NCBI GenBank assembly: GCA_020426625.1
Contig: JAGQPR010000001.1
Location: 18,992 to 82,991, forward strand
From: Planctomycetales bacterium
Lineage (GTDB): Bacteria > Planctomycetota > Planctomycetia > Pirellulales > Pirellulaceae
Direction: 5' to 3'
DNA: 64,000 nt
The number at the start of each line of letters is the position of its first letter. Positions within the stretch are counted from its first letter, which is position 1. Shown piece by piece: positions 1 to 64,000 of this stretch. Made by a program: the position numbers and the translations under genes. The notes under the pieces are model-generated. The model was not told where the DNA came from. It did no database searches and worked only from the letters and a program-made list of their open reading frames with translations.

Positions 1-109
1 ATTCGTTGATCAGTGACATTCGTTGATGGCGGCTGCCCACTCCTACTGCTGCTAACTGTCCTGTTGTCGAGTTGCGTGGGAGAGCTTGGAAATGCCCGGA
101 AAAAAATAA

Positions 110-739
110 TCAGTTGCCAAACTGCTTGTTGTAAATAGCCTGAATTAGAGTTTCAGTATCCTTGAATTTGCCCCCAGATGCTAACGTCTGTTCAATCAAT
201 TGACGGGCGTCTGATTCGCTGTGCCCCAGTGCTGTTAGTGCTTGGAATGTATCTTCAACAACTCCGTCACTCAGCGTTTCGGTCGCCGGGGTATCGCGTC
301 GCACCAGCAAGGCGAATTTGGGCATTTTTCTGCGCAACTTAGCGATGATTCGTTCGGCGGTGGCCGGTCCAATTCCTGGTAGACCCGACAATCCCTTGGC
401 GTCCTGCTGCTCAATCATGATTGCGGTATCTTGGACGGCTTGAGTCATGGCTCGCAGTGCCTTTTTAACTCCGACACCATCAACGGAGCAGAACAATTCA
501 AAGAAATCTCTTTCGGGCGTACTCAAGAAACCCACCAACCGCGGCGTCAGTCGCCCTCCCGAAGTCACGTTTCCATCCAAATAATGCAGCGTGTGCAGGG
601 TCACGTCTTTTTGACATTGACCTTGTAAGTGGCGTCGAGTGTATTCGGCGATCAACACCTCATATTCCATGGGCGGGATGGATAAGGTCGCGGTTTCATC
701 GACAACTGCGACTAGTTTTCCGGTAATCTTCGTAATCAT
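110..739 (-). CDS. ruvA: Holliday junction branch migration complex subunit RuvA
   Basis: 209-aa ORF with helix-hairpin-helix segment 'LSGLPGIGPATAERIIAKL'. It starts 3 nt after the ruvC stop. Confidence 0.9.
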   Translation of the reverse strand: MITKITGKLVAVVDETATLSIPPMEYEVLIAEYTRRHLQGQCQKDVTLHTLHYLDGNVTSGGRLTPRLVGFLSTPERDFFELFCSVDGVGVKKALRAMTQAVQDTAIMIEQQDAKGLSGLPGIGPATAERIIAKLRRKMPKFALLVRRDTPATETLSDGVVEDTFQALTALGHSESDARQLIEQTLASGGKFKDTETLIQAIYNKQFGN

Positions 740-742
740 CGC

Positions 743-1267
743 TTAGACGGCCTTGGCTCGAGGATTGCCACTCAGGAAGGGTGATTGTCCGGAGACGTGG
801 AAATGGGTCAGGGCAATCGCCAATGCATCAGCCACGTCTGCGGGCTCGGGAGTTGCTGATAGCCCAAGCTGATGTTTGACAGCGAATTGCATCTGCGCTT
901 TGGGAGCGCGCCCGCTGCCGGTCATTGTTTTTTTGACTTGGGTAGCTGCATACGAATGCACCAGCAAATTAGCCTGCGCTGCAGCAAGTAAGATGGCGCC
1001 TCGCGCGTGTCCCATGAGTATGGCAGTCGTTGGCCGGTCGTAATGAGAGTAGAGCTTTTCGATAGCGAATACAGACGGCTTGAACTCCTGGATGATTTCA
1101 AAGATGCCATCGTGCAATTCCTTGAGACGAGATTCCAGCGTTCGATCGCGTCGGCATTTAACGATACCAGCGTCAACTAACGACAGGCTGTTCCCTTGGC
1201 AGCGAACAACTCCATAGCCCGTGGTTCCCAATGCTGGATCGATGCCCAGGATTGTCTGTGTCTCCAT
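743..1267 (-). CDS. ruvC: crossover junction endodeoxyribonuclease RuvC
   Basis: 174 aa. N-terminal 'ILGIDPALGTTGYGVV' (catalytic Asp) and C-terminal 'PADVADALAIALTH' are typical of RuvC. It lies immediately upstream of ruvA. Confidence 0.9.
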   Translation of the reverse strand: METQTILGIDPALGTTGYGVVRCQGNSLSLVDAGIVKCRRDRTLESRLKELHDGIFEIIQEFKPSVFAIEKLYSHYDRPTTAILMGHARGAILLAAAQANLLVHSYAATQVKKTMTGSGRAPKAQMQFAVKHQLGLSATPEPADVADALAIALTHFHVSGQSPFLSGNPRAKAV

Positions 1268-1295
1268 ACTGTTCTTTCGTGGATAAGAAACATGT

Positions 1296-2948
1296 TCACG
1301 ATTGTTCCCAAGTCGTTCCTTCTTTGAGATCTTGAAGGGTGATTTTCAGCCCAGCCAGCCCGTCCCGGATTGCATCCGAAGTGGCAAAGTCCTTGTTCGC
1401 TCTGGCTTTGGCGCGAAGATCGATCAGCAGACTCATCAGACCATCTACCGTACTTGCGTTGCCGTCACCGCCGCTGCTCTTCGGCTCTTTGAGGAACAAC
1501 CCCAGGATGGCGCCCAATTCGCGCAAGACACTCATGCTCGATCGCAAAACGCTCAGCGATTCAGACGTTCGACTTTTCGAGTCTTCCAGACTCTCTTGGT
1601 CAATGAAACGGTTGATAGATCGCGAAATTTCAAACAACTCACTGACCGCCGCGCCCGTGTTAAAGTCATCGTCCATTTTTTCGATGAACGACTTTCGAAG
1701 CCGGGCCATTTCAGCTAGTAGACCGTGGTTTGCACGTGACAGGGCTGCGTCGCCATCGCGTCGGGTCTTGGCGTAAGAGAGCTCGCTCTCGCCGCGGGCG
1801 TAAAAATCTTCACCGGATAGGCGTTCGAAGCGCTGAATCAATCGGTAGAAAGCACTTAGCGCTTGTCCAGCTTCCTCCAAACCCTCTGGGCCGAACACGA
1901 TTGTGCTGCGGTAGTGTGAACGCAAGAGGAAAAAGCGAATGCGGTCGCCCGTCTGTTCCTCAATCAATTTCGCTAGTCCGCCCGCGCCCTTGCTGCGGCT
2001 GATCTTGCCGACGTCACTAGCTTCTGACGATTCCGCCGGCGTTGCCTGTTCCCGGTCGCTCTTGCCGCCAACTTTACCTGCGGCACCGGCTCGCATGAGA
2101 CCATTGTGCATCCAGTATCGCACCATGGGTTGTCCGTGGCAGCATCGACTCTGCGCCAGCTCGTTCTCGTGGTGTGGGAAGATTAAATCCAAACCGCCAC
2201 CATGGATGTCGAAAGTTTTTCCTAACAAGCGGCGACTCATGGCTGAACATTCGATATGCCAGCCGGGCCGCCCATTGCCCCACGGGCTGTTCCAACTGGG
2301 CTCGCCCGCCTTGGCAGACTTCCACAGCGCAAAATCGCCAGCGGAACGCTTCTTGGCAGCGGCTCCACCGCCTTCGCCCAACTGGCTGTCGGCACTACGA
2401 TTGGAAAGTTGTCCATAGTCGGCATCGCGCGATACATCAAAAAATACGTCGCCTTCATTTTCATAGGCGAAGCCGAGTTCAATCAACTCAGAAATGAACG
2501 CGATGATTTCATCCATGTTGTCCGTTGCGCGAGGCATGTGGTCAATCTGAGTGACGCCCAATGCCTGCAGATTGGCCAAGTAATCCATCGTCATCTCAGT
2601 CGCCAGCTGAGGCATGGGAATGCCGCGTTTCTTCGCGGAGGCAATCAATTTGTCATCGACGTCCGTGATGTTGACGACCCAATTGACTTCGAAGCCACTG
2701 TATACCAAGTAGCGTTTAATCGTGTCGAAGATTACCGGACCAACCATGTGGCCAATGTGGGCTTCGGCGTAGACAGTTGGGCCACATAGGTACATTCCCA
2801 CTCTGCCCGGCTCGACGGTTTGCAGCGGCTCCTTCTGACGCGTCAAGGTGTTGTACACGCGGATGCTGTCGCTGGCCAACCCTTGGCTGGCGCTGCCAGA
2901 TTCCATGGAGTTGGGATTTAGGTCTCGAGTTGGTGAAGCACTCGCCAC
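1296..2948 (-). CDS. cysS: cysteine--tRNA ligase
   Basis: 550 aa. It has '[16 protein letters not shown]' (HIGH region), 'WHIECS' and a KMSKS-like 'KISRSKG'. There is a 28-nt gap to ruvC. Confidence 0.92.
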
Positions 2949-3320
2949 GAGTAATACTCCTTCGCGTCCCGCTGCTGATATCTTGACAATGGCGAGGAGA
3001 TCCGTTCATCATGTCATAAGAACCATGATGCTTCGGCGGAAATAGACTGTGGATCCGTCCCGAGTCAATTTCCCAATTTTAAATGTAACGAAAGTCGATG
3101 AGGCCTTTTTGCCCACTCATCTTGATCTCCCGGCGAATTCCGCCTGGAAATTATTTCGCAACAATTTCTAATCGAGCCGTGTTCTCCACCGCGCAGGTGA
3201 TAAACCGCAGATTATAGAGACAATAGGCTTGCCGTGGTACGCCAGTTTGTCCACGCTTTAGGGGAAACTCGCTCGGAGTTCCTTGGACTTTTTGAATGCC
3301 CTGAGTGCAGGGTCGACAGC

Positions 3321-3761
3321 ATGAGACAGACGTTAACGGAGCGAGCGACAACTTGGTTGCTCAGGTTGATTGGCGGCACAATTTGCTTGGCTTTCGTGCC
3401 CGTTTTTTTTCCGCTGAGCTGGATGCAAGCAGTCCATGTTTGGTTGGGGCTGGGGGACATGCCGCAATCGACGATTGTCGAGTATTTGGCGAGATCTTTG
3501 TCGGCGATGTATTTTGCCCACGGCGTTGTAGTGCTAGCAATCTCCACAGATGTGCGGCGCTACTGTCCGTTGGTTTCAATGCTCGGCTATCTGAATATGG
3601 TTTTAGGAGCGATCTTCTTGGGCGTGGATCTCGTAGCCCAAATGCCCTGGTTCTGGACGATCAGCGAAGGCCCACCTATTGCCCTGATGGGGCTAGTGTT
3701 GCTCCTTATTTCACGAGCAATCGCCAGCAGTGACCAGTCGATGCGAAAAGCTTCAAATTGA
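3321..3761 (+). CDS. hypothetical integral membrane protein
   Basis: Lies within ORF 3234..3761. The ATG at 3321 precedes about four hydrophobic helices ('LLRLIGGTICLAFVPVFF', 'GVVVLAIS', 'LGYLNMVLGAIFLGV', 'IALMGLVLLLI'). No family recognised. Confidence 0.5.
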   Translation: MRQTLTERATTWLLRLIGGTICLAFVPVFFPLSWMQAVHVWLGLGDMPQSTIVEYLARSLSAMYFAHGVVVLAISTDVRRYCPLVSMLGYLNMVLGAIFLGVDLVAQMPWFWTISEGPPIALMGLVLLLISRAIASSDQSMRKASN

Positions 3762-3838
3762 CAAATGGTGAAACTTACGTGACACTTTGGTGATTGGAGC
3801 TACGCTAAGTGACAAAGTAGTGTCTGCATGAAGCGATT

Positions 3839-4249
3839 ATGGAAATGAGTCAGCCGAGCCTCGTCAAGCTGCGTCCGAGCCAGGATTGCTTGTGTCCAAG
3901 ACTTTTTAAGATACTTGCACTCGCGTACCATGACATGGACCGTGAACTTAATGCTCTTGGACCAAAGTCAGTTCGCGAGAAGGCGAACGACCTGAAGCTG
4001 GGTTTAGATGCATGGACTGCTATGTCTGATAGTCGGCAAGAGCAGATAGAATTACTCAATCAGATCGCCGAGCAGCTTCACCTCGCGTCGAACAGGGCTA
4101 GCAGCAATTTGGCTACGTTGCTCTCCGGCGTCGAACATTGTTCGCAAGTGCTGAAGGAGGACAGCCGTGCGGTATTGGAATTGCAGTATCTCAAGGAGGT
4201 GGTTTTCGACTCTCTGGTGCGGTTGGGACTCCGGAACGAAACAGCCTAA
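3839..4249 (+). CDS. hypothetical protein (predicted helical, no recognised family)
   Basis: 136-aa ORF with protein-like composition, on the same strand as and upstream of the kinase. No motif recognised. Confidence 0.4.
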   Translation: MEMSQPSLVKLRPSQDCLCPRLFKILALAYHDMDRELNALGPKSVREKANDLKLGLDAWTAMSDSRQEQIELLNQIAEQLHLASNRASSNLATLLSGVEHCSQVLKEDSRAVLELQYLKEVVFDSLVRLGLRNETA

Positions 4250-4302
4250 CGGAGCTGTTCTTCAGCCAGCACAAGTCGAGTATAATTGAGAGGGTTAATG
4301 TG

Positions 4303-4692
4303 ATGGCTTCGCAACGACAGTTCACCATGATCAGCAATAGTAAAGAGCAGACTGATTGCCAGAGAATGACTGGCAGCGCCCTGGCAAGGGCTTACCAAGT
4401 GTTAAATGCCAGAGCGGAATATGCAAACCCGCTGGCGTTTGACATGGATATGTGTCTAGCAACCAGGAGTCTGTACTTCGCGTTCTACACCTGGGTCATT
4501 CTCCACGGAAAAATCGATCAGGCGGCCGAAGAAGACTTGCATAAGATATTTGCGGCTGCGATGGGAGGCATGAATGACAACGAGTATCGCGACTCTGTAG
4601 AGAAGCGTTTTCGCGAATTCCAAAACAAATGTCATAGCGTGCGGAAGGGCGTACCCGTTGAACGGAGTACCGTGTATTCATCGATAACCTGA
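4303..4692 (+). CDS. hypothetical protein (no recognised family)
   Basis: Lies in ORF 4138..4692. The ATG at 4303 is preceded by purine-rich 'gagaggg' 8-15 nt upstream. Its stop is 10 nt before the kinase ATG. Confidence 0.45.
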   Translation: MASQRQFTMISNSKEQTDCQRMTGSALARAYQVLNARAEYANPLAFDMDMCLATRSLYFAFYTWVILHGKIDQAAEEDLHKIFAAAMGGMNDNEYRDSVEKRFREFQNKCHSVRKGVPVERSTVYSSIT

Positions 4693-4702
4693 AGCTAGTC
4701 TC

Positions 4703-6310
4703 ATGGATTCTCTTCGGAAACTGTTGGTTCAAGACTGGTGTGTCCTGTCGCAACAGCTCTGGGAAGAGTGGTTCGCAGACCTCGAAAAAGATGAACAGAT
4801 TCTCGCAATCCTTCGAGAAAGCATTCGTTTCGATCTTTCTTCTGTGCAGACTCGCTATGTAACAGAATCTATGCTCAGCGTCATTCGGCAGGGGCAAGCA
4901 GATTCGCTCGTTGTCCATGTTGAAGGTCGCCGGTGGTTGTTGCTCGAAGAATTAGGCAAGGGAGCCTTTGGGCAAGTTTGGTTGGCTTCTCCCTGCGAGG
5001 CCAATGTCGCGCCGGATGATCTCGCTGCAATCAAGATCCCTTTGAATGAGAAGGCTTTGGATCTAGCACCGAATGAAATTGACAAGTTGAGTAGGCTGCC
5101 GAAGTGTCGTTATATTGCCCAGTTCCTGGGGGCGGATATCCGCAGAAACTTGTTGATTACTAGCTTCATTGATGGTCCAACGCTCAGTCAAGAGATATCG
5201 CGGTGTCGCAGATTATCGGCAGCAACCGCGGTTGGAGTTGGGTTGAATATTGGCGAAGCAATCTCCAATATTCATAAACAAGGTTGGATTCACAAAGATG
5301 TAAAGCCGGGAAACATAATCCTAGATCAAGAACGTCAAGCGGTGTTGGTTGATTTTGGATTTACGGGAAAACCTAGACTGTCAAATGCAGAGGGTACACC
5401 TCAATACATCGCACCTGAGCTATATGCTGGTCGGACTGCTCCAACTCCGGCTGCTGACGTTTTTAGTTTGTGTGCTACATTGTACGCAGCTAGCGTCGGG
5501 TTTCCACCGTTCTTCATGAGTTGCTTGAGTCCGCATTACTCGCAGGATTCTCGGGCGCAGTTGGACGTGCTCAGATTTAACTCGATTAACCAAATCACAT
5601 CCAATCGCATTTCCAGGTTTCGCCCAGACATTCCTGGCGAATTATGCGATCTGATTGCAAACGGACTCCTGGTGAACCCGACATCAAGAATTCCACTGCG
5701 CGAATTGATGGTTGGCTTACGAAGACTTTGGAATCGGCTGCGGTTGATTGAAGAGATGGTCGCCGAAGCTGAAGTTATAGAGCGGCAGCTCTGGCTACTG
5801 GTGACGGCGTTGCAGCGGGCTGTGCGTGAAGTGATCTATGATCCGAGCTACGGGCACCATGAACGCAGTAACGCTGAATCGATCGGAGCCGACTTAGCGA
5901 ATATCGAGTTGCTTTTTCGAGCGGTTAGCGGCGTCCGGCGCGACCCAGAACAGTGGCGTTCCGCTGGTGTCGACGTGCAACTGGTCCGCGATACGATCGC
6001 TATGGTGGATAGATTGTCCAATCGAAAGGAATATATCCATCTATTTCTCAGCGATTCTCCGTTGCTCTCTGAGCAAAATCGAGAAGTGTTGTTACCAACA
6101 CTAGTTCCCGATACACTCGCCGAGCTGAGGGACTTGGCGTACGAATCACTTGGCTTGGCGCATCGTTGGCGAGATTTTGTTGCCAGTTATCAAGCGACTG
6201 AGCGATCTTGCGAACCAGAATTCAATACACTACCAACTACCGTTAGTGCGGCCTCCTCTGACCGAGCTCCGGCTGCATCGCAGAAACAGAACCGGTCAGA
6301 TACTACCTAA
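4703..6310 (+). CDS. Hanks-type serine/threonine protein kinase with uncharacterised N- and C-terminal regions
   Basis: 535 aa. It carries Gly-loop 'LGKGAFGQVW', 'AAIKIP' (catalytic Lys), 'HKDVKPGNIIL', 'VDFGF' and 'GTPQYIAPE'. About 85 aa N-terminal and about 210 aa C-terminal have no recognisable motif. Confidence 0.88.
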   Translation: MDSLRKLLVQDWCVLSQQLWEEWFADLEKDEQILAILRESIRFDLSSVQTRYVTESMLSVIRQGQADSLVVHVEGRRWLLLEELGKGAFGQVWLASPCEANVAPDDLAAIKIPLNEKALDLAPNEIDKLSRLPKCRYIAQFLGADIRRNLLITSFIDGPTLSQEISRCRRLSAATAVGVGLNIGEAISNIHKQGWIHKDVKPGNIILDQERQAVLVDFGFTGKPRLSNAEGTPQYIAPELYAGRTAPTPAADVFSLCATLYAASVGFPPFFMSCLSPHYSQDSRAQLDVLRFNSINQITSNRISRFRPDIPGELCDLIANGLLVNPTSRIPLRELMVGLRRLWNRLRLIEEMVAEAEVIERQLWLLVTALQRAVREVIYDPSYGHHERSNAESIGADLANIELLFRAVSGVRRDPEQWRSAGVDVQLVRDTIAMVDRLSNRKEYIHLFLSDSPLLSEQNREVLLPTLVPDTLAELRDLAYESLGLAHRWRDFVASYQATERSCEPEFNTLPTTVSAASSDRAPAASQKQNRSDTT

Positions 6311-7778
6311 GACGCGCCTGTTGTTCGATTGCCTGGATCAGCTGGGAAGATGGTGCATCGATGGTCACGACTCGTTGGGTCCCGTCCCCGTCGTGTACGA
6401 TGCAGATCAGTTGTCGGTGTGTCGCCATCGTTTGGCTATCGGCATCGCCAGGGGAATTGGCAAGCTGAAGGGCTCGCGCCGCATCGGCTTCGCTCGGCCA
6501 GCCGACGTGTTCTTGCCGCGAATCATCCAGTTGGGAATTCGTTGCACGCTGTTCGACTGCGTGAGAAACGAGCGAGTTCGAATTGGATGTTGGCGAGCGA
6601 TTCTCGAACAAATGTGAAAGTCCTAGACGATCGATCTGTTTGTAAACAACTGACGCGGCAGCATAGATACCTTCGTCGTCAGTTGCGTCCGCCGCATTGC
6701 AGACGCCTAACAACCTGCCCTGATCGTCAAACAAGCCACCCCCGCTTCTGCCAACCGCTGGTGCACCGTAGATTTCGATGTTCTCCGCACCAATGTAACG
6801 ATTGATATTCTTGATTTGTGTGTCGCGGCGAGTAGGATCGGCTCCGTGGTCGCATCCAAAACTAAATGCATGCATGCCGATCGTCGGCTTTGATCCAAGC
6901 GGAAGAACTTCTACCGGCTCAATAGCCACAGGTGTCGTAAAACTGATCAAACCAATATCTTCGTCCTCCGCTTGAAAGTCGATCAGCTGAGCTGGCAAGT
7001 TCATTTGCTGGCCATCTGGTTGGAACAGATCGACGGTCAACTGCGACCCCGGAGTCATATTGCGAAAAAGGTGCCCACACGTCAAAACCAGCGCTTCGCG
7101 GTCGTGGACATCGATAATAGTGCCCGTGCCAAAGGCGGTGGTGTTGGCTTCATCGACGCGAATCCTTACGGTTGCCGCCGCAGCGCGAGCTATCGCTTCT
7201 TCTAGGCCGGGCACTCTGCCGGGATTGCCCTCGACAACCGCAGCCGGAGCCTGTCGGGAACTTGCCACAGTACCAGCGCTACTTTGGGTGGCCAAGGCAC
7301 TGGCTGCCGACGCGAGCATTGGAAACGGAGCAATTCCTGGCGTTTGCCCGCGCACCGTCGGCTGCCTTGTCGCAGGAGTGGCAGGCAACTCTGCAGAATT
7401 CTGTTGCCACTGGGACGAAGGGCTGAGGGGATTGGGCGAAGAGCTTCTTCCACGTGCCGCGACGCGTTGCACACGCCCGACGAGAGTTGCATAGTCGACC
7501 GCCCCGACCAGGCGATCCACTTCGACGCCGCCGCTCAGCAACACCACTGTTGGCAAATTTTGAATTTTATATTGGCTTACTAATTGGGATTCGCGGTCGG
7601 TGTCGACTGCCCGGACATCGTGTCCCGCGCGCCTTAACTGATCAAGTGCTGGCTGGAGTTGCTGGCACGGTTGGCACCAACTGGCAGTAAATGACACGAT
7701 CGTGCATTCACTGCTGCCGTCCGACACAGCCAGCACCAAGGACATTAGCAGGCCTAGGACCATTGGTTTCCCTCCCAA
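6303..7778 (-). CDS. thioredoxin-domain / trypsin-like serine protease fusion protein (secreted)
   Basis: 491 aa. It has a signal-like N-terminus, thioredoxin 'FTASWCQPCQQL' (CxxC), and a Ser/Pro/Ala-rich linker. A chymotrypsin-fold triad context follows: 'LTCGHLF', 'DEDIGLI', 'GRSGGGLF'. Confidence 0.78.
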   Translation of the reverse strand: MGGKPMVLGLLMSLVLAVSDGSSECTIVSFTASWCQPCQQLQPALDQLRRAGHDVRAVDTDRESQLVSQYKIQNLPTVVLLSGGVEVDRLVGAVDYATLVGRVQRVAARGRSSSPNPLSPSSQWQQNSAELPATPATRQPTVRGQTPGIAPFPMLASAASALATQSSAGTVASSRQAPAAVVEGNPGRVPGLEEAIARAAAATVRIRVDEANTTAFGTGTIIDVHDREALVLTCGHLFRNMTPGSQLTVDLFQPDGQQMNLPAQLIDFQAEDEDIGLISFTTPVAIEPVEVLPLGSKPTIGMHAFSFGCDHGADPTRRDTQIKNINRYIGAENIEIYGAPAVGRSGGGLFDDQGRLLGVCNAADATDDEGIYAAASVVYKQIDRLGLSHLFENRSPTSNSNSLVSHAVEQRATNSQLDDSRQEHVGWPSEADAARALQLANSPGDADSQTMATHRQLICIVHDGDGTQRVVTIDAPSSQLIQAIEQQARLR

Positions 7779-8086
7779 AGGCTTTAATCTTCGCTCGGTG
7801 AAGAATGAGGCTTATCAATTTCAACTATTCGATCGAAGCATCAACGCTGGTCGTGACCTGTTTGGCCATCCGATATTCAGATCAACAACCAAACAAGCTG
7901 GGCTTCCTGGCCGAGCCTGCGTGCGAGCGTTGAGGTCGTTATCGGGCAGAGTCTCGCGAGTTGTCTCAGCGACCGCAAGTGCAATTGGTTGCAATGCATG
8001 CATACGACGTTGCAAGAACAGCATTGCCTAAACGGCATAAACGTTGTTCTCAGCCAACAACTCGAAAAGCCAGTAAACGCGATGAG

Positions 8087-9559
8087 CTAGCTGATCAAAT
8101 CGTGCAATACTCGGCCGTGGACGTCCGTCAGCCGGCGATCGATGCCGTCATGCCGAACGGTCAATCGTTGATGGTCCAAGCCTAATAGGTAAAGTATGGT
8201 CGCATGAACATCGTAGACTTGGGTAGGATTCAGGCGGTCGAGCGGTTTGTAGCCCCAGTGATCCGAAGGTCCGTACGTAACTCCTGGCTTAACGCCCCCA
8301 CCGCAAAGCCAATTCGTAAAGACGAATGGATTGTGGTCGCGTCCGCGATTGCCTTGCGAACTGGGCATTCGCCCAAACTCCGTCGTCCAAAGGACGATGG
8401 TGTCGTCTAACAAGCCTCGCTGTTTGAGATCTTTGATTAAGGCTGCACTGCCAACAGCCATGCCGATAGCCAGCGGTCCATGGTCTCGTTCGATATCTTC
8501 GTGTGAGTCCCAATTACGGCGCGGAAAGCTGTTGTCGTTACCGGACCAGATCTGAACAAATCGCACGCCACGCTCGAGCAGTCTTCGGGCAATTAGGCAC
8601 TTGCGGCCAAAATACTCGGCTTCCTCCGCCGGATTAATTGTGTCGGGATAGGTTGAGCCAAAGCGATCAAGCCCATATAGCTTCATGATGTGCTCAGGCT
8701 CCTGCGACAAATCGAGCGCCTCTGGTGCACTCAACTGCATCTGTGCGGCTAACTCATAGGAGCGGATTCTGGCTGCCAATCGCGAGTCTTCGGGACGCTG
8801 TTGAGCGTATCGCCGATTGGCTCGCGAGAGCAGTTGGAGACCTTCGCGTTCTGCGTCTGGCGTGATGAAATCTGCTCTAGGTACCAAGTCGGCAATGGGG
8901 GCCGGACGCTGAGGAAAGACGGTGGTTCCCTGATTGCTGGCAGGCAGGAAGGCAGAACTCCAGTTTTTGGGTCCGTTGCTGGCGTAACCGCGATGGTCCG
9001 GCAGCACGACAAACGTTGGCAGTTCGTCAGAGATGGCTCCCAGCGCGTAGCTAATCCAGGCTCCCATGCCTGGGAATCCTGGACGCTGAAAGCCCGTGGA
9101 TTGAAGGTATGTCGCCTGGGAATGCACTCCCGTCTTTCCAACCATATTGTGTATGAATGCCATGTCGTCAACGCAAGCGCCCAATGGCGCGACCACATTA
9201 CTGAGCATCTTGCCCGATTCTCCGTAGGGGGAGAACTGAAACGGTGACTTCATCCAAGGTCCGAGACCATTTTGAAACGCTTCGACATGTTCGCCAAAAT
9301 CAGAGGGCTGACCATGGTGTTTCGCCAACATCGGTTTGTAATCCCACAAATCGACCTGGCTGGCGGCACCCGCCATGAAAAGCTGCACGACTCGTCGCGC
9401 TCGCGCTGGCCAGTGCAGTACTTGGACCGACCCATGCATTGCCGCTGAAGCGTCATCATGCAGCATCGTTGACAGCGCTAGCCCGGCAAAGCTGGCGGCA
9501 CCGTTGCCAAGAAACTCGCGGCGACTGTTCAACTTGATTTCTCCGGATTCGAATCGCAA
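8087..9559 (-). CDS. DUF1501 domain-containing protein (sulfatase/alkaline-phosphatase-like fold) with Tat signal
   Basis: 490 aa. It has twin-arginine 'SRREFLGNGAASFAGLAL' and C-terminal 'TEFGRMP...GRDHNPF', typical of DUF1501. The first codon is TTG and there is no in-frame ATG before the Tat motif. Confidence 0.85.
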   Translation of the reverse strand: MRFESGEIKLNSRREFLGNGAASFAGLALSTMLHDDASAAMHGSVQVLHWPARARRVVQLFMAGAASQVDLWDYKPMLAKHHGQPSDFGEHVEAFQNGLGPWMKSPFQFSPYGESGKMLSNVVAPLGACVDDMAFIHNMVGKTGVHSQATYLQSTGFQRPGFPGMGAWISYALGAISDELPTFVVLPDHRGYASNGPKNWSSAFLPASNQGTTVFPQRPAPIADLVPRADFITPDAEREGLQLLSRANRRYAQQRPEDSRLAARIRSYELAAQMQLSAPEALDLSQEPEHIMKLYGLDRFGSTYPDTINPAEEAEYFGRKCLIARRLLERGVRFVQIWSGNDNSFPRRNWDSHEDIERDHGPLAIGMAVGSAALIKDLKQRGLLDDTIVLWTTEFGRMPSSQGNRGRDHNPFVFTNWLCGGGVKPGVTYGPSDHWGYKPLDRLNPTQVYDVHATILYLLGLDHQRLTVRHDGIDRRLTDVHGRVLHDLIS

Positions 9560-9562
9560 AAC

Positions 9563-9851
9563 TTAAAACGAGCGGCAGTTGAAAATATAACCGAGCGGTT
9601 TCGGCGCTAGCCGGTTCTGTAGTTCTTCGCTTGTAATTTTAATACCGACGGCTAGTGTCACAAATCGAAACTCTTATACCCCATCAGCTTCTAGCGCGCT
9701 AACATGCGGTTCCGTCAAGAACCGCGTGCTAGCGCACAGCGGTTAGTCTTGCGGAAGGAGTATGTGGAATTGAATTTCCAATTCTTGACACTTGCGTCTT
9801 GTCGCTCAGGCGCGAATTGGGCAGCTAGTTTTCAACTGCCGTTCGCTTAAA
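9563..9851. repeat. inverted-repeat-bounded structured intergenic element (MITE-like or structured intercistronic RNA candidate)
   Basis: Two 23-nt arms (9563-9585 'ttaaaacgagcggcagttgaaaa' and 9829-9851 'ttttcaactgccgttcgcttaaa') are reverse complements at 20/23 positions, with a 13-nt perfect core. The 243-nt spacer holds the hairpin gcggttc-N5-gaaccgc (9706-9724), the palindrome 'tagcgcgcta' and five 'gctag' copies. The element fills essentially the whole gap between two cistrons. Confidence 0.4.
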
Positions 9852-9856
9852 CTTAT

Positions 9857-12199
9857 CTAGTCGATGTACATGAACTCACTGAAATTGAACATCAGACGGC
9901 ATAGATTGGTCAGGCCATGGGTATGGGCATAGCTGGTGAGTTCATCGATTTCTGCCTGATCGGGCATGCGTTGAAATGTTGACTGAAACGCGCTGGTGAC
10001 TTGACGCTCTAGATCGGTCGGCCCAATCTTCAGGCGACGAGAAAAGCACTCTGCCATGTAGAGACTGAATCGATTGTTCAACAGCGAGAGCGCCTGTAAG
10101 GCAGTCAGCGTCTCACTGCGTTTGGCGGTACTCTGCGAGGAATCGGCACAGTCGAGCGTCGACAGCCATGGATCGGGTTGTGAGCGGACGACAAAGCGAT
10201 AGATGCTCCGGCGGTGCGCTGACGCGTGATCGCCAGGATTGAACTTGTGGTATTCATAGTGCGGGCTATGTTCGGTTTTCTCAAGTTCAAAAAGGTAGAA
10301 CCCTGGGCCCCCCATGGCCGTGTCCAGCGTGCCACTGATTTTCAGCATCGAGTCTCTGATCTGTTCCGCATCCAGTCTCCGCCGCTCGGCACGCCAAAAG
10401 TATCGATTGCTCTTGTCAATTGTCTCGTTCGCAAGGTTCGATACGGAAGCCTGTCTATAAGTATTGCTAGTCACGATCATTCGGTGCAGCTTCTTGAGTG
10501 ATTGCCCGCCATCGCGGAATTCGGCAGCCAGCCAATCGAGCAGCAGTGAGTTGCTTGGCTGGTCTCCCATTCTCCCAAAGTCGTTAGGAGAATCGACCAG
10601 GCCGCGTCCGAAATGGTATTGCCAAACACGATTGACAATGGAACGCCAAACCAGCGGGTTTTCTGTAGAGGTCAGCCATAGTGCGAGGGCTGATCGACGC
10701 TGGCCTTCGCTGGAATCAGGATCCAGTGAACTTGCTGCATCGGGACTGAATGGCAGTACGCATGGCAAGGCAATCTCGCCCGGTTGCGCGACGTCTCCCC
10801 GCTGAAGTACATGAATCGGCCTCAGTTTGCCTTCTGTCGGGCGGAAATTGCTCTGCGGAGAAAAATGAGTGGCGGCAGCATAGACAAGCTTTTGAGGCGG
10901 AAGCTCAGATAATTCAGCTTGCACACGTTGAATCTCCTGCTGAACGGTTGAAACCGTGTTTCCGGAGTCAATGCCGCTACCAACTTCGCTGACTTTAAGC
11001 TCAGACCGTAGACTCGCCAATTCCTTCTTCAGCTCTTGACGTTGTCGCTCGACGCGAGGGTCAATGTCGTACTGCCTGTCGGCTCGATCGACGGCGGCCA
11101 GCAGGGACTGCAAGCCGTAGTATTGTTGTTGCGTGATGGGGTCAAACTTGTGATCATGGCACCGAGCGCATTGAACCGTTAGGCTGCAAAAGGTATTGAA
11201 AACATTCGCAATCATATCGTCACGGTCGAGATTGCGGGCTACCTTGCCGTCGATCTTTGATTCGGGAACTTCGGCATGCCCGATGAAATCCCAGGGCCCT
11301 GCAGCAATGAATCCAAGCCCTAGGATGCCGTCTGGTTCATTGGGAAATAGTACATCCCCGGCAATTTGTTCCTGAACGAATCTCCAGTAGGGTTTGTCTT
11401 GATTCAGCGAGTGAATAACGTAGTCGCGGTATGGCCAAGCGTTCGGCCGGAGCTTGTCTTTGTCGTAGCCATGAGTATCTGCATATTTGACGACGTCCAA
11501 CCAGTGGCGGGCCCAACGTTCGCCATAACTTGGCGAAGCTAACAACTCATCCACCAAGATTTCATAGGCATCGGCGCGAGGATCTTGCACAAAAGCTTCA
11601 ACTTCGTGGAAGCTCGGTGGCAGTCCAGTTAGATCGTAGGTGAGTCGACGGATCAACGTGCGTCGGTCGGCGGCTGGCGAGTGGCTGAGCGCTTGCTGGT
11701 TCAGTTTGCTGAGAATGAATTTGTCGATTGGTGATTCTGCCCAGACGTCATCGACAGACGGGACAGTCGGCTTGGTCAATGGCTTGAATGCCCACCAGTC
11801 GTACTCCCCTACCCTGTTGGGCTCAAGTTGGATATCAGCGGGCCAGGTGGCTCCGTTGGCGATCCACTCACGCAATACGTTAACTTGATCATTGCTCAGT
11901 GGTGCCGAATTCTGAGGCATGGCGGCAGTCCCCTCGCGAGCTTCAACCAATTGAAACAATCGGCTGGCAGCCACATCCCCGGGCACCACGATGTCATTTT
12001 CAACAGCATCGTGTAATGAATGAAGCGAGAAACCACCTTCCGGTCGATCGCCACTGTGACAGCCCAGGCAGTGCCGCACTAGAATGGGTGCAACGTTTTG
12101 ATCGAAGAAATCATCTGCGAACAAATCGGGTGCTGGAACACTCCATGCGCAGAGCACAACTAATAGAATGACAACCAATCGCCGAATCCCGGGTCGCAT
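9857..12199 (-). CDS. PSCyt1/DUF1549 (PSCyt2)/DUF1553 (PSD1) family protein with CxxCH motif
   Basis: 780 aa with a signal peptide. It has 'VAPILVRHCLGCHSGD' (planctomycete cytochrome-c-like), 'CARCHDHKFDPITQQQYYGL' (DUF1549 end) and a C-terminal DUF1553-like region. It is paired with DUF1501 downstream. Confidence 0.87.
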   Translation of the reverse strand: MRPGIRRLVVILLVVLCAWSVPAPDLFADDFFDQNVAPILVRHCLGCHSGDRPEGGFSLHSLHDAVENDIVVPGDVAASRLFQLVEAREGTAAMPQNSAPLSNDQVNVLREWIANGATWPADIQLEPNRVGEYDWWAFKPLTKPTVPSVDDVWAESPIDKFILSKLNQQALSHSPAADRRTLIRRLTYDLTGLPPSFHEVEAFVQDPRADAYEILVDELLASPSYGERWARHWLDVVKYADTHGYDKDKLRPNAWPYRDYVIHSLNQDKPYWRFVQEQIAGDVLFPNEPDGILGLGFIAAGPWDFIGHAEVPESKIDGKVARNLDRDDMIANVFNTFCSLTVQCARCHDHKFDPITQQQYYGLQSLLAAVDRADRQYDIDPRVERQRQELKKELASLRSELKVSEVGSGIDSGNTVSTVQQEIQRVQAELSELPPQKLVYAAATHFSPQSNFRPTEGKLRPIHVLQRGDVAQPGEIALPCVLPFSPDAASSLDPDSSEGQRRSALALWLTSTENPLVWRSIVNRVWQYHFGRGLVDSPNDFGRMGDQPSNSLLLDWLAAEFRDGGQSLKKLHRMIVTSNTYRQASVSNLANETIDKSNRYFWRAERRRLDAEQIRDSMLKISGTLDTAMGGPGFYLFELEKTEHSPHYEYHKFNPGDHASAHRRSIYRFVVRSQPDPWLSTLDCADSSQSTAKRSETLTALQALSLLNNRFSLYMAECFSRRLKIGPTDLERQVTSAFQSTFQRMPDQAEIDELTSYAHTHGLTNLCRLMFNFSEFMYID

Positions 12200-15186
12200 C
12201 AGTGTTCAGTCTCCTGGGTGGTACTCTGTGCCAACGGCAACCTGACTTGGGCCAAATAGATAGCAGAATTGAATTCGAAATCACCAGCTTCGTGCGAGGA
12301 GTAGTAACTGACCCATAGCCGGTTGTCGTGCCAAACTAGTCCTGGGTAGCTGCAATCTCCGCCGGAGGGAAGCCGCAAGAATTCAGTCAGGGTAGCAGTT
12401 TTCGGCTCCAACCAACAAAGAGAAGTGCGTACAACCCCATCGTAAAGTCTCACAGCTGCAACGAAGCGTCCATCCGGCAGTTGCAGCATGTGTGGTCCAC
12501 CGATTCTGTGCCCTAGATCTCGCCAAGACCATTCGGTATAGGGAGGTGCAGAAACACCCAGCATTCCCGTAGCGGAATCCGCGTCGCGACGCAGCAGGCA
12601 GTAGCACTGCCCATCGGGCTGGAAGATCATTGACGATTCGTTGGGGTAGTTTTGCGAAACCAATTGATCGACCAGTTTATCGAATCGTTTGCCATCTTGG
12701 CTATGGTAAAGGCGGACGTGACGGTCGGCAGCAGCGGTGTTCGTTTGGTAACCAATTGCGTAGGCGGTGCCCGCGTGCCATGTGGTCCGCCATAGCCAGT
12801 AGTCACGCTCACCAATCGAATGACTTGGACTCCAGTTTTCTCCATCCGCAGAAAACCAGCTCAGCGACTGGTGTTTGAATTCTGAAGTATTGTGCATGGC
12901 GGCCGCACCAGAGAGCATCAGTTCGCCACCTGGCGTAGTGGTCAGCTTGGCGTCGCGCAGGTCGGCATGCGGATTGGATAACAGGGCGCTTGATTTCCAG
13001 GAAATCCCGTCATCAGAGACAATGACACGCAGACTACCCTCAGGCGAAACGTGACTATGCCCTTCACGAAATACACAGTACCAGCGGTTTTGGAATCTGG
13101 CCAAATCGGTGAACGCATTGTGTCTTGCTTGTGACCAAATTCGGCGAACGTCAAGCAAGTACGAGAGACTGAGCTGCTGGTAGAGTTGCCTAAGTTCGAT
13201 GCGGCGGATTGCAGTGGTTCCTAGCTGTTGTCCCGCGAGTTGATGCCCCGCTGAATGACCTATCAAACAATGGTCACCGCTAAACTCGAGAGCAGAGTAA
13301 CAATACCATCCATCCGGGTCCGCTGCTAGCGTCAACGACTTGGTCCAAGTCAATCCTTCATCTTGTGAGATGGCCAATGAAAGAGGCGTTCTTTGGGTTC
13401 GTTGATTGACAGGGAGATGGGAGTGGTCATTCCAAATAGCCAGCAGATCTCCTGTAGCTGGGATGCGTTCGATGGTTGCCGGGGATCGAGGCGAAGCAAT
13501 ACTCGTAGCAACGAAGGGTGACCAAGTTTCACCTCGATTCTCTGAGTGTGACTGGTACTGCAGACCAGCGTCGGTGCGGATCCACATCATCAGCCGCCCG
13601 TCGCGCAGTTCGACGATGCCTGGTTCTTGGGCTGCGATCCGATTTCCGGCAGCATCATAAGCGGCTTGTAATGTCGAAGAGCGAAACCACGTCGCTCCAA
13701 AATCATCAGAAAAATAAGCCGTAACCTCGCCGGACCAGTCCGGTTTGGGGCTTCCCAGTGAAGCGTGCCTGGCAACGGGGACGACAAGACGCCCAGGTTC
13801 CAGCTGAACGACGCGGTCGTTGTTCAAAACGAAATATCCGGTTTCTTCATCCGGAATTATTTGAATCGGTTCGCTCCAAGATTTGGCTTCATCGGACGAA
13901 AAGCGAACCACTGGTCGACAGTCTGATAGTGAGTTTTTTACTAGGTAGAACAAAGCGATGCGTCCATCATGTAATCGCAGTAGCGATACGGACATGACGT
14001 TCATCTGCCCTTCGTTCCGCAATACCAAGGCATCGACGTTGGACCATGATTGGCCGTCATCGTTGCTGACTCGGCTGACCAATTCGGCAGCATCGTGGTC
14101 AGATGCCCCTGTTCGAAAACGCGTATAGATGAATAGTAGGCTGCCATCATTCAGCCGGATAAAATCACCTTCACTTTTACGAGGAAAGGCTTCATCCGGA
14201 TGCAGCTCGAGTACAGGTTTGCTGCTGATGGACCATTGAAAAGACTCGTAGTATCGGAGCCCCAACTCTCGTGCGGAGGCCGAATCAAAATGGATTTCAT
14301 CTCCTTTGTGATTGAGTCCGCCGGAGGGGACATACGTCGTATTGGGGACGCTGCGAACGAGCTGAGCTTGGGACTGGTCGACCAGTTGCCTGCTGTCGTC
14401 CCATGGCCGTTCGGAGAACTGGCCCATTTGACCTATCATGAATGGCACTTCATTTGCGTTGAGCTCCTTCCGCAGTCGGTTGATCAAGGCGTGCAATTTT
14501 CCTTGGTAACCTTCCGCCAATCCAGGCTGAGAATCAGATTCGCCCTGATGCCAAAGGATTCCTTTCAGAACACCGGACTGCAACGCCAGCTTTGCCCGAC
14601 GAATCGCATCGTCATACGGATGCGAATCCGTCTGCTCGTGGTAACCGCCAGGAGTCCAGGAATCGATGGCGGAACCGCCAGAGGCACAGGGAACCAAGCC
14701 AACGGTTGCGTCAGGGTGTTCCCGAGCGTAAGCCAAGGCAAATGCACGACCCGGTCCGACTCCAACAATTTTCGGCTTATCGTTATGCATGGGGGCGACG
14801 GCAGGTACCCACTGATCTGCGTGGTTCAGCATCAGGACTCGGTTGTTAACCACCTGGTCTTTGGCTGCCACCGAACCGCGTCCGGCCATGTTCGATTGTC
14901 CGATCAGCAAAAAGAGATGGAAGTCTTCACGGATACCTGTCGTAGCAATCGTCGGCGGCTCTTGAGCGGGGACCTGCTGCTGCAGTAAAGCTAGCCCCCA
15001 CATCGCCAACAGCGTCAGGCTCAAGAGCCTTGGCTTGATCAGGGCTTGCAATAAAGTCGAACAACGTCCGCGAACTGAATTCGAGGGGCTGGCAATTGCT
15101 TGGGCTTCCACAGTTCCAGATCCGCGGGTTTGCATGGGGAAAAAGTCAGACGACGTTTTGAGACACGATCTGAGACTATCGTTCAT
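12199..15186 (-). CDS. multidomain protein: sialate O-acetylesterase-like (SASA/DUF303) domain + two BNR/sialidase-like beta-propeller regions
   Basis: 995 aa. The esterase motifs are 'LLIGQSNMAGRG' and 'LWHQGESD'. BNR Asp-box-like repeats are 'SNDDGQSWS', 'SSDEAKSWS', 'SDDFGATWF', 'SENRGETWS', 'SQDEGLTWT', 'SDDGISWK' and 'SADGENWS'. The stop TGA overlaps the ATG of the next gene (tgATG). Confidence 0.82.
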   Translation of the reverse strand: MNDSLRSCLKTSSDFFPMQTRGSGTVEAQAIASPSNSVRGRCSTLLQALIKPRLLSLTLLAMWGLALLQQQVPAQEPPTIATTGIREDFHLFLLIGQSNMAGRGSVAAKDQVVNNRVLMLNHADQWVPAVAPMHNDKPKIVGVGPGRAFALAYAREHPDATVGLVPCASGGSAIDSWTPGGYHEQTDSHPYDDAIRRAKLALQSGVLKGILWHQGESDSQPGLAEGYQGKLHALINRLRKELNANEVPFMIGQMGQFSERPWDDSRQLVDQSQAQLVRSVPNTTYVPSGGLNHKGDEIHFDSASARELGLRYYESFQWSISSKPVLELHPDEAFPRKSEGDFIRLNDGSLLFIYTRFRTGASDHDAAELVSRVSNDDGQSWSNVDALVLRNEGQMNVMSVSLLRLHDGRIALFYLVKNSLSDCRPVVRFSSDEAKSWSEPIQIIPDEETGYFVLNNDRVVQLEPGRLVVPVARHASLGSPKPDWSGEVTAYFSDDFGATWFRSSTLQAAYDAAGNRIAAQEPGIVELRDGRLMMWIRTDAGLQYQSHSENRGETWSPFVATSIASPRSPATIERIPATGDLLAIWNDHSHLPVNQRTQRTPLSLAISQDEGLTWTKSLTLAADPDGWYCYSALEFSGDHCLIGHSAGHQLAGQQLGTTAIRRIELRQLYQQLSLSYLLDVRRIWSQARHNAFTDLARFQNRWYCVFREGHSHVSPEGSLRVIVSDDGISWKSSALLSNPHADLRDAKLTTTPGGELMLSGAAAMHNTSEFKHQSLSWFSADGENWSPSHSIGERDYWLWRTTWHAGTAYAIGYQTNTAAADRHVRLYHSQDGKRFDKLVDQLVSQNYPNESSMIFQPDGQCYCLLRRDADSATGMLGVSAPPYTEWSWRDLGHRIGGPHMLQLPDGRFVAAVRLYDGVVRTSLCWLEPKTATLTEFLRLPSGGDCSYPGLVWHDNRLWVSYYSSHEAGDFEFNSAIYLAQVRLPLAQSTTQETEH

Positions 15187-15429
15187 GGTTCGGAATTCGC
15201 AGATGTCTTAAGGAGGAGTGGCGGGAACGCAGCCGAGTCAATCCACAGGAACGCCGTGGTGCGTTGGTAACGATTAAGCATCCACACAGAAGTTTTTCCG
15301 CATAATTAGCCGCCGTTGGCGTTAGCCACCATTGTTCAAGTTTCGGAAAACTTGTGCGTTGTTGCCTACACGAGGTAAGTCGAAGTTTGACGCTCTCTAC
15401 CCTATAATAACGACTGAGAAGTCGTTTAT

Positions 15430-16170
15430 GTGATGATGCAGCAGAGGATTGATTGTATGGCATCGGAAACTAGAACGGATGGTTTGTCATTGGATAAACC
15501 ACTACCTCTGGATTTGCACCCCAATATTGACCACTTGGTTATGGAGGACGATGCGCCTGTGGACAATATCTATTCAGAGAAACAGCAGCGCTTGCTGATC
15601 GAATCGCTCCACAGCTCTTGGCAACGAAGGGATGCGGCACCGTTTGTCGCCTTTGCCAATGTCGGCCTTTTCTACAAGCTGCACGGAACGCCTTATGTTA
15701 CCGACGCGATGCTCAGCCTGGATGTTGACTTGCCAGAAAACATCTGGATCAAACAACATCGTTCGTATTTAGTTTGGGAATTCGGCAAGCCTCCAGAGGT
15801 GGTCATAGAAATTGTATCCAATCGGGAGGGAGGCGAAGGTGATAGCAAGTTGAAGGGGTATGCTCAAATCGGCGTGAAATTCTACGTGATTCACGATCCA
15901 GAATGTCAACTGTCGGATCAAATTTTGCGGGCTTTCAAGCTGGATGGAAGCGAGTATCGACAATTGGGAGCACCAGTTTACTTTGAAGGCATTGGACTGG
16001 GATTGCAATTGTGGGAAGGGATGTACGAAAACCGCCACGATACATGGCTGCGCTGGCATGATGAGCACGGTCGCTTAATCCCAACTGGAGCCGAGCGAGC
16101 CGAAACCGCTGAGCAAAGATCGCGTCGACTGGAAGAGCAGTTGCGCCGAGTGGGTATCGAACCTGAGTAA
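15430..16170 (+). CDS. Uma2 family (DUF820) PD-(D/E)xK endonuclease-like protein
   Basis: 246 aa. 'PEVVIEIVS' and 'KLKGYAQIGVKFYVIHDP' match the Uma2 core. An alternative ATG lies at 15457. Confidence 0.75.
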   Translation: MMMQQRIDCMASETRTDGLSLDKPLPLDLHPNIDHLVMEDDAPVDNIYSEKQQRLLIESLHSSWQRRDAAPFVAFANVGLFYKLHGTPYVTDAMLSLDVDLPENIWIKQHRSYLVWEFGKPPEVVIEIVSNREGGEGDSKLKGYAQIGVKFYVIHDPECQLSDQILRAFKLDGSEYRQLGAPVYFEGIGLGLQLWEGMYENRHDTWLRWHDEHGRLIPTGAERAETAEQRSRRLEEQLRRVGIEPE

Positions 16171-16192
16171 CAAGCACCGAGGAGAAAACGAT

Positions 16193-17539
16193 ATGAAACA
16201 TATTCACCACTACTGGATTCTAATTCTGTTCGCATCGCAGTTCTGTGCGCTAGCGAACGCACAAAGTCCCACCAGTCTACGTGAAGCCATCGATCAGGAC
16301 TACGAAAGCCATTTGTGGCCACTGTTCGATCATTGGCATCGCAATCCTGAACTTTCTTTGGTCGAGAACAAGACCGCTAAGCGATTGGCGGAAGAACTGC
16401 GCGAGGCTGGTTTTCAGGTACGCGAAGGAATTGGAGGTACCGGCATCGTCGCGATCCTTGAAAATGGTCCTGGCCCAATGGTCATGGTCCGTGCCGACAT
16501 GGATGGGTTGCCCATTGAGGAAAAGTCCGGCTTAGCCAACGCATCAACGACAACACAGCTCAGTCCGATTACCGGACAGCAGGTGCCGGTGATGCACGCT
16601 TGTGGTCACGATGTACACATTACATCGCTGGTCGGCACGGCGCGAAGGATGGCGAAAATCAAAGAGCGGTGGTCGGGTACGCTGATGTTGATCGGTCAAC
16701 CTGCCGAGGAACGCGTGATGGGCGCCAGCATGATGATGCAAGACAATTTATGGAGTCGTTTTGGCAAACCGGACTATGCTCTGGCATTTCACGTGTGGTG
16801 CGGCGGGGTAGCTGGCAAACTGACGGTATCTGAGGGCAGTGCATACGCGGGAGCAGATGCCGTTGACATTGTCGTGCATGGCATTGGTGCTCATGGCGCT
16901 TCACCCCATCAAGGCAAAGACCCCATTGTACTGGCATCCCAAATCGTCCTGGCCCTGCAGACTCTTGTATCAAGGGAATTGCCTCCGCGCGACCCTGGCG
17001 TGATCACTGTCGGCTCGTTTCGTGCGGGAACCAAGCACAATATCATTTCTGATCGCGCTGAGTTGCAATTGACGGTTCGAAACACCAGTAAAGAAACTCG
17101 CAAGCTACTCCTGGACGGCATCAAACGCATTGCTGAGAACATGGGCAGGGCTGCAGGACTGCCGGACGACAGACTGCCCGAGGTGACTTATTCAGAGTCT
17201 ACTCCACCAACATTGAATGACGGTCAACTTGCCCGCAGGCTCCGTGATGTTTGGTCTGAAAAAATGGGGGCCGACATCATCATGGATGACGACTTTGTAG
17301 CGGAACACCGCAAGGGTATGGGGGCGGAAGACTTTCCGTTTTTTACAACGGACCCGCCTATTCCCAGCGTTTATTTCACCGTGGGAGGAACACCGATCGA
17401 GGACATCGAAGCTGAGGCTTCAGGCGGTCCGAAAGTGCCCTCACATCACTCACCCTTGTTCAAGATATCCCCTGAGCCCTCCATCAAGGCGGGTGTGGAG
17501 GCTACCGTCTATGCGCTGTTGGATCTGCTCAAGCCATAG
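16193..17539 (+). CDS. M20 family amidohydrolase (aminoacylase/hippurate hydrolase-like), secreted
   Basis: 448 aa with signal peptide 'ILILFASQFCALANAQ'. Metal-site motifs are 'MHACGHDVH' and 'GQPAEE'. Confidence 0.87.
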   Translation: MKHIHHYWILILFASQFCALANAQSPTSLREAIDQDYESHLWPLFDHWHRNPELSLVENKTAKRLAEELREAGFQVREGIGGTGIVAILENGPGPMVMVRADMDGLPIEEKSGLANASTTTQLSPITGQQVPVMHACGHDVHITSLVGTARRMAKIKERWSGTLMLIGQPAEERVMGASMMMQDNLWSRFGKPDYALAFHVWCGGVAGKLTVSEGSAYAGADAVDIVVHGIGAHGASPHQGKDPIVLASQIVLALQTLVSRELPPRDPGVITVGSFRAGTKHNIISDRAELQLTVRNTSKETRKLLLDGIKRIAENMGRAAGLPDDRLPEVTYSESTPPTLNDGQLARRLRDVWSEKMGADIIMDDDFVAEHRKGMGAEDFPFFTTDPPIPSVYFTVGGTPIEDIEAEASGGPKVPSHHSPLFKISPEPSIKAGVEATVYALLDLLKP

Positions 17540-17572
17540 CTGGGCGCGATTTGTCTAGTCTTAGCAGGAACT

Positions 17573-17600
17573 CCCAACGATTCTCATAGTCATCGTTGGG
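17573..17600. terminator. hairpin between convergent genes (candidate bidirectional terminator)
   Basis: A 9-bp perfect stem cccaacgat / atcgttggg with a 10-nt loop lies between the M20 stop (17539) and the sigma-factor stop (17649). It is followed by the tandem 12-mer 'gttgggacggtg' x2 (17595-17618). No clean U-tract. Confidence 0.4.
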
Positions 17601-17648
17601 ACGGTGGTTGGGACGGTGGTTGGTCAAGCACTTGCATCCGCAAATTTG

Positions 17649-18209
17649 TCATTCTTGGCCACCACCAAGTATTTCCAGCTGGAGCTTCAATTGGTTTCGG
17701 GCACGCGAAAGGCGACTGCGGACGGTACCAATGTTGATCCCCAGAATATCGGCGATATCCTCGTAGGAGGTGTCCTGCATTTCTCTCAGAACCAATATGG
17801 CGCGATGTTCTTCGGTCAGCTGCTGAAGTGCCGCGTGCACGATGGCAATCTTCTCTTGACGCATCAAAGGCTGGTCCGGGGATTCAGTGCGATCTTCGGG
17901 ATCGGTGCCAGTCAGCTCGCGGCTTTGTTCAATGGAAAGCTCCGCGCGCCGCCGCCGCCCACGGCTCAACGCATTGTTGAAAGCAATGCGATAAAGCCAG
18001 GTGAAAATCTTGCTATTGCCTTGGAAGGTATGCAGTTTCACGTAGGCTTGGACGAACGAATCTTGCACCACGTCCTCTGCCTCGTCGTAGTTTCCAACGA
18101 CGTTTAGCATCGCATTGAACAGCCGATCTTTGAAACGGTCTACCAACTGGCCATAGGCGTCCGTATCACCGGCAAGTGTCGCTTGAATCAGATCTTCTTC
18201 GGACGTCAC
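17649..18209 (-). CDS. ECF-type RNA polymerase sigma-70 family factor
   Basis: 186 aa. Region 2 is 'EAEDVVQDSFVQAY...WLYRIAFNNA' and region 4 is 'SYEDIADILGINIGTVRSRLSRAR'. No anti-sigma gene is adjacent. Confidence 0.9.
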   Translation of the reverse strand: MTSEEDLIQATLAGDTDAYGQLVDRFKDRLFNAMLNVVGNYDEAEDVVQDSFVQAYVKLHTFQGNSKIFTWLYRIAFNNALSRGRRRRAELSIEQSRELTGTDPEDRTESPDQPLMRQEKIAIVHAALQQLTEEHRAILVLREMQDTSYEDIADILGINIGTVRSRLSRARNQLKLQLEILGGGQE

Positions 18210-18444
18210 TTAGGCTGGCTCAGTCGAATTCAGGGCTTGATGCGCACGCATTCTTGCGCGTGACTACCCAGCTTTCAGCTCACAAACGCATCTGTGCCAG
18301 GTATGCCGGAGCGGCAAACTTCTATGTTCTTGCGAATCTACCGCCAAGTCAAATGTGGTGGCCTGAATCCAGTACAAACTCGGGTTAACTTTTATGCATC
18401 GTAACGGATGCGCAGTCTGGCATGCTTAAGGATTCGTTAACGCT

Positions 18445-20901
18445 CTATTCGGACAATCGGATAGTTGCCCTGAGCAGAAGCTTTGCGGGGGCAAGGCAAG
18501 TTCGACTGTCACACGCCTGAAACGTCAGGCGAACAACGAGCGGAATTGACGTTTCGCCCCTGCCAGCGCGACCCGTGAGGCTCAAATTCAAAACAAAACG
18601 TACCTTGCCTTCATAAATTGTCAGCGTTTGGCCCAGAACTTCATCGCGAAACTCTGTTCCGTCGGGGCGTTCGATGCTGCGTACCACGAATTCAGGGCTG
18701 TCCATTAACTCGACGATTGTTTCTTGAACGCTGAGGTCCGGTGATTCGTCAGAACTGGGCGCCGAGCCGTAGATGTGGTAGCCATCGCCGATCAGTAGAT
18801 CAACCACGGCCTGGAACCCATCTTTAGCATCAGCGACACTTAGTTTTGTAGGTCGGACACGCAATTCTGCAGTTACCGCTATTGTTGATTGGCGATCATC
18901 GGGTTCGGCGGCGCCAGCGTCGTCAGCAGTAAGTTGATCTTCGATTTCACGCCAGCGACTTTCCGCCAAGACGAGATACTCAACCTGACGCGGCGATGCC
19001 TGCATGAGTTGTGCAAAATATCCCAAATGCTGGCGTGCGGCGAACAAATATTCCTGTTTGTAGGTCGATTCATACAAGTCCAGCAAGACGTTCACTGCGA
19101 CTCCATTTCCCGAAGGCAAGTTTCCGCTTCCATTCAAATGCTTGGTTCTGGTTAGCAATTCTTCGTGATCGAGGCTACTAAAAAAATAGCCGCCTGACGA
19201 ATCCTCGAAACTCAGGTGCATTTTCTCGATCAATCGCTCCGTTGCATCTCGCCAACGAACGTCATGGGTCGTTAGGAACAGTTGCATCAACCCATCGGCA
19301 AGAAATGCATAGTCGTTCAGGTAGCCCAGTCCCTCTGCCCGCCCTTGCCGCCAATTTCGCAGCAAGCGACCTTGTTCGTCGACCATGTTCTCCATGATGA
19401 ACAGGGCTGCATTCTCGGCTGCAGACGTGTACCTTGGTTCATTTAAAATTCTCCCGGCTTGTGCCAAGGCAGCGATCATCAAGCCATTCCAAGCCGTGAT
19501 GACCTTATCATCCCGATGCGGGTAGCGGCGATGCTGGCGAGCTTCTCGCAGCTTCGCTCGCGCGCCTGCCAAAGCGTTGTTTGATAAAGGCAAAGAGCTT
19601 TCCTCGGAATCAAGTGTATGTAGTTGATCCAAGAACATGTAAGGGATATTCGTCCCAGTCGGTTTGCCGGTCGCTTCTTCAACGAAATTGCCCCCTTCGC
19701 TGATGTGGTATGCGTCTACGAATTGGACGAACTCCGCCGGCAAGAGGATTTGAGAAAGCTCGGCAGATGTCCAAGTGTAATAGGCTCCTTCGACTCCATC
19801 GCTTTCCGAATCCAAGGCTGAGTAGAATCCGCCTTGCGGATCGGTCATTTCTCGATCGACCCAGGTAAAGATGTCGTCCACTGCTTGTCGGTAAAGCGGA
19901 CGTTCAGTCAATTCATATGCCTCTGCGTAGGCTCTAATCAATTGGGCATTGTCGTACAACATTTTTTCGAAGTGAGGCAGGAACCAGCGTTGGTCTGTGG
20001 AATAGCGATGAAATCCTCCTCCGATATGATCGTGAATTCCACCACACCACATCGCGTCAAGTGTCGAAGTTAGCATCTTCAAAGATTCCTCGCGGCGCGT
20101 GAGCGCGAGATGACTGAGTAATCGAAGTTGTCCGTGAGGCGGAAACTTGGGGTGGCTGCCGAAGCCCCCGTGCTGACTGTCAAACAGTTGTGTCATTTCC
20201 TCGAGTGCACGATCGACGGGACGCACATTGATTACGCTCGGTGAACCAGTTTGCAATGCGGCGGCGTTGCGAACGGCCTGCGAAAGGGAATCTGCTTGAA
20301 GCTGAACTTTTGCTGGCTCATCCTGCCATATTCGACTCAACTGCGTTAGCGCTGCCATGAACTGCGACTTGGGAAAGTAGGTACCGGCCATCCACGGCCG
20401 ACCATCCGTGGTGAGCCAAACAGAATTCGGCCACCCGCCACGACCAGTCATGAGCTGTGTGGCCAGCATCATTTGCTCGTCGATATCCGGACGTTGCTCG
20501 CGATCGACCTTAATGGCTATATAATGTTCGTTCAATATTGCAGCGACCTCTTCGTCTTCAAACGATTCTCGTTCCATGACGTGGCACCAAAAGCAGGTAG
20601 AATATCCGATCGACAGGAAAATCGGTTTGTTCTCCTGCTGGGCTTTGAGAAATGCCGCTGCACCCCATGGCATCCAGTGAACTGGATTGTGGGCATGCTG
20701 CAGCAAGTAGGGGCTGGTGGATCCAGCGAGAGCATTGGTGTGTACCTGCGCCACAGCTGGTGGCGAGGATGCTTCTTCCCGCGATGGCCCTGTTGATAAT
20801 TCTTGAGCGCTGTTCACGCTGCAGTGGCAGACCACGAGCAGCATCGACAACCCGCGGAAATACATGGTATCGTTCGTGTGGTTTAACACGGTTGCCTCCA
20901 T
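18445..20901 (-). CDS. thioredoxin-fold DUF255 (YyaL-like) protein with (alpha/alpha)6-like middle region and C-terminal DsbD-alpha-like domain
   Basis: 818 aa. '[18 protein letters not shown]...[25 protein letters not shown]' is the DUF255 signature. The C-terminus '[10 protein letters not shown] ... [14 protein letters not shown]' resembles the DsbD N-terminal/DsbC-type domain. Confidence 0.85.
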
Positions 20902-20942
20902 TGCGCTGGCAGCCTTACGCGTTCGAAAGCGAGCACAAATCC

Positions 20943-21374
20943 ATGCGCGTCGTCATTACTGAGTATGCTTCCAATGAGTTGGACATCAGAACGATTCGTG
21001 ATCAAGTGTTCATTGTGGAGCAACAAGTTCCGCGTGAACAAGAAATCGATGACCGTGATCCAATCTGCTTGCATGCCTTAGTCTACGACCAACAAGAGCC
21101 GATCGCGACTGGCAGACTGGATCTCGCCAAGGGAAAAGTCGGTCGTGTGGCGGTTCTTGAACCTTATCGCCGTTGTGGGGTTGGCAGTCTAGTCATGCGA
21201 GCTTTGGAGCAATGCGCACTCGAAGCGGGACTTGAAAGAATCTGGTTTCATGCTCAGCTAACGGCTGTGCCATTCTATACTTCGTTAGGCTATCGGATTT
21301 GCAGCGAGGAGTTCGTTGAGGCCAACATCCGTCACGTGATGATGGATAAGGACCTGAATTCCCAGACGAATTGA
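20943..21374 (+). CDS. GNAT family N-acetyltransferase
   Basis: The ATG at 20943 lies inside ORF 20652..21374. '[21 protein letters not shown]' is the acetyl-CoA binding motif A (R/Q-x-x-G-x-G/A). The upstream 97 codons overlap the neighbouring gene and look non-coding. Confidence 0.8.
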
Positions 21375-21476
21375 AAGTTATGGTATTAGAATACGCGGTC
21401 ACGTTGTCGATTGCATCTCTCCAAGCCGTTATCCGCCTGGCGTAGAATTTCCGCTTTCCTCCAACAATTCCCACTC

Positions 21477-22676
21477 ATGAGTACACTTCCACAGCTAGTC
21501 CTGAATACACGCAAAGCCCGTAGTTTTTCGGGGCATCACCCCTGGGTGGTAAGTCATTCGATTATCGAGCCGACAATACCACTTGCGCCTGGACAAGCCG
21601 TCGAGTTGGTGACCCCAAATGGCCATTGGATTGGAAGAGGTTTCTACAACCCTGCTAGTGCCATACGCGTGCGTCTGTATCAATGGTCGGAAAATCAGTC
21701 GTTGAATGTCGACTGGTGTTTGCAGCAGCTGGAGCGAGCGGTTGCGCTTCGGCGAATGTGGGCAGACATCGACTGCCCGCTGACTGCAGTCAGGCTTATC
21801 AATAGCGAGGGTGATGGGCTGAGTGGTTTGATCGTCGATCGCTTCGGCGACTATATCGTGATTCAAGTAACCGCTCTGGCCATTGTGCCGTGGCTAGATG
21901 CAATCTGTGATTGGTTGTCTAAGGAGCTTCGCTCCAAGGCCATATTCGTGCGTACTGACGCGAGGATTGCTCGCAACGAAGGGATGCCTGATCGAGATGA
22001 GCTCGTTAGTGGATCCGCCCCGGACGGGCCCATCGAGTTGATCGAAAACGATGTGCGTTTGATGATCGACCTGAATCAAGGACAAAAGACGGGCTATTAC
22101 CTGGATCAACGCGCCAATCGACTAAGAGCTGCAAAGTGGATTGGACCAGGAAGAATGCTTGATGTTTGTTGCTACCTTGGCGGATTCTCACTGGCTGCAT
22201 GTCGTTGGGGGCAGCCATCCCAGGTGACGGCAGTAGACTCAAGTCAGGCCGCGCTTCAGCAGGCGGCGGTCAATTCCGGTTTGAACGGCATCGAGCGTAT
22301 TGAATTCATTCAAGCTGACTGTTTTGATTTCCTGGAGCAGCAATCACGTGAGGTGTCAGAAAAGTTCCAAACGGTCGTTCTGGATCCACCGCGTCTAGCG
22401 GGGAACCGAAATCAAGTGCCAGCTGCGCTGCGGGCCTATCATCGCTTGAATCTGTCTGCAGTCAAATGTCTCAGGCCAGGCGGGGTCTTGGTGACCTGCA
22501 GCTGTTCTGGAAGGATCAGTAGAGCGGATTTTACGGGCATGCTCGCTTCGGTCGCAAAACGTAGTCGCCGAACAATCCAGATTCTTTGGACTGCCGGAGC
22601 GGATTTTGACCACCCGGTGGATGCCAGTTGCCCTGAGACTGAGTATCTGAAGTGCTATTTCTGTCGCGTGGAATGA
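21477..22676 (+). CDS. rlmI: class I SAM-dependent rRNA (cytosine-C5) methyltransferase, RlmI-like
   Basis: It has a PUA-like N-terminus 'HPWVVSHSI', 'GQKTGYYLDQRANR', 'VLDVCCYLGGFSL' and 'VVLDPP'. The ATG at 21477 is preferred over 21411. Confidence 0.8.
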   Translation: MSTLPQLVLNTRKARSFSGHHPWVVSHSIIEPTIPLAPGQAVELVTPNGHWIGRGFYNPASAIRVRLYQWSENQSLNVDWCLQQLERAVALRRMWADIDCPLTAVRLINSEGDGLSGLIVDRFGDYIVIQVTALAIVPWLDAICDWLSKELRSKAIFVRTDARIARNEGMPDRDELVSGSAPDGPIELIENDVRLMIDLNQGQKTGYYLDQRANRLRAAKWIGPGRMLDVCCYLGGFSLAACRWGQPSQVTAVDSSQAALQQAAVNSGLNGIERIEFIQADCFDFLEQQSREVSEKFQTVVLDPPRLAGNRNQVPAALRAYHRLNLSAVKCLRPGGVLVTCSCSGRISRADFTGMLASVAKRSRRTIQILWTAGADFDHPVDASCPETEYLKCYFCRVE

Positions 22677-22930
22677 AAACGACCACGTAGATTCGGCAAC
22701 GGAATCAAAGTGCTCGAGTCGTGCACGATGTCCAGGTTGCGCATAAAAAATGGTCACGGTATGCCGCTCCATCGCCACACCGTAACCATTAATTCGTTGG
22801 AGCGGAAAGCGTGTTTCCGTTCCATCATCCCAATCCGTGGTACTAACGTTATCGGTCTTATGACAGAGAATAATTTAGCGTTATCTAACCAAAAACTGCT
22901 TCGTTCTTGCTGCGCTCATCGGGCGTTGAC

Positions 22931-23740
22931 CTAACGGCTGATCAACGGCGGGAACTGAGCAATCCGTTGCGATTGTGGCTTGATCGGCGGTGGTGGCGGC
23001 AGCGAGACCGGGCCAGCAACTGGGGACACGTTGGTTGCCGACAGTTGCGGGATTGCACTGGAAGCGAATTCGTTGCATTGATCACAAGCTGCAGGCGTCT
23101 GGAGATAACGGTTTACTTGAACTCCGCACGGCGCACATCCAGCGGCGCAAGATGGCTGGCACGCACAACCGCATCGCGGATGTCCTGCGATCTTCTCCCA
23201 CATGCGCGCACATTCGGCTGCTCGTTGAGCTTCGTATCCGTCCCAAAGTCCCGCAACACATTGTTCTCGCAAAAGCACTGAAGCAACTGGATTGGGTGTT
23301 CTGTACGCCTCATCCCACGAAACCGGAGTGGTTCGACAGTCGGAGACGCCCTCAATTGTTGCCAGAGCATTGACGGCATCGATAACGGAGGAGCGGTTTG
23401 CGTGGGACGTACGCAGCGATTGTGGATCGCTCAGGTCCTGACGCTCATTCCTGGACTCCGGAATTGGCTGAGAATTCGAACGATCATTAATGTTGTAGGA
23501 ATTCTGCGATGGCGGAGGGTATGTTGGCAAGTTCTCTGGTTCATCTAAATCCAGGAATTCCAAGTCGCTGTCCAGTTCTGCGGATTGCTGTTGAGCGACT
23601 AGTAATCTGTCGTCGTCCAGCGACAGAGCAGGAGCTGGTGCGGGCTGGCCAAAGCCGCGGAGTGCTTGTACCTGACCAAAGGCCCTCAGAGGAACGCCGC
23701 CAACGATTGCGACGGTTACGATAATTGCGTGAACTTTCAT
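22931..23740 (-). CDS. hypothetical secreted protein with Cys-rich and Pro-rich C-terminus
   Basis: The internal ATG at 23740 gives the signal peptide 'MKVHAIIVTVAIVGGVPLRAFGQ'. The C-terminus has 'CGCACQPSCAAGCAPCG' and 'PPPPPIKP'. No family recognised. Confidence 0.5.
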   Translation of the reverse strand: MKVHAIIVTVAIVGGVPLRAFGQVQALRGFGQPAPAPALSLDDDRLLVAQQQSAELDSDLEFLDLDEPENLPTYPPPSQNSYNINDRSNSQPIPESRNERQDLSDPQSLRTSHANRSSVIDAVNALATIEGVSDCRTTPVSWDEAYRTPNPVASVLLREQCVAGLWDGYEAQRAAECARMWEKIAGHPRCGCACQPSCAAGCAPCGVQVNRYLQTPAACDQCNEFASSAIPQLSATNVSPVAGPVSLPPPPPIKPQSQRIAQFPPLISR

Positions 23741-24106
23741 GGGGGTACCCCTAGAGTGCGAACGGCGAGCCGAATCCTTGGCAACGAGCGTTACGAAAAA
23801 GCACCTCGAACAATTTCCCTTAGCGGCGGTAACGTAGACCGCATCAACTGCGAGGCAGGTGTCACAGCGGGTGTCGTAGGTGCATCGGTAACATCGAACC
23901 GCCGGGCTGGCGTACAAAAGCAATGATAGCGATATCGCGGCAAATCCCGCGCCACACCTGCGCAACGCGTCGAATAAAGAAGTCGCAACTGTTATTCAGA
24001 AACAAACCGGATTTGGCACAAACACGGAATAGCTGAGATGTCCCAGCTGTTTCGGTTTTGCAGATTAGGAACGGATTGCGAACAAACGAGATATTTGGTG
24101 CCTAGA

Positions 24107-26800
24107 CTACTTGCCTGGATTCCTAACCGCCTGCAACAGTCGCTGCCGGATCATGTAAAGTCGGGTACTTTCAGTCAGTTTTTCACCATTGACATCTGTC
24201 ACATAGAACACGTCGACAACCTGATCCACATGAGTGCTAATCTTGGCAAAGTGCAAGATTAATTGCATTTCAAAGAGAATCTTGGACACAGAATAAAGCA
24301 ACCCCAGTCGATCGTAGGCAAACAGTGTAATGATCGTGTGCGAGTCTGATGTGCTGTTATCGAAGCGAACTTGCGTTGGCTGGATTTGCAGACTTTCAGT
24401 ATTCTTCGCTTTACCATAGGGCCAGCGGATCGGGAACGTTGGTGGCGCCAAAACTTGTGGATCCAAGGCGGCATTGATCTTCTGGCATACTTCATCAATT
24501 CGAGACTGCGGAGGTGGGCCCTCGAATTGCTTGTCTTCTACCAAGAATCTGTCCCAAGCGATTTCACCAGGCTGCGTATGGATATCTGCCGCGTTGATTT
24601 GCATTCCCAGGCTAGATAGGGCACCTGTAATTCGATGAAAGGTACCGATGGGACGCCCTGTTTGTCGAGTGGCAATCGTGTACTCGACAGCGTTTTGCGA
24701 CTCGATATATCTCCCCCAAGCGAGAGAAGGCAACTGATCCAACTTGGAAAGGCTCGCTAATTCTTGGACGGCAATCTGAGGTGGAGTTCTCATCAGGTAA
24801 CCGATGGGCAGCGCGGCCACCTGACTTTCCCACCACTGACGATCTACTTTCAGACTGTCTGGGACGACTCGCAGAATTGACGATCGGCGAGCATTGATCT
24901 CACCTCGAAATCCTTCGCCTGGTTTGTCGTCTCGAAAATGCGAATCCGTTTGGTAGTACAGCTGCAGTAGCAAGTCGATCTTCCATTGATTGACTACATC
25001 GGGGCCTACGCTGGCCAGATCTGCGTAGGTCAGCAGCAACAGCAATTGCAATCGCTCGCTGCTCCCGACTATGGAGGCGAATTTTACGGCTGCTTTATTG
25101 TCACTCAAATCAAATCGAAACGCTGTATGGGCTAGCAGAAGATGCTGATGAACAAGAAACATCAACGTCTCTTTGTCTTGCGCCGAAAGGCGTAGACGAT
25201 CCGCGGTTCTCTCAGCGATAATTCGCCCCAATTCACTATGGTCCTCTGCGTATCCTTTACCCAAATCGTGAATCAAGAGTGCCAGATGCAAGAGAGCTCT
25301 ATTGTTTAGTCCACGGTAGATAATTCCCAGCAACGACGGATCCGTTGCCAACTCCGTGGCACATTCCACTGCGCGAATCGAATGCGCATCGACAGTATAT
25401 TTATGGTATTGATTGAATTGAAGTAAGCAGCGAGCATGGGTCATTTCCGGCACAATCTGTTCCAGCACTCGCAGTTCATGCAAACGCCGAAGTTGAGTGG
25501 CCAGACTATTAGAACTAGAGAGCAGTTCCCAAAAGCGTTGAATTGTGACGGAATCAATTTCGGAGATTTGGCGGGTCAACATCGCGGAGCGGATTTCCTG
25601 CCAGGTCCGGTGCTCAATTGCCTTTCCATACAGGCTGGATATCTTCATTAATTCGAGCACAGCGGCAGGATCGCGTTTCATGCGTTCCAGTCCCGAGCGT
25701 GAGGCCCAAACGTGTCGCCAACCCACGCGGTAATCGCGTTTCACCGGATAGGAGATGCTGTGTTCCAGCGAGACTGCCAATGGCGATTGCCATTTTGCCG
25801 ATCCAACAAACTGAGCTGAAGAGTAGCGAACCTCGCTAGTGTGCTCAAAGTACCGTTGCATGAACTGCTCGACGGGTAACAGCCCATCGGTTCCTTCGAA
25901 TCCACTCCACTCAGCCAGGCGGATTTGCAACGCGCGATCCAGTTGGTCCTGCGACTTGCCTGCCTCAAAGTGCATCTGATTTCTCAAACGCAAGAGGAAT
26001 TGGTATGCTCGCTTCAGCGCTCGGTGATCTTCCTGGGCGAGATGCCCCAGCTGAGCAAGCTGGTCGAGATCACACTCGCCGAATTTGGCAAAGCCTAGCC
26101 AACGCACCAATTGGATGTCACGCAGGGCGCCACGCGACCGTTTGACATTCGGTTCGAGTAAGAATACTGTTTCGCCATAGATGCGGCTTTCTTCCCGTCG
26201 GGCTGCCTCGACTTTCTTGATCATCGAACGACTACGGTGTCTTCCTCCCTGCCGTAGTCGGTTGATGTATTTTCCGAAGAGTTCGACGCTTCCCGTAAGC
26301 AGCCTGCTTTCTGCCAGCGAGCTAAAGACCTTGCCATCACTCCATGCTAGCTTGCAGGCCTGTTGCGGTGTACACATGGAAAAGCCCAACATGCAACCGA
26401 CATCGCCAATGCACTTGACCAGCGACCGGGCAATTCGACCAGCATCCTCGGCAACCGCCTTGGAATGCAGCAGCATCAGGTCAACGTCCGAAAACGGTGC
26501 GACGTCGCGTCGACCGTATCCGCCATGCGCGACTAAAGTGAAACAGCCAGCCTTTTCGGATAATCCTTCTTCATCAATCGCATGATCAAAGATATCCAGT
26601 ACGATTGAGTCGAGCAGGTCTGCGTGGCACAAACAAACTTGCAGTCCGGGTGAACCCGAGTCGTGTTGTGCCCTGAGCTTGAGGCGTCCCTCAAGAAGCC
26701 GGTCTCGCAACCGCAGCACAATCGGTGGCAAACCGCCTTCGCTTTTCATGTGATTCAAGAAGCAAGCCTGTAAAATGCTGTGAAACCAGACAAGCCACAA
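24107..26800 (-). CDS. glnD: [protein-PII] uridylyltransferase / uridylyl-removing enzyme
   Basis: 897-aa ORF. It has nucleotidyltransferase 'GGYGRRDVAPFSDVDLMLL', HD domain 'LLIHDLGKG' and C-terminal ACT-like 'IITLFAYDRLGLLYSVSKIL'. It lies directly downstream of glnB. An alternative ATG lies at 26749. Confidence 0.88.
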   Translation of the reverse strand: MWLVWFHSILQACFLNHMKSEGGLPPIVLRLRDRLLEGRLKLRAQHDSGSPGLQVCLCHADLLDSIVLDIFDHAIDEEGLSEKAGCFTLVAHGGYGRRDVAPFSDVDLMLLHSKAVAEDAGRIARSLVKCIGDVGCMLGFSMCTPQQACKLAWSDGKVFSSLAESRLLTGSVELFGKYINRLRQGGRHRSRSMIKKVEAARREESRIYGETVFLLEPNVKRSRGALRDIQLVRWLGFAKFGECDLDQLAQLGHLAQEDHRALKRAYQFLLRLRNQMHFEAGKSQDQLDRALQIRLAEWSGFEGTDGLLPVEQFMQRYFEHTSEVRYSSAQFVGSAKWQSPLAVSLEHSISYPVKRDYRVGWRHVWASRSGLERMKRDPAAVLELMKISSLYGKAIEHRTWQEIRSAMLTRQISEIDSVTIQRFWELLSSSNSLATQLRRLHELRVLEQIVPEMTHARCLLQFNQYHKYTVDAHSIRAVECATELATDPSLLGIIYRGLNNRALLHLALLIHDLGKGYAEDHSELGRIIAERTADRLRLSAQDKETLMFLVHQHLLLAHTAFRFDLSDNKAAVKFASIVGSSERLQLLLLLTYADLASVGPDVVNQWKIDLLLQLYYQTDSHFRDDKPGEGFRGEINARRSSILRVVPDSLKVDRQWWESQVAALPIGYLMRTPPQIAVQELASLSKLDQLPSLAWGRYIESQNAVEYTIATRQTGRPIGTFHRITGALSSLGMQINAADIHTQPGEIAWDRFLVEDKQFEGPPPQSRIDEVCQKINAALDPQVLAPPTFPIRWPYGKAKNTESLQIQPTQVRFDNSTSDSHTIITLFAYDRLGLLYSVSKILFEMQLILHFAKISTHVDQVVDVFYVTDVNGEKLTESTRLYMIRQRLLQAVRNPGK

Positions 26801-26872
26801 ACCGATTTCACAAATTGGTCAAACCGAGTTGCTTATCCGCCTAAGCCCGCGGTCTTGACATAATCAATGATG

Positions 26873-27229
<357 letters not shown>

Positions 27230-27487
27230 TCAAACGTATTGTTGGGGTGTGCAGATAGTCGGTGATCCATCGAGATTGGGGAAAAACCGTAAAAAATGGG
27301 AAGCCGCAGATACGGCCGTACCCAAAAGAGTGAGGATTCCCCAAGTCCTATCAGTCTAACCTGTACCCTGGCAGGCAGGAATCGGGAGGAAAGCCGATTT
27401 GTGATAACCTAGTAACGCTGGGTCTAAGCATTTGTCTGGCAAATCCAATATTCAACTTTTCCGATTTGGCAAGCTTGTGAAACGTTC

Positions 27488-28054
27488 CTATGGTTTGCAC
27501 CAAGGCACATCTGAAATGCCTAGGGCGCGATTGTGCCAGCGCGCCAAAACAAAAAACAGGTCGCTCAGTCGGTTCAGGTAGATGATCGGCAATTGAAGGC
27601 TTTCCAACGAGTTTTCTTCGCAGGCCAAATGAACCACGGCCCGTTCACAGCGTCGGCAGACGGTGCGGGCCAAATGGAACAATGCGGAACCCTTTGAACC
27701 ACCGGGAAGGATAAAAGTCTCTAGGGCTGGTAATGTAGCCTCCGTTGCATCAATTTGCATTTCCAAAGCGGTTACATTGTCAACCGTCAATATCCGCATG
27801 TTGTGCTGGTCTGGATTGGGGGTAGCCAGTTGTGCGCCCATCGAGAATAGATCCCTCTGAATTTCCGATAGTAGGCGAAAAATCACATCGGCGCCCTCAA
27901 GCCCCAATACCAGTTCCGCGGAAATCAATCCAATCAGGGCATTCAACTCATCAACGACCCCATAGGCGTCGATTCTCGCATGATGCTTGGGAACTCTTGG
28001 ACCTGCAAAAAGACCAGTCGTTCCATCATCGCCAGTCTTCGTATAGATTTTCAT
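27488..28054 (-). CDS. ATP:cob(I)alamin adenosyltransferase, PduO type
   Basis: 188 aa. The N-terminal 'MKIYTKTGDDGTTGL' and 'RIDAYGVVDELNALIG' are the PduO-type signature. Confidence 0.9.
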   Translation of the reverse strand: MKIYTKTGDDGTTGLFAGPRVPKHHARIDAYGVVDELNALIGLISAELVLGLEGADVIFRLLSEIQRDLFSMGAQLATPNPDQHNMRILTVDNVTALEMQIDATEATLPALETFILPGGSKGSALFHLARTVCRRCERAVVHLACEENSLESLQLPIIYLNRLSDLFFVLARWHNRALGISDVPWCKP

Positions 28055-28189
28055 AAGCAGCGTGTTTCTTATGAGGTTACAGTCGGCCGAGGCGATTGCC
28101 AGTTCTATGGTGCCGTTGAGCGGTTCGCGTTGCAGCTTGCCTTTTTCACTGGCCTCGAATCTAGACTAGACTAACTAAGGGAAAATGTC

Positions 28190-28630
28190 ATGAGGGCTGT
28201 TGTCCAAGCGGCCGGTTTCATCCTGTTCCATCGCGCACAGCCCGCCAGTTTCCTACTGATGAAACATCGCGATCGCTGGGATCTTCCCAAGGGACACGCC
28301 GAAGAGGGCGAGGATCTGCTGACTACGGCACTGCGGGAAACAGAAGAGGAGACGGGTATACGCTCCTCTCAGATCGAGATTGATTCCGGTTTTCGCTACT
28401 CTTTGGAATACCCCGTGGTCGGCAAGAAACGGGGTAGCTACTTGAAACGAGCAACCTATTTCTTGGGTTATGTCACCCAGAAACATGAGATTACATTGAC
28501 CGAGCACTTGGGCTACAAGTGGTTCGAATGGCCAGTTGCTGGCTCGATCCAAGCCATGACCATTGACCCCTTATTGCAAGCCTTGTCAACACACTTCGAA
28601 CATTTAGCAAAAAGTGCGGAAGAGTCCTGA
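28190..28630 (+). CDS. NUDIX hydrolase
   Basis: 146 aa with the Nudix box 'GHAEEGEDLLTTALRETEEETGI' (GX5EX7REUXEEXGU). Confidence 0.87.
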   Translation: MRAVVQAAGFILFHRAQPASFLLMKHRDRWDLPKGHAEEGEDLLTTALRETEEETGIRSSQIEIDSGFRYSLEYPVVGKKRGSYLKRATYFLGYVTQKHEITLTEHLGYKWFEWPVAGSIQAMTIDPLLQALSTHFEHLAKSAEES

Positions 28631-28662
28631 CACAACATGGGGCACGAGCGATGTTAGGATTC

Positions 28663-30408
28663 TCAATTCACCGTGGAAACACCAATGGTCATATTGGCCA
28701 ACGCATCAGCCACTGGGGTAATCGCTTCTAGCGGGTTTTGGCTAGTTAAAGCAGAATCAAGGAACTTGATGTAGCCAACGTCGGTCAACTTGCCTGTCGT
28801 GCTGTCCAGCGGTAACCAGTGATCGTCAAGCCAGGCTTCGGTCCACAGATGAATGGTCAGCTGGCTTGGTTTTTCGCGATCAACCATAAGTCCGCTTGCG
28901 ATTCGTGCCGGAATTGCACGGTTTCGAAGTAGCGCTGCCAGTAGCACAGCGTGCTCGTTGCAATTTCCCGTCAGACGAGATGCGACTTCGGCAGCGGAAT
29001 CAAAGCGAGGAGAAAATGGCTCCACCGTTCCCAAGTTGTCGAAAACGGCCTTGTTCAAAGCGAGGGCGATTTGCAAGGGTTTTGATGCGCTGCCCGTCCA
29101 TTCCGTGGCTAACCGATCCACGGTTGGATGATTTGATTGAACAAACTTAGAAGGCTCCAGGAAAGGTTTGAAATCCTTGCTGGGCTCCTCCGCGGGGAAT
29201 TGATCGGCGGCCAACGCAGTGACCGTCACGGCAGCTCGCCGCGATGTGACCGCTTGTATCAATTGATTGCCACCTGAAGTCAACAGATCTTCGATTCCTG
29301 TGGCCACGGCCAGGTACATAACCTCCTTCGCCGGTTCGGTGGGAAAATCGCCATCTAACGTTAGTGTGAATGCATTAGATTCTTCCAGCCGATACTGGTC
29401 TTGCATACGCTGCACAACATCTCGGCTCGTGCGATAGGCGACGTGATTCAGGCCGGTCAGCGCGACTGTCTTTTCGATTTCTCCTTTTGCGTTGATCCAG
29501 TTTTTGGAGCGGATGCCGTTGTCTGCACTGTAGATCATCGTCACTTCAACCGGAACAAGTTCGACCCGCGTTCCGTCGAGCATCGGAGTCAGCTCTGGCT
29601 CGGAAGCAATCAGTTTCACGTCGACCACCGCTCGCAATTGAGGTAGGTACACTTTAGCCGAACGCCGCTCGCCGGGTACCATGACGGATTGCATCAGGAT
29701 CGCCTGGATTCCCATGGCTCCCCAAGCCTGATAGTCCAAGTTGACGACTTGTTGTTTGACCGACGTTCCCAGCGTGGTGACCAGCCTTAATTCGCCTCTG
29801 GTCAATGAACCTGTTGTTTTAACTAGGCTCGTCCCATTGGATGTCGTCTCGGTCATTTCTTGCAGACGACCGTCGTAGGATTCCATGGTCTCCAGCACTG
29901 TTTTGATGCGTGTCTTATGGCCTGCTCTTACGAATTCCATCGAGTCAGTTCGCTTGATCGTGATCCGATTGCTTGCGGACAGTGCTGGAGGTGTGACGAT
30001 GGTATGCGTAAAACCCGCTGGTTGTCCATTGATGTACTGGACTTGTGACATTTCCCAAGGAAGCTGCTCCGCAAAAATCCATGGTCCCTTGCCAGCAGGC
30101 GTCTCAACAAACGACTTGTCGTCTATTTCGGTCGCGTCAATTTCGGTAGATGTGGCATTAGCATCGACGTTGTCTGTCTGAGTGCCTTCTGATTCCTCAC
30201 TCGCCACATCAGAGCCTTGGCTTTCCTCTTCGCCAGTGAGCTGGTCGCCATCGATCGAGAATCGAATTGGAGGGCTGGAAGAATCTTTGGAATTGTTGCA
30301 GCCCACGTTGATAACAATGCAGCTGAACAGGGCGAGTAACTGCACGACGTGCTTGGCTTGAAATTGGCTCATACGGCTGGCTCGTCTCAATAGCGAATAG
30401 AAAGGCAC
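28663..30408 (-). CDS. transglutaminase-like domain protein (probable lipoprotein)
   Basis: 581 aa. The signal ends in 'INVGC', and the transglutaminase core Cys context is 'TGNCNEHAVLLAALLR'. Confidence 0.75.
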   Translation of the reverse strand: MPFYSLLRRASRMSQFQAKHVVQLLALFSCIVINVGCNNSKDSSSPPIRFSIDGDQLTGEEESQGSDVASEESEGTQTDNVDANATSTEIDATEIDDKSFVETPAGKGPWIFAEQLPWEMSQVQYINGQPAGFTHTIVTPPALSASNRITIKRTDSMEFVRAGHKTRIKTVLETMESYDGRLQEMTETTSNGTSLVKTTGSLTRGELRLVTTLGTSVKQQVVNLDYQAWGAMGIQAILMQSVMVPGERRSAKVYLPQLRAVVDVKLIASEPELTPMLDGTRVELVPVEVTMIYSADNGIRSKNWINAKGEIEKTVALTGLNHVAYRTSRDVVQRMQDQYRLEESNAFTLTLDGDFPTEPAKEVMYLAVATGIEDLLTSGGNQLIQAVTSRRAAVTVTALAADQFPAEEPSKDFKPFLEPSKFVQSNHPTVDRLATEWTGSASKPLQIALALNKAVFDNLGTVEPFSPRFDSAAEVASRLTGNCNEHAVLLAALLRNRAIPARIASGLMVDREKPSQLTIHLWTEAWLDDHWLPLDSTTGKLTDVGYIKFLDSALTSQNPLEAITPVADALANMTIGVSTVN

Positions 30409-30670
30409 ACGTTTGACGTTAATTCAAACGTTGTGATTCTGCTTCAATTGTAGCCTTTCTCAGTTGACTTTCTGCAGCGTAGCCGTCTGAGCCGTTCCGA
30501 TTCTTCCGTCTTTGCCAGTTGCTCATTTGGACACGTCCAGGAAACTGCCCAAGTTTCCACGATCTTTGAGTCGGCTTTTGAGGATGACCTAGTTTTCCTT
30601 GTGGCAACTGAGGTTGCACGGCTTGAACGCCAAAGTCTCCCCCCAAAAACGCTTTCGCAAGAGAAACAAA

Positions 30671-31384
30671 ATGGGCTCGCAGCAACGCTCCCAAAAAACC
30701 AATTCGACAGGCAACTCCACTTCGGCAAAGGAAGACGCGCTGACCAGTTTCGGCAGCCTAACTGACGAACAATTGGAAGCACATCTGGAAGTCTCGTGCT
30801 ACGGCGTTTTTGAGCTGACCGATGCAATTCGCCCCTCGGTCGATCTGCAAATCATACCCAAGCAAGGCTTCCGCCACGACTTTTACGTCGATCCCGCGTC
30901 GGAGACCAAGGTCCCGGTGGTGATGGCCGCGGCCTCTCGCGAGCGACTATTTGATCTGTTCATCGATATGCTCGATACGCTAGGTCCAGTGGTCGATGTC
31001 GTACTGGAAACCAGCCACTATCATACGGGTGGCCATCAAGACCACTATCGCGAACACATCGATATGCCCGTCCTTAAGAGCATTCTCTACGACTTCGAAG
31101 AGATGTTGCTGAATGACGGTTGCACGGGAATCGCTGTTCTGAATCCCCAGCGACAGCAGGAGGTTCAGTTTGATGAACACAAGATGATCATCGCCTACGG
31201 ATCGCCGCTGGAATCATTTGAGCGCGTGCTTATTAGCCACGATGTGTACGTCGATGAATCAATTCGCTTTGTGACAGAAGCGGAACATGTACACACCAGC
31301 AGCGACAAGCTCTATGACGAATTCACGCAGCTGACGATTCGTTTGGGCATGGAATCCGAACACGAAGATTCGGCGACCTGCTAG
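30671..31384 (+). CDS. hypothetical protein (His-rich segment, no recognised family)
   Basis: The ATG at 30671 lies inside ORF 30599..31384. Composition is protein-like and includes 'HYHTGGHQDHYREHID'. It is convergent with fur. Confidence 0.5.
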   Translation: MGSQQRSQKTNSTGNSTSAKEDALTSFGSLTDEQLEAHLEVSCYGVFELTDAIRPSVDLQIIPKQGFRHDFYVDPASETKVPVVMAAASRERLFDLFIDMLDTLGPVVDVVLETSHYHTGGHQDHYREHIDMPVLKSILYDFEEMLLNDGCTGIAVLNPQRQQEVQFDEHKMIIAYGSPLESFERVLISHDVYVDESIRFVTEAEHVHTSSDKLYDEFTQLTIRLGMESEHEDSATC

Positions 31385-31418
31385 TTCCCTCACAAGCGGG
31401 ATCGGCAAGCGGACGCGG

Positions 31419-31952
31419 CTAGACTAAATCCTGTTTGCGGCGAGTGTTTCGGCGACTACTGCAACTGTGGCAGACGCCTTGAATAATAAAGCGATGACTA
31501 CGCACGCGGAAGCGATGCTGCTTGGCAATTTCGTCACGCAGTTGAGCGAGCTCATCGGACTGAAATTCCGTCAACTCGCGGCACTTGACACAATAAAAGT
31601 GATCGTGCTCTGGATAGCCGTAGTCGGGCTCGTAGACGCTTCTCCCATTCAGCTCAAATCGCCGCAATAGTCCAGCGTCCACAAATTCTTTCAGCGTGCG
31701 GTAGACAGTCGGTCGGCTAACGTAATTCTCTTGGCCCTTGCGCGGCAGCTGGTCAATTAACTGGTCGGCATCAAAATGCTCGTGTCGGCTGAATACCTGT
31801 TCAACCAAATATCGTCGTTGGTCGGTTTTTCGCAGACCGCGACTGGATAAATACTCCTCAAACCTCTCGATTGGCGTTTGAGATACTTCAACCGCTTCGA
31901 AAGGATTGGAGTTTTGCTCCGGATGATTCACGTTTCGACTAAATCTATGCAA
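31419..31952 (-). CDS. fur: Fur family transcriptional regulator
   Basis: 177 aa. It has winged-helix 'SRPTVYRTLKEFVDAGL' and metal sites 'HDHFYCVKCRELTEF' and 'GVCHSC'. Confidence 0.85.
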   Translation of the reverse strand: MHRFSRNVNHPEQNSNPFEAVEVSQTPIERFEEYLSSRGLRKTDQRRYLVEQVFSRHEHFDADQLIDQLPRKGQENYVSRPTVYRTLKEFVDAGLLRRFELNGRSVYEPDYGYPEHDHFYCVKCRELTEFQSDELAQLRDEIAKQHRFRVRSHRFIIQGVCHSCSSRRNTRRKQDLV

Positions 31953-32030
31953 TGAGACCTGGCAAGCTCTGATGGAGGCCTGACAAGAAAAAACCGTTCC
32001 GATATTGGAGTCCCGAGAAACTCCTCACAT

Positions 32031-32133
32031 CAATCTTAGGACCTGAAAGAAAACTGAAGGTTTCAATCCGCCGCGGCAGCCATAACGGGCGCCTGGCAAA
32101 TCGCCAAGTTCCGGTCCTCAGGTCCTAAGATTG
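32031..32133. repeat. perfect 16-bp inverted repeat with 71-nt spacer in the flgM-fur intergenic region
   Basis: 32031-32046 'caatcttaggacctga' is the exact reverse complement of 32118-32133 'tcaggtcctaagattg'. The repeat lies 79-181 nt upstream of the fur start codon. Confidence 0.6.
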
Positions 32134-32333
32134 TAAGGCAGATGCAGCGAGATGCGAATATGGCAGGCTCAGGCAAGAAGCAAAGAGGAGTTCCGCCCCG
32201 CTGCGTGCCGAGCGTCGTATCCCCCGATTGTGGAGTAGCCAAGCGGCGACCGATCAGAGCTGCACTTGACCGAAGGAACTAGTCGTGAGACTTTCACAAA
32301 ACCCAATTCGGGAAGCAGATTCCCGTACTTGGC

Positions 32334-32636
32334 TCAAGCAAACGTGTCGAGCAAACTGTCGAGCGCTGCCGAAAGCTTTTCTGGCGTTTCGTAACTGCCG
32401 TCTGCTATCGCCTGACGGATAGCAGCAACCTTTTCCGTGCGAATACCAGCATTTTCTCCGTTGGCTGTAACGTCTTGGGCAAAAGTCAATTGTTGTGCTT
32501 CAATCGATAAGTCGAGTTGGTCTTCGGCGATGGGGCGACTAGCGTTGGTCGCCTGCACGGGTCCCGTAGAGCTTGCGCTATTGGGCCGTTGTATCGCGTG
32601 AATTGTCTGAGCTTGCTGCAAACCATGAATTTGCAT
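32334..32636 (-). CDS. flgM: anti-sigma-28 factor FlgM
   Basis: The C-terminal 'RTEKVAAIRQAIADGSYETPEKLSAALDSLL' is the FlgM signature. The ATG at 32636 has 'ggggaga' upstream, whereas the longer ORF start at 32669 has no SD-like sequence. Confidence 0.78.
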   Translation of the reverse strand: MQIHGLQQAQTIHAIQRPNSASSTGPVQATNASRPIAEDQLDLSIEAQQLTFAQDVTANGENAGIRTEKVAAIRQAIADGSYETPEKLSAALDSLLDTFA

Positions 32637-32791
32637 AAAGATGGATCTCCCCTGCGGATAAAGAGTCAAGATTCTTATAGGACAGTGGCTTGGTAAAAGT
32701 CAAGTCCATTGGAGCGTCGCATTCCTTGTCGGAATCGAGGGCGATCCGTTTCACCGTGATGAGACTTCGCGAACGCAGTGGATAAGCAGTG

Positions 32792-32818
32792 CTATCGACT
32801 GACGTCTTCCAGGCTTTG
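32792..32818 (-). promoter_or_regulatory. candidate sigma-28 (FliA)-type promoter upstream of flgM
   Basis: The minus strand reads cAAA-N15-GtCGATAg, versus the consensus TAAA-N15-GCCGATAA. It sits about 155 nt upstream of the preferred flgM ATG. Confidence 0.3.
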
Positions 32819-33129
32819 CAACAAAAGCCGTGCGGTTCTAATTGTTTGGACAAGTCAATTGCTAGCAATTCTCTGGATTGCAGTCCAGTTGCTGCCGTAC
32901 GCATGTTCCCTGTATTCTCTTGCGCTCAGGTCGTCGTTGGAAGCAGCGGATTGCGAATGATGCCAGCTCGTTGTGCGGGTCGCGCTGATCGTTCAGGTCC
33001 GTTTACCTGCGTCACGAATGCGTCTGTAAAATTCGTTTCCAATCTCGAATACCGCACCCGATGGTGCTCAATTCCCTAGAGGATTCTCACATTCGAGGAT
33101 TTCGTGCATTGAGGCTATAGAAGGCGAAA

Positions 33130-34236
33130 ATGCGATTCTGCCTGTTCAGCACACAACAACATTGGGGCGGTGGAGAAGCACTGCTCAAGACCGTCGGCGA
33201 CGAGCTGCAGCTGTCTGGGCACGCTGTCGCCTGGGTCGCTCGCAACCATAGCGAAGTGCATGAACGAATTGTTGGTCAATCAGAACAATTGCTACACGCA
33301 ACCGATGGCCGTGGGTGGAATGTCGCTGATTGGTTGTCGGTTATTCGCGTTTTTCGACAATGGGCACCAGACGTTTTGCTACTCAATGATACGCATGCTG
33401 TACCATTGGCTGGGACAGCGGCCTGGTTTTGCCGTCGTCCGAAGCCGTTGAGACTCGCATACAAACACACGATTTTTCCGCTGCGCAGCAAACTCAAGTA
33501 CCAGTTTCTAACGGACAAGATAGTCTGTGTTTCTCAAGCTGCCTTTGAAACGCTTTGCCAAGGAGGACTAGGGACGAATCGCTTGGCGATGATTTACGGT
33601 GGCTGCAGTATTCCCCAAGTCGAGCCACAGACCGTGGCTACCATTCGACACGAATTCAATGTGGCTGGCTCCCGCAGGTTGATCGTTTGCGTGGGCAACC
33701 TGCTTAAGTGCAAGGGACATGCCGAACTGATCCAAGCGGCCGCCCTACTGCCCGGCAACAAAGACCTACTTATCGTGATTGCCGGTCAAGGCGAGCAAGA
33801 GCAACGGCTGCGCCACATGATCGCCGACTTGGGACTGTCCCAGCGCGTGCGATTGCTTGGTTACAGGCATGACGCCGAACAGCTGCTGGCAGCTGCGGAT
33901 CTGGTGGTGCATCCGTCGCATGCTGAAGGGCTTTCGCTAGTGCTCATCCAAGCTCAGATGTTGGGTAAACCGATAGTTGCTACCGCAGTTGGTGGAGCCG
34001 CAGAGGTACTGAACGCTGATCGGCCGGAAGACAGCAGCTGTTGGCTGGCTGAACCAAGGCAATCGGCCGACTTGGCTCGAGCAATCTCGCAGGCCTTAAC
34101 CGAACTGGAACGCCCCGACGAACAATGGACTGCGAAACTGAATGCAACAACGCAGCGGACGCTGGAGACTTTTAGCTCGCGCCGTACAGGCCAGCAATTG
34201 GCTGAATTGGCTGCCAGTCTGCGCGTGCAGAGGTGA
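33130..34236 (+). CDS. glycosyltransferase family 4 (GT-B fold)
   Basis: 368 aa. 'VHPSHAEGLSLVLIQAQMLGKPIVATAVGGAAEVL' is the E-x7-E region of GT4/GT1 enzymes. Confidence 0.85.
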   Translation: MRFCLFSTQQHWGGGEALLKTVGDELQLSGHAVAWVARNHSEVHERIVGQSEQLLHATDGRGWNVADWLSVIRVFRQWAPDVLLLNDTHAVPLAGTAAWFCRRPKPLRLAYKHTIFPLRSKLKYQFLTDKIVCVSQAAFETLCQGGLGTNRLAMIYGGCSIPQVEPQTVATIRHEFNVAGSRRLIVCVGNLLKCKGHAELIQAAALLPGNKDLLIVIAGQGEQEQRLRHMIADLGLSQRVRLLGYRHDAEQLLAAADLVVHPSHAEGLSLVLIQAQMLGKPIVATAVGGAAEVLNADRPEDSSCWLAEPRQSADLARAISQALTELERPDEQWTAKLNATTQRTLETFSSRRTGQQLAELAASLRVQR

Positions 34237-34279
34237 CTTGCAGACTGGCCAGTTCAGCGCAATGCCGGAATCAATTCAA

Positions 34280-37200
34280 TCAACGTGTGGGTGGAATGGT
34301 TTCCAGGACCACTGTTCCCAATTGTTGGTCCATGACCAGTATTGCCAAGCGTTGTGTCGTGTCCAAGTCGGCGGTGCTCAACGATGCGTAGTCGAAATAG
34401 CCGCGCAAGTCAGTGTACCCGTCTTTGAAGAAGCGAACGCTACCGTCAGCGTGGCGTGCATAGACTTTGACGTACGCCCCAGTTGCTGGGCTGGAGTCCA
34501 AACGGCTTTGTACATGAATCTGGCCCTGCGAGGGAAGCAACCTCGCATTCAGTGAATTGGCAGTCACAACCAAACTACTGGAAAGACCTGCCGCAGTCAC
34601 CTCGACCAAAACATTGCGATTGCGTACCTCTTGAGGGATGGGGATTTCCGCCGAGCCGGTCTTAGTTGGTAGTTCTAGTTTTTGAGTCTGATTCGGCTCG
34701 ATCACTGGAACGCGACCATCGCCCTGCGAAACAAAGGGCTCGCGGCTGAACAGAAGCTCGATGTCCATCAAGTAGTAGTTGACTTGAAGCGACTCGAGAT
34801 TTTGGTAGTTTACCACCGCTTTCTCCCCTCGGTTCTGGAGGCTTAGTGCTGGGGACACAGCGGCCGCAACCGTTTGTTGCGACTCTCGCGTACCCGCCAA
34901 CAGTTTTTGCGTTGGATCTAATTGAGGTTCGTTTTCATCAAGCGGAGGTAGCGAGTTGCCCGCAAGAATGGCCTCGCGAGCGGCGATTTGTTCAAGCACT
35001 TGGCGAAACATGGAATTCCACCTGGGCACCGGGTAGTTGGCAAATCGCTGGGCGACTTCGCGCGCGTGATCGTACTCACCGCGGTAGAAATCCAAGTAAG
35101 CATCGAAATAGGCGTATTGCATTGAAGCTCGCGCACGTTGTTCGGTAACTTGAGAAAACCATGTCAGCGCTTCCTCAATTCGATTCTGCAATATCATGTA
35201 GTAACACACCTGCATGCGCTGGTCGTCCATCAGCTTTGAATTGTGGCTGATAACGTTCATCAAGTCATGATAGTGTCCATGTAGGCGAGGATTGAGGATA
35301 ACTCGCTGCGTTCCCAGTTGATGGAATCTGGCCACCACAAGCGGATTGAAATCCAGATGCTGATAACTGTGTTGTTGCTGGGGATTCAGGGTCAATAGTG
35401 GGCTACGGAGAACCGGTCCAAGTTGGGCGATCAAGTCCGCTCGCTGTTGCAGAAACTGTTCGATTCTGGCTGGATCTGCATGTTGTAGTGAGTAGGCCCA
35501 GAGTGTTGCGTCGAATCGGCCTGCGCTGGCCAAGAGTTCAATGACACTCTTGTAAAAGTCAGTGTCTTGCATGCGAAAAGCAATGCGACTCAGGTCAAGC
35601 TGTTGTAGATTAGCTTGGGTCAGGTAATCGATCACCTGCCCATTGGTTCCCCAATCCGCCACGTAGCTCCAAGTGTTTTCGTCCACGGACTCGGGAGCAT
35701 CCAGTACGCGAATCGTACGATGAGCAGCAGATGCCAAGGTGCCCTCAGCATCATTGACTTGGGCCCCGTAATGGTCAAAGCTGCCAGAGTTAGGAAAGTA
35801 GAAGCGGTATTCCACTTGCGCAGTGCTGTAGGCGTTGAGCTTCAGGGGAGTACTGCGAGTTTGTTGATTGCCTTGCAAGGGAATCGTGCCTTGGGGCAAC
35901 TGCGTTAGCACGTAGACTTGCTGTTGCTGGTTGCTGGTATTGGTCACCACGACTCGAGCTACATAAGCAGTGCCCTTCAGCAGTGGCGAATTACCAAGTG
36001 GGCTCACATCCTGTTGGCGATCGCCCGGATTGGACAGATAGATTTCTTGCCCGACCAAGATTCTCGCGGCTTCATTCGATTGTGCGTTTTCTGGCGTCGG
36101 TTGTACGCTTTCCAGGTAGACGATGCCGGGTGTCTCGCTTCGCAAGACGATTTGCCCGTTCTCTATATCCAGTTTGGATCCCTTGGGTTCAAATGGAAGG
36201 TCAACGACTGCCAACGCCAGCAAGGCTTCGCTGACGTTGCTGCACGCCAAGTCCAGATTCATAGGAAGGAATGTATCCGCTTCGTTCGTCAAATACTCTT
36301 GCCAAAATGGGTTGGCTGGTATCAGGCTGGGCAATTGGTCTTCCAGCTTGACGTGGTGGTAATGGGTTTCCGCCCATACGCGAGTTGGCTTGAGACTTTG
36401 GAAAAAACGATTGGATGGCAGCCCTAACATTTTGCGATCGCTGCCGAAAAAATTGTCGTCAAACTGGGCGGTCAGAGCTTCAGGGACAGCGTCGCGAGAT
36501 GCCTTGGCGTTTGCTTGAGCACGCATGGCTCTTGCAGTCGGCGGCATGCGAGGATCCGACTCAGCCAGGCTTTCCCCCAGGCGTGCCCCGTCAAAGTTCA
36601 TAGAGCCCCCGAAACCACCACCTGCGGCACTCAGTTCTTCCAGCGTTCGTCCGCCAGAACTGCCCAGTAGGGATCCGCGCAGCGCGATTTCAAATCGTTG
36701 ATTACGCAAGTTCTCGTCCAGCTTGTTAGCTTCCAAGTATTCGTTCAGCCAACGTTGAACCGTCGCTTCCGCTTGTGGGACTCTCGATGCAAGTAGCACT
36801 CTTTCTAAGGTGTTCAGCCGATCTAGTTGCCACAGATTCGCATACTGGTCGATGGGTTCTTCCAGAAGCCAGCGGTCTACCAATTGTTTGTCCATCTTTT
36901 GTGTGAGGAAGGGACGAATTACTCGCTCAAAAAATGGTCGGTCTTTGTGATACAAGAAGACGTTCAGCTCATGACAGGCCATTTCATCGTAGGCAGCCAA
37001 TTGGGCCTCTGGTGACAGTTCGTGCCAGTTGCCGACAAAGCGGAATTTCTCCCATTCAGGGTTATTCAAGATTGTTGCATACAGCTGGAAGACATCCGCG
37101 ATCGACGTAAACGTTTGCAGTCGTTTCGAGCGAGGGTCGCCCAATTCACGGACCGTACCGGCTTGCAGCACTTCGACAGTGTGAGTTTGCACCAAGTGTT

Positions 37201-40200
37201 GGTCGGAGCCAAACGCCGACTCGAGGCGCTGATCTCTCGACGAAAGTTGGTGGTTGGGCACGACAACTTGTCGACTATCGACAGTGGTTGGATGGACCGC
37301 GACAACTGTGACATGGCTAGAATTCCGCAAGGCCTCCAGGGGAATGCTTACGCTGCCATTGGCCAAGCCCAAGTTTCCGGCGATCACCGCCCCGCTGGCC
37401 AAAAAGTCAAAGCATTTCCAGTCAGGCGAGGAGATTGCCATCTGAGCTTCCGCTTCGCCGCGACTCATTCTGGAGTTCAGGTCGGGAGCTGGCGAGGCGG
37501 GCAATGCGTCTCCTGCGGCAGCTTGCCGAGTCGTGCTTTCGGCAACCGACAGCTCCCACGGATGAATCAGCAACGTGGGCTGGACGAGCATGTTGCCGGG
37601 GAACTTCTTTGCAGATTGCCGATCGAGAATGTACTGGTACTCTTCGTCCAGCCGCAGAGAGTCCACGAAATGGTTCCGCGCTGGCTGCCAGCGCCCTACG
37701 GACGATGTTGGAAACGGGAACTGAAAATGCTCAGCTTGATCGGACGAGGGCATGAAGGCGTCGGCAATGACATGCACGCGCGTCATCGCATCTGCTCCCG
37801 CCACGCGAATCTTGAGTTGCCCATCGTCAATCTCAGCAGATTGAATTGTAATTGCGGGTGGATTGTTCGTTTGGGCGATTTGATGTTTGCCAACTACGAA
37901 TCCATGGTGTTCTTCACCTGCGGCAACGAATATTCGCAGTCGCTGCTGCCCTTCGTAGTCGTGAAGTATGTACTCGCCAGCCTGCCAATCGGAAATGATC
38001 AGCCTGCCAGGTTGCAATTCGATGTGTCGGCTTGCGTCACGATATGTGGTGTTATTGCGAATTTCAAAAAGCCGAAAACTCGAATTGGCCACAGTGCTCT
38101 TTCCCAACGGAAGCACTAAATCGTTGGACATTGGCACGACAACCGACACTGGCCAACGGCGATGGAACATCTTCGGCAGAAAAGCGACGGACCGAATTCC
38201 GTTGGCTGTTGCGACGATGCTGTCTACTTCAGCGAGCTTGCCCAAATCAATGTGGCCCCGTTCATCCGTTGCCAAGGTAAAGCGTTGTTCGGCTTTGAAC
38301 GCATTCAACTTAATGGCCAGGTTAACTGGTAAACTCGGTATGGCTTCTCCATTGCGTCCGATGACATGAAGCTTGAATGCGTTGGGGGTGGGCACTAGAT
38401 AAAAATCGGCAATCTGCTCGGTCTTGCAGATTGCATTGCAAGCCAATGAGTATTCCGAGCGAACTGTCTGAAGTTCTCCACGGCTTACGTTTCTAACCTT
38501 CCCTTCTAGAACAAATTGAAGCTGCGCCAGTCTTTGCGGAACCAGGAATTGGTGCAGGACTTCATCGCCATCGCTCAGGTCGTCCAGCGATGTCGTTTGA
38601 GTGGTCGCAATGCCATCTAGGTCAGTAGCTCTCACCGTCAACTGTGGCGACTCGAGCAGTTCAATACTGGTTGCTCGGCCGTTGCATTCCAGGCGAGTAC
38701 GAATGGCAATCGTTGCTTGCAAACCAGCCACTAAGGATTGGCGGTCCACTAAGAAGCCAGCTTGCAACTGGTAGCTTTCGTTGAAGTGTGCCAAAACTTG
38801 TTGGGCAGTCAGATCTTGGTCGACCAGCAACAATTGCCGCGTTGTTTGTGTCTCGGCGTAGGGAACAACGATTTGGCCCGTCTTATCGGGCATGAAGGAC
38901 TTGCTGTTCAATTCAATGTGCGCTTGGGGCTGCGGATGACCAGCTTCGTCAACGATGCGAAAGACGTGTCCGGCATCTCCCATGCGCTCCAGTGCAACAA
39001 GAGTCCCCTTTTGTATAAGGGCGCGAGAGCGGATCCCGCCGCCCAATAGATCGACGACCCAAATTCCACGTCCAGCTAGCTCCGGCAACGGGATTTTCTC
39101 GTCGTGGCGCAATTGACTGGCGTGTGAGAATTCGATCGTTCGTTGCGTGTTGGCAACTAATCCATCCAGATCCAAGTCAGTGCCGGGCGCTTGTGGGTGG
39201 TTTCGATAGTGGTTGAGCGTGTTGATTTCATAGATTTTGACGATCAACTGTGGAGCGTTCTTGATTTCGACATCCAAAACCACGGCATCGGTAGGACTGA
39301 GTTGAGTTTGATTCTGGGGAGCAAAACGAACTTCGACACGTTCTTTGATTTCCTTTTGCTCTCCAGGAGTTAGCTGGGCGTAAGCGGTCGTTGCGTCTCC
39401 TAAACCGTAGAGGATACTTGTTTCCGCTCGCACTCGCCTGAGATAATCACGGTCCAAAAACTGTGCGAACTCAGATAAATCGTCTTGGGATTTGAGAAAC
39501 TGCTCCAAATATCGACGCACTAGCGTTGTGTCGTCAGCGATGGGCTGCAGCGCTGCTTGAGGCTGCATTGAATAATTCAATTCTGCCAGTGAAACTCGCT
39601 GCCTCTCGAACCGCGTCGTGTTGTAGTATGGAGCCGACCGCGGCAGTTGTAGATAGGCGAGGAAACGCTGGCGGTTGTAAATGCCTTCGCTCATGTCCAA
39701 TCGCAAGAGATTGCCCAACACGAGAGCCTTGAAGCTGTTCTGTGACTCGGGCAGCCGATTGGACCATGCTAACAATCGATCCAAATACTCGCGCAGAGTG
39801 TCTTTGTCGCTCAGCGTTTGCCCCTCGGGAGGCGCCAAACGCGCAGTGTAGGCTCGTACAAACGCTTCGTGGCCAAGCAACGTCGGCACTGTTTGCTGCA
39901 ATTGCTCAAGCTGTTCGAGCGTCAACCGCTGGTGGATATTTGCCCAGCCGAAGCCCTTAGTATCTTTGAGCTTCAGTTCTTCGGCGATGCGGGCAACAAC
40001 CCCTGGCAAGTCTGCTCGCTCCAGCCGTCCAAGTAGCGCTCGCAACTGGTCTACGCTTAGCTGTTCTTCGATGAGCAACCACAGTCCCGCTTGCTCCAAC
40101 TGGCCCAGACTCTTGTCACGAGCGACAACGCTTTGCAGCAGTGAGTTGGTTTGCAGCCGGGTATTGTCTAGGGAATTAGCCAGCTGCGCAGCGCGATCGC

Positions 40201-40576
40201 GCGACGGTCGTGAGTGCTGCAGATTGATAGACAATTCGCGTTTGAGATAGTCCAGTGTTTCCTGCGGATTCTCATCATACGTGAGCAGCCGTTGCCTCGT
40301 CAGCATGGAGCGATTCTTTGCCGACTCGCCTAGTTGGGTACGCCAAGCGTCAAGCATCGCCTGCGCGTTGGCGAATTGACCTTCGTTTTGAAAATGGAGG
40401 CAATGGTAATAGAAGTACTCTTCAGTGCCTGGAATCAATTCCTGCAGTACGGCACGGCGATCCTCGGCAAGTGCAAATCGCTCGCTATATCCGACCTCTT
40501 GTTGTGCTAGCACTTGAGCCGCTCCAGAAAAGAAAATGATCAGTAGGACTTTCATGCTACGCGGAACGGGAAACAT
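34280..40576 (-). CDS. giant secreted protein of unknown function (2098 aa)
   Basis: This is one uninterrupted ORF with signal peptide 'MKVLLIIFFSGAAQVLAQQ'. It has a helical repeat-like N-terminus, a long beta-rich middle, a TPR-like segment 'YFDAYLDFYRGEYDHAREVAQRF' and a terminal beta-sandwich-like 'GAYVKVYARHADGSVRFFKDGYTDLRGYFDY'. I see no catalytic motif and no thioester CxEQ. Confidence 0.8.
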   Translation of the reverse strand: MFPVPRSMKVLLIIFFSGAAQVLAQQEVGYSERFALAEDRRAVLQELIPGTEEYFYYHCLHFQNEGQFANAQAMLDAWRTQLGESAKNRSMLTRQRLLTYDENPQETLDYLKRELSINLQHSRPSRDRAAQLANSLDNTRLQTNSLLQSVVARDKSLGQLEQAGLWLLIEEQLSVDQLRALLGRLERADLPGVVARIAEELKLKDTKGFGWANIHQRLTLEQLEQLQQTVPTLLGHEAFVRAYTARLAPPEGQTLSDKDTLREYLDRLLAWSNRLPESQNSFKALVLGNLLRLDMSEGIYNRQRFLAYLQLPRSAPYYNTTRFERQRVSLAELNYSMQPQAALQPIADDTTLVRRYLEQFLKSQDDLSEFAQFLDRDYLRRVRAETSILYGLGDATTAYAQLTPGEQKEIKERVEVRFAPQNQTQLSPTDAVVLDVEIKNAPQLIVKIYEINTLNHYRNHPQAPGTDLDLDGLVANTQRTIEFSHASQLRHDEKIPLPELAGRGIWVVDLLGGGIRSRALIQKGTLVALERMGDAGHVFRIVDEAGHPQPQAHIELNSKSFMPDKTGQIVVPYAETQTTRQLLLVDQDLTAQQVLAHFNESYQLQAGFLVDRQSLVAGLQATIAIRTRLECNGRATSIELLESPQLTVRATDLDGIATTQTTSLDDLSDGDEVLHQFLVPQRLAQLQFVLEGKVRNVSRGELQTVRSEYSLACNAICKTEQIADFYLVPTPNAFKLHVIGRNGEAIPSLPVNLAIKLNAFKAEQRFTLATDERGHIDLGKLAEVDSIVATANGIRSVAFLPKMFHRRWPVSVVVPMSNDLVLPLGKSTVANSSFRLFEIRNNTTYRDASRHIELQPGRLIISDWQAGEYILHDYEGQQRLRIFVAAGEEHHGFVVGKHQIAQTNNPPAITIQSAEIDDGQLKIRVAGADAMTRVHVIADAFMPSSDQAEHFQFPFPTSSVGRWQPARNHFVDSLRLDEEYQYILDRQSAKKFPGNMLVQPTLLIHPWELSVAESTTRQAAAGDALPASPAPDLNSRMSRGEAEAQMAISSPDWKCFDFLASGAVIAGNLGLANGSVSIPLEALRNSSHVTVVAVHPTTVDSRQVVVPNHQLSSRDQRLESAFGSDQHLVQTHTVEVLQAGTVRELGDPRSKRLQTFTSIADVFQLYATILNNPEWEKFRFVGNWHELSPEAQLAAYDEMACHELNVFLYHKDRPFFERVIRPFLTQKMDKQLVDRWLLEEPIDQYANLWQLDRLNTLERVLLASRVPQAEATVQRWLNEYLEANKLDENLRNQRFEIALRGSLLGSSGGRTLEELSAAGGGFGGSMNFDGARLGESLAESDPRMPPTARAMRAQANAKASRDAVPEALTAQFDDNFFGSDRKMLGLPSNRFFQSLKPTRVWAETHYHHVKLEDQLPSLIPANPFWQEYLTNEADTFLPMNLDLACSNVSEALLALAVVDLPFEPKGSKLDIENGQIVLRSETPGIVYLESVQPTPENAQSNEAARILVGQEIYLSNPGDRQQDVSPLGNSPLLKGTAYVARVVVTNTSNQQQQVYVLTQLPQGTIPLQGNQQTRSTPLKLNAYSTAQVEYRFYFPNSGSFDHYGAQVNDAEGTLASAAHRTIRVLDAPESVDENTWSYVADWGTNGQVIDYLTQANLQQLDLSRIAFRMQDTDFYKSVIELLASAGRFDATLWAYSLQHADPARIEQFLQQRADLIAQLGPVLRSPLLTLNPQQQHSYQHLDFNPLVVARFHQLGTQRVILNPRLHGHYHDLMNVISHNSKLMDDQRMQVCYYMILQNRIEEALTWFSQVTEQRARASMQYAYFDAYLDFYRGEYDHAREVAQRFANYPVPRWNSMFRQVLEQIAAREAILAGNSLPPLDENEPQLDPTQKLLAGTRESQQTVAAAVSPALSLQNRGEKAVVNYQNLESLQVNYYLMDIELLFSREPFVSQGDGRVPVIEPNQTQKLELPTKTGSAEIPIPQEVRNRNVLVEVTAAGLSSSLVVTANSLNARLLPSQGQIHVQSRLDSSPATGAYVKVYARHADGSVRFFKDGYTDLRGYFDYASLSTADLDTTQRLAILVMDQQLGTVVLETIPPTR

Positions 40577-41219
40577 TGCGTACTCCAGTGATCTGATTGA
40601 ACTTTACAGGTTGCGGTCAAGTTTAGGTCGCAATTCACTACTTGAACCGCAGTGCCGACCCGGTCGAACTAGTCTGCAGTTGTTCCGAAACACAGGGAAC
40701 ATGGTCACTCCTGGGCATGAGCGCTACTGGCTGCAGGTGGGCCGAAGGAGTTTGAAAACCTAATGCCCCACGTATAAAATCGTCATTCTCGGAAAAATCG
40801 GACCGCGACGAGGTCCTCAAAGCATTCTTTTCCAGTTCAGAAATGTAGACGCGGGTACCGAAATTGCAGTTCCCGAAAAGTCAGAACCGGGCGGCTGTAA
40901 TGCTTGCTTCCATAGAATTGTGTCGGCCCTTGGAATGTTGATTTAATTACTGGCGACATATATTCTCACCTCTCTCGGCGGCGCACGAGCGTTCGGGAGA
41001 GGTCGGACGTAATGCGGCCGGGGGCGGGTCTGTGGCTTTGCGTCTGTAGAGTCTTAGTTTCCAGGTGCGCACTGTTTGCAAAGGCCATAGCTAACGTACC
41101 CCGAACAGAAAGTAGAGGGCACTGGGCGGTCGCGGTCTGCCATCACGCAAATCGTTGCGCACCGCCGGATACTACGCTCACACACCTGCGAATTCTTCGA
41201 CGCCAAGTCCGACGATGCC

Positions 41220-42059
41220 CTACAAATTTGCAGTTTGGCTTGGACATTCTTTCAAGACTTCCAGGGCATAATCGTAAACCGCCGCATTGCAGCCCAGTCC
41301 ATCGCCACCGAAAACGTGAGGCTCCCCGCGCCAGCTCGAGAATTTACCGCCAGCCTCTTCAACGATAGGCTGTACAGCAGCTAAATCCCAAGGATTGGCA
41401 ATGGGGTCGACCATCAACTCCGCTCGACCCGTGGCGACCAACATGTAGCCGTAGCCGTCTCCCCACGATCGCGTGACGTAGGCGGTCTTCTCAAAAGATC
41501 GATAGGCCTGCTCTGCGCCACGTTTCCCGAAGCTATCGACCTGCGAAACCACAAAAAGTCCGTCCTCGAGTGACTTTTGTGAAACCTCGCAGCGCTGTGG
41601 AATTTGATCTTGTTTGCTATGCCAGGCACCCTGCCCACGAACAGCATAGATGATCTCGTCCAGGGCAGGAACGTAGATGACGCCAGCCAAACATTCTCGC
41701 CCTTTTACGACGCCAACGAGAGTCGAATACAAGGGCACGCCACAGATGAAACTTTTTGTGCCATCGATGGGATCGATGATCCATTGGTACTCGGACGTCC
41801 CAGCTGAATTGCCGAACTCCTCCCCAAGAATTGCGTCCGTGGGAAAACTTTGTTGCAATAACTCTCGAATCAGCTGCTCTGCGTTTCGATCCGCAACGGT
41901 TACCGGTGACGCATCGCCCTTGCGGTCTACTTGAAGCCCTGATGATTGGAAGTGTTCTAGAGTTGACTGTCCGGCTGCATGAGCCAATTCGACGGCCAGA
42001 GCCAGCCTGCCGTCCAGGGCCTGAAGCAGGGATTTCTCGATTCTAGTACTATGAATCAT
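41220..42059 (-). CDS. inositol monophosphatase family protein (IMPase / histidinol-phosphatase-like)
   Basis: 279 aa with 'ILGEEFG', 'WIIDPIDGTKSF' and 'WDLAAVQPIVEEAGG'. Confidence 0.88.
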   Translation of the reverse strand: MIHSTRIEKSLLQALDGRLALAVELAHAAGQSTLEHFQSSGLQVDRKGDASPVTVADRNAEQLIRELLQQSFPTDAILGEEFGNSAGTSEYQWIIDPIDGTKSFICGVPLYSTLVGVVKGRECLAGVIYVPALDEIIYAVRGQGAWHSKQDQIPQRCEVSQKSLEDGLFVVSQVDSFGKRGAEQAYRSFEKTAYVTRSWGDGYGYMLVATGRAELMVDPIANPWDLAAVQPIVEEAGGKFSSWRGEPHVFGGDGLGCNAAVYDYALEVLKECPSQTANL

Positions 42060-42093
42060 GGCTAATTATGTGGGAAAACTCCTGCGTGGATGC

Positions 42094-42687
42094 TTACTTT
42101 GCGTCGGCGGCGATCGCTTCCCCCTCCTCTTGCATGCTCGCAGGAGGAGCCATGAGAAAAGAATGAATGGCCAGCATGAAAGCGCCGCACACCAAGAAAC
42201 TATCGGCAATATTGAAATTAGGCCAAACCCAATCGCTGTTGTATTGGAAGAGAATCCAGTCGCGAACTCCACTCTTCCACATCGGCATATCGACCGGGGG
42301 ATTCCATAAACCTAGGCGATCGTACAAATTGCCGAAAACCCCAGCCATCACCGAAGACAGGGCGATCAACAGCCACCAGCTTTCTATGGCACGAAACAAG
42401 CTCAACCATACTACGATGGCGACAGCAGCGAGCAAAGATAGCGCGGCAAACAGGCTACCGTAGCCTTCTCCCAGACCAAACAGTGCACCGGGGTTGACTG
42501 CGGTCTCGATTCCAACATAGGGCTGATACAGCCAGTACGGTGGATTTATACCGGGCAGTCCTCGCCAACTGAAGATCCATTGCTTAGTAAGCAAGTCAAT
42601 GGCAGTTCCCGATGTCGACAGTAGCAAGAACGTTGACCAACGTACCCAGGCAACGCGACGGGAGCTACACCCGGGAGTTGTTGACAC
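42094..42687 (-). CDS. lspA: lipoprotein signal peptidase (signal peptidase II)
   Basis: It has 'AIDLLTKQW', 'FGNLYDRL', 'VRDWI' and 'WPNFNIADS'. The GTG at 42687 lies 1 nt after the upstream stop. The track's ATG at 42816 would overlap the DksA-like gene by 128 nt. Confidence 0.8.
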   Translation of the reverse strand: MSTTPGCSSRRVAWVRWSTFLLLSTSGTAIDLLTKQWIFSWRGLPGINPPYWLYQPYVGIETAVNPGALFGLGEGYGSLFAALSLLAAVAIVVWLSLFRAIESWWLLIALSSVMAGVFGNLYDRLGLWNPPVDMPMWKSGVRDWILFQYNSDWVWPNFNIADSFLVCGAFMLAIHSFLMAPPASMQEEGEAIAADAK

Positions 42688-42688
42688 T

Positions 42689-43501
42689 TCAGCCTTCCAA
42701 ACGAGAGGCACACTTGACACAGTATGGGGTATCCGGCAGCACTTCCAATCGAGCTCGCGGAATGCGACCTCCGCACTCCTCACATGCACCGTACGAACCA
42801 TCCTGGAACTTTGCAAGGGCAGCTTCGATTTGATCCAGTCGATCGCCGTCGGACGACAGCAAATTCAGCGTAAACTCTTGCTCAAAACTGTGCGTGCCAA
42901 CTTCCGCAGGATGAATGGGCGCATGATTGTCCGCTGCCGCATCCGAGCCACCCAACGCTTCTTTGGACATCATATTGACATCCCCATGCAGTCTACGCCG
43001 CAACGTTAGTAACAGATCGCGAAACTTGTCGTAATCCGCAACCGCTCTGCCAACGATCGCAGCGCTAGTATCGTTGGCATTCATTTCCGTCTTGACGGAG
43101 CCATTCTTTAACTTGGCAGTAACCCGTTTCACCCCAGTGCTGGGTGCTGCTCCGCCTTTGGAGCTTCTGGGCTCTTTTTTGGTAGCCAGCTTCTTCGCCT
43201 TAGATTTGCTAGCGGCTGGGGTACTGGCGACCGACGAGCCGCGTTTGGCTTTTGAGTCTTTAACGCCAACGGTCGACTTCTTAGTAGGCAACTTCTTGGC
43301 GGTCGGCTTCTTGTTGGCCGATTTCTTGGAAGCTACAGAATTCTTTGCCACTGCAGCTTTCTTAGTAGTTGTGGCCTTAGCAGACGGCCGAGCAGACTTT
43401 TTAGCCGTGGAGCCGGTAGTGGCTGGCTTGGCCTTGGTCGTCTTGCGAGCCGACCCTTTGCCAGAAGCTGCCTTTCGAGTTGGGCTTTTCTTTGGACTCA
43501 A
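42689..43501 (-). CDS. DksA/TraR C4 zinc-finger protein with Lys/Ala/Thr-rich histone-H1-like N-terminal extension
   Basis: 270 aa. About 150 N-terminal residues are basic low-complexity sequence ('KKSPTRKAASGKGSARKTTKAKPATT...KKPTAKKLPTKKS'). A coiled-coil region follows, then 'CEECGGRIPRARLEVLPDTPYCVKCA'. Confidence 0.82.
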   Translation of the reverse strand: MSPKKSPTRKAASGKGSARKTTKAKPATTGSTAKKSARPSAKATTTKKAAVAKNSVASKKSANKKPTAKKLPTKKSTVGVKDSKAKRGSSVASTPAASKSKAKKLATKKEPRSSKGGAAPSTGVKRVTAKLKNGSVKTEMNANDTSAAIVGRAVADYDKFRDLLLTLRRRLHGDVNMMSKEALGGSDAAADNHAPIHPAEVGTHSFEQEFTLNLLSSDGDRLDQIEAALAKFQDGSYGACEECGGRIPRARLEVLPDTPYCVKCASRLEG

Positions 43502-43688
43502 TGAACTCTTCCCGTAAATACAGGGGGTCGGCGTGCGGAGATGGTAGGCAAATTCTGGAATTCTGTCAAACTGAGATGATCTACTTTATGAGAAACGTAA
43601 AGGCGTCATAGGTACCCACTCCGATATAACGCCAATATCCTGACCAAAGTCAGCCCAATGTGCCGAAAATAGCTATTATAGGTGAATT

Positions 43689-45125
43689 ATGGCCGACACA
43701 AAGTTGGCAAGAACGAACTCAATGCAGCTGGAGAGCGGTGTGGCTCACCAGCGTTGCATCAATCCACAGTGCAGAGCCACGTTGGACATCGCCCAAGTTC
43801 GAACTGCCTGCGATCGCTGCGGTGACCTACTAGATATTGAATACGATTGGTCGAAGACTGCGGTTCCCAAGCGATTGAGCGATTTTGAACAAATGTGGAG
43901 CCAGCGCCATTTGCCTCTGCGATTTAGCGGAGTGTGGCGGTTCCATGAATTGTTGCCTTTTGCGCCTGCCGACAAGGTGGTCACCGTCGGCGAAGGGCAG
44001 ACTTTGCTGCAACAGTCGAATGAAGTGGGTAAGTATGTTGGGATGGCAGCCGAAAAACTCTATCTTCAATACGAAGGTATGAACCCATCGGGCAGCTTCA
44101 AAGACAATGGCATGTGCGCCGCATTCACCCATGCTCGGCTGACAGGTGCCAAACGCGCGGCGTGTGCTTCCACAGGAAATACCAGCGCGTCGCTGGCGAT
44201 GTACAGTTCCGTTACGCGACTAATGAAAGCGGTGATTTTCATCGGTAGCGGCAAAATATCCTACGGCAAACTGTCTCAGGCGCTGGACTACGGTGCGCTG
44301 ACGGTACAAATCGCGGGCGATTTTGACGATGCGATGCTCCGGGTCAAAGAGGTCTCCAAGGACTTGGGAATCTACTTGGTCAATAGCATTAACCCCTTCC
44401 GCTTGGAGGGACAGAAAACAGTCATGCTCCGTGTGCTCGAAGCATTGCGATGGAATGTCCCAGATTGGATCGTGGTTCCCGGCGGCAATCTCGGCAATTC
44501 CAGCGCGTTTGGCAAAGCCTTCATTGAGCTTAAAGAGCTGGGGTTGATCAATCGCGTGCCTCGCTTGGCGGTCATCAACGCAGCGGGTGCGGACACCCTG
44601 TTTCAACTTTACGAGCGACGAGGGCTGCGTTGGAACAATGGTCAGCCAGATATGGCCATTATCGGAGATTACTACAGCGACCTGGACACTCGAAAGGCCA
44701 AGGCGGATACGATCGCCAGCGCCATAGAGATCAATCGTCCGGTCAACTTGCAGAAGTGCCTGCGTGCACTCGATTTCTGCGATGGTGTGGTCCGCAAGGT
44801 TACCGACCAAGAAATCTTGGATGCCAAAGCTCAAGTTGGCGCTGGTGGGATCGGCTGCGAACCAGCCAGTGCAGCAAGCGTGGCGGGCGCCAAACTTCTA
44901 CGTGAAGAAGGGGTCATTGCTCCCTCGGAGCAAGTAGTGTGCATTTTGACTGGGCACCAACTGAAAGATCCCACTGCGACTGTTGCCTATCATTCGACCG
45001 ACCAAGATCAATTCAACGATGTGTTAGGCAAGCGTGGCGTTAGCCGAGCTTCCTTTGCGAATCGCGCGATTGCGGTACCGAACGACCTGGACGATATCGT
45101 TCGCGCCATCCAGTTGTACAGCTAA
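43689..45125 (+). CDS. thrC: threonine synthase
   Basis: 478 aa. It has an N-terminal zinc-ribbon-like '[10 protein letters not shown]...CDRCGDLL', the PLP-lysine motif 'SGSFKDNGM' and '[10 protein letters not shown]'. Confidence 0.9.
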
Positions 45126-45188
45126 GTCGCAGTTGCGTTTGCGGTGATGGGGTATAAATGTCCCATTCTGGGATGCAGAATCTTCTCT

Positions 45189-45212
45189 CCGCTCTCACTA
45201 TGGGGAGAGCGG
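45189..45212 (+). terminator. candidate hairpin downstream of thrC
   Basis: An 8-bp stem ccgctctc / gagagcgg with an 8-nt loop lies 64 nt after the thrC stop. It is followed by 'ttcgtcgg', a weak U-tract. Confidence 0.3.
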
Positions 45213-45425
45213 TTCGTCGGAGGCTCGTTGTTTGGGCGGCATGTTTTTCGCCTGCTGGACCTCAGCCGACTTTCAGACCCCGACATAAAGCGTTGCGGCT
45301 GCTAGAAAATCGTCGTGGCGCTGGCTCGCCGACCGCCTGCTCACCCAGGACGTGAAGAAGGCACGTTAGCGGCGGAATTGCAGATGTAGGGTTGGAATAA
45401 CTTACCTCCCCGCCAGCTCGCCGTG

Positions 45426-45662
45426 TTAAAGCGGCTTCACTTTAGTCTGGCTGCGTTGGCCGACGGAATAAGCATGTGAGGCTGCAGCAACCGGTGCGAG
45501 TATTAAAAAGCCAGCAATCAGTGGAAGCCATCGCTCGGGCGCGTCCATGTTGTGTAGGGCGTAGTCTAGCACGGCATAAAGAATTCCCGCAATAACGCCG
45601 TAAATGATGCCAATCTTCAATCCTGCGTTCCAAACTCGTCCGTCCGCATCTGGTGTCAGCAT
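45426..45662 (-). CDS. hypothetical small membrane protein
   Basis: 78 aa with two hydrophobic helices ('LKIGIIYGVIAGILYAVL', 'LPLIAGFLILAPVAAA'). No family recognised. Confidence 0.4.
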   Translation of the reverse strand: MLTPDADGRVWNAGLKIGIIYGVIAGILYAVLDYALHNMDAPERWLPLIAGFLILAPVAAASHAYSVGQRSQTKVKPL

Positions 45663-46255
45663 GTTGGTATAGGTGCTTTCGCAGCTGAAGTGATTTCCAG
45701 CGAATCTCTATGATCGCTTAGAATGTTGTGTGTCGTAGTAAACGAAACTAATCGGCGAAAGTTGTAGTCACCTGGTCGAGAGCGTACGATGTCCCACGTA
45801 CCTGGAACTCACAACTCAGGTGCATCGCTTGGCTATCGGACGACGCGTTTGGTTCCCCAATCACGGTAGATTGACTTAAGCGTACCAATTTCCGGTAACC
45901 GTTGCTAGCTCATCGGAGTAGCAATGCCGCAGAATCAGCGAGCCGAAACTGCGTCCGTTCTCATCTGGGTCGTGAAAGCATTGACTCTAACAAGAAAATG
46001 TTCGCCAGGCTAATACGCTCGCCCGATGAACATGACGGTTCGTTCAGGGTAGTTTGTCGCTCGGAGCAACTCCGCACTGCGTGGGCTTGGGGGTAGCCCT
46101 TCCCCGTTGAAACTGACCATCCTTTATCAGCCACTTTTCAGCCCATCGACATCTCTGCCAATGAAGTTCGTGACCAGGTCTCGCAAAGGATTGCGATCTC
46201 ATCAAATAGAACAATGTGCTGCGAGTTCTTGGGGAGTAGGCACCTGGTGGACATG

Positions 46256-47410
46256 TCATGAGCGAAATGTTCTCCTGTATTCGCCAGGAGAAACACCAAC
46301 CTCGCGTTTGAATGCCGCTCCAAGGTACTCTGAATGCTCAAAGCCAAGTCGCTCTGCTATTTGGGGGACCGACAATTCTGTGTCAAGGAGCAGTTCTTTC
46401 GCGCGATTCATCCTGACTCGCTGAATCTCCTCGTGCGGCGTACGTCCCACCAGCTTTTTGAAGCGGTGCTCGAATGCGCGTCGTGACAGTTCAATTTGGT
46501 CGAGAACATCGTTAACGCGGATATTCGCAGAGGCCATTCGCCGAATATACTGCAGCGCTTTCCCAATTTGATCGTCGTCGATCGCAACCGTGTCGGTGGA
46601 GTCGCGCAGTCGTACACCGAGCGGTTGAGTCATGAGCGGTTGATCGTCCGTGAGCGATTCACCGTCCATCATGCGATCGAGAAGCCTGGCCGCTTCGTAG
46701 CCTGTTTGCTTCGTATCTGGGATAATGCTCGAGAGCGATGGTTCCGAAAGCTCGCAAATTAAGTGATCGTTGTCGACGCCAAGTACGGCCACTTCGGTCG
46801 GAACTGGGACGCCCAATTGTCGACAAGCATCGAGCACCTCGTGCGCTTTGAAGTCATAGCAGCCCATGATCCCAATCGGGCGCGGGAGTTTCGTGATCCA
46901 ATCCATGATTCGTTGCTTTTCTGCAACAGCATTAAAGGATTGGGCGTATCGAGCGATCGACTGATGCTCAAAGAACTGGCAGCCGGTGGATTCGACATAT
47001 TGGCGAAAGTGTTTTCCGCGTTGTAGTGACCATTGAAATCCGGCATCGCCACAATACGCCAGGCTTCGGAAGCCTCGCTCAGCAAAATGTTGAAATGCCA
47101 ACTTCGCTATCGCTTTGTCATCTGTATCCGCCCATGGAACCCCCTTGATATACCTTGCGGCACTGAGGTCAACGATCGGAACACCACATCGAACGAGTCG
47201 ACGACCTATCGCGTCGGTTTCAATCCGCGCAATGATACCGTCTCCGCCCCAGGTTTCTAACCAGGCTGGTGGAGCGGCGCCGCGTTCTTGTTCCGTCAAG
47301 TAAACGGACCAGTTCCGATGAACCTTCGTGTAGGCAATCACTCCTTCGAAAAGCCCACGGCTGTAGCCGTTAGAGGTTTCGATCAGCAACGCGACGTTTC
47401 GGCGGCCCAT
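46256..47410 (-). CDS. XylR-type regulator (periplasmic-binding-protein-like sensor + AraC-family HTH)
   Basis: 384 aa. The N-terminal sugar-binding fold begins 'VALLIETSNGYSRGLFEGV'. The C-terminal AraC HTH is 'RRAFEHRFKKLVGRTPHEEIQRVRMNRAKELLLDTELSVPQIAERLGFEHSEYLGAAFKREVGVSPGEYR'. Confidence 0.85.
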   Translation of the reverse strand: MGRRNVALLIETSNGYSRGLFEGVIAYTKVHRNWSVYLTEQERGAAPPAWLETWGGDGIIARIETDAIGRRLVRCGVPIVDLSAARYIKGVPWADTDDKAIAKLAFQHFAERGFRSLAYCGDAGFQWSLQRGKHFRQYVESTGCQFFEHQSIARYAQSFNAVAEKQRIMDWITKLPRPIGIMGCYDFKAHEVLDACRQLGVPVPTEVAVLGVDNDHLICELSEPSLSSIIPDTKQTGYEAARLLDRMMDGESLTDDQPLMTQPLGVRLRDSTDTVAIDDDQIGKALQYIRRMASANIRVNDVLDQIELSRRAFEHRFKKLVGRTPHEEIQRVRMNRAKELLLDTELSVPQIAERLGFEHSEYLGAAFKREVGVSPGEYRRTFRS

Positions 47411-47546
47411 TCTTCTTGATGTACCGTCCCTAATGGAGTGTCTGATAACTCGCCTGAGTCGAACAATACGCGTCGCTATCGTTCGACTGGTTCCAATACC
47501 AACCCGTCGAGCCTCGCCAATGCCAAGCTATTGGAGAAATCGATGC

Positions 47547-48917
47547 CTACATATCGATTTCGTATCCTTTGCGACTTTCTCGGGAGAGGAATGCAGCCGC
47601 CTCCTCGTCTCCAACAATGGTACGCTTTTCCGGATCCCATTGAAGCTCGCGTCCTAAACGGATGGCAATGTTTGCCAGGTGGCAGGTTTCGAGCATTCGA
47701 TTGTGAGTCCAAACGTCAGAGATTGGCTGCTTTCGAGTCTGCATGGCTGCAATGAGGTTCGCAGTGTGGTTCTCGCTGACCGGTCCGCCATAGACTTCTT
47801 CCACTGCGTTCTCTGGCAGCGGATTGTTCTCAAGGTCTTCAACGGGCTTGCCAGACAAACGGCCGCGATTGACAAAGAAACGTCCCTTTGTCCCTTCGAA
47901 CAGAATGCCGTTGTCGCCTTCGCTGGTAATGACCAGCGGGATATCGCCAGGCATGTTTGCGTGGATTTCGAACTTTGTCGGCGAATTGTACTGATCAGCG
48001 ACTGTGGGATAGCCATCCTTGTAATCGACCGGCAGTGAATAACTCACAGGCGTGATCTTGTTTGGGCCGGTGTGACCGGCACCGAGAGCCCAGGTCGCGA
48101 TGTCGACGTGGTGAGCGCCCCAATCATTCATCTGACCACCTGAATATTCGTACCAATTCCGCCATGCGTAGTGGCAATTGGTGTAGAGCGGCACGCCGCC
48201 GCCGTATCCTCTCCGCATCTCCGGCAGTGCTCGATAGGGTACTTTCGGTGCTGGGCCAAGCCACACATCCCAATCAAGACCTTCAGGAACATCAATCGCA
48301 GGGATTACCGGTGATCCGGTTGCACCGTTGATTCCACAAGTCACCTTTCGAATCTCTCCAATTCGCCCGGCACGGATCAATGCGATGGCTTTCAAGAACC
48401 GTTGGTCGTTTTCCGTGCGCTGCATGGTTCCGACCTGGAAGACACGGCCGGTCTGTTTCACAATTCTTTCAATCAGCTTGCCTTCATCGATTGTCAGTGT
48501 CAGAGGTTTCTCGCAGTAGACGTCCTTCCCCGCAAGCATTGCTTCAACTGCTATCTTTGTATGCCAGTGGTCCGGTGTGGCGATCATCACTGCGTCAATG
48601 TCGTCTCGTTCGAGAACCTTTCGGTAATCGTTATAGCCGTCCGCTGCCTTGCCAGTTTTGTCTTTTAGTTTCTCGTTGACAGCCCCAAGCACGTTGGCGT
48701 CGACATCAGCAAGGGCTGCAAAGTCGGCAAACTTTGTCGACTTTTCGGTGATCGTCCAGCCCTGATTGCGTAAGCCAATGGTTGCAAAGACAGGTCGCTC
48801 GTTCGGCGACTCCTGAGCCAAGGATAAATTGCTTGTACCTGCAAAAACCCCAGCGCCTGTGAGGGCGGAAGTGGCTTGAATAAAACGACGGCGGTTCAGG
48901 TGAGACGACTTGGTCAT
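47547..48917 (-). CDS. Tat-exported Gfo/Idh/MocA family oxidoreductase
   Basis: 456 aa with twin-arginine 'NRRRFIQATSALTGAGVFAG'. It has a Rossmann N-terminus and the family motif 'VYCEKPLT'. Confidence 0.88.
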   Translation of the reverse strand: MTKSSHLNRRRFIQATSALTGAGVFAGTSNLSLAQESPNERPVFATIGLRNQGWTITEKSTKFADFAALADVDANVLGAVNEKLKDKTGKAADGYNDYRKVLERDDIDAVMIATPDHWHTKIAVEAMLAGKDVYCEKPLTLTIDEGKLIERIVKQTGRVFQVGTMQRTENDQRFLKAIALIRAGRIGEIRKVTCGINGATGSPVIPAIDVPEGLDWDVWLGPAPKVPYRALPEMRRGYGGGVPLYTNCHYAWRNWYEYSGGQMNDWGAHHVDIATWALGAGHTGPNKITPVSYSLPVDYKDGYPTVADQYNSPTKFEIHANMPGDIPLVITSEGDNGILFEGTKGRFFVNRGRLSGKPVEDLENNPLPENAVEEVYGGPVSENHTANLIAAMQTRKQPISDVWTHNRMLETCHLANIAIRLGRELQWDPEKRTIVGDEEAAAFLSRESRKGYEIDM

Positions 48918-49124
48918 TTGAGTCCTCTTAAGTAAGTACCGAGAATGAGTTAACGAGACGAAACGGAATGGGGTCAGACTAATTTTCCTAGATCATTGAA
49001 ACGTAAACAAATTTGCTTCATCAGGTGAGCTTCTTTCCGTCCGTGGAATACGTGGCGCCTCTTGTGTGCCGCGCGAAGTGCTGGAGGAAGCTGACGCTGT
49101 TGTTCGACCGATTCTTTCATTTGA

Positions 49125-50996
49125 TCAGCGTCCCACTTTCATCGGAATACCTGTTGGGCTTGGAGCTTCATCAGTGTTCGATGGCGGACCGAGGATTTCG
49201 GTGAACACTGCTTTCAGTCCGTCCGCCCAGACATCATAGGCAGGTATTTCAAGATGCAATCCGTCGCCTGAATACCCTGGCAAGAACTTCCCATCGCTGC
49301 CGGTAAGCTGTTCGTTAATATTGAGAAACTGGCAGTTGTGTTTCATCGCGAGAGACTGAAAGCGTTCATTGATGCTCTCGATAGCAGTCCGAAGCTTGGG
49401 GTTTTGGTCACGTGGAAATAAGCCCGTCAAAACAATCGACGCGTCGGGGCAACGCTTATTGAACTCAACGATGATGGCTTCGATGCCGTTGACCACATCG
49501 TCTATCGTTTCCCGACTTGCTTCGCCATTCCATGGCAAGTTGTTGGTACCTGCCTGCAGGACGACAACCTTTGGTTGAACCTGGTTCAGCTCGCCGTTCT
49601 GCATTCGCCAAAGAATGTTGTGGGTGTTGTCACCGCCCCAAGCGAAATTGGCTGCATTCCATCCGCGGAAGCTTTGATTCCAGTGCTCAAGCAATTGCGG
49701 GTAGTCGGTGGCACCCCAGCGACGTGTGATCGAGTCACCTTGGAAATAGATGTCAATCTTGCCTTGTTTCGTCTTTTGCAGCAGCTGGTCGTGGGCTGCC
49801 CGGGACAGCTCGTCCCTTCGCTCGTGCGCTGCGTGACCGGCTTCTCGCTGAAGCAGCTGAATCACCTTTCCGTATGCGGGCTTCGGTTTGAGCTCGCGAT
49901 CGAACAACAACGGGTAGTTTTTACGCTGCCACGGAAAATAATTCAGCCAGCTTTGTCCGTCATGCAGGTTCCAAAATGAAACGCGTTCGATGACGTCTTG
50001 ATACTCATCGAAGAGGCGAAACAATGCGACATACTGCTCGATCTGTTGATCTTCGATATCTGTAGGCAGTCCATCCTTGTAGGGATCATAGCTCTTCAGC
50101 TCTTCGCGAAACTTGCCCTCCTCCGCCCACCATTTTCCACGAGTCACGACATCGATATCCAACTCAGAAACCACAACCTTGAGATCGAGTTCGCGCAGCG
50201 CATCGAACGTATCGCGCAGCTGATTTAGCGAGCTGTCGCCAAGCTCGAAGTGTCCCTGCATCCCGTAAGCGTCAACCGGGACACCGCGTTCTTTCAGTTC
50301 CGTCAACAAGCGAATGAGCTTCTTTCTTTTTTCTGGAAAGTGGCAGTTGTAATCATTGTAGATCAGGATCGCATCCGGGGCATGCTCTCTGGCCGTGCGA
50401 AATGCCGTCTCGATGAATTCGATTCCAGCGGTTCGACTGTACACGGAGTCACGGAGGTAACCTTCGCTCCCATCAGCAAGCGCCTCGTTTACGACGTCCC
50501 ACATCGTTGCCGTCTCTCGATACCGGCGAACGACAGTTTCGATGTGATTCTCGATGCGGTCGAGCAGCATTTCTTTTGAGACCGGAGCACCATCATTCCC
50601 CAGTTTCATCCATTCGTCGGTTCGATCGTCCTTGGCCCAAACGAGGCAATGGCCAACAACCTCTAAACCTCTGCTTTCGGCAAACTCAACGAAGCGATCC
50701 GGGGCGGCAAAGCTCCACGTATCCTCTGCCGGGTGAATGCTCTGCGGCTTCATACAGTTCTCTGGTGTCAAGATCTGGAACTGCCTCTCGATCAGCGCGG
50801 CACAGCTCGAGTCGCCAAGTACCGACTCACCAACTCCAACACCGATTTTGAAACGTTCGCCCACAACGCTCTTCAGAGATGGAGTGCTCGCATCTGCCTC
50901 ATGCTCCTGCGCGGTCGAGAGGCTAGCTTGGCTGATATGCAATGCAATGAACCCAAGAATTACCAGCCAGAGAGTGCGCATCGAAAGGGCTTGCAT
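49125..50996 (-). CDS. bifunctional GH10 endo-1,4-beta-xylanase / SGNH (GDSL-like) esterase, secreted
   Basis: 623 aa with a signal peptide. The GH10 motifs are 'LTPENCMKPQSIHP', 'WDVVNEA', 'YNDYN', 'GMQGHF' and 'VSELDIDV'. The C-terminal SGNH blocks are 'FQGDSITRRWG', 'AWGGDNT', 'QAGTNN' and 'GDGLHL'. Confidence 0.88.
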   Translation of the reverse strand: MQALSMRTLWLVILGFIALHISQASLSTAQEHEADASTPSLKSVVGERFKIGVGVGESVLGDSSCAALIERQFQILTPENCMKPQSIHPAEDTWSFAAPDRFVEFAESRGLEVVGHCLVWAKDDRTDEWMKLGNDGAPVSKEMLLDRIENHIETVVRRYRETATMWDVVNEALADGSEGYLRDSVYSRTAGIEFIETAFRTAREHAPDAILIYNDYNCHFPEKRKKLIRLLTELKERGVPVDAYGMQGHFELGDSSLNQLRDTFDALRELDLKVVVSELDIDVVTRGKWWAEEGKFREELKSYDPYKDGLPTDIEDQQIEQYVALFRLFDEYQDVIERVSFWNLHDGQSWLNYFPWQRKNYPLLFDRELKPKPAYGKVIQLLQREAGHAAHERRDELSRAAHDQLLQKTKQGKIDIYFQGDSITRRWGATDYPQLLEHWNQSFRGWNAANFAWGGDNTHNILWRMQNGELNQVQPKVVVLQAGTNNLPWNGEASRETIDDVVNGIEAIIVEFNKRCPDASIVLTGLFPRDQNPKLRTAIESINERFQSLAMKHNCQFLNINEQLTGSDGKFLPGYSGDGLHLEIPAYDVWADGLKAVFTEILGPPSNTDEAPSPTGIPMKVGR

Positions 50997-51479
50997 TGAA
51001 CACCGAGAATTAGGGTCTTGTAGGGCGCGCCTTGGCGGCTGATACGCGTCGGTTGGACGTGGCTACCTATCTGCAGCAAGGCCGTTGCCCAACGCGTGAA
51101 ATTCCTCTGCCGTAGTACAGTTTACATCGTGCGTCTGGAAAAGCGTACCCCACGATGAAGTTCGGATCGAGGCACGTGGATTATCCGAAGACAGATGGTG
51201 ATCCTCCTGCAGGAATCACCTTTCGGTTCTGAGTCTGGAAACCTGAGCGTGTAAATCCCTTGATCAAACTACGGAAATTATGAATCCATAAAAGGGGGTA
51301 GGCTGTGCAAGTAATTCCCTTCGCGCACTCAGGTTCAAAATCCCCGGTGGATAGCGATATTTCTCCTCTTCATCATCAGTGGGTGAAGGAAACGGAGGGA
51401 TTCGCGAAACCTTCGGCATTCCCATGGTTGATGCGTCTAGGCATGAGCTCTCGCTTACCCTTGTCCCTTCAGTATGTAA

Positions 51480-51508
51480 AATTCCTCCATTGTGGTGCGC
51501 AATTCCTC
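51480..51508 (+). promoter_or_regulatory. direct repeat 'aattcctc' spaced 21 bp (candidate AraC/XylR-type operator)
   Basis: 'aattcctc' occurs at 51480-51487 and 51501-51508, with a third copy at 51100-51107. All lie in the 687-bp divergent region between the GH10-SGNH gene and the 1535-aa gene. Confidence 0.2.
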
Positions 51509-51683
51509 ATGGAATCGTGGGGGAAACTGGCTATAAAGAGATGGCGACACGAAATGCCATTCAGTTGTTTCAACGAGGTCCTCGGCAGCTGCTTGGGGGA
51601 TTTGCATTTCTGCACCACGCCAATTGCCACACAGACTGGCAACTCAAAGAAGAATTCAACCCATCGATCAACCGGAATCAAAT

Positions 51684-54600
51684 ATGAAGACCGTGGACTG
51701 TGCATTGATAGCGACCGCCTTCATTTTCGCCACTTTGCTAAACTGCTCAGTAGTTTCAGCTGAAGATGGCCCGAATGCAGATTCATCTGTCTCTGTCCTC
51801 ATGCTGGGCGATTCTGGCTTTCACAAGCCATCAGAGTTTTATCGCCACATCGCCGAACCGCTGGCAGAAAAAGGGATCAAACTACGCTACACCGAGGATT
51901 TGAGTGAGCTTAAGCGAGACAACCTATCGAAATTCGATGGGCTGCTGATTTTTGCCAATATCGAAAGGATTAACCCAGAGGCTGAATCCGCATTGCTTGA
52001 GTTCGTAAATGAGGGGGGAGGGTTGATTCCAGTCCACTGCGCATCTTTTTGTTTTCTGAACTCAGAAAAGTATATCGAGTTGGTTGGGGGCCAGTTTCAA
52101 AGCCACGGGTTCACTCGATTCGAAACCGAGATCGTTAAACCAGATCATCCGATCATGGCTGGCCTCAAGCCTGTTCAGTCGACGGACGAGAGCTATCGGC
52201 ACAGCAAGTTGAATTCAGACAAGACCGTCTTGGAGACTCGCAGCAGTGAGTCGGGACCAGTGAGCGATCCGAATGGCGAGCCCTACACTTGGGTTCGAAC
52301 GCCTGGCAAAGGCCGCGTGTTTTATACCGCGTGGGGACACGACCATCGGACATGGTCCAACGTTGACTTCCAGCGATTGCTGGCCCGCGGGACGCTTTGG
52401 GCTTGTGGGCAAACGTTGACAGCGTTTTCCGCCGACGATTCGATCGAACCGAGAGCTGTCGCCGTCAATGCCGCAAATCGCCCGTTCTCAGCTCCAGAGG
52501 TGGAGCTACCATCGCTAGACGATCAAACTTTTTCATCGAGCGACGTTGGCGCAAAGATCCCCAACTACACGCCGGGTGCTCAGTGGGGAACGCAAGCTGA
52601 GCCGTTCTCATCGATGCAAGATCCGCTGCAAGCAGAAAAGTCGATCGACGCCTTCGCAACCCCGAAGGGAATGGAGCTCTCAATCTGGGCGAAAGAGTCG
52701 AGCGAGAATTGGCCCAATCAAGATACCTCGAACCCGGAAATCGCTGGCCTGAAAGGAAAGCCGATCGCGATGAATTGGGACGAAAACGGTCGTCTTTGGG
52801 TCTGCGAAACGGTGGATTATCCGAACGAACTCAAAGAGAAGCCGGCTGTCGGACGTGACCGGATCAAGATCTGCGAAGACACCGATAACGACGGCCAAGC
52901 TGACAGATTTACGGTGTTCGCCGAGAACTTGAGCATTCCGTCAACTCTTGTCTGCTACCGAGGCGGAGCGATCGTTCAAGACGGCCAGACGACCATCTAT
53001 CTGAAAGACACCAACGGTGATGGAAAAGCTGACTTCCGACAATCGCTGATCACGGGTTGGGCCATGGGTGATACGCATGGCGGCGTGAGCAACTTCCAGT
53101 ACGGTCCTGACAATTGGATCTGGGGGATGCAGGGATACAACAACTCGCAACCAATCATCAACGGCCAGGAGCAACAGAGATTTCGCCAGGGCTTCTGGCG
53201 TTTCAAAGTCCGCGCGGGGGCTTCGGACGAAACGGCTCCGGCGTTTGCGATCGACGCCGCCTCTAATGCGGTATCCGAGACTGCGACTGACGAGTTTGAC
53301 AAACACACCATCCGAGTTGATGCACTCGAATTCATCCGTGGGACGAACAACAACACATGGGGGCTGGGGTTCAGCGAAGAGGGCTACGTCTTTGGTTCAA
53401 CTGCCAACGGATGCCCCAGCGTTCACATGCCGATTCCCAATCGCTATTACGATCGTGTTGCTGGTTGGTCACCGGAAACTTTGGGTCCTATTTCGGAGAC
53501 TTTCCGATTCAACCCAATCGACGACAAGATTCGCCAGGTTGATTACCACGGCGGCTATACGGCGGCCTGCGGTTCTGCGATCTACACTGCCCGAAATTAT
53601 CCGGAAACTTGGTGGAACCGCATTCAGATGGTTTGTGGTCCGACCGGACACCTGGTTGGGGCTTTCGTGCTTGAAAAAGACGGCGCAGGTTATCGAAGCC
53701 GCAATGCGTTCAACACCGTTGCGAGCATAGACGATTGGTCTGCGCCGATCATGTCGGAGGTTGGGCCCGACGGCAACGTATGGGTCATCGATTGGTACAA
53801 CTACATCGTGCAACACAACCCAACGCCGAACGGTTTCCAGACCGGTAAAGGTGCCGCCTACGAGAGCGATTTGAGAGACAAACGTTTTGCGCGTGTGTAC
53901 CGATTGCTTGTGGATGAATCCGCCAGTCGTTCGCCATCGAGCGCATTGCAACTGGCCGAGGCCAGCAACGAAGGACTCGTCGAGGCGTTGCGAAGCGATA
54001 ACTTCTTCTGGCGTCGAACTGCCCAGCGGCTTCTGGTGGAGCGAGAAGCCACGGATGCATCGACGTTGGACGCTCTGACTGCGTTGGTCAAGCAAGCGGA
54101 GGTCGATGAAATCGGTTTGTGTCCCGCCGCGATGCATGCGATTTGGACGCTCGCCGGTCTGGCGGATTCAGGTAGCGTTGCAGCTAGCGACGCACTCGCC
54201 GCAGCTTGCGAACTTGGCTTCAAGCACGTCTCCAGTCCAGTGCGGAATGCAGCCGTCGGGGTCTGCAATCAAGACCAACTTGCAGCCGCGATTGACTTGG
54301 GGTTGCAAACAGACGTTGATCCAAAAGTCCGTCTGACGTTGCTGCTGCGTATCGCCGACAGTGATGCAGCAAGTGTGATCGATGGCAACGGGCTAGTGAA
54401 GTTGCTTCCTTCAATTCAAACAGATGACGTCTTGTTAGATGCTTGGACCTCGGCAGCTTCGACTGATCCCGCGGTGGCCATCGTGGCGATGACCAAGTCG
54501 GAGCAATCGTCGACGGCCACGAATGCGAAAGCAGCCTCCGTACTGGCTGAACACCTCGCCCGCAGTCGCCCGTCGGCAGAACAAATCAGCCAGCTTCTGC

Positions 54601-56291
54601 AGATCGATCCCAATGCGAAGCTTGCAGTGACTGTGTGGGAAAGTCTCGCAAAAGGCTGGCCGCGAGACCTAACGATTCTCTTGCCCGCGTCATCTCAAAA
54701 ACTGGTGCGCGAGCGGTTTCTCTCGGACCAGGCATCCGTCGAGAGCAAAGCTGCTATTCTATCCGTCGCTGATAAATGGTCTGTGGAAAACTTGGCTGAC
54801 ATTGTCGGCGAGATTCAAGGCGAATTGCTCACCACCGCCTTGAATGAGGGTGCCGCCACGGACGAACGCCTTAGCGCTTGGGATCAGTCGATTCGTCTTG
54901 CCCCGACCAGCCCGAAAATACTCGACGCCTTGGAAGAATTCTTCACACCACAACTTTCCCCAGCTACTGGCGTTGAGGCTTTACGCTCTCTTCAAAACGC
55001 TCGGGTCGATGGTCTAAGCGAATCGCTTTTGGGTCTGCGAACATCGCTGGGACCGAAGCTCGGTAGTGAAGTTCTTACCCTTCTCCTGTCGCGATCGGAA
55101 ACGACGGAGTCGCTCCTGGATGCAATTACCAACGGTGACGTGCAGTTCAATGACTTGCAATTGGACCAGCGACAGGCGCTGCTCAACCACCCGACAGCCG
55201 AAATCGCTGCTCGTGCAAAGAACTTGATGGAGTCGCGTGGTGCGATGGTCGCATCCAATCGACAAGCATTGGTTGACCAGTGGATGCCAGTCATCGGACA
55301 AGACGGTGATGTCGTCAATGGACTTGCGATGTTCAAGAAACATTGCTCAGCATGCCACATCCACGGCGAAGTTGGAAACGAGATTGGTCCCAACCTCACC
55401 GGCATGTCCGTACATCCGAAGGAAGAGATTTTAATCAACGTGCTTGATCCATCACGTAGCGTTGAAAACAACTTCCGCACCTATCAAATCTTGACGGTTG
55501 ACGGAAACGTGCTGTCCGGAATGCTCTCTGGTGAATCGGCGAATTCTCTGCGTATCGTCGATACCCAAGGAAAAGAGAAGCTGGTCCTTCGAGAGGATAT
55601 TGAACGACTGACGTCGTCTCCCAAGTCGCTCATGCCCGAAGGATTTGAGAGCCAGTTGACCAAAGCGGAAATGGCGGACCTGTTGTCGTTCTTGGCCAAA
55701 CGCGGCAAGTACGCTCCACTGAGTCTTTCCAGCGTGGCGACCATCAACAGCACTAAAGGCCTTCCCGGATTCCGCGATCGTCCCGGCGATAAATTCGAAC
55801 TCGAATCTTACGGCCGCGTCCAAGTCGAAGGAGTTCCCTTTGAATTGATCGACCCGCAAGGTGATCGAATCGCAAACATCATTGGCTTGCAATCTCGCTC
55901 ACCCCGAAGACCGAGCACCCTTCCGGAGTCGGTGAGCGTTGCATGCTCAGGACACGTCGACGCGATTCACTTGCTGGGAGGTGTCGCCTGGGCGGCCTAC
56001 CCAAGATTCAGGAACGAAACGCCCAGCATGATCGTCCGCCGGCATTACGGCGATGGCTCAGTGAGTGATTATGAACTGATCAATGGCAAACACATCGTGA
56101 CCTATGAAGCAGGTGAAGATGTACCTGAATCAACGTTCGCCATCAAAGCCTTCGGCAAGCAAGTTCGCTACTTGAAGATTCCTGCGGACTCGGACAAGGA
56201 ACTTACAAAGCTCGAGTTTCTCAAGAGTGGGGATTTTTCGATTCCACTTGTCTTTGCCGTAACCGTCGAGTTCGCTGGCACCGGCCACTAG
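51684..56291 (+). CDS. multidomain secreted redox protein: ThuA-like domain + glucose/sorbosone-dehydrogenase-like beta-propeller ('membrane-bound dehydrogenase' domain) + HEAT-like repeats + CxxCH heme-binding domain + unknown C-terminal domain
   Basis: 1535 aa from the ATG at 51684 (signal 'ALIATAFIFATLLNCSVVSA'). ThuA-like motifs are 'GGGLIPVHCA' and 'GKGRVFYTAWGHD'. The dehydrogenase part has 'IAMNWDENGRLWVCETVDYPNE...CEDTDNDGQAD'. The heme domain is 'FKKHCSACHIHGEVGNEIGPNLTG...SLMPEG'. The last ~190 aa are unassigned. Confidence 0.85.
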   Translation: MKTVDCALIATAFIFATLLNCSVVSAEDGPNADSSVSVLMLGDSGFHKPSEFYRHIAEPLAEKGIKLRYTEDLSELKRDNLSKFDGLLIFANIERINPEAESALLEFVNEGGGLIPVHCASFCFLNSEKYIELVGGQFQSHGFTRFETEIVKPDHPIMAGLKPVQSTDESYRHSKLNSDKTVLETRSSESGPVSDPNGEPYTWVRTPGKGRVFYTAWGHDHRTWSNVDFQRLLARGTLWACGQTLTAFSADDSIEPRAVAVNAANRPFSAPEVELPSLDDQTFSSSDVGAKIPNYTPGAQWGTQAEPFSSMQDPLQAEKSIDAFATPKGMELSIWAKESSENWPNQDTSNPEIAGLKGKPIAMNWDENGRLWVCETVDYPNELKEKPAVGRDRIKICEDTDNDGQADRFTVFAENLSIPSTLVCYRGGAIVQDGQTTIYLKDTNGDGKADFRQSLITGWAMGDTHGGVSNFQYGPDNWIWGMQGYNNSQPIINGQEQQRFRQGFWRFKVRAGASDETAPAFAIDAASNAVSETATDEFDKHTIRVDALEFIRGTNNNTWGLGFSEEGYVFGSTANGCPSVHMPIPNRYYDRVAGWSPETLGPISETFRFNPIDDKIRQVDYHGGYTAACGSAIYTARNYPETWWNRIQMVCGPTGHLVGAFVLEKDGAGYRSRNAFNTVASIDDWSAPIMSEVGPDGNVWVIDWYNYIVQHNPTPNGFQTGKGAAYESDLRDKRFARVYRLLVDESASRSPSSALQLAEASNEGLVEALRSDNFFWRRTAQRLLVEREATDASTLDALTALVKQAEVDEIGLCPAAMHAIWTLAGLADSGSVAASDALAAACELGFKHVSSPVRNAAVGVCNQDQLAAAIDLGLQTDVDPKVRLTLLLRIADSDAASVIDGNGLVKLLPSIQTDDVLLDAWTSAASTDPAVAIVAMTKSEQSSTATNAKAASVLAEHLARSRPSAEQISQLLQIDPNAKLAVTVWESLAKGWPRDLTILLPASSQKLVRERFLSDQASVESKAAILSVADKWSVENLADIVGEIQGELLTTALNEGAATDERLSAWDQSIRLAPTSPKILDALEEFFTPQLSPATGVEALRSLQNARVDGLSESLLGLRTSLGPKLGSEVLTLLLSRSETTESLLDAITNGDVQFNDLQLDQRQALLNHPTAEIAARAKNLMESRGAMVASNRQALVDQWMPVIGQDGDVVNGLAMFKKHCSACHIHGEVGNEIGPNLTGMSVHPKEEILINVLDPSRSVENNFRTYQILTVDGNVLSGMLSGESANSLRIVDTQGKEKLVLREDIERLTSSPKSLMPEGFESQLTKAEMADLLSFLAKRGKYAPLSLSSVATINSTKGLPGFRDRPGDKFELESYGRVQVEGVPFELIDPQGDRIANIIGLQSRSPRRPSTLPESVSVACSGHVDAIHLLGGVAWAAYPRFRNETPSMIVRRHYGDGSVSDYELINGKHIVTYEAGEDVPESTFAIKAFGKQVRYLKIPADSDKELTKLEFLKSGDFSIPLVFAVTVEFAGTGH

Positions 56292-59627
<3,336 letters not shown>

Positions 59628-59682
59628 GCCAGTTCGATAAGAGACTCCATCAACCTCCAAAAACAAATACGGATCTCTTTGC

Positions 59683-61983
59683 ATGTCTTTCAAAACGCTT
59701 GCTTTCTTCTGCTGCTTGGCACTGTGCGCTGGGTTCACGCTGGCCCAAGAGTCGAAGCAAAGTTCGGAAGGCTTGACCGGCACATGGTATTGTCAGTTCG
59801 AATCGCCCGTCGGATTGCAGACTTACCACTTTCACATAGCGATCGATGGCGCTGGCGATGCGACAGTGAATGCAGAAGTGAAGGCTCGCGACGAAGTACG
59901 GAAAGTTGAGTTCGTTGATGTGAAAGTTGGCGAAGATGCGATTTCTTTCGTAGAGGTTCGCCAGTTTGGCGAGCGAGAGTTTCGGATCGAATACAGCGGC
60001 AAACTCAATGGAAAGGAACTCGCGGTAACTCGGTCATTTGGAGAGCGAGGCGGACAGGACGCACTTGCAACCCGCGATCTTCCGCAGTCGCCTCCGCAAG
60101 AAAGCCTTCAGCCCGTGGTCGAAGTCAAAATCGATCGCATCATCAAAGATGCATTCAAAGATGCCTTCTTGATTGGTATGGCAGGAGACCTTCCGTCGCA
60201 CTACTCCGATGAAGAACTGAAGCTCGCTGCGGAACACTTTGCCGCAATCACTCCCGAAAATTGCATGAAGCCCGAACGCGTCCATCCGGCTGAGGATCGT
60301 TGGAATTTTGAGTCATCCGACGCTTTGGTGGAATGGGCCCAAATGCACAAGATGACGATTCACGGTCACACCCTGGTTTGGCATGCTCAGACACCGAATT
60401 GGTTTTTCGAAGGTGGTGACTCGGAGACGATCAAGCAACGTATGAAGCAACACATCGAAACTTTGGCGGGACGCTACAAAGGACAGTTGCAAAGTTGGGA
60501 TGTCGTCAATGAAGCAATAAGCGATGGTGGCAATGCTGAGACAGCGAAGACGGAGAATCTTCGCAACTCAAATTGGCTTCAAGCACTGGGACCAGAGTTT
60601 CTCACGTTGGCGTTCAAGTACGCTCGTGAAGCGGATCCCGATGCCGTGCTTTACTACAACGATTACAACATCGAATCGGGACCAAAGCATGCAAGTTCAA
60701 TGGTTCTACTGAAGCGACTTCTGGATGAGGGGGCTCCAATTGATGGGGTCGGTATCCAAGGCCACTGGCGCAGCGGGCGCGTTCCTTTCGACGATATCGA
60801 AAAGGCCATTGCGGACTATGCATCGCTGGGATTAAAAGTCAGCATTACCGAACTGGACGTTACTATTCGCGGTGAGTCCGGTGGTCAATTTGGCAGACGT
60901 CAGTCCCGTAGTAATACTCCCGCTTCACTCGATGACCTGAACGCGCAAGCCGAAGACTACGCCAAGCTGTTTTCCATTTTCAAAAAACACGAAGATGCGA
61001 TCGAACGTGTAACGTTTTGGGGGCTCAGCGATCGACGAACTTGGAGGTGGGGGCAACATCCGCTACTCTTCGACGCGAACAACAATCCCAAGCCGGCTTA
61101 CGCCAGCATCGTCGCGTTAACTAGAGGAGATGAAGCCGAAAGTGCTACCAATCAACCCAAGAAAGTCGAGATCGAAGATGGCGGGCAGGGTCCTTATTCC
61201 GCGATTGTCACTGAATCACCAACTCTTTCCGGCATGACGATCTATCGCCCGGAAGATCTCAACGCGTTTGGAACGGAACAAAGGCTCCCAGTGCTCTTAT
61301 GGGGAAATGGCGCGTGCGCGAACACAACTGAGGAACACAAGAACTTTCTCAACGAAATTGCGTCGCATGGATACATCGTTCTCGGCATTGGTCTACTCGA
61401 CCAGTTGCAGCAGCGAGATGAGTCCTCTCGTCAGCGGACGAATTCTTCTCAACTGATTGCTGCCTTGGACTGGATCATCGCGCAAGACGCAAACGACAAC
61501 AGTATCTACTTTGAGAAGATTGATACGACCAAAGTCGCTGCAATGGGCATGTCGTGTGGTGGATTACAAGCCATCGAGATTTCAGACGATCCGAGAATCA
61601 CCACGACGGTGGTTTGCAACAGTGGCGTTTTGCCTAGTCGTTCACCGATGGCCTCAATGCCAGACTTGACCAAGGATGACCTCAAGAAGTTTCACGGCCC
61701 TGTCTTGTACATCATGGGCGGCCCTTCTGACATCGCGTACAACAATGCGATGGACGATTTCTCGCGAGTCGATCATGTGCCCATCGTGATGGCAAATCTA
61801 GACGTCGGTCATGGAGGTACCTACCGTCGACCACACGGCGGCAAGTATTCTCCAGTAGCTCTTGCCTGGCTCGACTGGCAACTAAAAGGAAAGCAGGATG
61901 CTGCCAAAACGTTTCTTGGTGAGAACAGTCAACTTGCGAATGATTACGAGTGGAAGATTGAAACGAAAAACATTCACCAGTAA
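59683..61983 (+). CDS. GH10 endo-1,4-beta-xylanase with N-terminal unknown module and C-terminal alpha/beta-hydrolase domain
   Basis: 766 aa with a signal peptide. The GH10 motifs are 'ITPENCMKPERVHP', 'WDVVNEA', 'YNDYN', 'GIQGHW', 'ITELDVTI' and 'VTFWGLSD'. The C-terminal hydrolase has 'LPVLLWGNGAC', the nucleophile elbow 'GMSCGG' and 'LDVGHGG'. Confidence 0.88.
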   Translation: MSFKTLAFFCCLALCAGFTLAQESKQSSEGLTGTWYCQFESPVGLQTYHFHIAIDGAGDATVNAEVKARDEVRKVEFVDVKVGEDAISFVEVRQFGEREFRIEYSGKLNGKELAVTRSFGERGGQDALATRDLPQSPPQESLQPVVEVKIDRIIKDAFKDAFLIGMAGDLPSHYSDEELKLAAEHFAAITPENCMKPERVHPAEDRWNFESSDALVEWAQMHKMTIHGHTLVWHAQTPNWFFEGGDSETIKQRMKQHIETLAGRYKGQLQSWDVVNEAISDGGNAETAKTENLRNSNWLQALGPEFLTLAFKYAREADPDAVLYYNDYNIESGPKHASSMVLLKRLLDEGAPIDGVGIQGHWRSGRVPFDDIEKAIADYASLGLKVSITELDVTIRGESGGQFGRRQSRSNTPASLDDLNAQAEDYAKLFSIFKKHEDAIERVTFWGLSDRRTWRWGQHPLLFDANNNPKPAYASIVALTRGDEAESATNQPKKVEIEDGGQGPYSAIVTESPTLSGMTIYRPEDLNAFGTEQRLPVLLWGNGACANTTEEHKNFLNEIASHGYIVLGIGLLDQLQQRDESSRQRTNSSQLIAALDWIIAQDANDNSIYFEKIDTTKVAAMGMSCGGLQAIEISDDPRITTTVVCNSGVLPSRSPMASMPDLTKDDLKKFHGPVLYIMGGPSDIAYNNAMDDFSRVDHVPIVMANLDVGHGGTYRRPHGGKYSPVALAWLDWQLKGKQDAAKTFLGENSQLANDYEWKIETKNIHQ

Positions 61984-62043
61984 GCCCGTACGGTAAGACC
62001 AGAAACTATTGGGTCCAAGAAACTGTGTTGGACTGCTTCGATT

Positions 62044-64000
62044 GTGAGGATCCAAGTTTTGACCAATAAATGCCTTGCCGTGGTCTGCGTCTGCACCATG
62101 CTACTTTGCAGTCGCTGTGCATTTGCTCAGCAGTCCAAAGCAACGGACTTCGAGCGAGACGTTCTACCTCTGCTTGAGAACTACTGCATCGATTGCCACT
62201 CCACCGAAGAAGCTAGCGGCAATCTTCGTCTCGACAATGTCAGGCCAAATGAGACGACTGTTGATCCAGCGCAATGGCATCGAGTCCTCAAGAATCTTCG
62301 CGCCGGGATCATGCCGCCAATCGACTCTCCAAAACCAACACCCGACGAACTATCAAGTTTGGAGCAATGGATTAAGTCCGAAGCATTCAAGTCAAATGCT
62401 GACAATCCCAATCCAGGCCGCGTAACTCTGCGACGTTTGAATCGCGTCGAGTACAGGAATGCGATTCGCGATCTGCTGGGTTTCGACTTCGACGCCGAGC
62501 ATAAATTGCCTCCGGACGACGTAGGCTACGGGTTTGACAATATTGGAGATGTGCTTTCAATTTCTCCGATTCGTTTGGAGAAGTTTATTGAGGCAGCCAT
62601 TTCAATTGTCGAAGAAGGAACGCCCCAAGATACCTTGGAGATTCCATCGCAGGACTTTCTGCCTGAAGACTTTGTCGACGAGGACGGGCGAGACGCCGAC
62701 GCCATTTCTTTTTACCAATCACGTACTGTCAGGCGTGCGATCACTGTTCCAGGTGACGGTGAGTACCTGATCCACGTGTACGTCAAGGTGGATGGGGATC
62801 CGTTTCCCAAAGATCCGCAAGAGTGCCTGGTGCGCGGTACCGCTGACGGCAAGGAATTCTTTAAAGAGCAGTATCAATGGGCTGACAACAACTGGCTGGA
62901 GTATGACTGCTATGTGACGCTCACGAAGGGAGAGCATGACATTGCGTTTTCCACCGAACCCGTTCATTCTGAACTACAGCGACTGCGCAGCAAAATGGAC
63001 TTTCGCATGGTGAGTGTTCGGGTTGATGGTCCGCTCGATCGTCAACAATGGACTCATCCGCCTGGATACGAATTGATTTACAGTCGTGAAGTTCCTCCAA
63101 CGGACTACGCTGAACGCCGCAAGTACACATCGGAGGTGTTGCGACGTTTTGCGTCCAAGTCTTTTCGCCGGCCTGTTTCTGAAGGTACGTTAGCCAAACT
63201 TGTTGCCCTGGCAGAAGCGACATATTCGCTAGAAGGCAAGACATTCGAGCAAGGTATCGGGCAAGCGATTGTCGCCATTCTCTCTTCACCAAAGTTTCTC
63301 TTTCATTTCGAACAATCTGATGCAGCGAGCGATATTGCGGAAATAGACGAATATAGTTTGGCAGCTCGTTTGTCTTTTGCTCTCTGGCGTTCCATACCAG
63401 ATGACGAGCTTACGGAGCTAGCCAGCAGGGGCGAGTTGCGGTCCAACTTTGAAGCACAGGTAAAGCGGATGATCGCTGATCCGAAGTCAGGAGCATTTGT
63501 CGAGGGATTTTCCCATCAGTGGCTTCAGACGAATGCCATTGTCGACATCGCCATTAACTCAGAAGCCATTATGGAATTGGAGGCGACAGAATCGGAAGTC
63601 CAGCAACGGGATGGAAGTGCAATGGCGCGAGGCCGTGAATTTGGTGCCGGTCCAGGTGCACGCAGATTCGGATTTGGTTTCCGCCGAGGGCGTCCACCCT
63701 ACGATGGCAAGGCGCTAACGCCCGAAGTTCGACAAGCGATGAAACTGGAGGTAGAAGCCTACTTTGACTACATCATGCGCGAGGACCGTAGTGTTCTCGA
63801 GTTTCTTGATAGTGATTACGTATTTGCAAATGCTGACTTGTCAAAACTCTACCAACTACCCGACATCGAGGGTTCGGAGCTACGAAAGATTCAACTGCAG
63901 ACAAACAATCCGCGTGGCGGCGTACTCACGATGGGCAGTGTATTGACGGTTACTTCAAATCCAACTCGAACCTCGCCAGTTAAACGAGGACGTTGGGTAC
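62044..64000 (+). CDS. DUF1587/DUF1592/DUF1588 (PSD/PSCyt3) family protein with CxxCH motif, 3'-truncated by window end
   Basis: This frame-1 reading frame is open from the GTG at 62044 to the window end, so it is missing from the ORF track. It has the signal 'CLAVVCVCTMLLCSRCAFAQ', 'LPLLENYCIDCHS' and 'RRLNRVEYRNAIRDLLG' (DUF1587). It also has 'VLRRFASKSFRRPV' (DUF1592) and 'SNPTRTSPVKRGRW' (DUF1588). Confidence 0.82.
   Translation, partial: MRIQVLTNKCLAVVCVCTMLLCSRCAFAQQSKATDFERDVLPLLENYCIDCHSTEEASGNLRLDNVRPNETTVDPAQWHRVLKNLRAGIMPPIDSPKPTPDELSSLEQWIKSEAFKSNADNPNPGRVTLRRLNRVEYRNAIRDLLGFDFDAEHKLPPDDVGYGFDNIGDVLSISPIRLEKFIEAAISIVEEGTPQDTLEIPSQDFLPEDFVDEDGRDADAISFYQSRTVRRAITVPGDGEYLIHVYVKVDGDPFPKDPQECLVRGTADGKEFFKEQYQWADNNWLEYDCYVTLTKGEHDIAFSTEPVHSELQRLRSKMDFRMVSVRVDGPLDRQQWTHPPGYELIYSREVPPTDYAERRKYTSEVLRRFASKSFRRPVSEGTLAKLVALAEATYSLEGKTFEQGIGQAIVAILSSPKFLFHFEQSDAASDIAEIDEYSLAARLSFALWRSIPDDELTELASRGELRSNFEAQVKRMIADPKSGAFVEGFSHQWLQTNAIVDIAINSEAIMELEATESEVQQRDGSAMARGREFGAGPGARRFGFGFRRGRPPYDGKALTPEVRQAMKLEVEAYFDYIMREDRSVLEFLDSDYVFANADLSKLYQLPDIEGSELRKIQLQTNNPRGGVLTMGSVLTVTSNPTRTSPVKRGRWV

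Follow-up and report, generated by a model that had tools for sequence, protein, structure and literature searches.

What are an exported oxidoreductase and a cytochrome-bearing multidomain protein doing among genes for xylan breakdown? The question arises from a divergent xylan-utilisation cluster, with an XylR-like regulator alongside, in the 64,000-nucleotide stretch of Planctomycetales DNA analysed here (the window), where the genes of a Gfo/Idh/MocA enzyme (Gfo456) and of a large exported protein (the megaprotein) lie amid GH10, CE1, GDSL and SASA genes (Table 1). The initial annotation had rightly seen both redox genes as embedded between xylanase genes and had proposed from this an oxidative pathway for xylan, of which the connection with xylan is borne out by a comparison of 80 genome loci, but not the details concerning ThuA/ThuB, a PQQ-type propeller and the Gfo enzyme.

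Table 1. Features of the cluster, with positions in the window
Feature	Position	Strand	Evidence or remark
XylR-like sugar-responsive regulator (PBP1_XylR + Peripla_BP_3 + AraC HTH)	46256..47410	-	Pfam; final gene of the minus-strand arm
Gfo456, Tat-exported Gfo/Idh/MocA oxidoreductase, 456 aa	47547..48917	-	PF01408, 58.5 bits (cut-off 24); PF19051, 58.5 bits (cut-off 23.3)
Twin-arginine signal peptide of Gfo456, MTKSSHLNRRRFIQ...SLA	48816..48917	-	translation + TIGR01409
GH10 xylanase fused to GDSL/SGNH esterase	49125..50996	-	Pfam
Megaprotein, exported PVC-type heme-binding CxxCH protein, 1536 aa	51681..56291	+	Pfam/TIGR profiles, translation
Sec-type signal peptide of the megaprotein	51681..51758	+	read from sequence; cleavage probably after VSA
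ThuA-like domain (class-I glutamine-amidotransferase-like fold), residues 48-241	51822..52403	+	PF06283, 125.7 bits (cut-off 33.4)
DUF7133 / TIGR02604 beta-propeller, residues 359-742	52755..53906	+	DUF7133, 330 bits; TIGR02604, 182.7 bits (cut-off 122.2)
Helical (HEAT-like) linker region, about 435 aa, about residues 760-1195	53958..55265	+	
TIGR02603 c-type heme domain, residues 1209-1340	55305..55700	+	116.4 bits (cut-off 68.15)
C-terminal beta-sandwich domain, 196 aa	55701..56288	+	AF2 pLDDT 93.7
Two PF00756 (CE1, feruloyl/acetyl-xylan-esterase-like) domains + SASA acetylesterase domain	56364..59627	+	domain profiles
GH10 xylanase + C-terminal alpha/beta-hydrolase (PETase/DLH-like) domain	59683..61983	+	Pfam

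The megaprotein gene is the first member of the plus-strand operon, and its most constant partner is the CE1 + SASA protein, followed in loci L001, L003, L008, L011 and L021 by orthologues of the GH10 + alpha/beta-hydrolase gene. On the other arm, orthologues of the regulator (77–79% identity) retain its position in L002, L003 and L021, the GH10 + GDSL gene accompanies Gfo456 in these same loci and in L077, and XylR-like regulators also adjoin 15 paralogue loci. In most relatives the cluster is accompanied by a MarR regulator and a WrbA-like flavodoxin, a hint at phenolic or quinone rather than sugar chemistry; the window has neither.

Domain composition of the megaprotein

The megaprotein falls within a still uncharacterised family that NCBI calls "PVC-type heme-binding CxxCH protein" and is an ordinary example of it, with orthologues across the Pirellulaceae (61–82% identity). 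Its reading frame extends from 51624 to 56291, and the ATG at 51681 yields 1536 residues, so that the secreted multidomain protein described earlier stands, although not its length of 1535. The N-terminus (MKTVDCALIATAFIFATLLNCSVVSA followed by ED beyond the probable cleavage site) is of the Sec type and agrees with the orthologue starts, hydrophobic N-termini being found alike in orthologues with and without ThuA. There follow, in order, the ThuA domain, the DUF7133/TIGR02604 propeller, the helical region, the TIGR02603 heme domain and the beta-sandwich; the domain calls in this protein and in Gfo456 are far above chance.

The heme domain of the initial annotation is confirmed, its motif CSACH occurring in a single copy (55344–55358) and a putative distal methionine lying within a conserved KSLMPEG (55623–55643). 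The residues C1222, C1225, H1226 and M1318 are invariant in the 11 homologues compared, and the nearest solved relative is Kustd1711 (7zs0, E 2e-8), a high-potential cytochrome of about +350 mV to whose C-terminal half the domain is homologous; because of this invariance and this relative, the heme domain looks functional.

The helical region is the least conserved part (27–36% identity with paralogues). A tract of some 450 residues of HEAT-like repeats had been described here, and it persists as a helical region whose equivalents in other family members and some paralogues match HEAT_2, but in the megaprotein itself the Pfam search gave no match for this region, to HEAT or to any other family. 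Nor was any Pfam family matched by the final 196 residues, whose best PDB folds are AziU2/U3 (TM 0.62–0.65), carbohydrate-binding modules reaching 0.4 or less. The domain occurs in 347 representative clusters of varied architectures and is also conserved in non-xylan paralogues; elsewhere its occurrences are mobile, tandem and CBM-neighbouring, and it is therefore still compatible with a binding module. Thus, the earlier proposal of a carbohydrate-binding module finds no counterpart among known folds of that kind, while these occurrences would suit a mobile and possibly ligand-binding module.

Linkage to xylan genes and the position of Gfo456

Close CE1/GH10 homologues flank 15 of the 21 orthologue loci but just one of the 49 paralogue loci (p = 1e-9 in Fisher's test, the loci being counted as independent despite their shared phylogeny). 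In 14 of the 21, a CE1-type (PF00756) esterase homologue comes after the megaprotein gene, mostly as the very next gene, and elsewhere the two are fused; in Roseiconus the order is Gfo456 ... megaprotein, esterase, GH10. Natural fusions join the megaprotein to GH10 (P0015), to CE1 (P0018, P0035 and, without ThuA, P0053) and, in L011, to two CE1 domains and a GH10 within a single ORF of 2450 aa, and a paralogue of 43% identity (L072) has been independently fused to CE1. Flanking genes and fusions therefore tie the megaprotein to xylan beyond adjacency in one window: the genes of the orthologue group travel with those of CE1-type xylan esterases and GH10 xylanases, with which several lineages have fused them. 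Among the paralogues, 27 loci have a co-directional Gfo/Idh/MocA gene as the next gene upstream, in many cases together with an XylR-like regulator, and the DUF7133 family is therefore linked to sugar redox chemistry in general; one distant member (L125) combines its DUF7133 domain with cupredoxin, cytochrome c, GDSL and PA14 domains.

Gfo456 itself is, as first annotated, a Gfo/Idh/MocA enzyme with a Tat signal: its N-terminus reads MTKSSHLNRRRFIQATSALTGAGVFAGTSNLSLA, TIGR01409 reaches 17.1 (cut-off 16.7), the motif is kept in orthologues, and EKP and GAHHVD motifs can be read directly from the sequence. The best curated relative is a glycoside 3-dehydrogenase (NF058561; 137 bits, well short of the 750-bit cut-off), as are the best PDB relatives, 8tdf/8tdh (E 4e-23, only the N-terminal half aligned). 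Gfo456 is a separate, phylum-wide, highly conserved protein, by these relationships a periplasmic sugar oxidoreductase, presumably with bound NAD(P).

Its membership of the xylan "redox arm" is facultative, because it is pan-planctomycetal (70–87% identity across genera of the Planctomycetota, as far as the Planctomycetales genus Alienimonas) and has xylan genes beside it in only 1–2 of the 50 metagenomic loci that span 8 kb or more. Most Gfo456 genes have no xylan, ThuA or DUF7133 neighbour; in R. baltica the sole conserved neighbour is a flavodoxin/WrbA-like gene, and in Crateriforma and Alienimonas the gene stands alone. Its inclusion in a xylan redox arm thus applies to some Pirellulaceae and not to its usual setting. 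This distribution also lends itself to a more radical view, whereby Gfo456 would be unrelated to xylan and to the megaprotein, a general periplasmic oxidoreductase that became a chance neighbour in one Pirellulaceae lineage, a view that we regard as a real possibility, if a somewhat doubtful one. The linkage, however, outlasts rearrangements, since Gfo456 adjoins the cluster divergently in the window and in L001, L002, L003, L021 and L085 (these five with the MarR and flavodoxin genes), and on the same strand, directly downstream of a ThuA-less megaprotein, in L077. Unrelated DUF7133-cytochrome genes also have it as their immediate upstream neighbour in L125 and L129, about ten times as often as a rough estimate based on some 20 DUF7133 genes per genome would give; in L137 it is one gene away from such a gene.

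Possible activities of the megaprotein

Our tentative reading, held at somewhat below even confidence and on the strength of domain content and gene context, is that the megaprotein could be an oxidoreductase of the periplasm that acts on carbohydrates, is linked to cytochrome c and works alongside xylan esterases. Activity would reside in the propeller, the best-conserved part (59–87% identity across the 80 loci), which contains invariant residues and two DxDxDGxxD calcium-loop-like motifs. The idea that this is a soluble, PQQ-type propeller like glucose/sorbosone dehydrogenases finds no support in the sequence: GSDH gave no match to the megaprotein in the Pfam search even at E<=10, no PQQ-dehydrogenase was matched by profiles against PDB sequences, and there is no detectable kinship with any known dehydrogenase, PQQ-type or other, at the sequence level. 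The AF2 model of the propeller is poor, with confidence in parts only (pLDDT 63), and Foldseek matches it to generic six-bladed propellers, those of hydrolases, lyases and dehydrogenases alike.

TIGR02604 proteins have been proposed as glycan-cleaving enzymes (Cheng et al. 2017; Naumoff/Dedysh), and the only assayed family member, Lac161_ORF7 (TIGR02604 + HEAT + cytochrome c), was reported as a lactose-hydrolysing beta-galactosidase that releases glucose from lactose with a Km of 1.8 mM and a kcat of 13 per s. A non-redox glycosidase or lyase acting on xylan side chains or oligosaccharides, with a cytochrome that is structural, sensing or unrelated, would accord with this report and with the many hydrolytic and lyase propellers among the structural matches, and would supply an exo-acting activity missing from the cluster, which as seen in the window holds no beta-xylosidase, alpha-glucuronidase or arabinofuranosidase. 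Nevertheless, we consider it unlikely, firstly, because the activity is a single report, with no follow-up found in the literature, read out by glucose-oxidase/peroxidase on a heme protein; secondly, because oxidation and subsequent elimination could also release glucose; and thirdly, because the invariant CxxCH and distal methionine, as well as the fusions with cupredoxin and cytochrome, are hard to explain without electron transfer.

The ThuA-like domain was correctly recognised (1t0b/4e5v in the PDB by sequence), and ThuAB has been described as a cytochrome-c-dependent 3-ketoglycoside dehydrogenase (Liu et al. 2021). On this model ThuA and Gfo456 together would form 3-keto-xylo-oligosaccharides and pass electrons to the attached cytochrome c, as the affinity of Gfo456 with glycoside 3-dehydrogenases would allow, and in paralogues that retain ThuA a Gfo/Idh/MocA gene is nearly always found directly upstream. 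However, roughly every second xylan-linked orthologue lacks ThuA, among them that of L077 with its adjacent Gfo456, deletion remnants are visible in two of them (L011 and L007), and the loci without it contain no separate ThuA gene nearby. The domain is dispensable in this clade, a ThuA/ThuB-type mechanism is therefore not required, and the analogy first drawn loses support. Further points make such a 3-dehydrogenase quite improbable: the Gfo partners of the paralogues have no signal peptide and would occupy another compartment than the exported ThuA, Gfo456 mostly lacks a ThuA or DUF7133 neighbour, and neither a 3-keto-glycoside lyase nor a DUF1080 hydrolase, partners in the 3-keto route, occurs in the cluster. 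Moreover, passing the hydride of bound NAD(P)H on to a heme that takes one electron at a time would call for a mediator.

Least probable of all would be a phenolic or quinone chemistry of feruloylated xylan, directed at ferulate, diferulate or lignin-carbohydrate fragments freed by CE1 instead of sugars, in whose favour the nearest partner domain resembles a CE1 feruloyl esterase, relatives have a WrbA-like NAD(P)H:quinone oxidoreductase alongside and their MarR gene, immediately upstream or divergent, best matches regulators of aromatic catabolism (Saro_0803, HpaR), but these matches are far below cut-off (55 against 200 bits), the window has an XylR-type sugar regulator in place of both genes, paralogues built up in the same way have XylR-like regulators and Gfo enzymes of the sugar type for neighbours, and to our knowledge a propeller-cytochrome phenol oxidoreductase has no precedent.

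As a cytochrome-linked carbohydrate oxidoreductase, the megaprotein would act in the periplasm, because heme c is attached there, on xylan or xylo-oligosaccharides freshly deacylated by the esterases. The propeller would be the catalytic, substrate-oxidising domain, and the built-in His/Met heme c would carry the electrons on in the direction of the aerobic respiratory chain, while the helical region could serve as a spacer or docking scaffold, the beta-sandwich could bind a ligand or a partner, and ThuA would be an accessory domain, losable within the clade. Gfo456 would have been recruited beside the cluster in a subset of Pirellulaceae, probably drawing on the same sugar pool as the megaprotein without being its obligate partner. 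What is new is the linkage of the orthologue group to CE1 and GH10, which ties a cytochrome-bearing protein to xylan.

The xylan cluster and its exported cytochrome protein

ORF listing, translation and Pfam and NCBIfam scans place a compact xylan cluster right after the housekeeping gene thrC (43689-45125), with a 685-bp gap dividing its minus-strand arm from its plus-strand arm; the nearest homologues are found in Rhodopirellula, Roseiconus, Stieleria and Novipirellula, which places the source in the Pirellulaceae. The initial annotation had joined two products of this cluster into an oxidative arm of xylan degradation: a Gfo/Idh/MocA oxidoreductase exported by the Tat route (Gfo456, from its 456 aa) and a very large exported protein of several domains (hereafter the megaprotein). 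Every element that it listed was found in its place, so that the observation itself is confirmed, while the interpretation is supported only in part.

Genes of the xylan cluster, in window coordinates
Feature	Position	Strand	Source
XylR-like regulator	46256-47410	-	Pfam/NCBIfam
Gfo/Idh/MocA protein, 456 aa (Gfo456)	47547-48917	-	Pfam/NCBIfam
GH10 + GDSL	49125-50996	-	Pfam/NCBIfam
Megaprotein, 1536 aa	51681-56291	+	Pfam/NCBIfam
Two CE1-type (PF00756, feruloyl-esterase-like) domains + SASA acetylesterase domain	56364-59627	+	Pfam/NCBIfam
GH10 + alpha/beta-hydrolase	59683-61983	+	Pfam/NCBIfam

The cluster appears to end within 62000-64000: in these ~2 kb beyond the last GH10 gene no ORF exceeds 123 aa, and neither tRNA nor Rfam matches occur. 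The stretch may represent a gene in decay, an element that lacks annotation or a long intergenic region; across the whole window, too, the Rfam and tRNA scans found nothing. Promoter and terminator scans of 45-63 kb gave a signal no better than that of shuffled sequence, and the repeats of the 685-bp divergent intergenic region are short and unconvincing, so that no operator site is claimed. A 152-aa ORF with a GTG start (51305-51763, plus strand), overlapping the megaprotein start in a different frame, was considered as a degenerate MarR gene and taken as spurious, because it does not cluster with the MarR genes that relatives carry at the same position; it is probably not a gene. Hallmarks of planctomycetes were detected by Pfam elsewhere in the window (DUF1501, PSCyt1/PSCyt2/PSD1, SASA+BNR), and at 8087-15186 on the minus strand a DUF1501 gene, a PSCyt1/PSCyt2/PSD1 “planctomycete cytochrome” gene and a SASA+BNR gene (acetylesterase plus sialidase-like) stand in a row, another case of a heme-motif protein beside a carbohydrate esterase. 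Just upstream of the housekeeping block lies a giant ORF of 2098 aa (34280-40576, minus strand), which matched no Pfam family at E<=0.001.

The megaprotein is one residue longer than the 1535 aa first given, and the Pfam and NCBIfam scans see a ThuA domain, a propeller region and a CxxCH heme domain within one secreted protein. The ThuA domain scores 125.7 bits against a cut-off of 33.4 (PF06283), the propeller 182.7 bits against the curated cut-off of 122.2 for TIGR02604 (residues 360-727) and 330 bits for DUF7133 of Pfam, and the heme domain 116.4 bits against 68.15 for TIGR02603, with a single CSACH (55344-55358) and a distal KSLMPEG; the C-terminus is a 196-aa tail with no Pfam match. The region described as HEAT-like repeats is present, but gives no HEAT match in this protein. 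The leader is of the Sec type, and the conserved SA-E(D/E) fits cleavage by signal peptidase I at the hyphen; a lipoprotein reading of the N-terminal LLNC was rejected, since Asn at -1 is unfit for a lipobox and the orthologues vary there.

All of this assigns the megaprotein to the PVC-type heme-binding CxxCH proteins (TIGR02604 “Piru_Ver_Nterm” plus TIGR02603; DUF7133), with which it shares the order of propeller, helical region and C-terminal CxxCH, and orthologues with 75-82% identity are named in NCBI “PVC-type heme-binding CxxCH protein,” “c-type cytochrome” or “ThuA domain-containing protein.” The family is large, with 5150 matches at E<=1e-10 among the scored candidates and 20 TIGR02604 proteins in the single genome of the Gemmataceae member Limnoglobus roseus, and the literature searched holds one report of characterization. 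Within it, the megaprotein belongs to a sub-clade that has CE1 esterases and GH10 as neighbors or as fusion partners, and has in addition a mobile beta-sandwich at its C-terminus; it is a new, context-defined variant of a known family that has no accepted function.

A xylan-linked clade and its gene fusions

A scan of the genome collection gave 80 loci in which the relatives of the megaprotein fall into two tiers, orthologues with 61-76% identity and paralogues with 42-48%, and both can be present in one genome, as in Aporhodopirellula (loci L002 and L062). Both tiers retain all five domains, the C-terminal one among them; conservation is highest in the propeller (59-87%) and lowest in the helical region (27-36% in paralogues).

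When the neighbor proteins of the window were searched against these loci with tblastn, 14 orthologue loci proved to have a homologue of the CE1-type esterase downstream of the megaprotein, mostly right behind it; seven of these loci also have close GH10 homologues (67-86% identical), and three more have weaker GH10 matches. Considering the loci with enough flank, 15 of 21 in the orthologue tier but 1 of 49 in the paralogue tier have a homologue of CE1 or GH10 with 50% identity or more (Fisher p = 1e-9, with no correction for shared ancestry). In Roseiconus the order is Gfo456 upstream, then megaprotein, esterase and GH10; Rubripirellula has a similar order, with the esterase fused to the megaprotein. 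Among cultured relatives, Stieleria magnilauensis, Aporhodopirellula rubra and Roseiconus nitratireducens possess this cluster.

Such fusions recur. Many database orthologues have C-terminal extensions, either GH10 (P0015) or one or two CE1 domains (P0018, P0020-22, P0024, P0035, P0053), and in a Rubripirellula sp. MAG (L011, 9989-17338) a single ORF of 2450 aa joins a megaprotein lacking ThuA to CE1, CE1 and GH10. A paralogue of 43% identity (L072) has been fused to CE1 independently, and the distant members include a ThuA-GDSL-DUF7133-HEAT-F5/8C protein (L082) and one of 1639 aa with the order GDSL, DUF7133, HEAT_2, PA14, cupredoxin of the plastocyanin/azurin type and cytochrome c (L125, 11714-16633). 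The recurrent joining of propeller and cytochrome to carbohydrate esterases and to modules of carbohydrate-binding type is the strongest evidence that these proteins may act on acylated glycans. As to L082 itself (Pirellulaceae SH467, 8830-19577), this locus reads XylR-like regulator, signal-less Gfo (362 aa), ThuA-DUF7133-cytochrome protein and the ThuA-GDSL-DUF7133-HEAT-F5/8C protein, that is, two family members in tandem.

The xylan link that had been proposed thus holds for the megaprotein, through synteny across genera and repeated fusion to CE1 and GH10, although Gfo456 is not a defining partner in it. Within the library covered, literature searches on the family names, the function of ThuA and planctomycete xylan transcriptomes found no paper tying PVC-type heme-binding CxxCH proteins to xylan, and gave just the line of work of Cheng et al. 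(2017) and of Naumoff and Dedysh; the xylan-linked clade with its gene fusions is a new finding.

Propeller, heme and C-terminal domains

The propeller had been described as glucose/sorbosone-dehydrogenase-like and likened to the PQQ propeller of fungal AA12 enzymes. The first label is a legacy description to which no similarity in the sequence corresponds: for three divergent DUF7133 domains, Pfam gave DUF7133 only, with no match to GSDH (PF07995) at E<=10. As for PQQ dehydrogenases, neither phmmer nor two profiles, one of the full-length megaprotein and the other of diverse DUF7133 propellers, detected any similarity among all PDB sequences, where they found just weak resemblance to NHL and teneurin blades, and the PQQ label finds no support at the level of sequence. 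The AlphaFold2 model of the propeller comes from a shallow alignment of 25 sequences and is confident only in part (pLDDT 63, residues 293-400 of the modeled segment below 50), and with it Foldseek retrieved generic six-bladed propellers of every functional type; the PQQ-type glucose dehydrogenase of Thermus (2ism) had the top TM-score (0.37/0.51, the latter on the target) and not the top E-value, LRE, DFPase, PAL, NHL and 6PGL propellers all having better ones, and the matches did not separate dehydrogenase from hydrolase or lyase. In the alignment of diverse propellers, two DxDxDGxxD motifs resemble calcium loops and a few residues are invariant, among them a His that corresponds to H712 of the QHNP motif in the window protein; none of them could be assigned to a cofactor. 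H466, in a THGG motif, is a further invariant residue that may, like H712, line the pocket.

The heme domain is more informative. Its CxxCH and Met1318, the Met of the SLMPEG motif, are invariant in homologues, and it has its nearest solved homologue in the C-terminal heme domain of Kustd1711 (residues 1197-1331 against 164-305, E 2e-8), the diheme cytochrome c of Kuenenia stuttgartiensis (PDB 7zs0; PMC11791136), with CxxCH and a Met-Pro motif within the aligned region. The hemes of Kustd1711 lie near +350 mV (PMC11791136); however, that protein is a small stand-alone electron carrier of the nxr cluster, whereas the megaprotein has a single such domain inside a multidomain protein. In L125, a blue-copper domain and a cytochrome c bring two different electron-transfer domains into one family member. 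Given the invariant ligands, the homology to Kustd1711 and this pairing of copper with cytochrome, a merely decorative heme is less likely than one with a redox role.

A works-like analogy can be drawn with the fungal AA12 PQQ pyranose dehydrogenases, with their AA8 cytochrome and CBM1, and with cellobiose dehydrogenase, which likewise have a catalytic domain, a tethered cytochrome and a small terminal beta domain and occur among glycan-degrading enzymes. The cytochrome is, however, of the b-type in those fungal systems and of the c-type in the megaprotein, which is bacterial and periplasmic in setting, has neither detectable PF07995/GSDH similarity nor a recognizable CBM, and has no LPMO partner in the window.

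The main alternative is that the megaprotein cleaves glycans without redox chemistry, which we consider unlikely. It derives from the sole family member assayed biochemically, the metagenomic Lac161_ORF7 (AGW45552; TIGR02604, HEAT and cytochrome c), reported as a beta-galactosidase: it complemented a lac mutant of Sinorhizobium meliloti, and the purified protein released glucose from lactose with a Km of 1.8 mM and a kcat of 13 per s, as read with a glucose-oxidase/peroxidase kit (Cheng et al., 2017, PMC5342196). Because of this result, Naumoff, Dedysh and colleagues count TIGR02604 proteins as putative beta-propeller glycoside hydrolases. Nevertheless, it is one unreplicated finding, made on a distant member, which shares the three core domains with the megaprotein, as judged from its description, but is of ~109 kDa, has no ThuA in the published domain description, comes from a Chthoniobacter-like verrucomicrobium, and differs in its activity on lactose and in its genomic context. 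One may also speculate that oxidation followed by elimination could, in principle, mimic the glucose read-out. Tentatively, then, the most likely reading of the domains and their neighborhood is that the megaprotein would be a periplasmic, cytochrome-c-linked oxidoreductase acting, together with xylan esterases, on xylan-derived carbohydrate.

The C-terminal domain had been put forward as a candidate carbohydrate-binding module. It gives a confident all-beta AlphaFold2 model (pLDDT 93.7), whose only significant PDB matches are the aziridine-forming enzymes AziU2 and AziU3 (8gs1, 7wuw; TM 0.62-0.65, E 5e-7 to 6e-6), with 15-17% identity, an unrelated context and no sign of shared catalytic residues; lectins and CBM6, 30, 35 and 36 reach a TM of at most 0.4 at E>0.01 (the CBMs 0.25-0.35 at E>0.02, TM normalized to the query). 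The fold, having AziU2/U3 as its sole significant matches and low scores with CBMs, therefore gives the CBM proposal no support, nor does Pfam, which has no match; what speaks for it is that the domain is modular and mobile. A word-indexed homologue search with this domain alone returned just short fragments of the same family, whereas an exhaustive search of representatives found it in 347 representative clusters: at the C-terminus of HEAT-cytochrome proteins, at N-termini, in WD40 proteins with AbfB/CBM42, Laminin_G_3 or DUF1080 as its neighbor, and, behind a Ser/Thr kinase domain, three times in tandem. The kinase-tandem or WD40-type settings are those of P0259 (1255 aa), P0276, P0352 and P0359, where the beta-sandwich is likewise unnamed. 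It looks like a candidate new domain family, and since mobility of this kind is the behavior of a binding module, our best guess is that it would bind a ligand or a partner; being 36-42% conserved in the paralogues outside xylan clusters, it is unlikely to be specific for xylan. A type-1 copper site at the conserved Cys1422 and His1430 was considered and rejected, as the spacing is not cupredoxin-like and the fold search gave no cupredoxin.

ThuA, Gfo456 and the meaning of the family

The initial annotation also drew on ThuA/ThuB, the trehalose 3-dehydrogenase system of Sinorhizobium and Agrobacterium, to which the locus is similar in having ThuA (PF06283) and a Gfo/Idh/MocA enzyme together in a sugar-inducible context. 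ThuAB consists, however, of two small proteins without cytochrome, whereas the ThuA of the window is an exported part of a hemoprotein of 1536 aa, and a dispensable one: in roughly half of the orthologues linked to xylan, the signal peptide is followed at once by the conserved linker (…ANRPF..PEM…). In L011 it has been reduced to a 10-residue remnant (VTILLLGESG) and in L007 its last ~39 residues are retained, from which it follows that ThuA has been deleted at least twice; near the orthologues that lack it, no ThuA gene of its own was found. The analogy fails at this point, since a complex of the ThuA/ThuB type cannot be the core mechanism of a clade in which ThuA is dispensable. Nor is Gfo456 a co-transcribed ThuB: it lies 2.7 kb from the megaprotein on the opposite strand, with the GH10-GDSL gene between them, and mostly occurs without ThuA. 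The paralogues, on the other hand, all keep ThuA, and 27 of their loci have a Gfo/Idh/MocA gene of ~370 aa immediately upstream on the same strand; this product has no signal peptide, whereas ThuA is exported, so that it would act in another compartment. These loci are less like a ThuAB complex than like the direct-oxidation pathways of Pseudomonas and Gluconobacter, in which oxidation in the periplasm is followed up in the cytoplasm.

Gfo456 itself has a canonical twin-arginine leader (NRRRFIQ), in agreement with the predicted Tat export, and contains the EKP and GAHHVD motifs that are found in active members of its family. Its architecture, Tat signal plus PF01408 and PF19051, is that of the BT_2158-family glycoside 3-dehydrogenases, its best curated and solved relatives (NF058561; PDB 8tdf, 8tdh, 8tdi), which belong to an alternative periplasmic route of glycan breakdown. 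The likeness is partial: 137.3 bits against NF058561, far under its 750-bit cut-off, with only residues 8-293 aligned, and E 4e-23 with 8tdf/8tdh over the N-terminal half alone. Moreover, the BT2158-type route has lyase and DUF1080 hydrolase partners, and Pfam found neither a sugar-phosphate-isomerase/epimerase-like lyase nor a DUF1080 hydrolase among the window ORFs of at least 200 aa. Membership of GH109 was rejected, as just the Rossmann part (residues 40-195) aligned with 2ixa (E 8e-11), with no full-length match and the C-terminal substrate domain left unaligned; the name “alpha-N-acetylgalactosaminidase” on orthologues in some source records is taken to be an automatic annotation.

The distribution of Gfo456 is broad, with 79-87% identity among the best 120 database matches, 69-84% in metagenomes, and occurrence in other planctomycetal orders. 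It stands alone in Crateriforma and Alienimonas; in R. baltica it follows a flavodoxin/WrbA-like gene, with no xylan genes; in Roseiconus, Aporhodopirellula, Stieleria and Rubripirellula it is part of a MarR, flavodoxin and Gfo456 group divergent from the megaprotein operon; and in L077 it is directly 3′ of the megaprotein, upstream of GH10-GDSL. Among 50 metagenomic Gfo456 loci of at least 8 kb, flavodoxin is present in six and xylan genes in one or two, and three have an unrelated DUF7133-cytochrome gene just downstream, as the next gene in L125 and L129 and after one intervening gene in L137. Contexts so varied imply an enzyme of general use, whose association with DUF7133 proteins recurs, but in a minority of loci: Gfo456 is an ordinary, very widespread planctomycetal protein, loosely attached to the cluster, and does not define a two-gene redox arm.

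Most relatives have a MarR-family gene directly upstream of the megaprotein or divergent from it, often with a WrbA-like quinone reductase, and in the closest ones (L001, L002, L003, L021 and L085) the MarR regulator and WrbA-like flavodoxin lie between GH10-GDSL and Gfo456 or adjoin the latter; this pair could point to phenolics set free by feruloyl esterases. In the window there is just a 207-bp gap (48918-49124), the pair is absent from this genome's cluster, whose only regulator is of the XylR type, and the presence of Gfo456 in it is a lineage-specific recruitment.

Planctomycetes and Verrucomicrobia have many PVC-type heme-binding propeller proteins per genome, together with dozens of exported Gfo/Idh/MocA enzymes. 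A much wider proposal, which taken with all its steps we hold to be improbable, is that PVC bacteria possess, in the DUF7133-cytochrome c proteins, a large and unrecognized class of carbohydrate oxidoreductases linked to cytochrome, amounting to a bacterial “auxiliary activity” family. Its steps for the xylan clade are these: (i) the propeller would oxidize a sugar hydroxyl just uncovered by the fused or adjacent CE1/GDSL esterase; (ii) the electrons would pass via the built-in heme c to the respiratory chain; (iii) and finally, the keto-sugar product would break the glycosidic bond by elimination. If true, this would explain the beta-galactosidase appearance of the family member that released glucose from lactose, and the Tat-exported Gfo enzyme would re-reduce or further convert the keto products.

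No PVC-type propeller protein has an accepted function, and the xylan clade is the first well-defined substrate context of the family, one which, through synteny across genera and repeated fusions, makes the question directly testable. At stake is whether electrons from glycans go straight into the respiratory chain, or hemicellulose is degraded in part by oxidative rather than hydrolytic steps. Either outcome bears on CAZyme annotation, which at present ignores these proteins, and on the estimates of carbon and oxygen turnover for the abundant planctomycetes of waters and soils. The value of the finding is, in sum, a concrete and testable substrate context for a huge orphan family.
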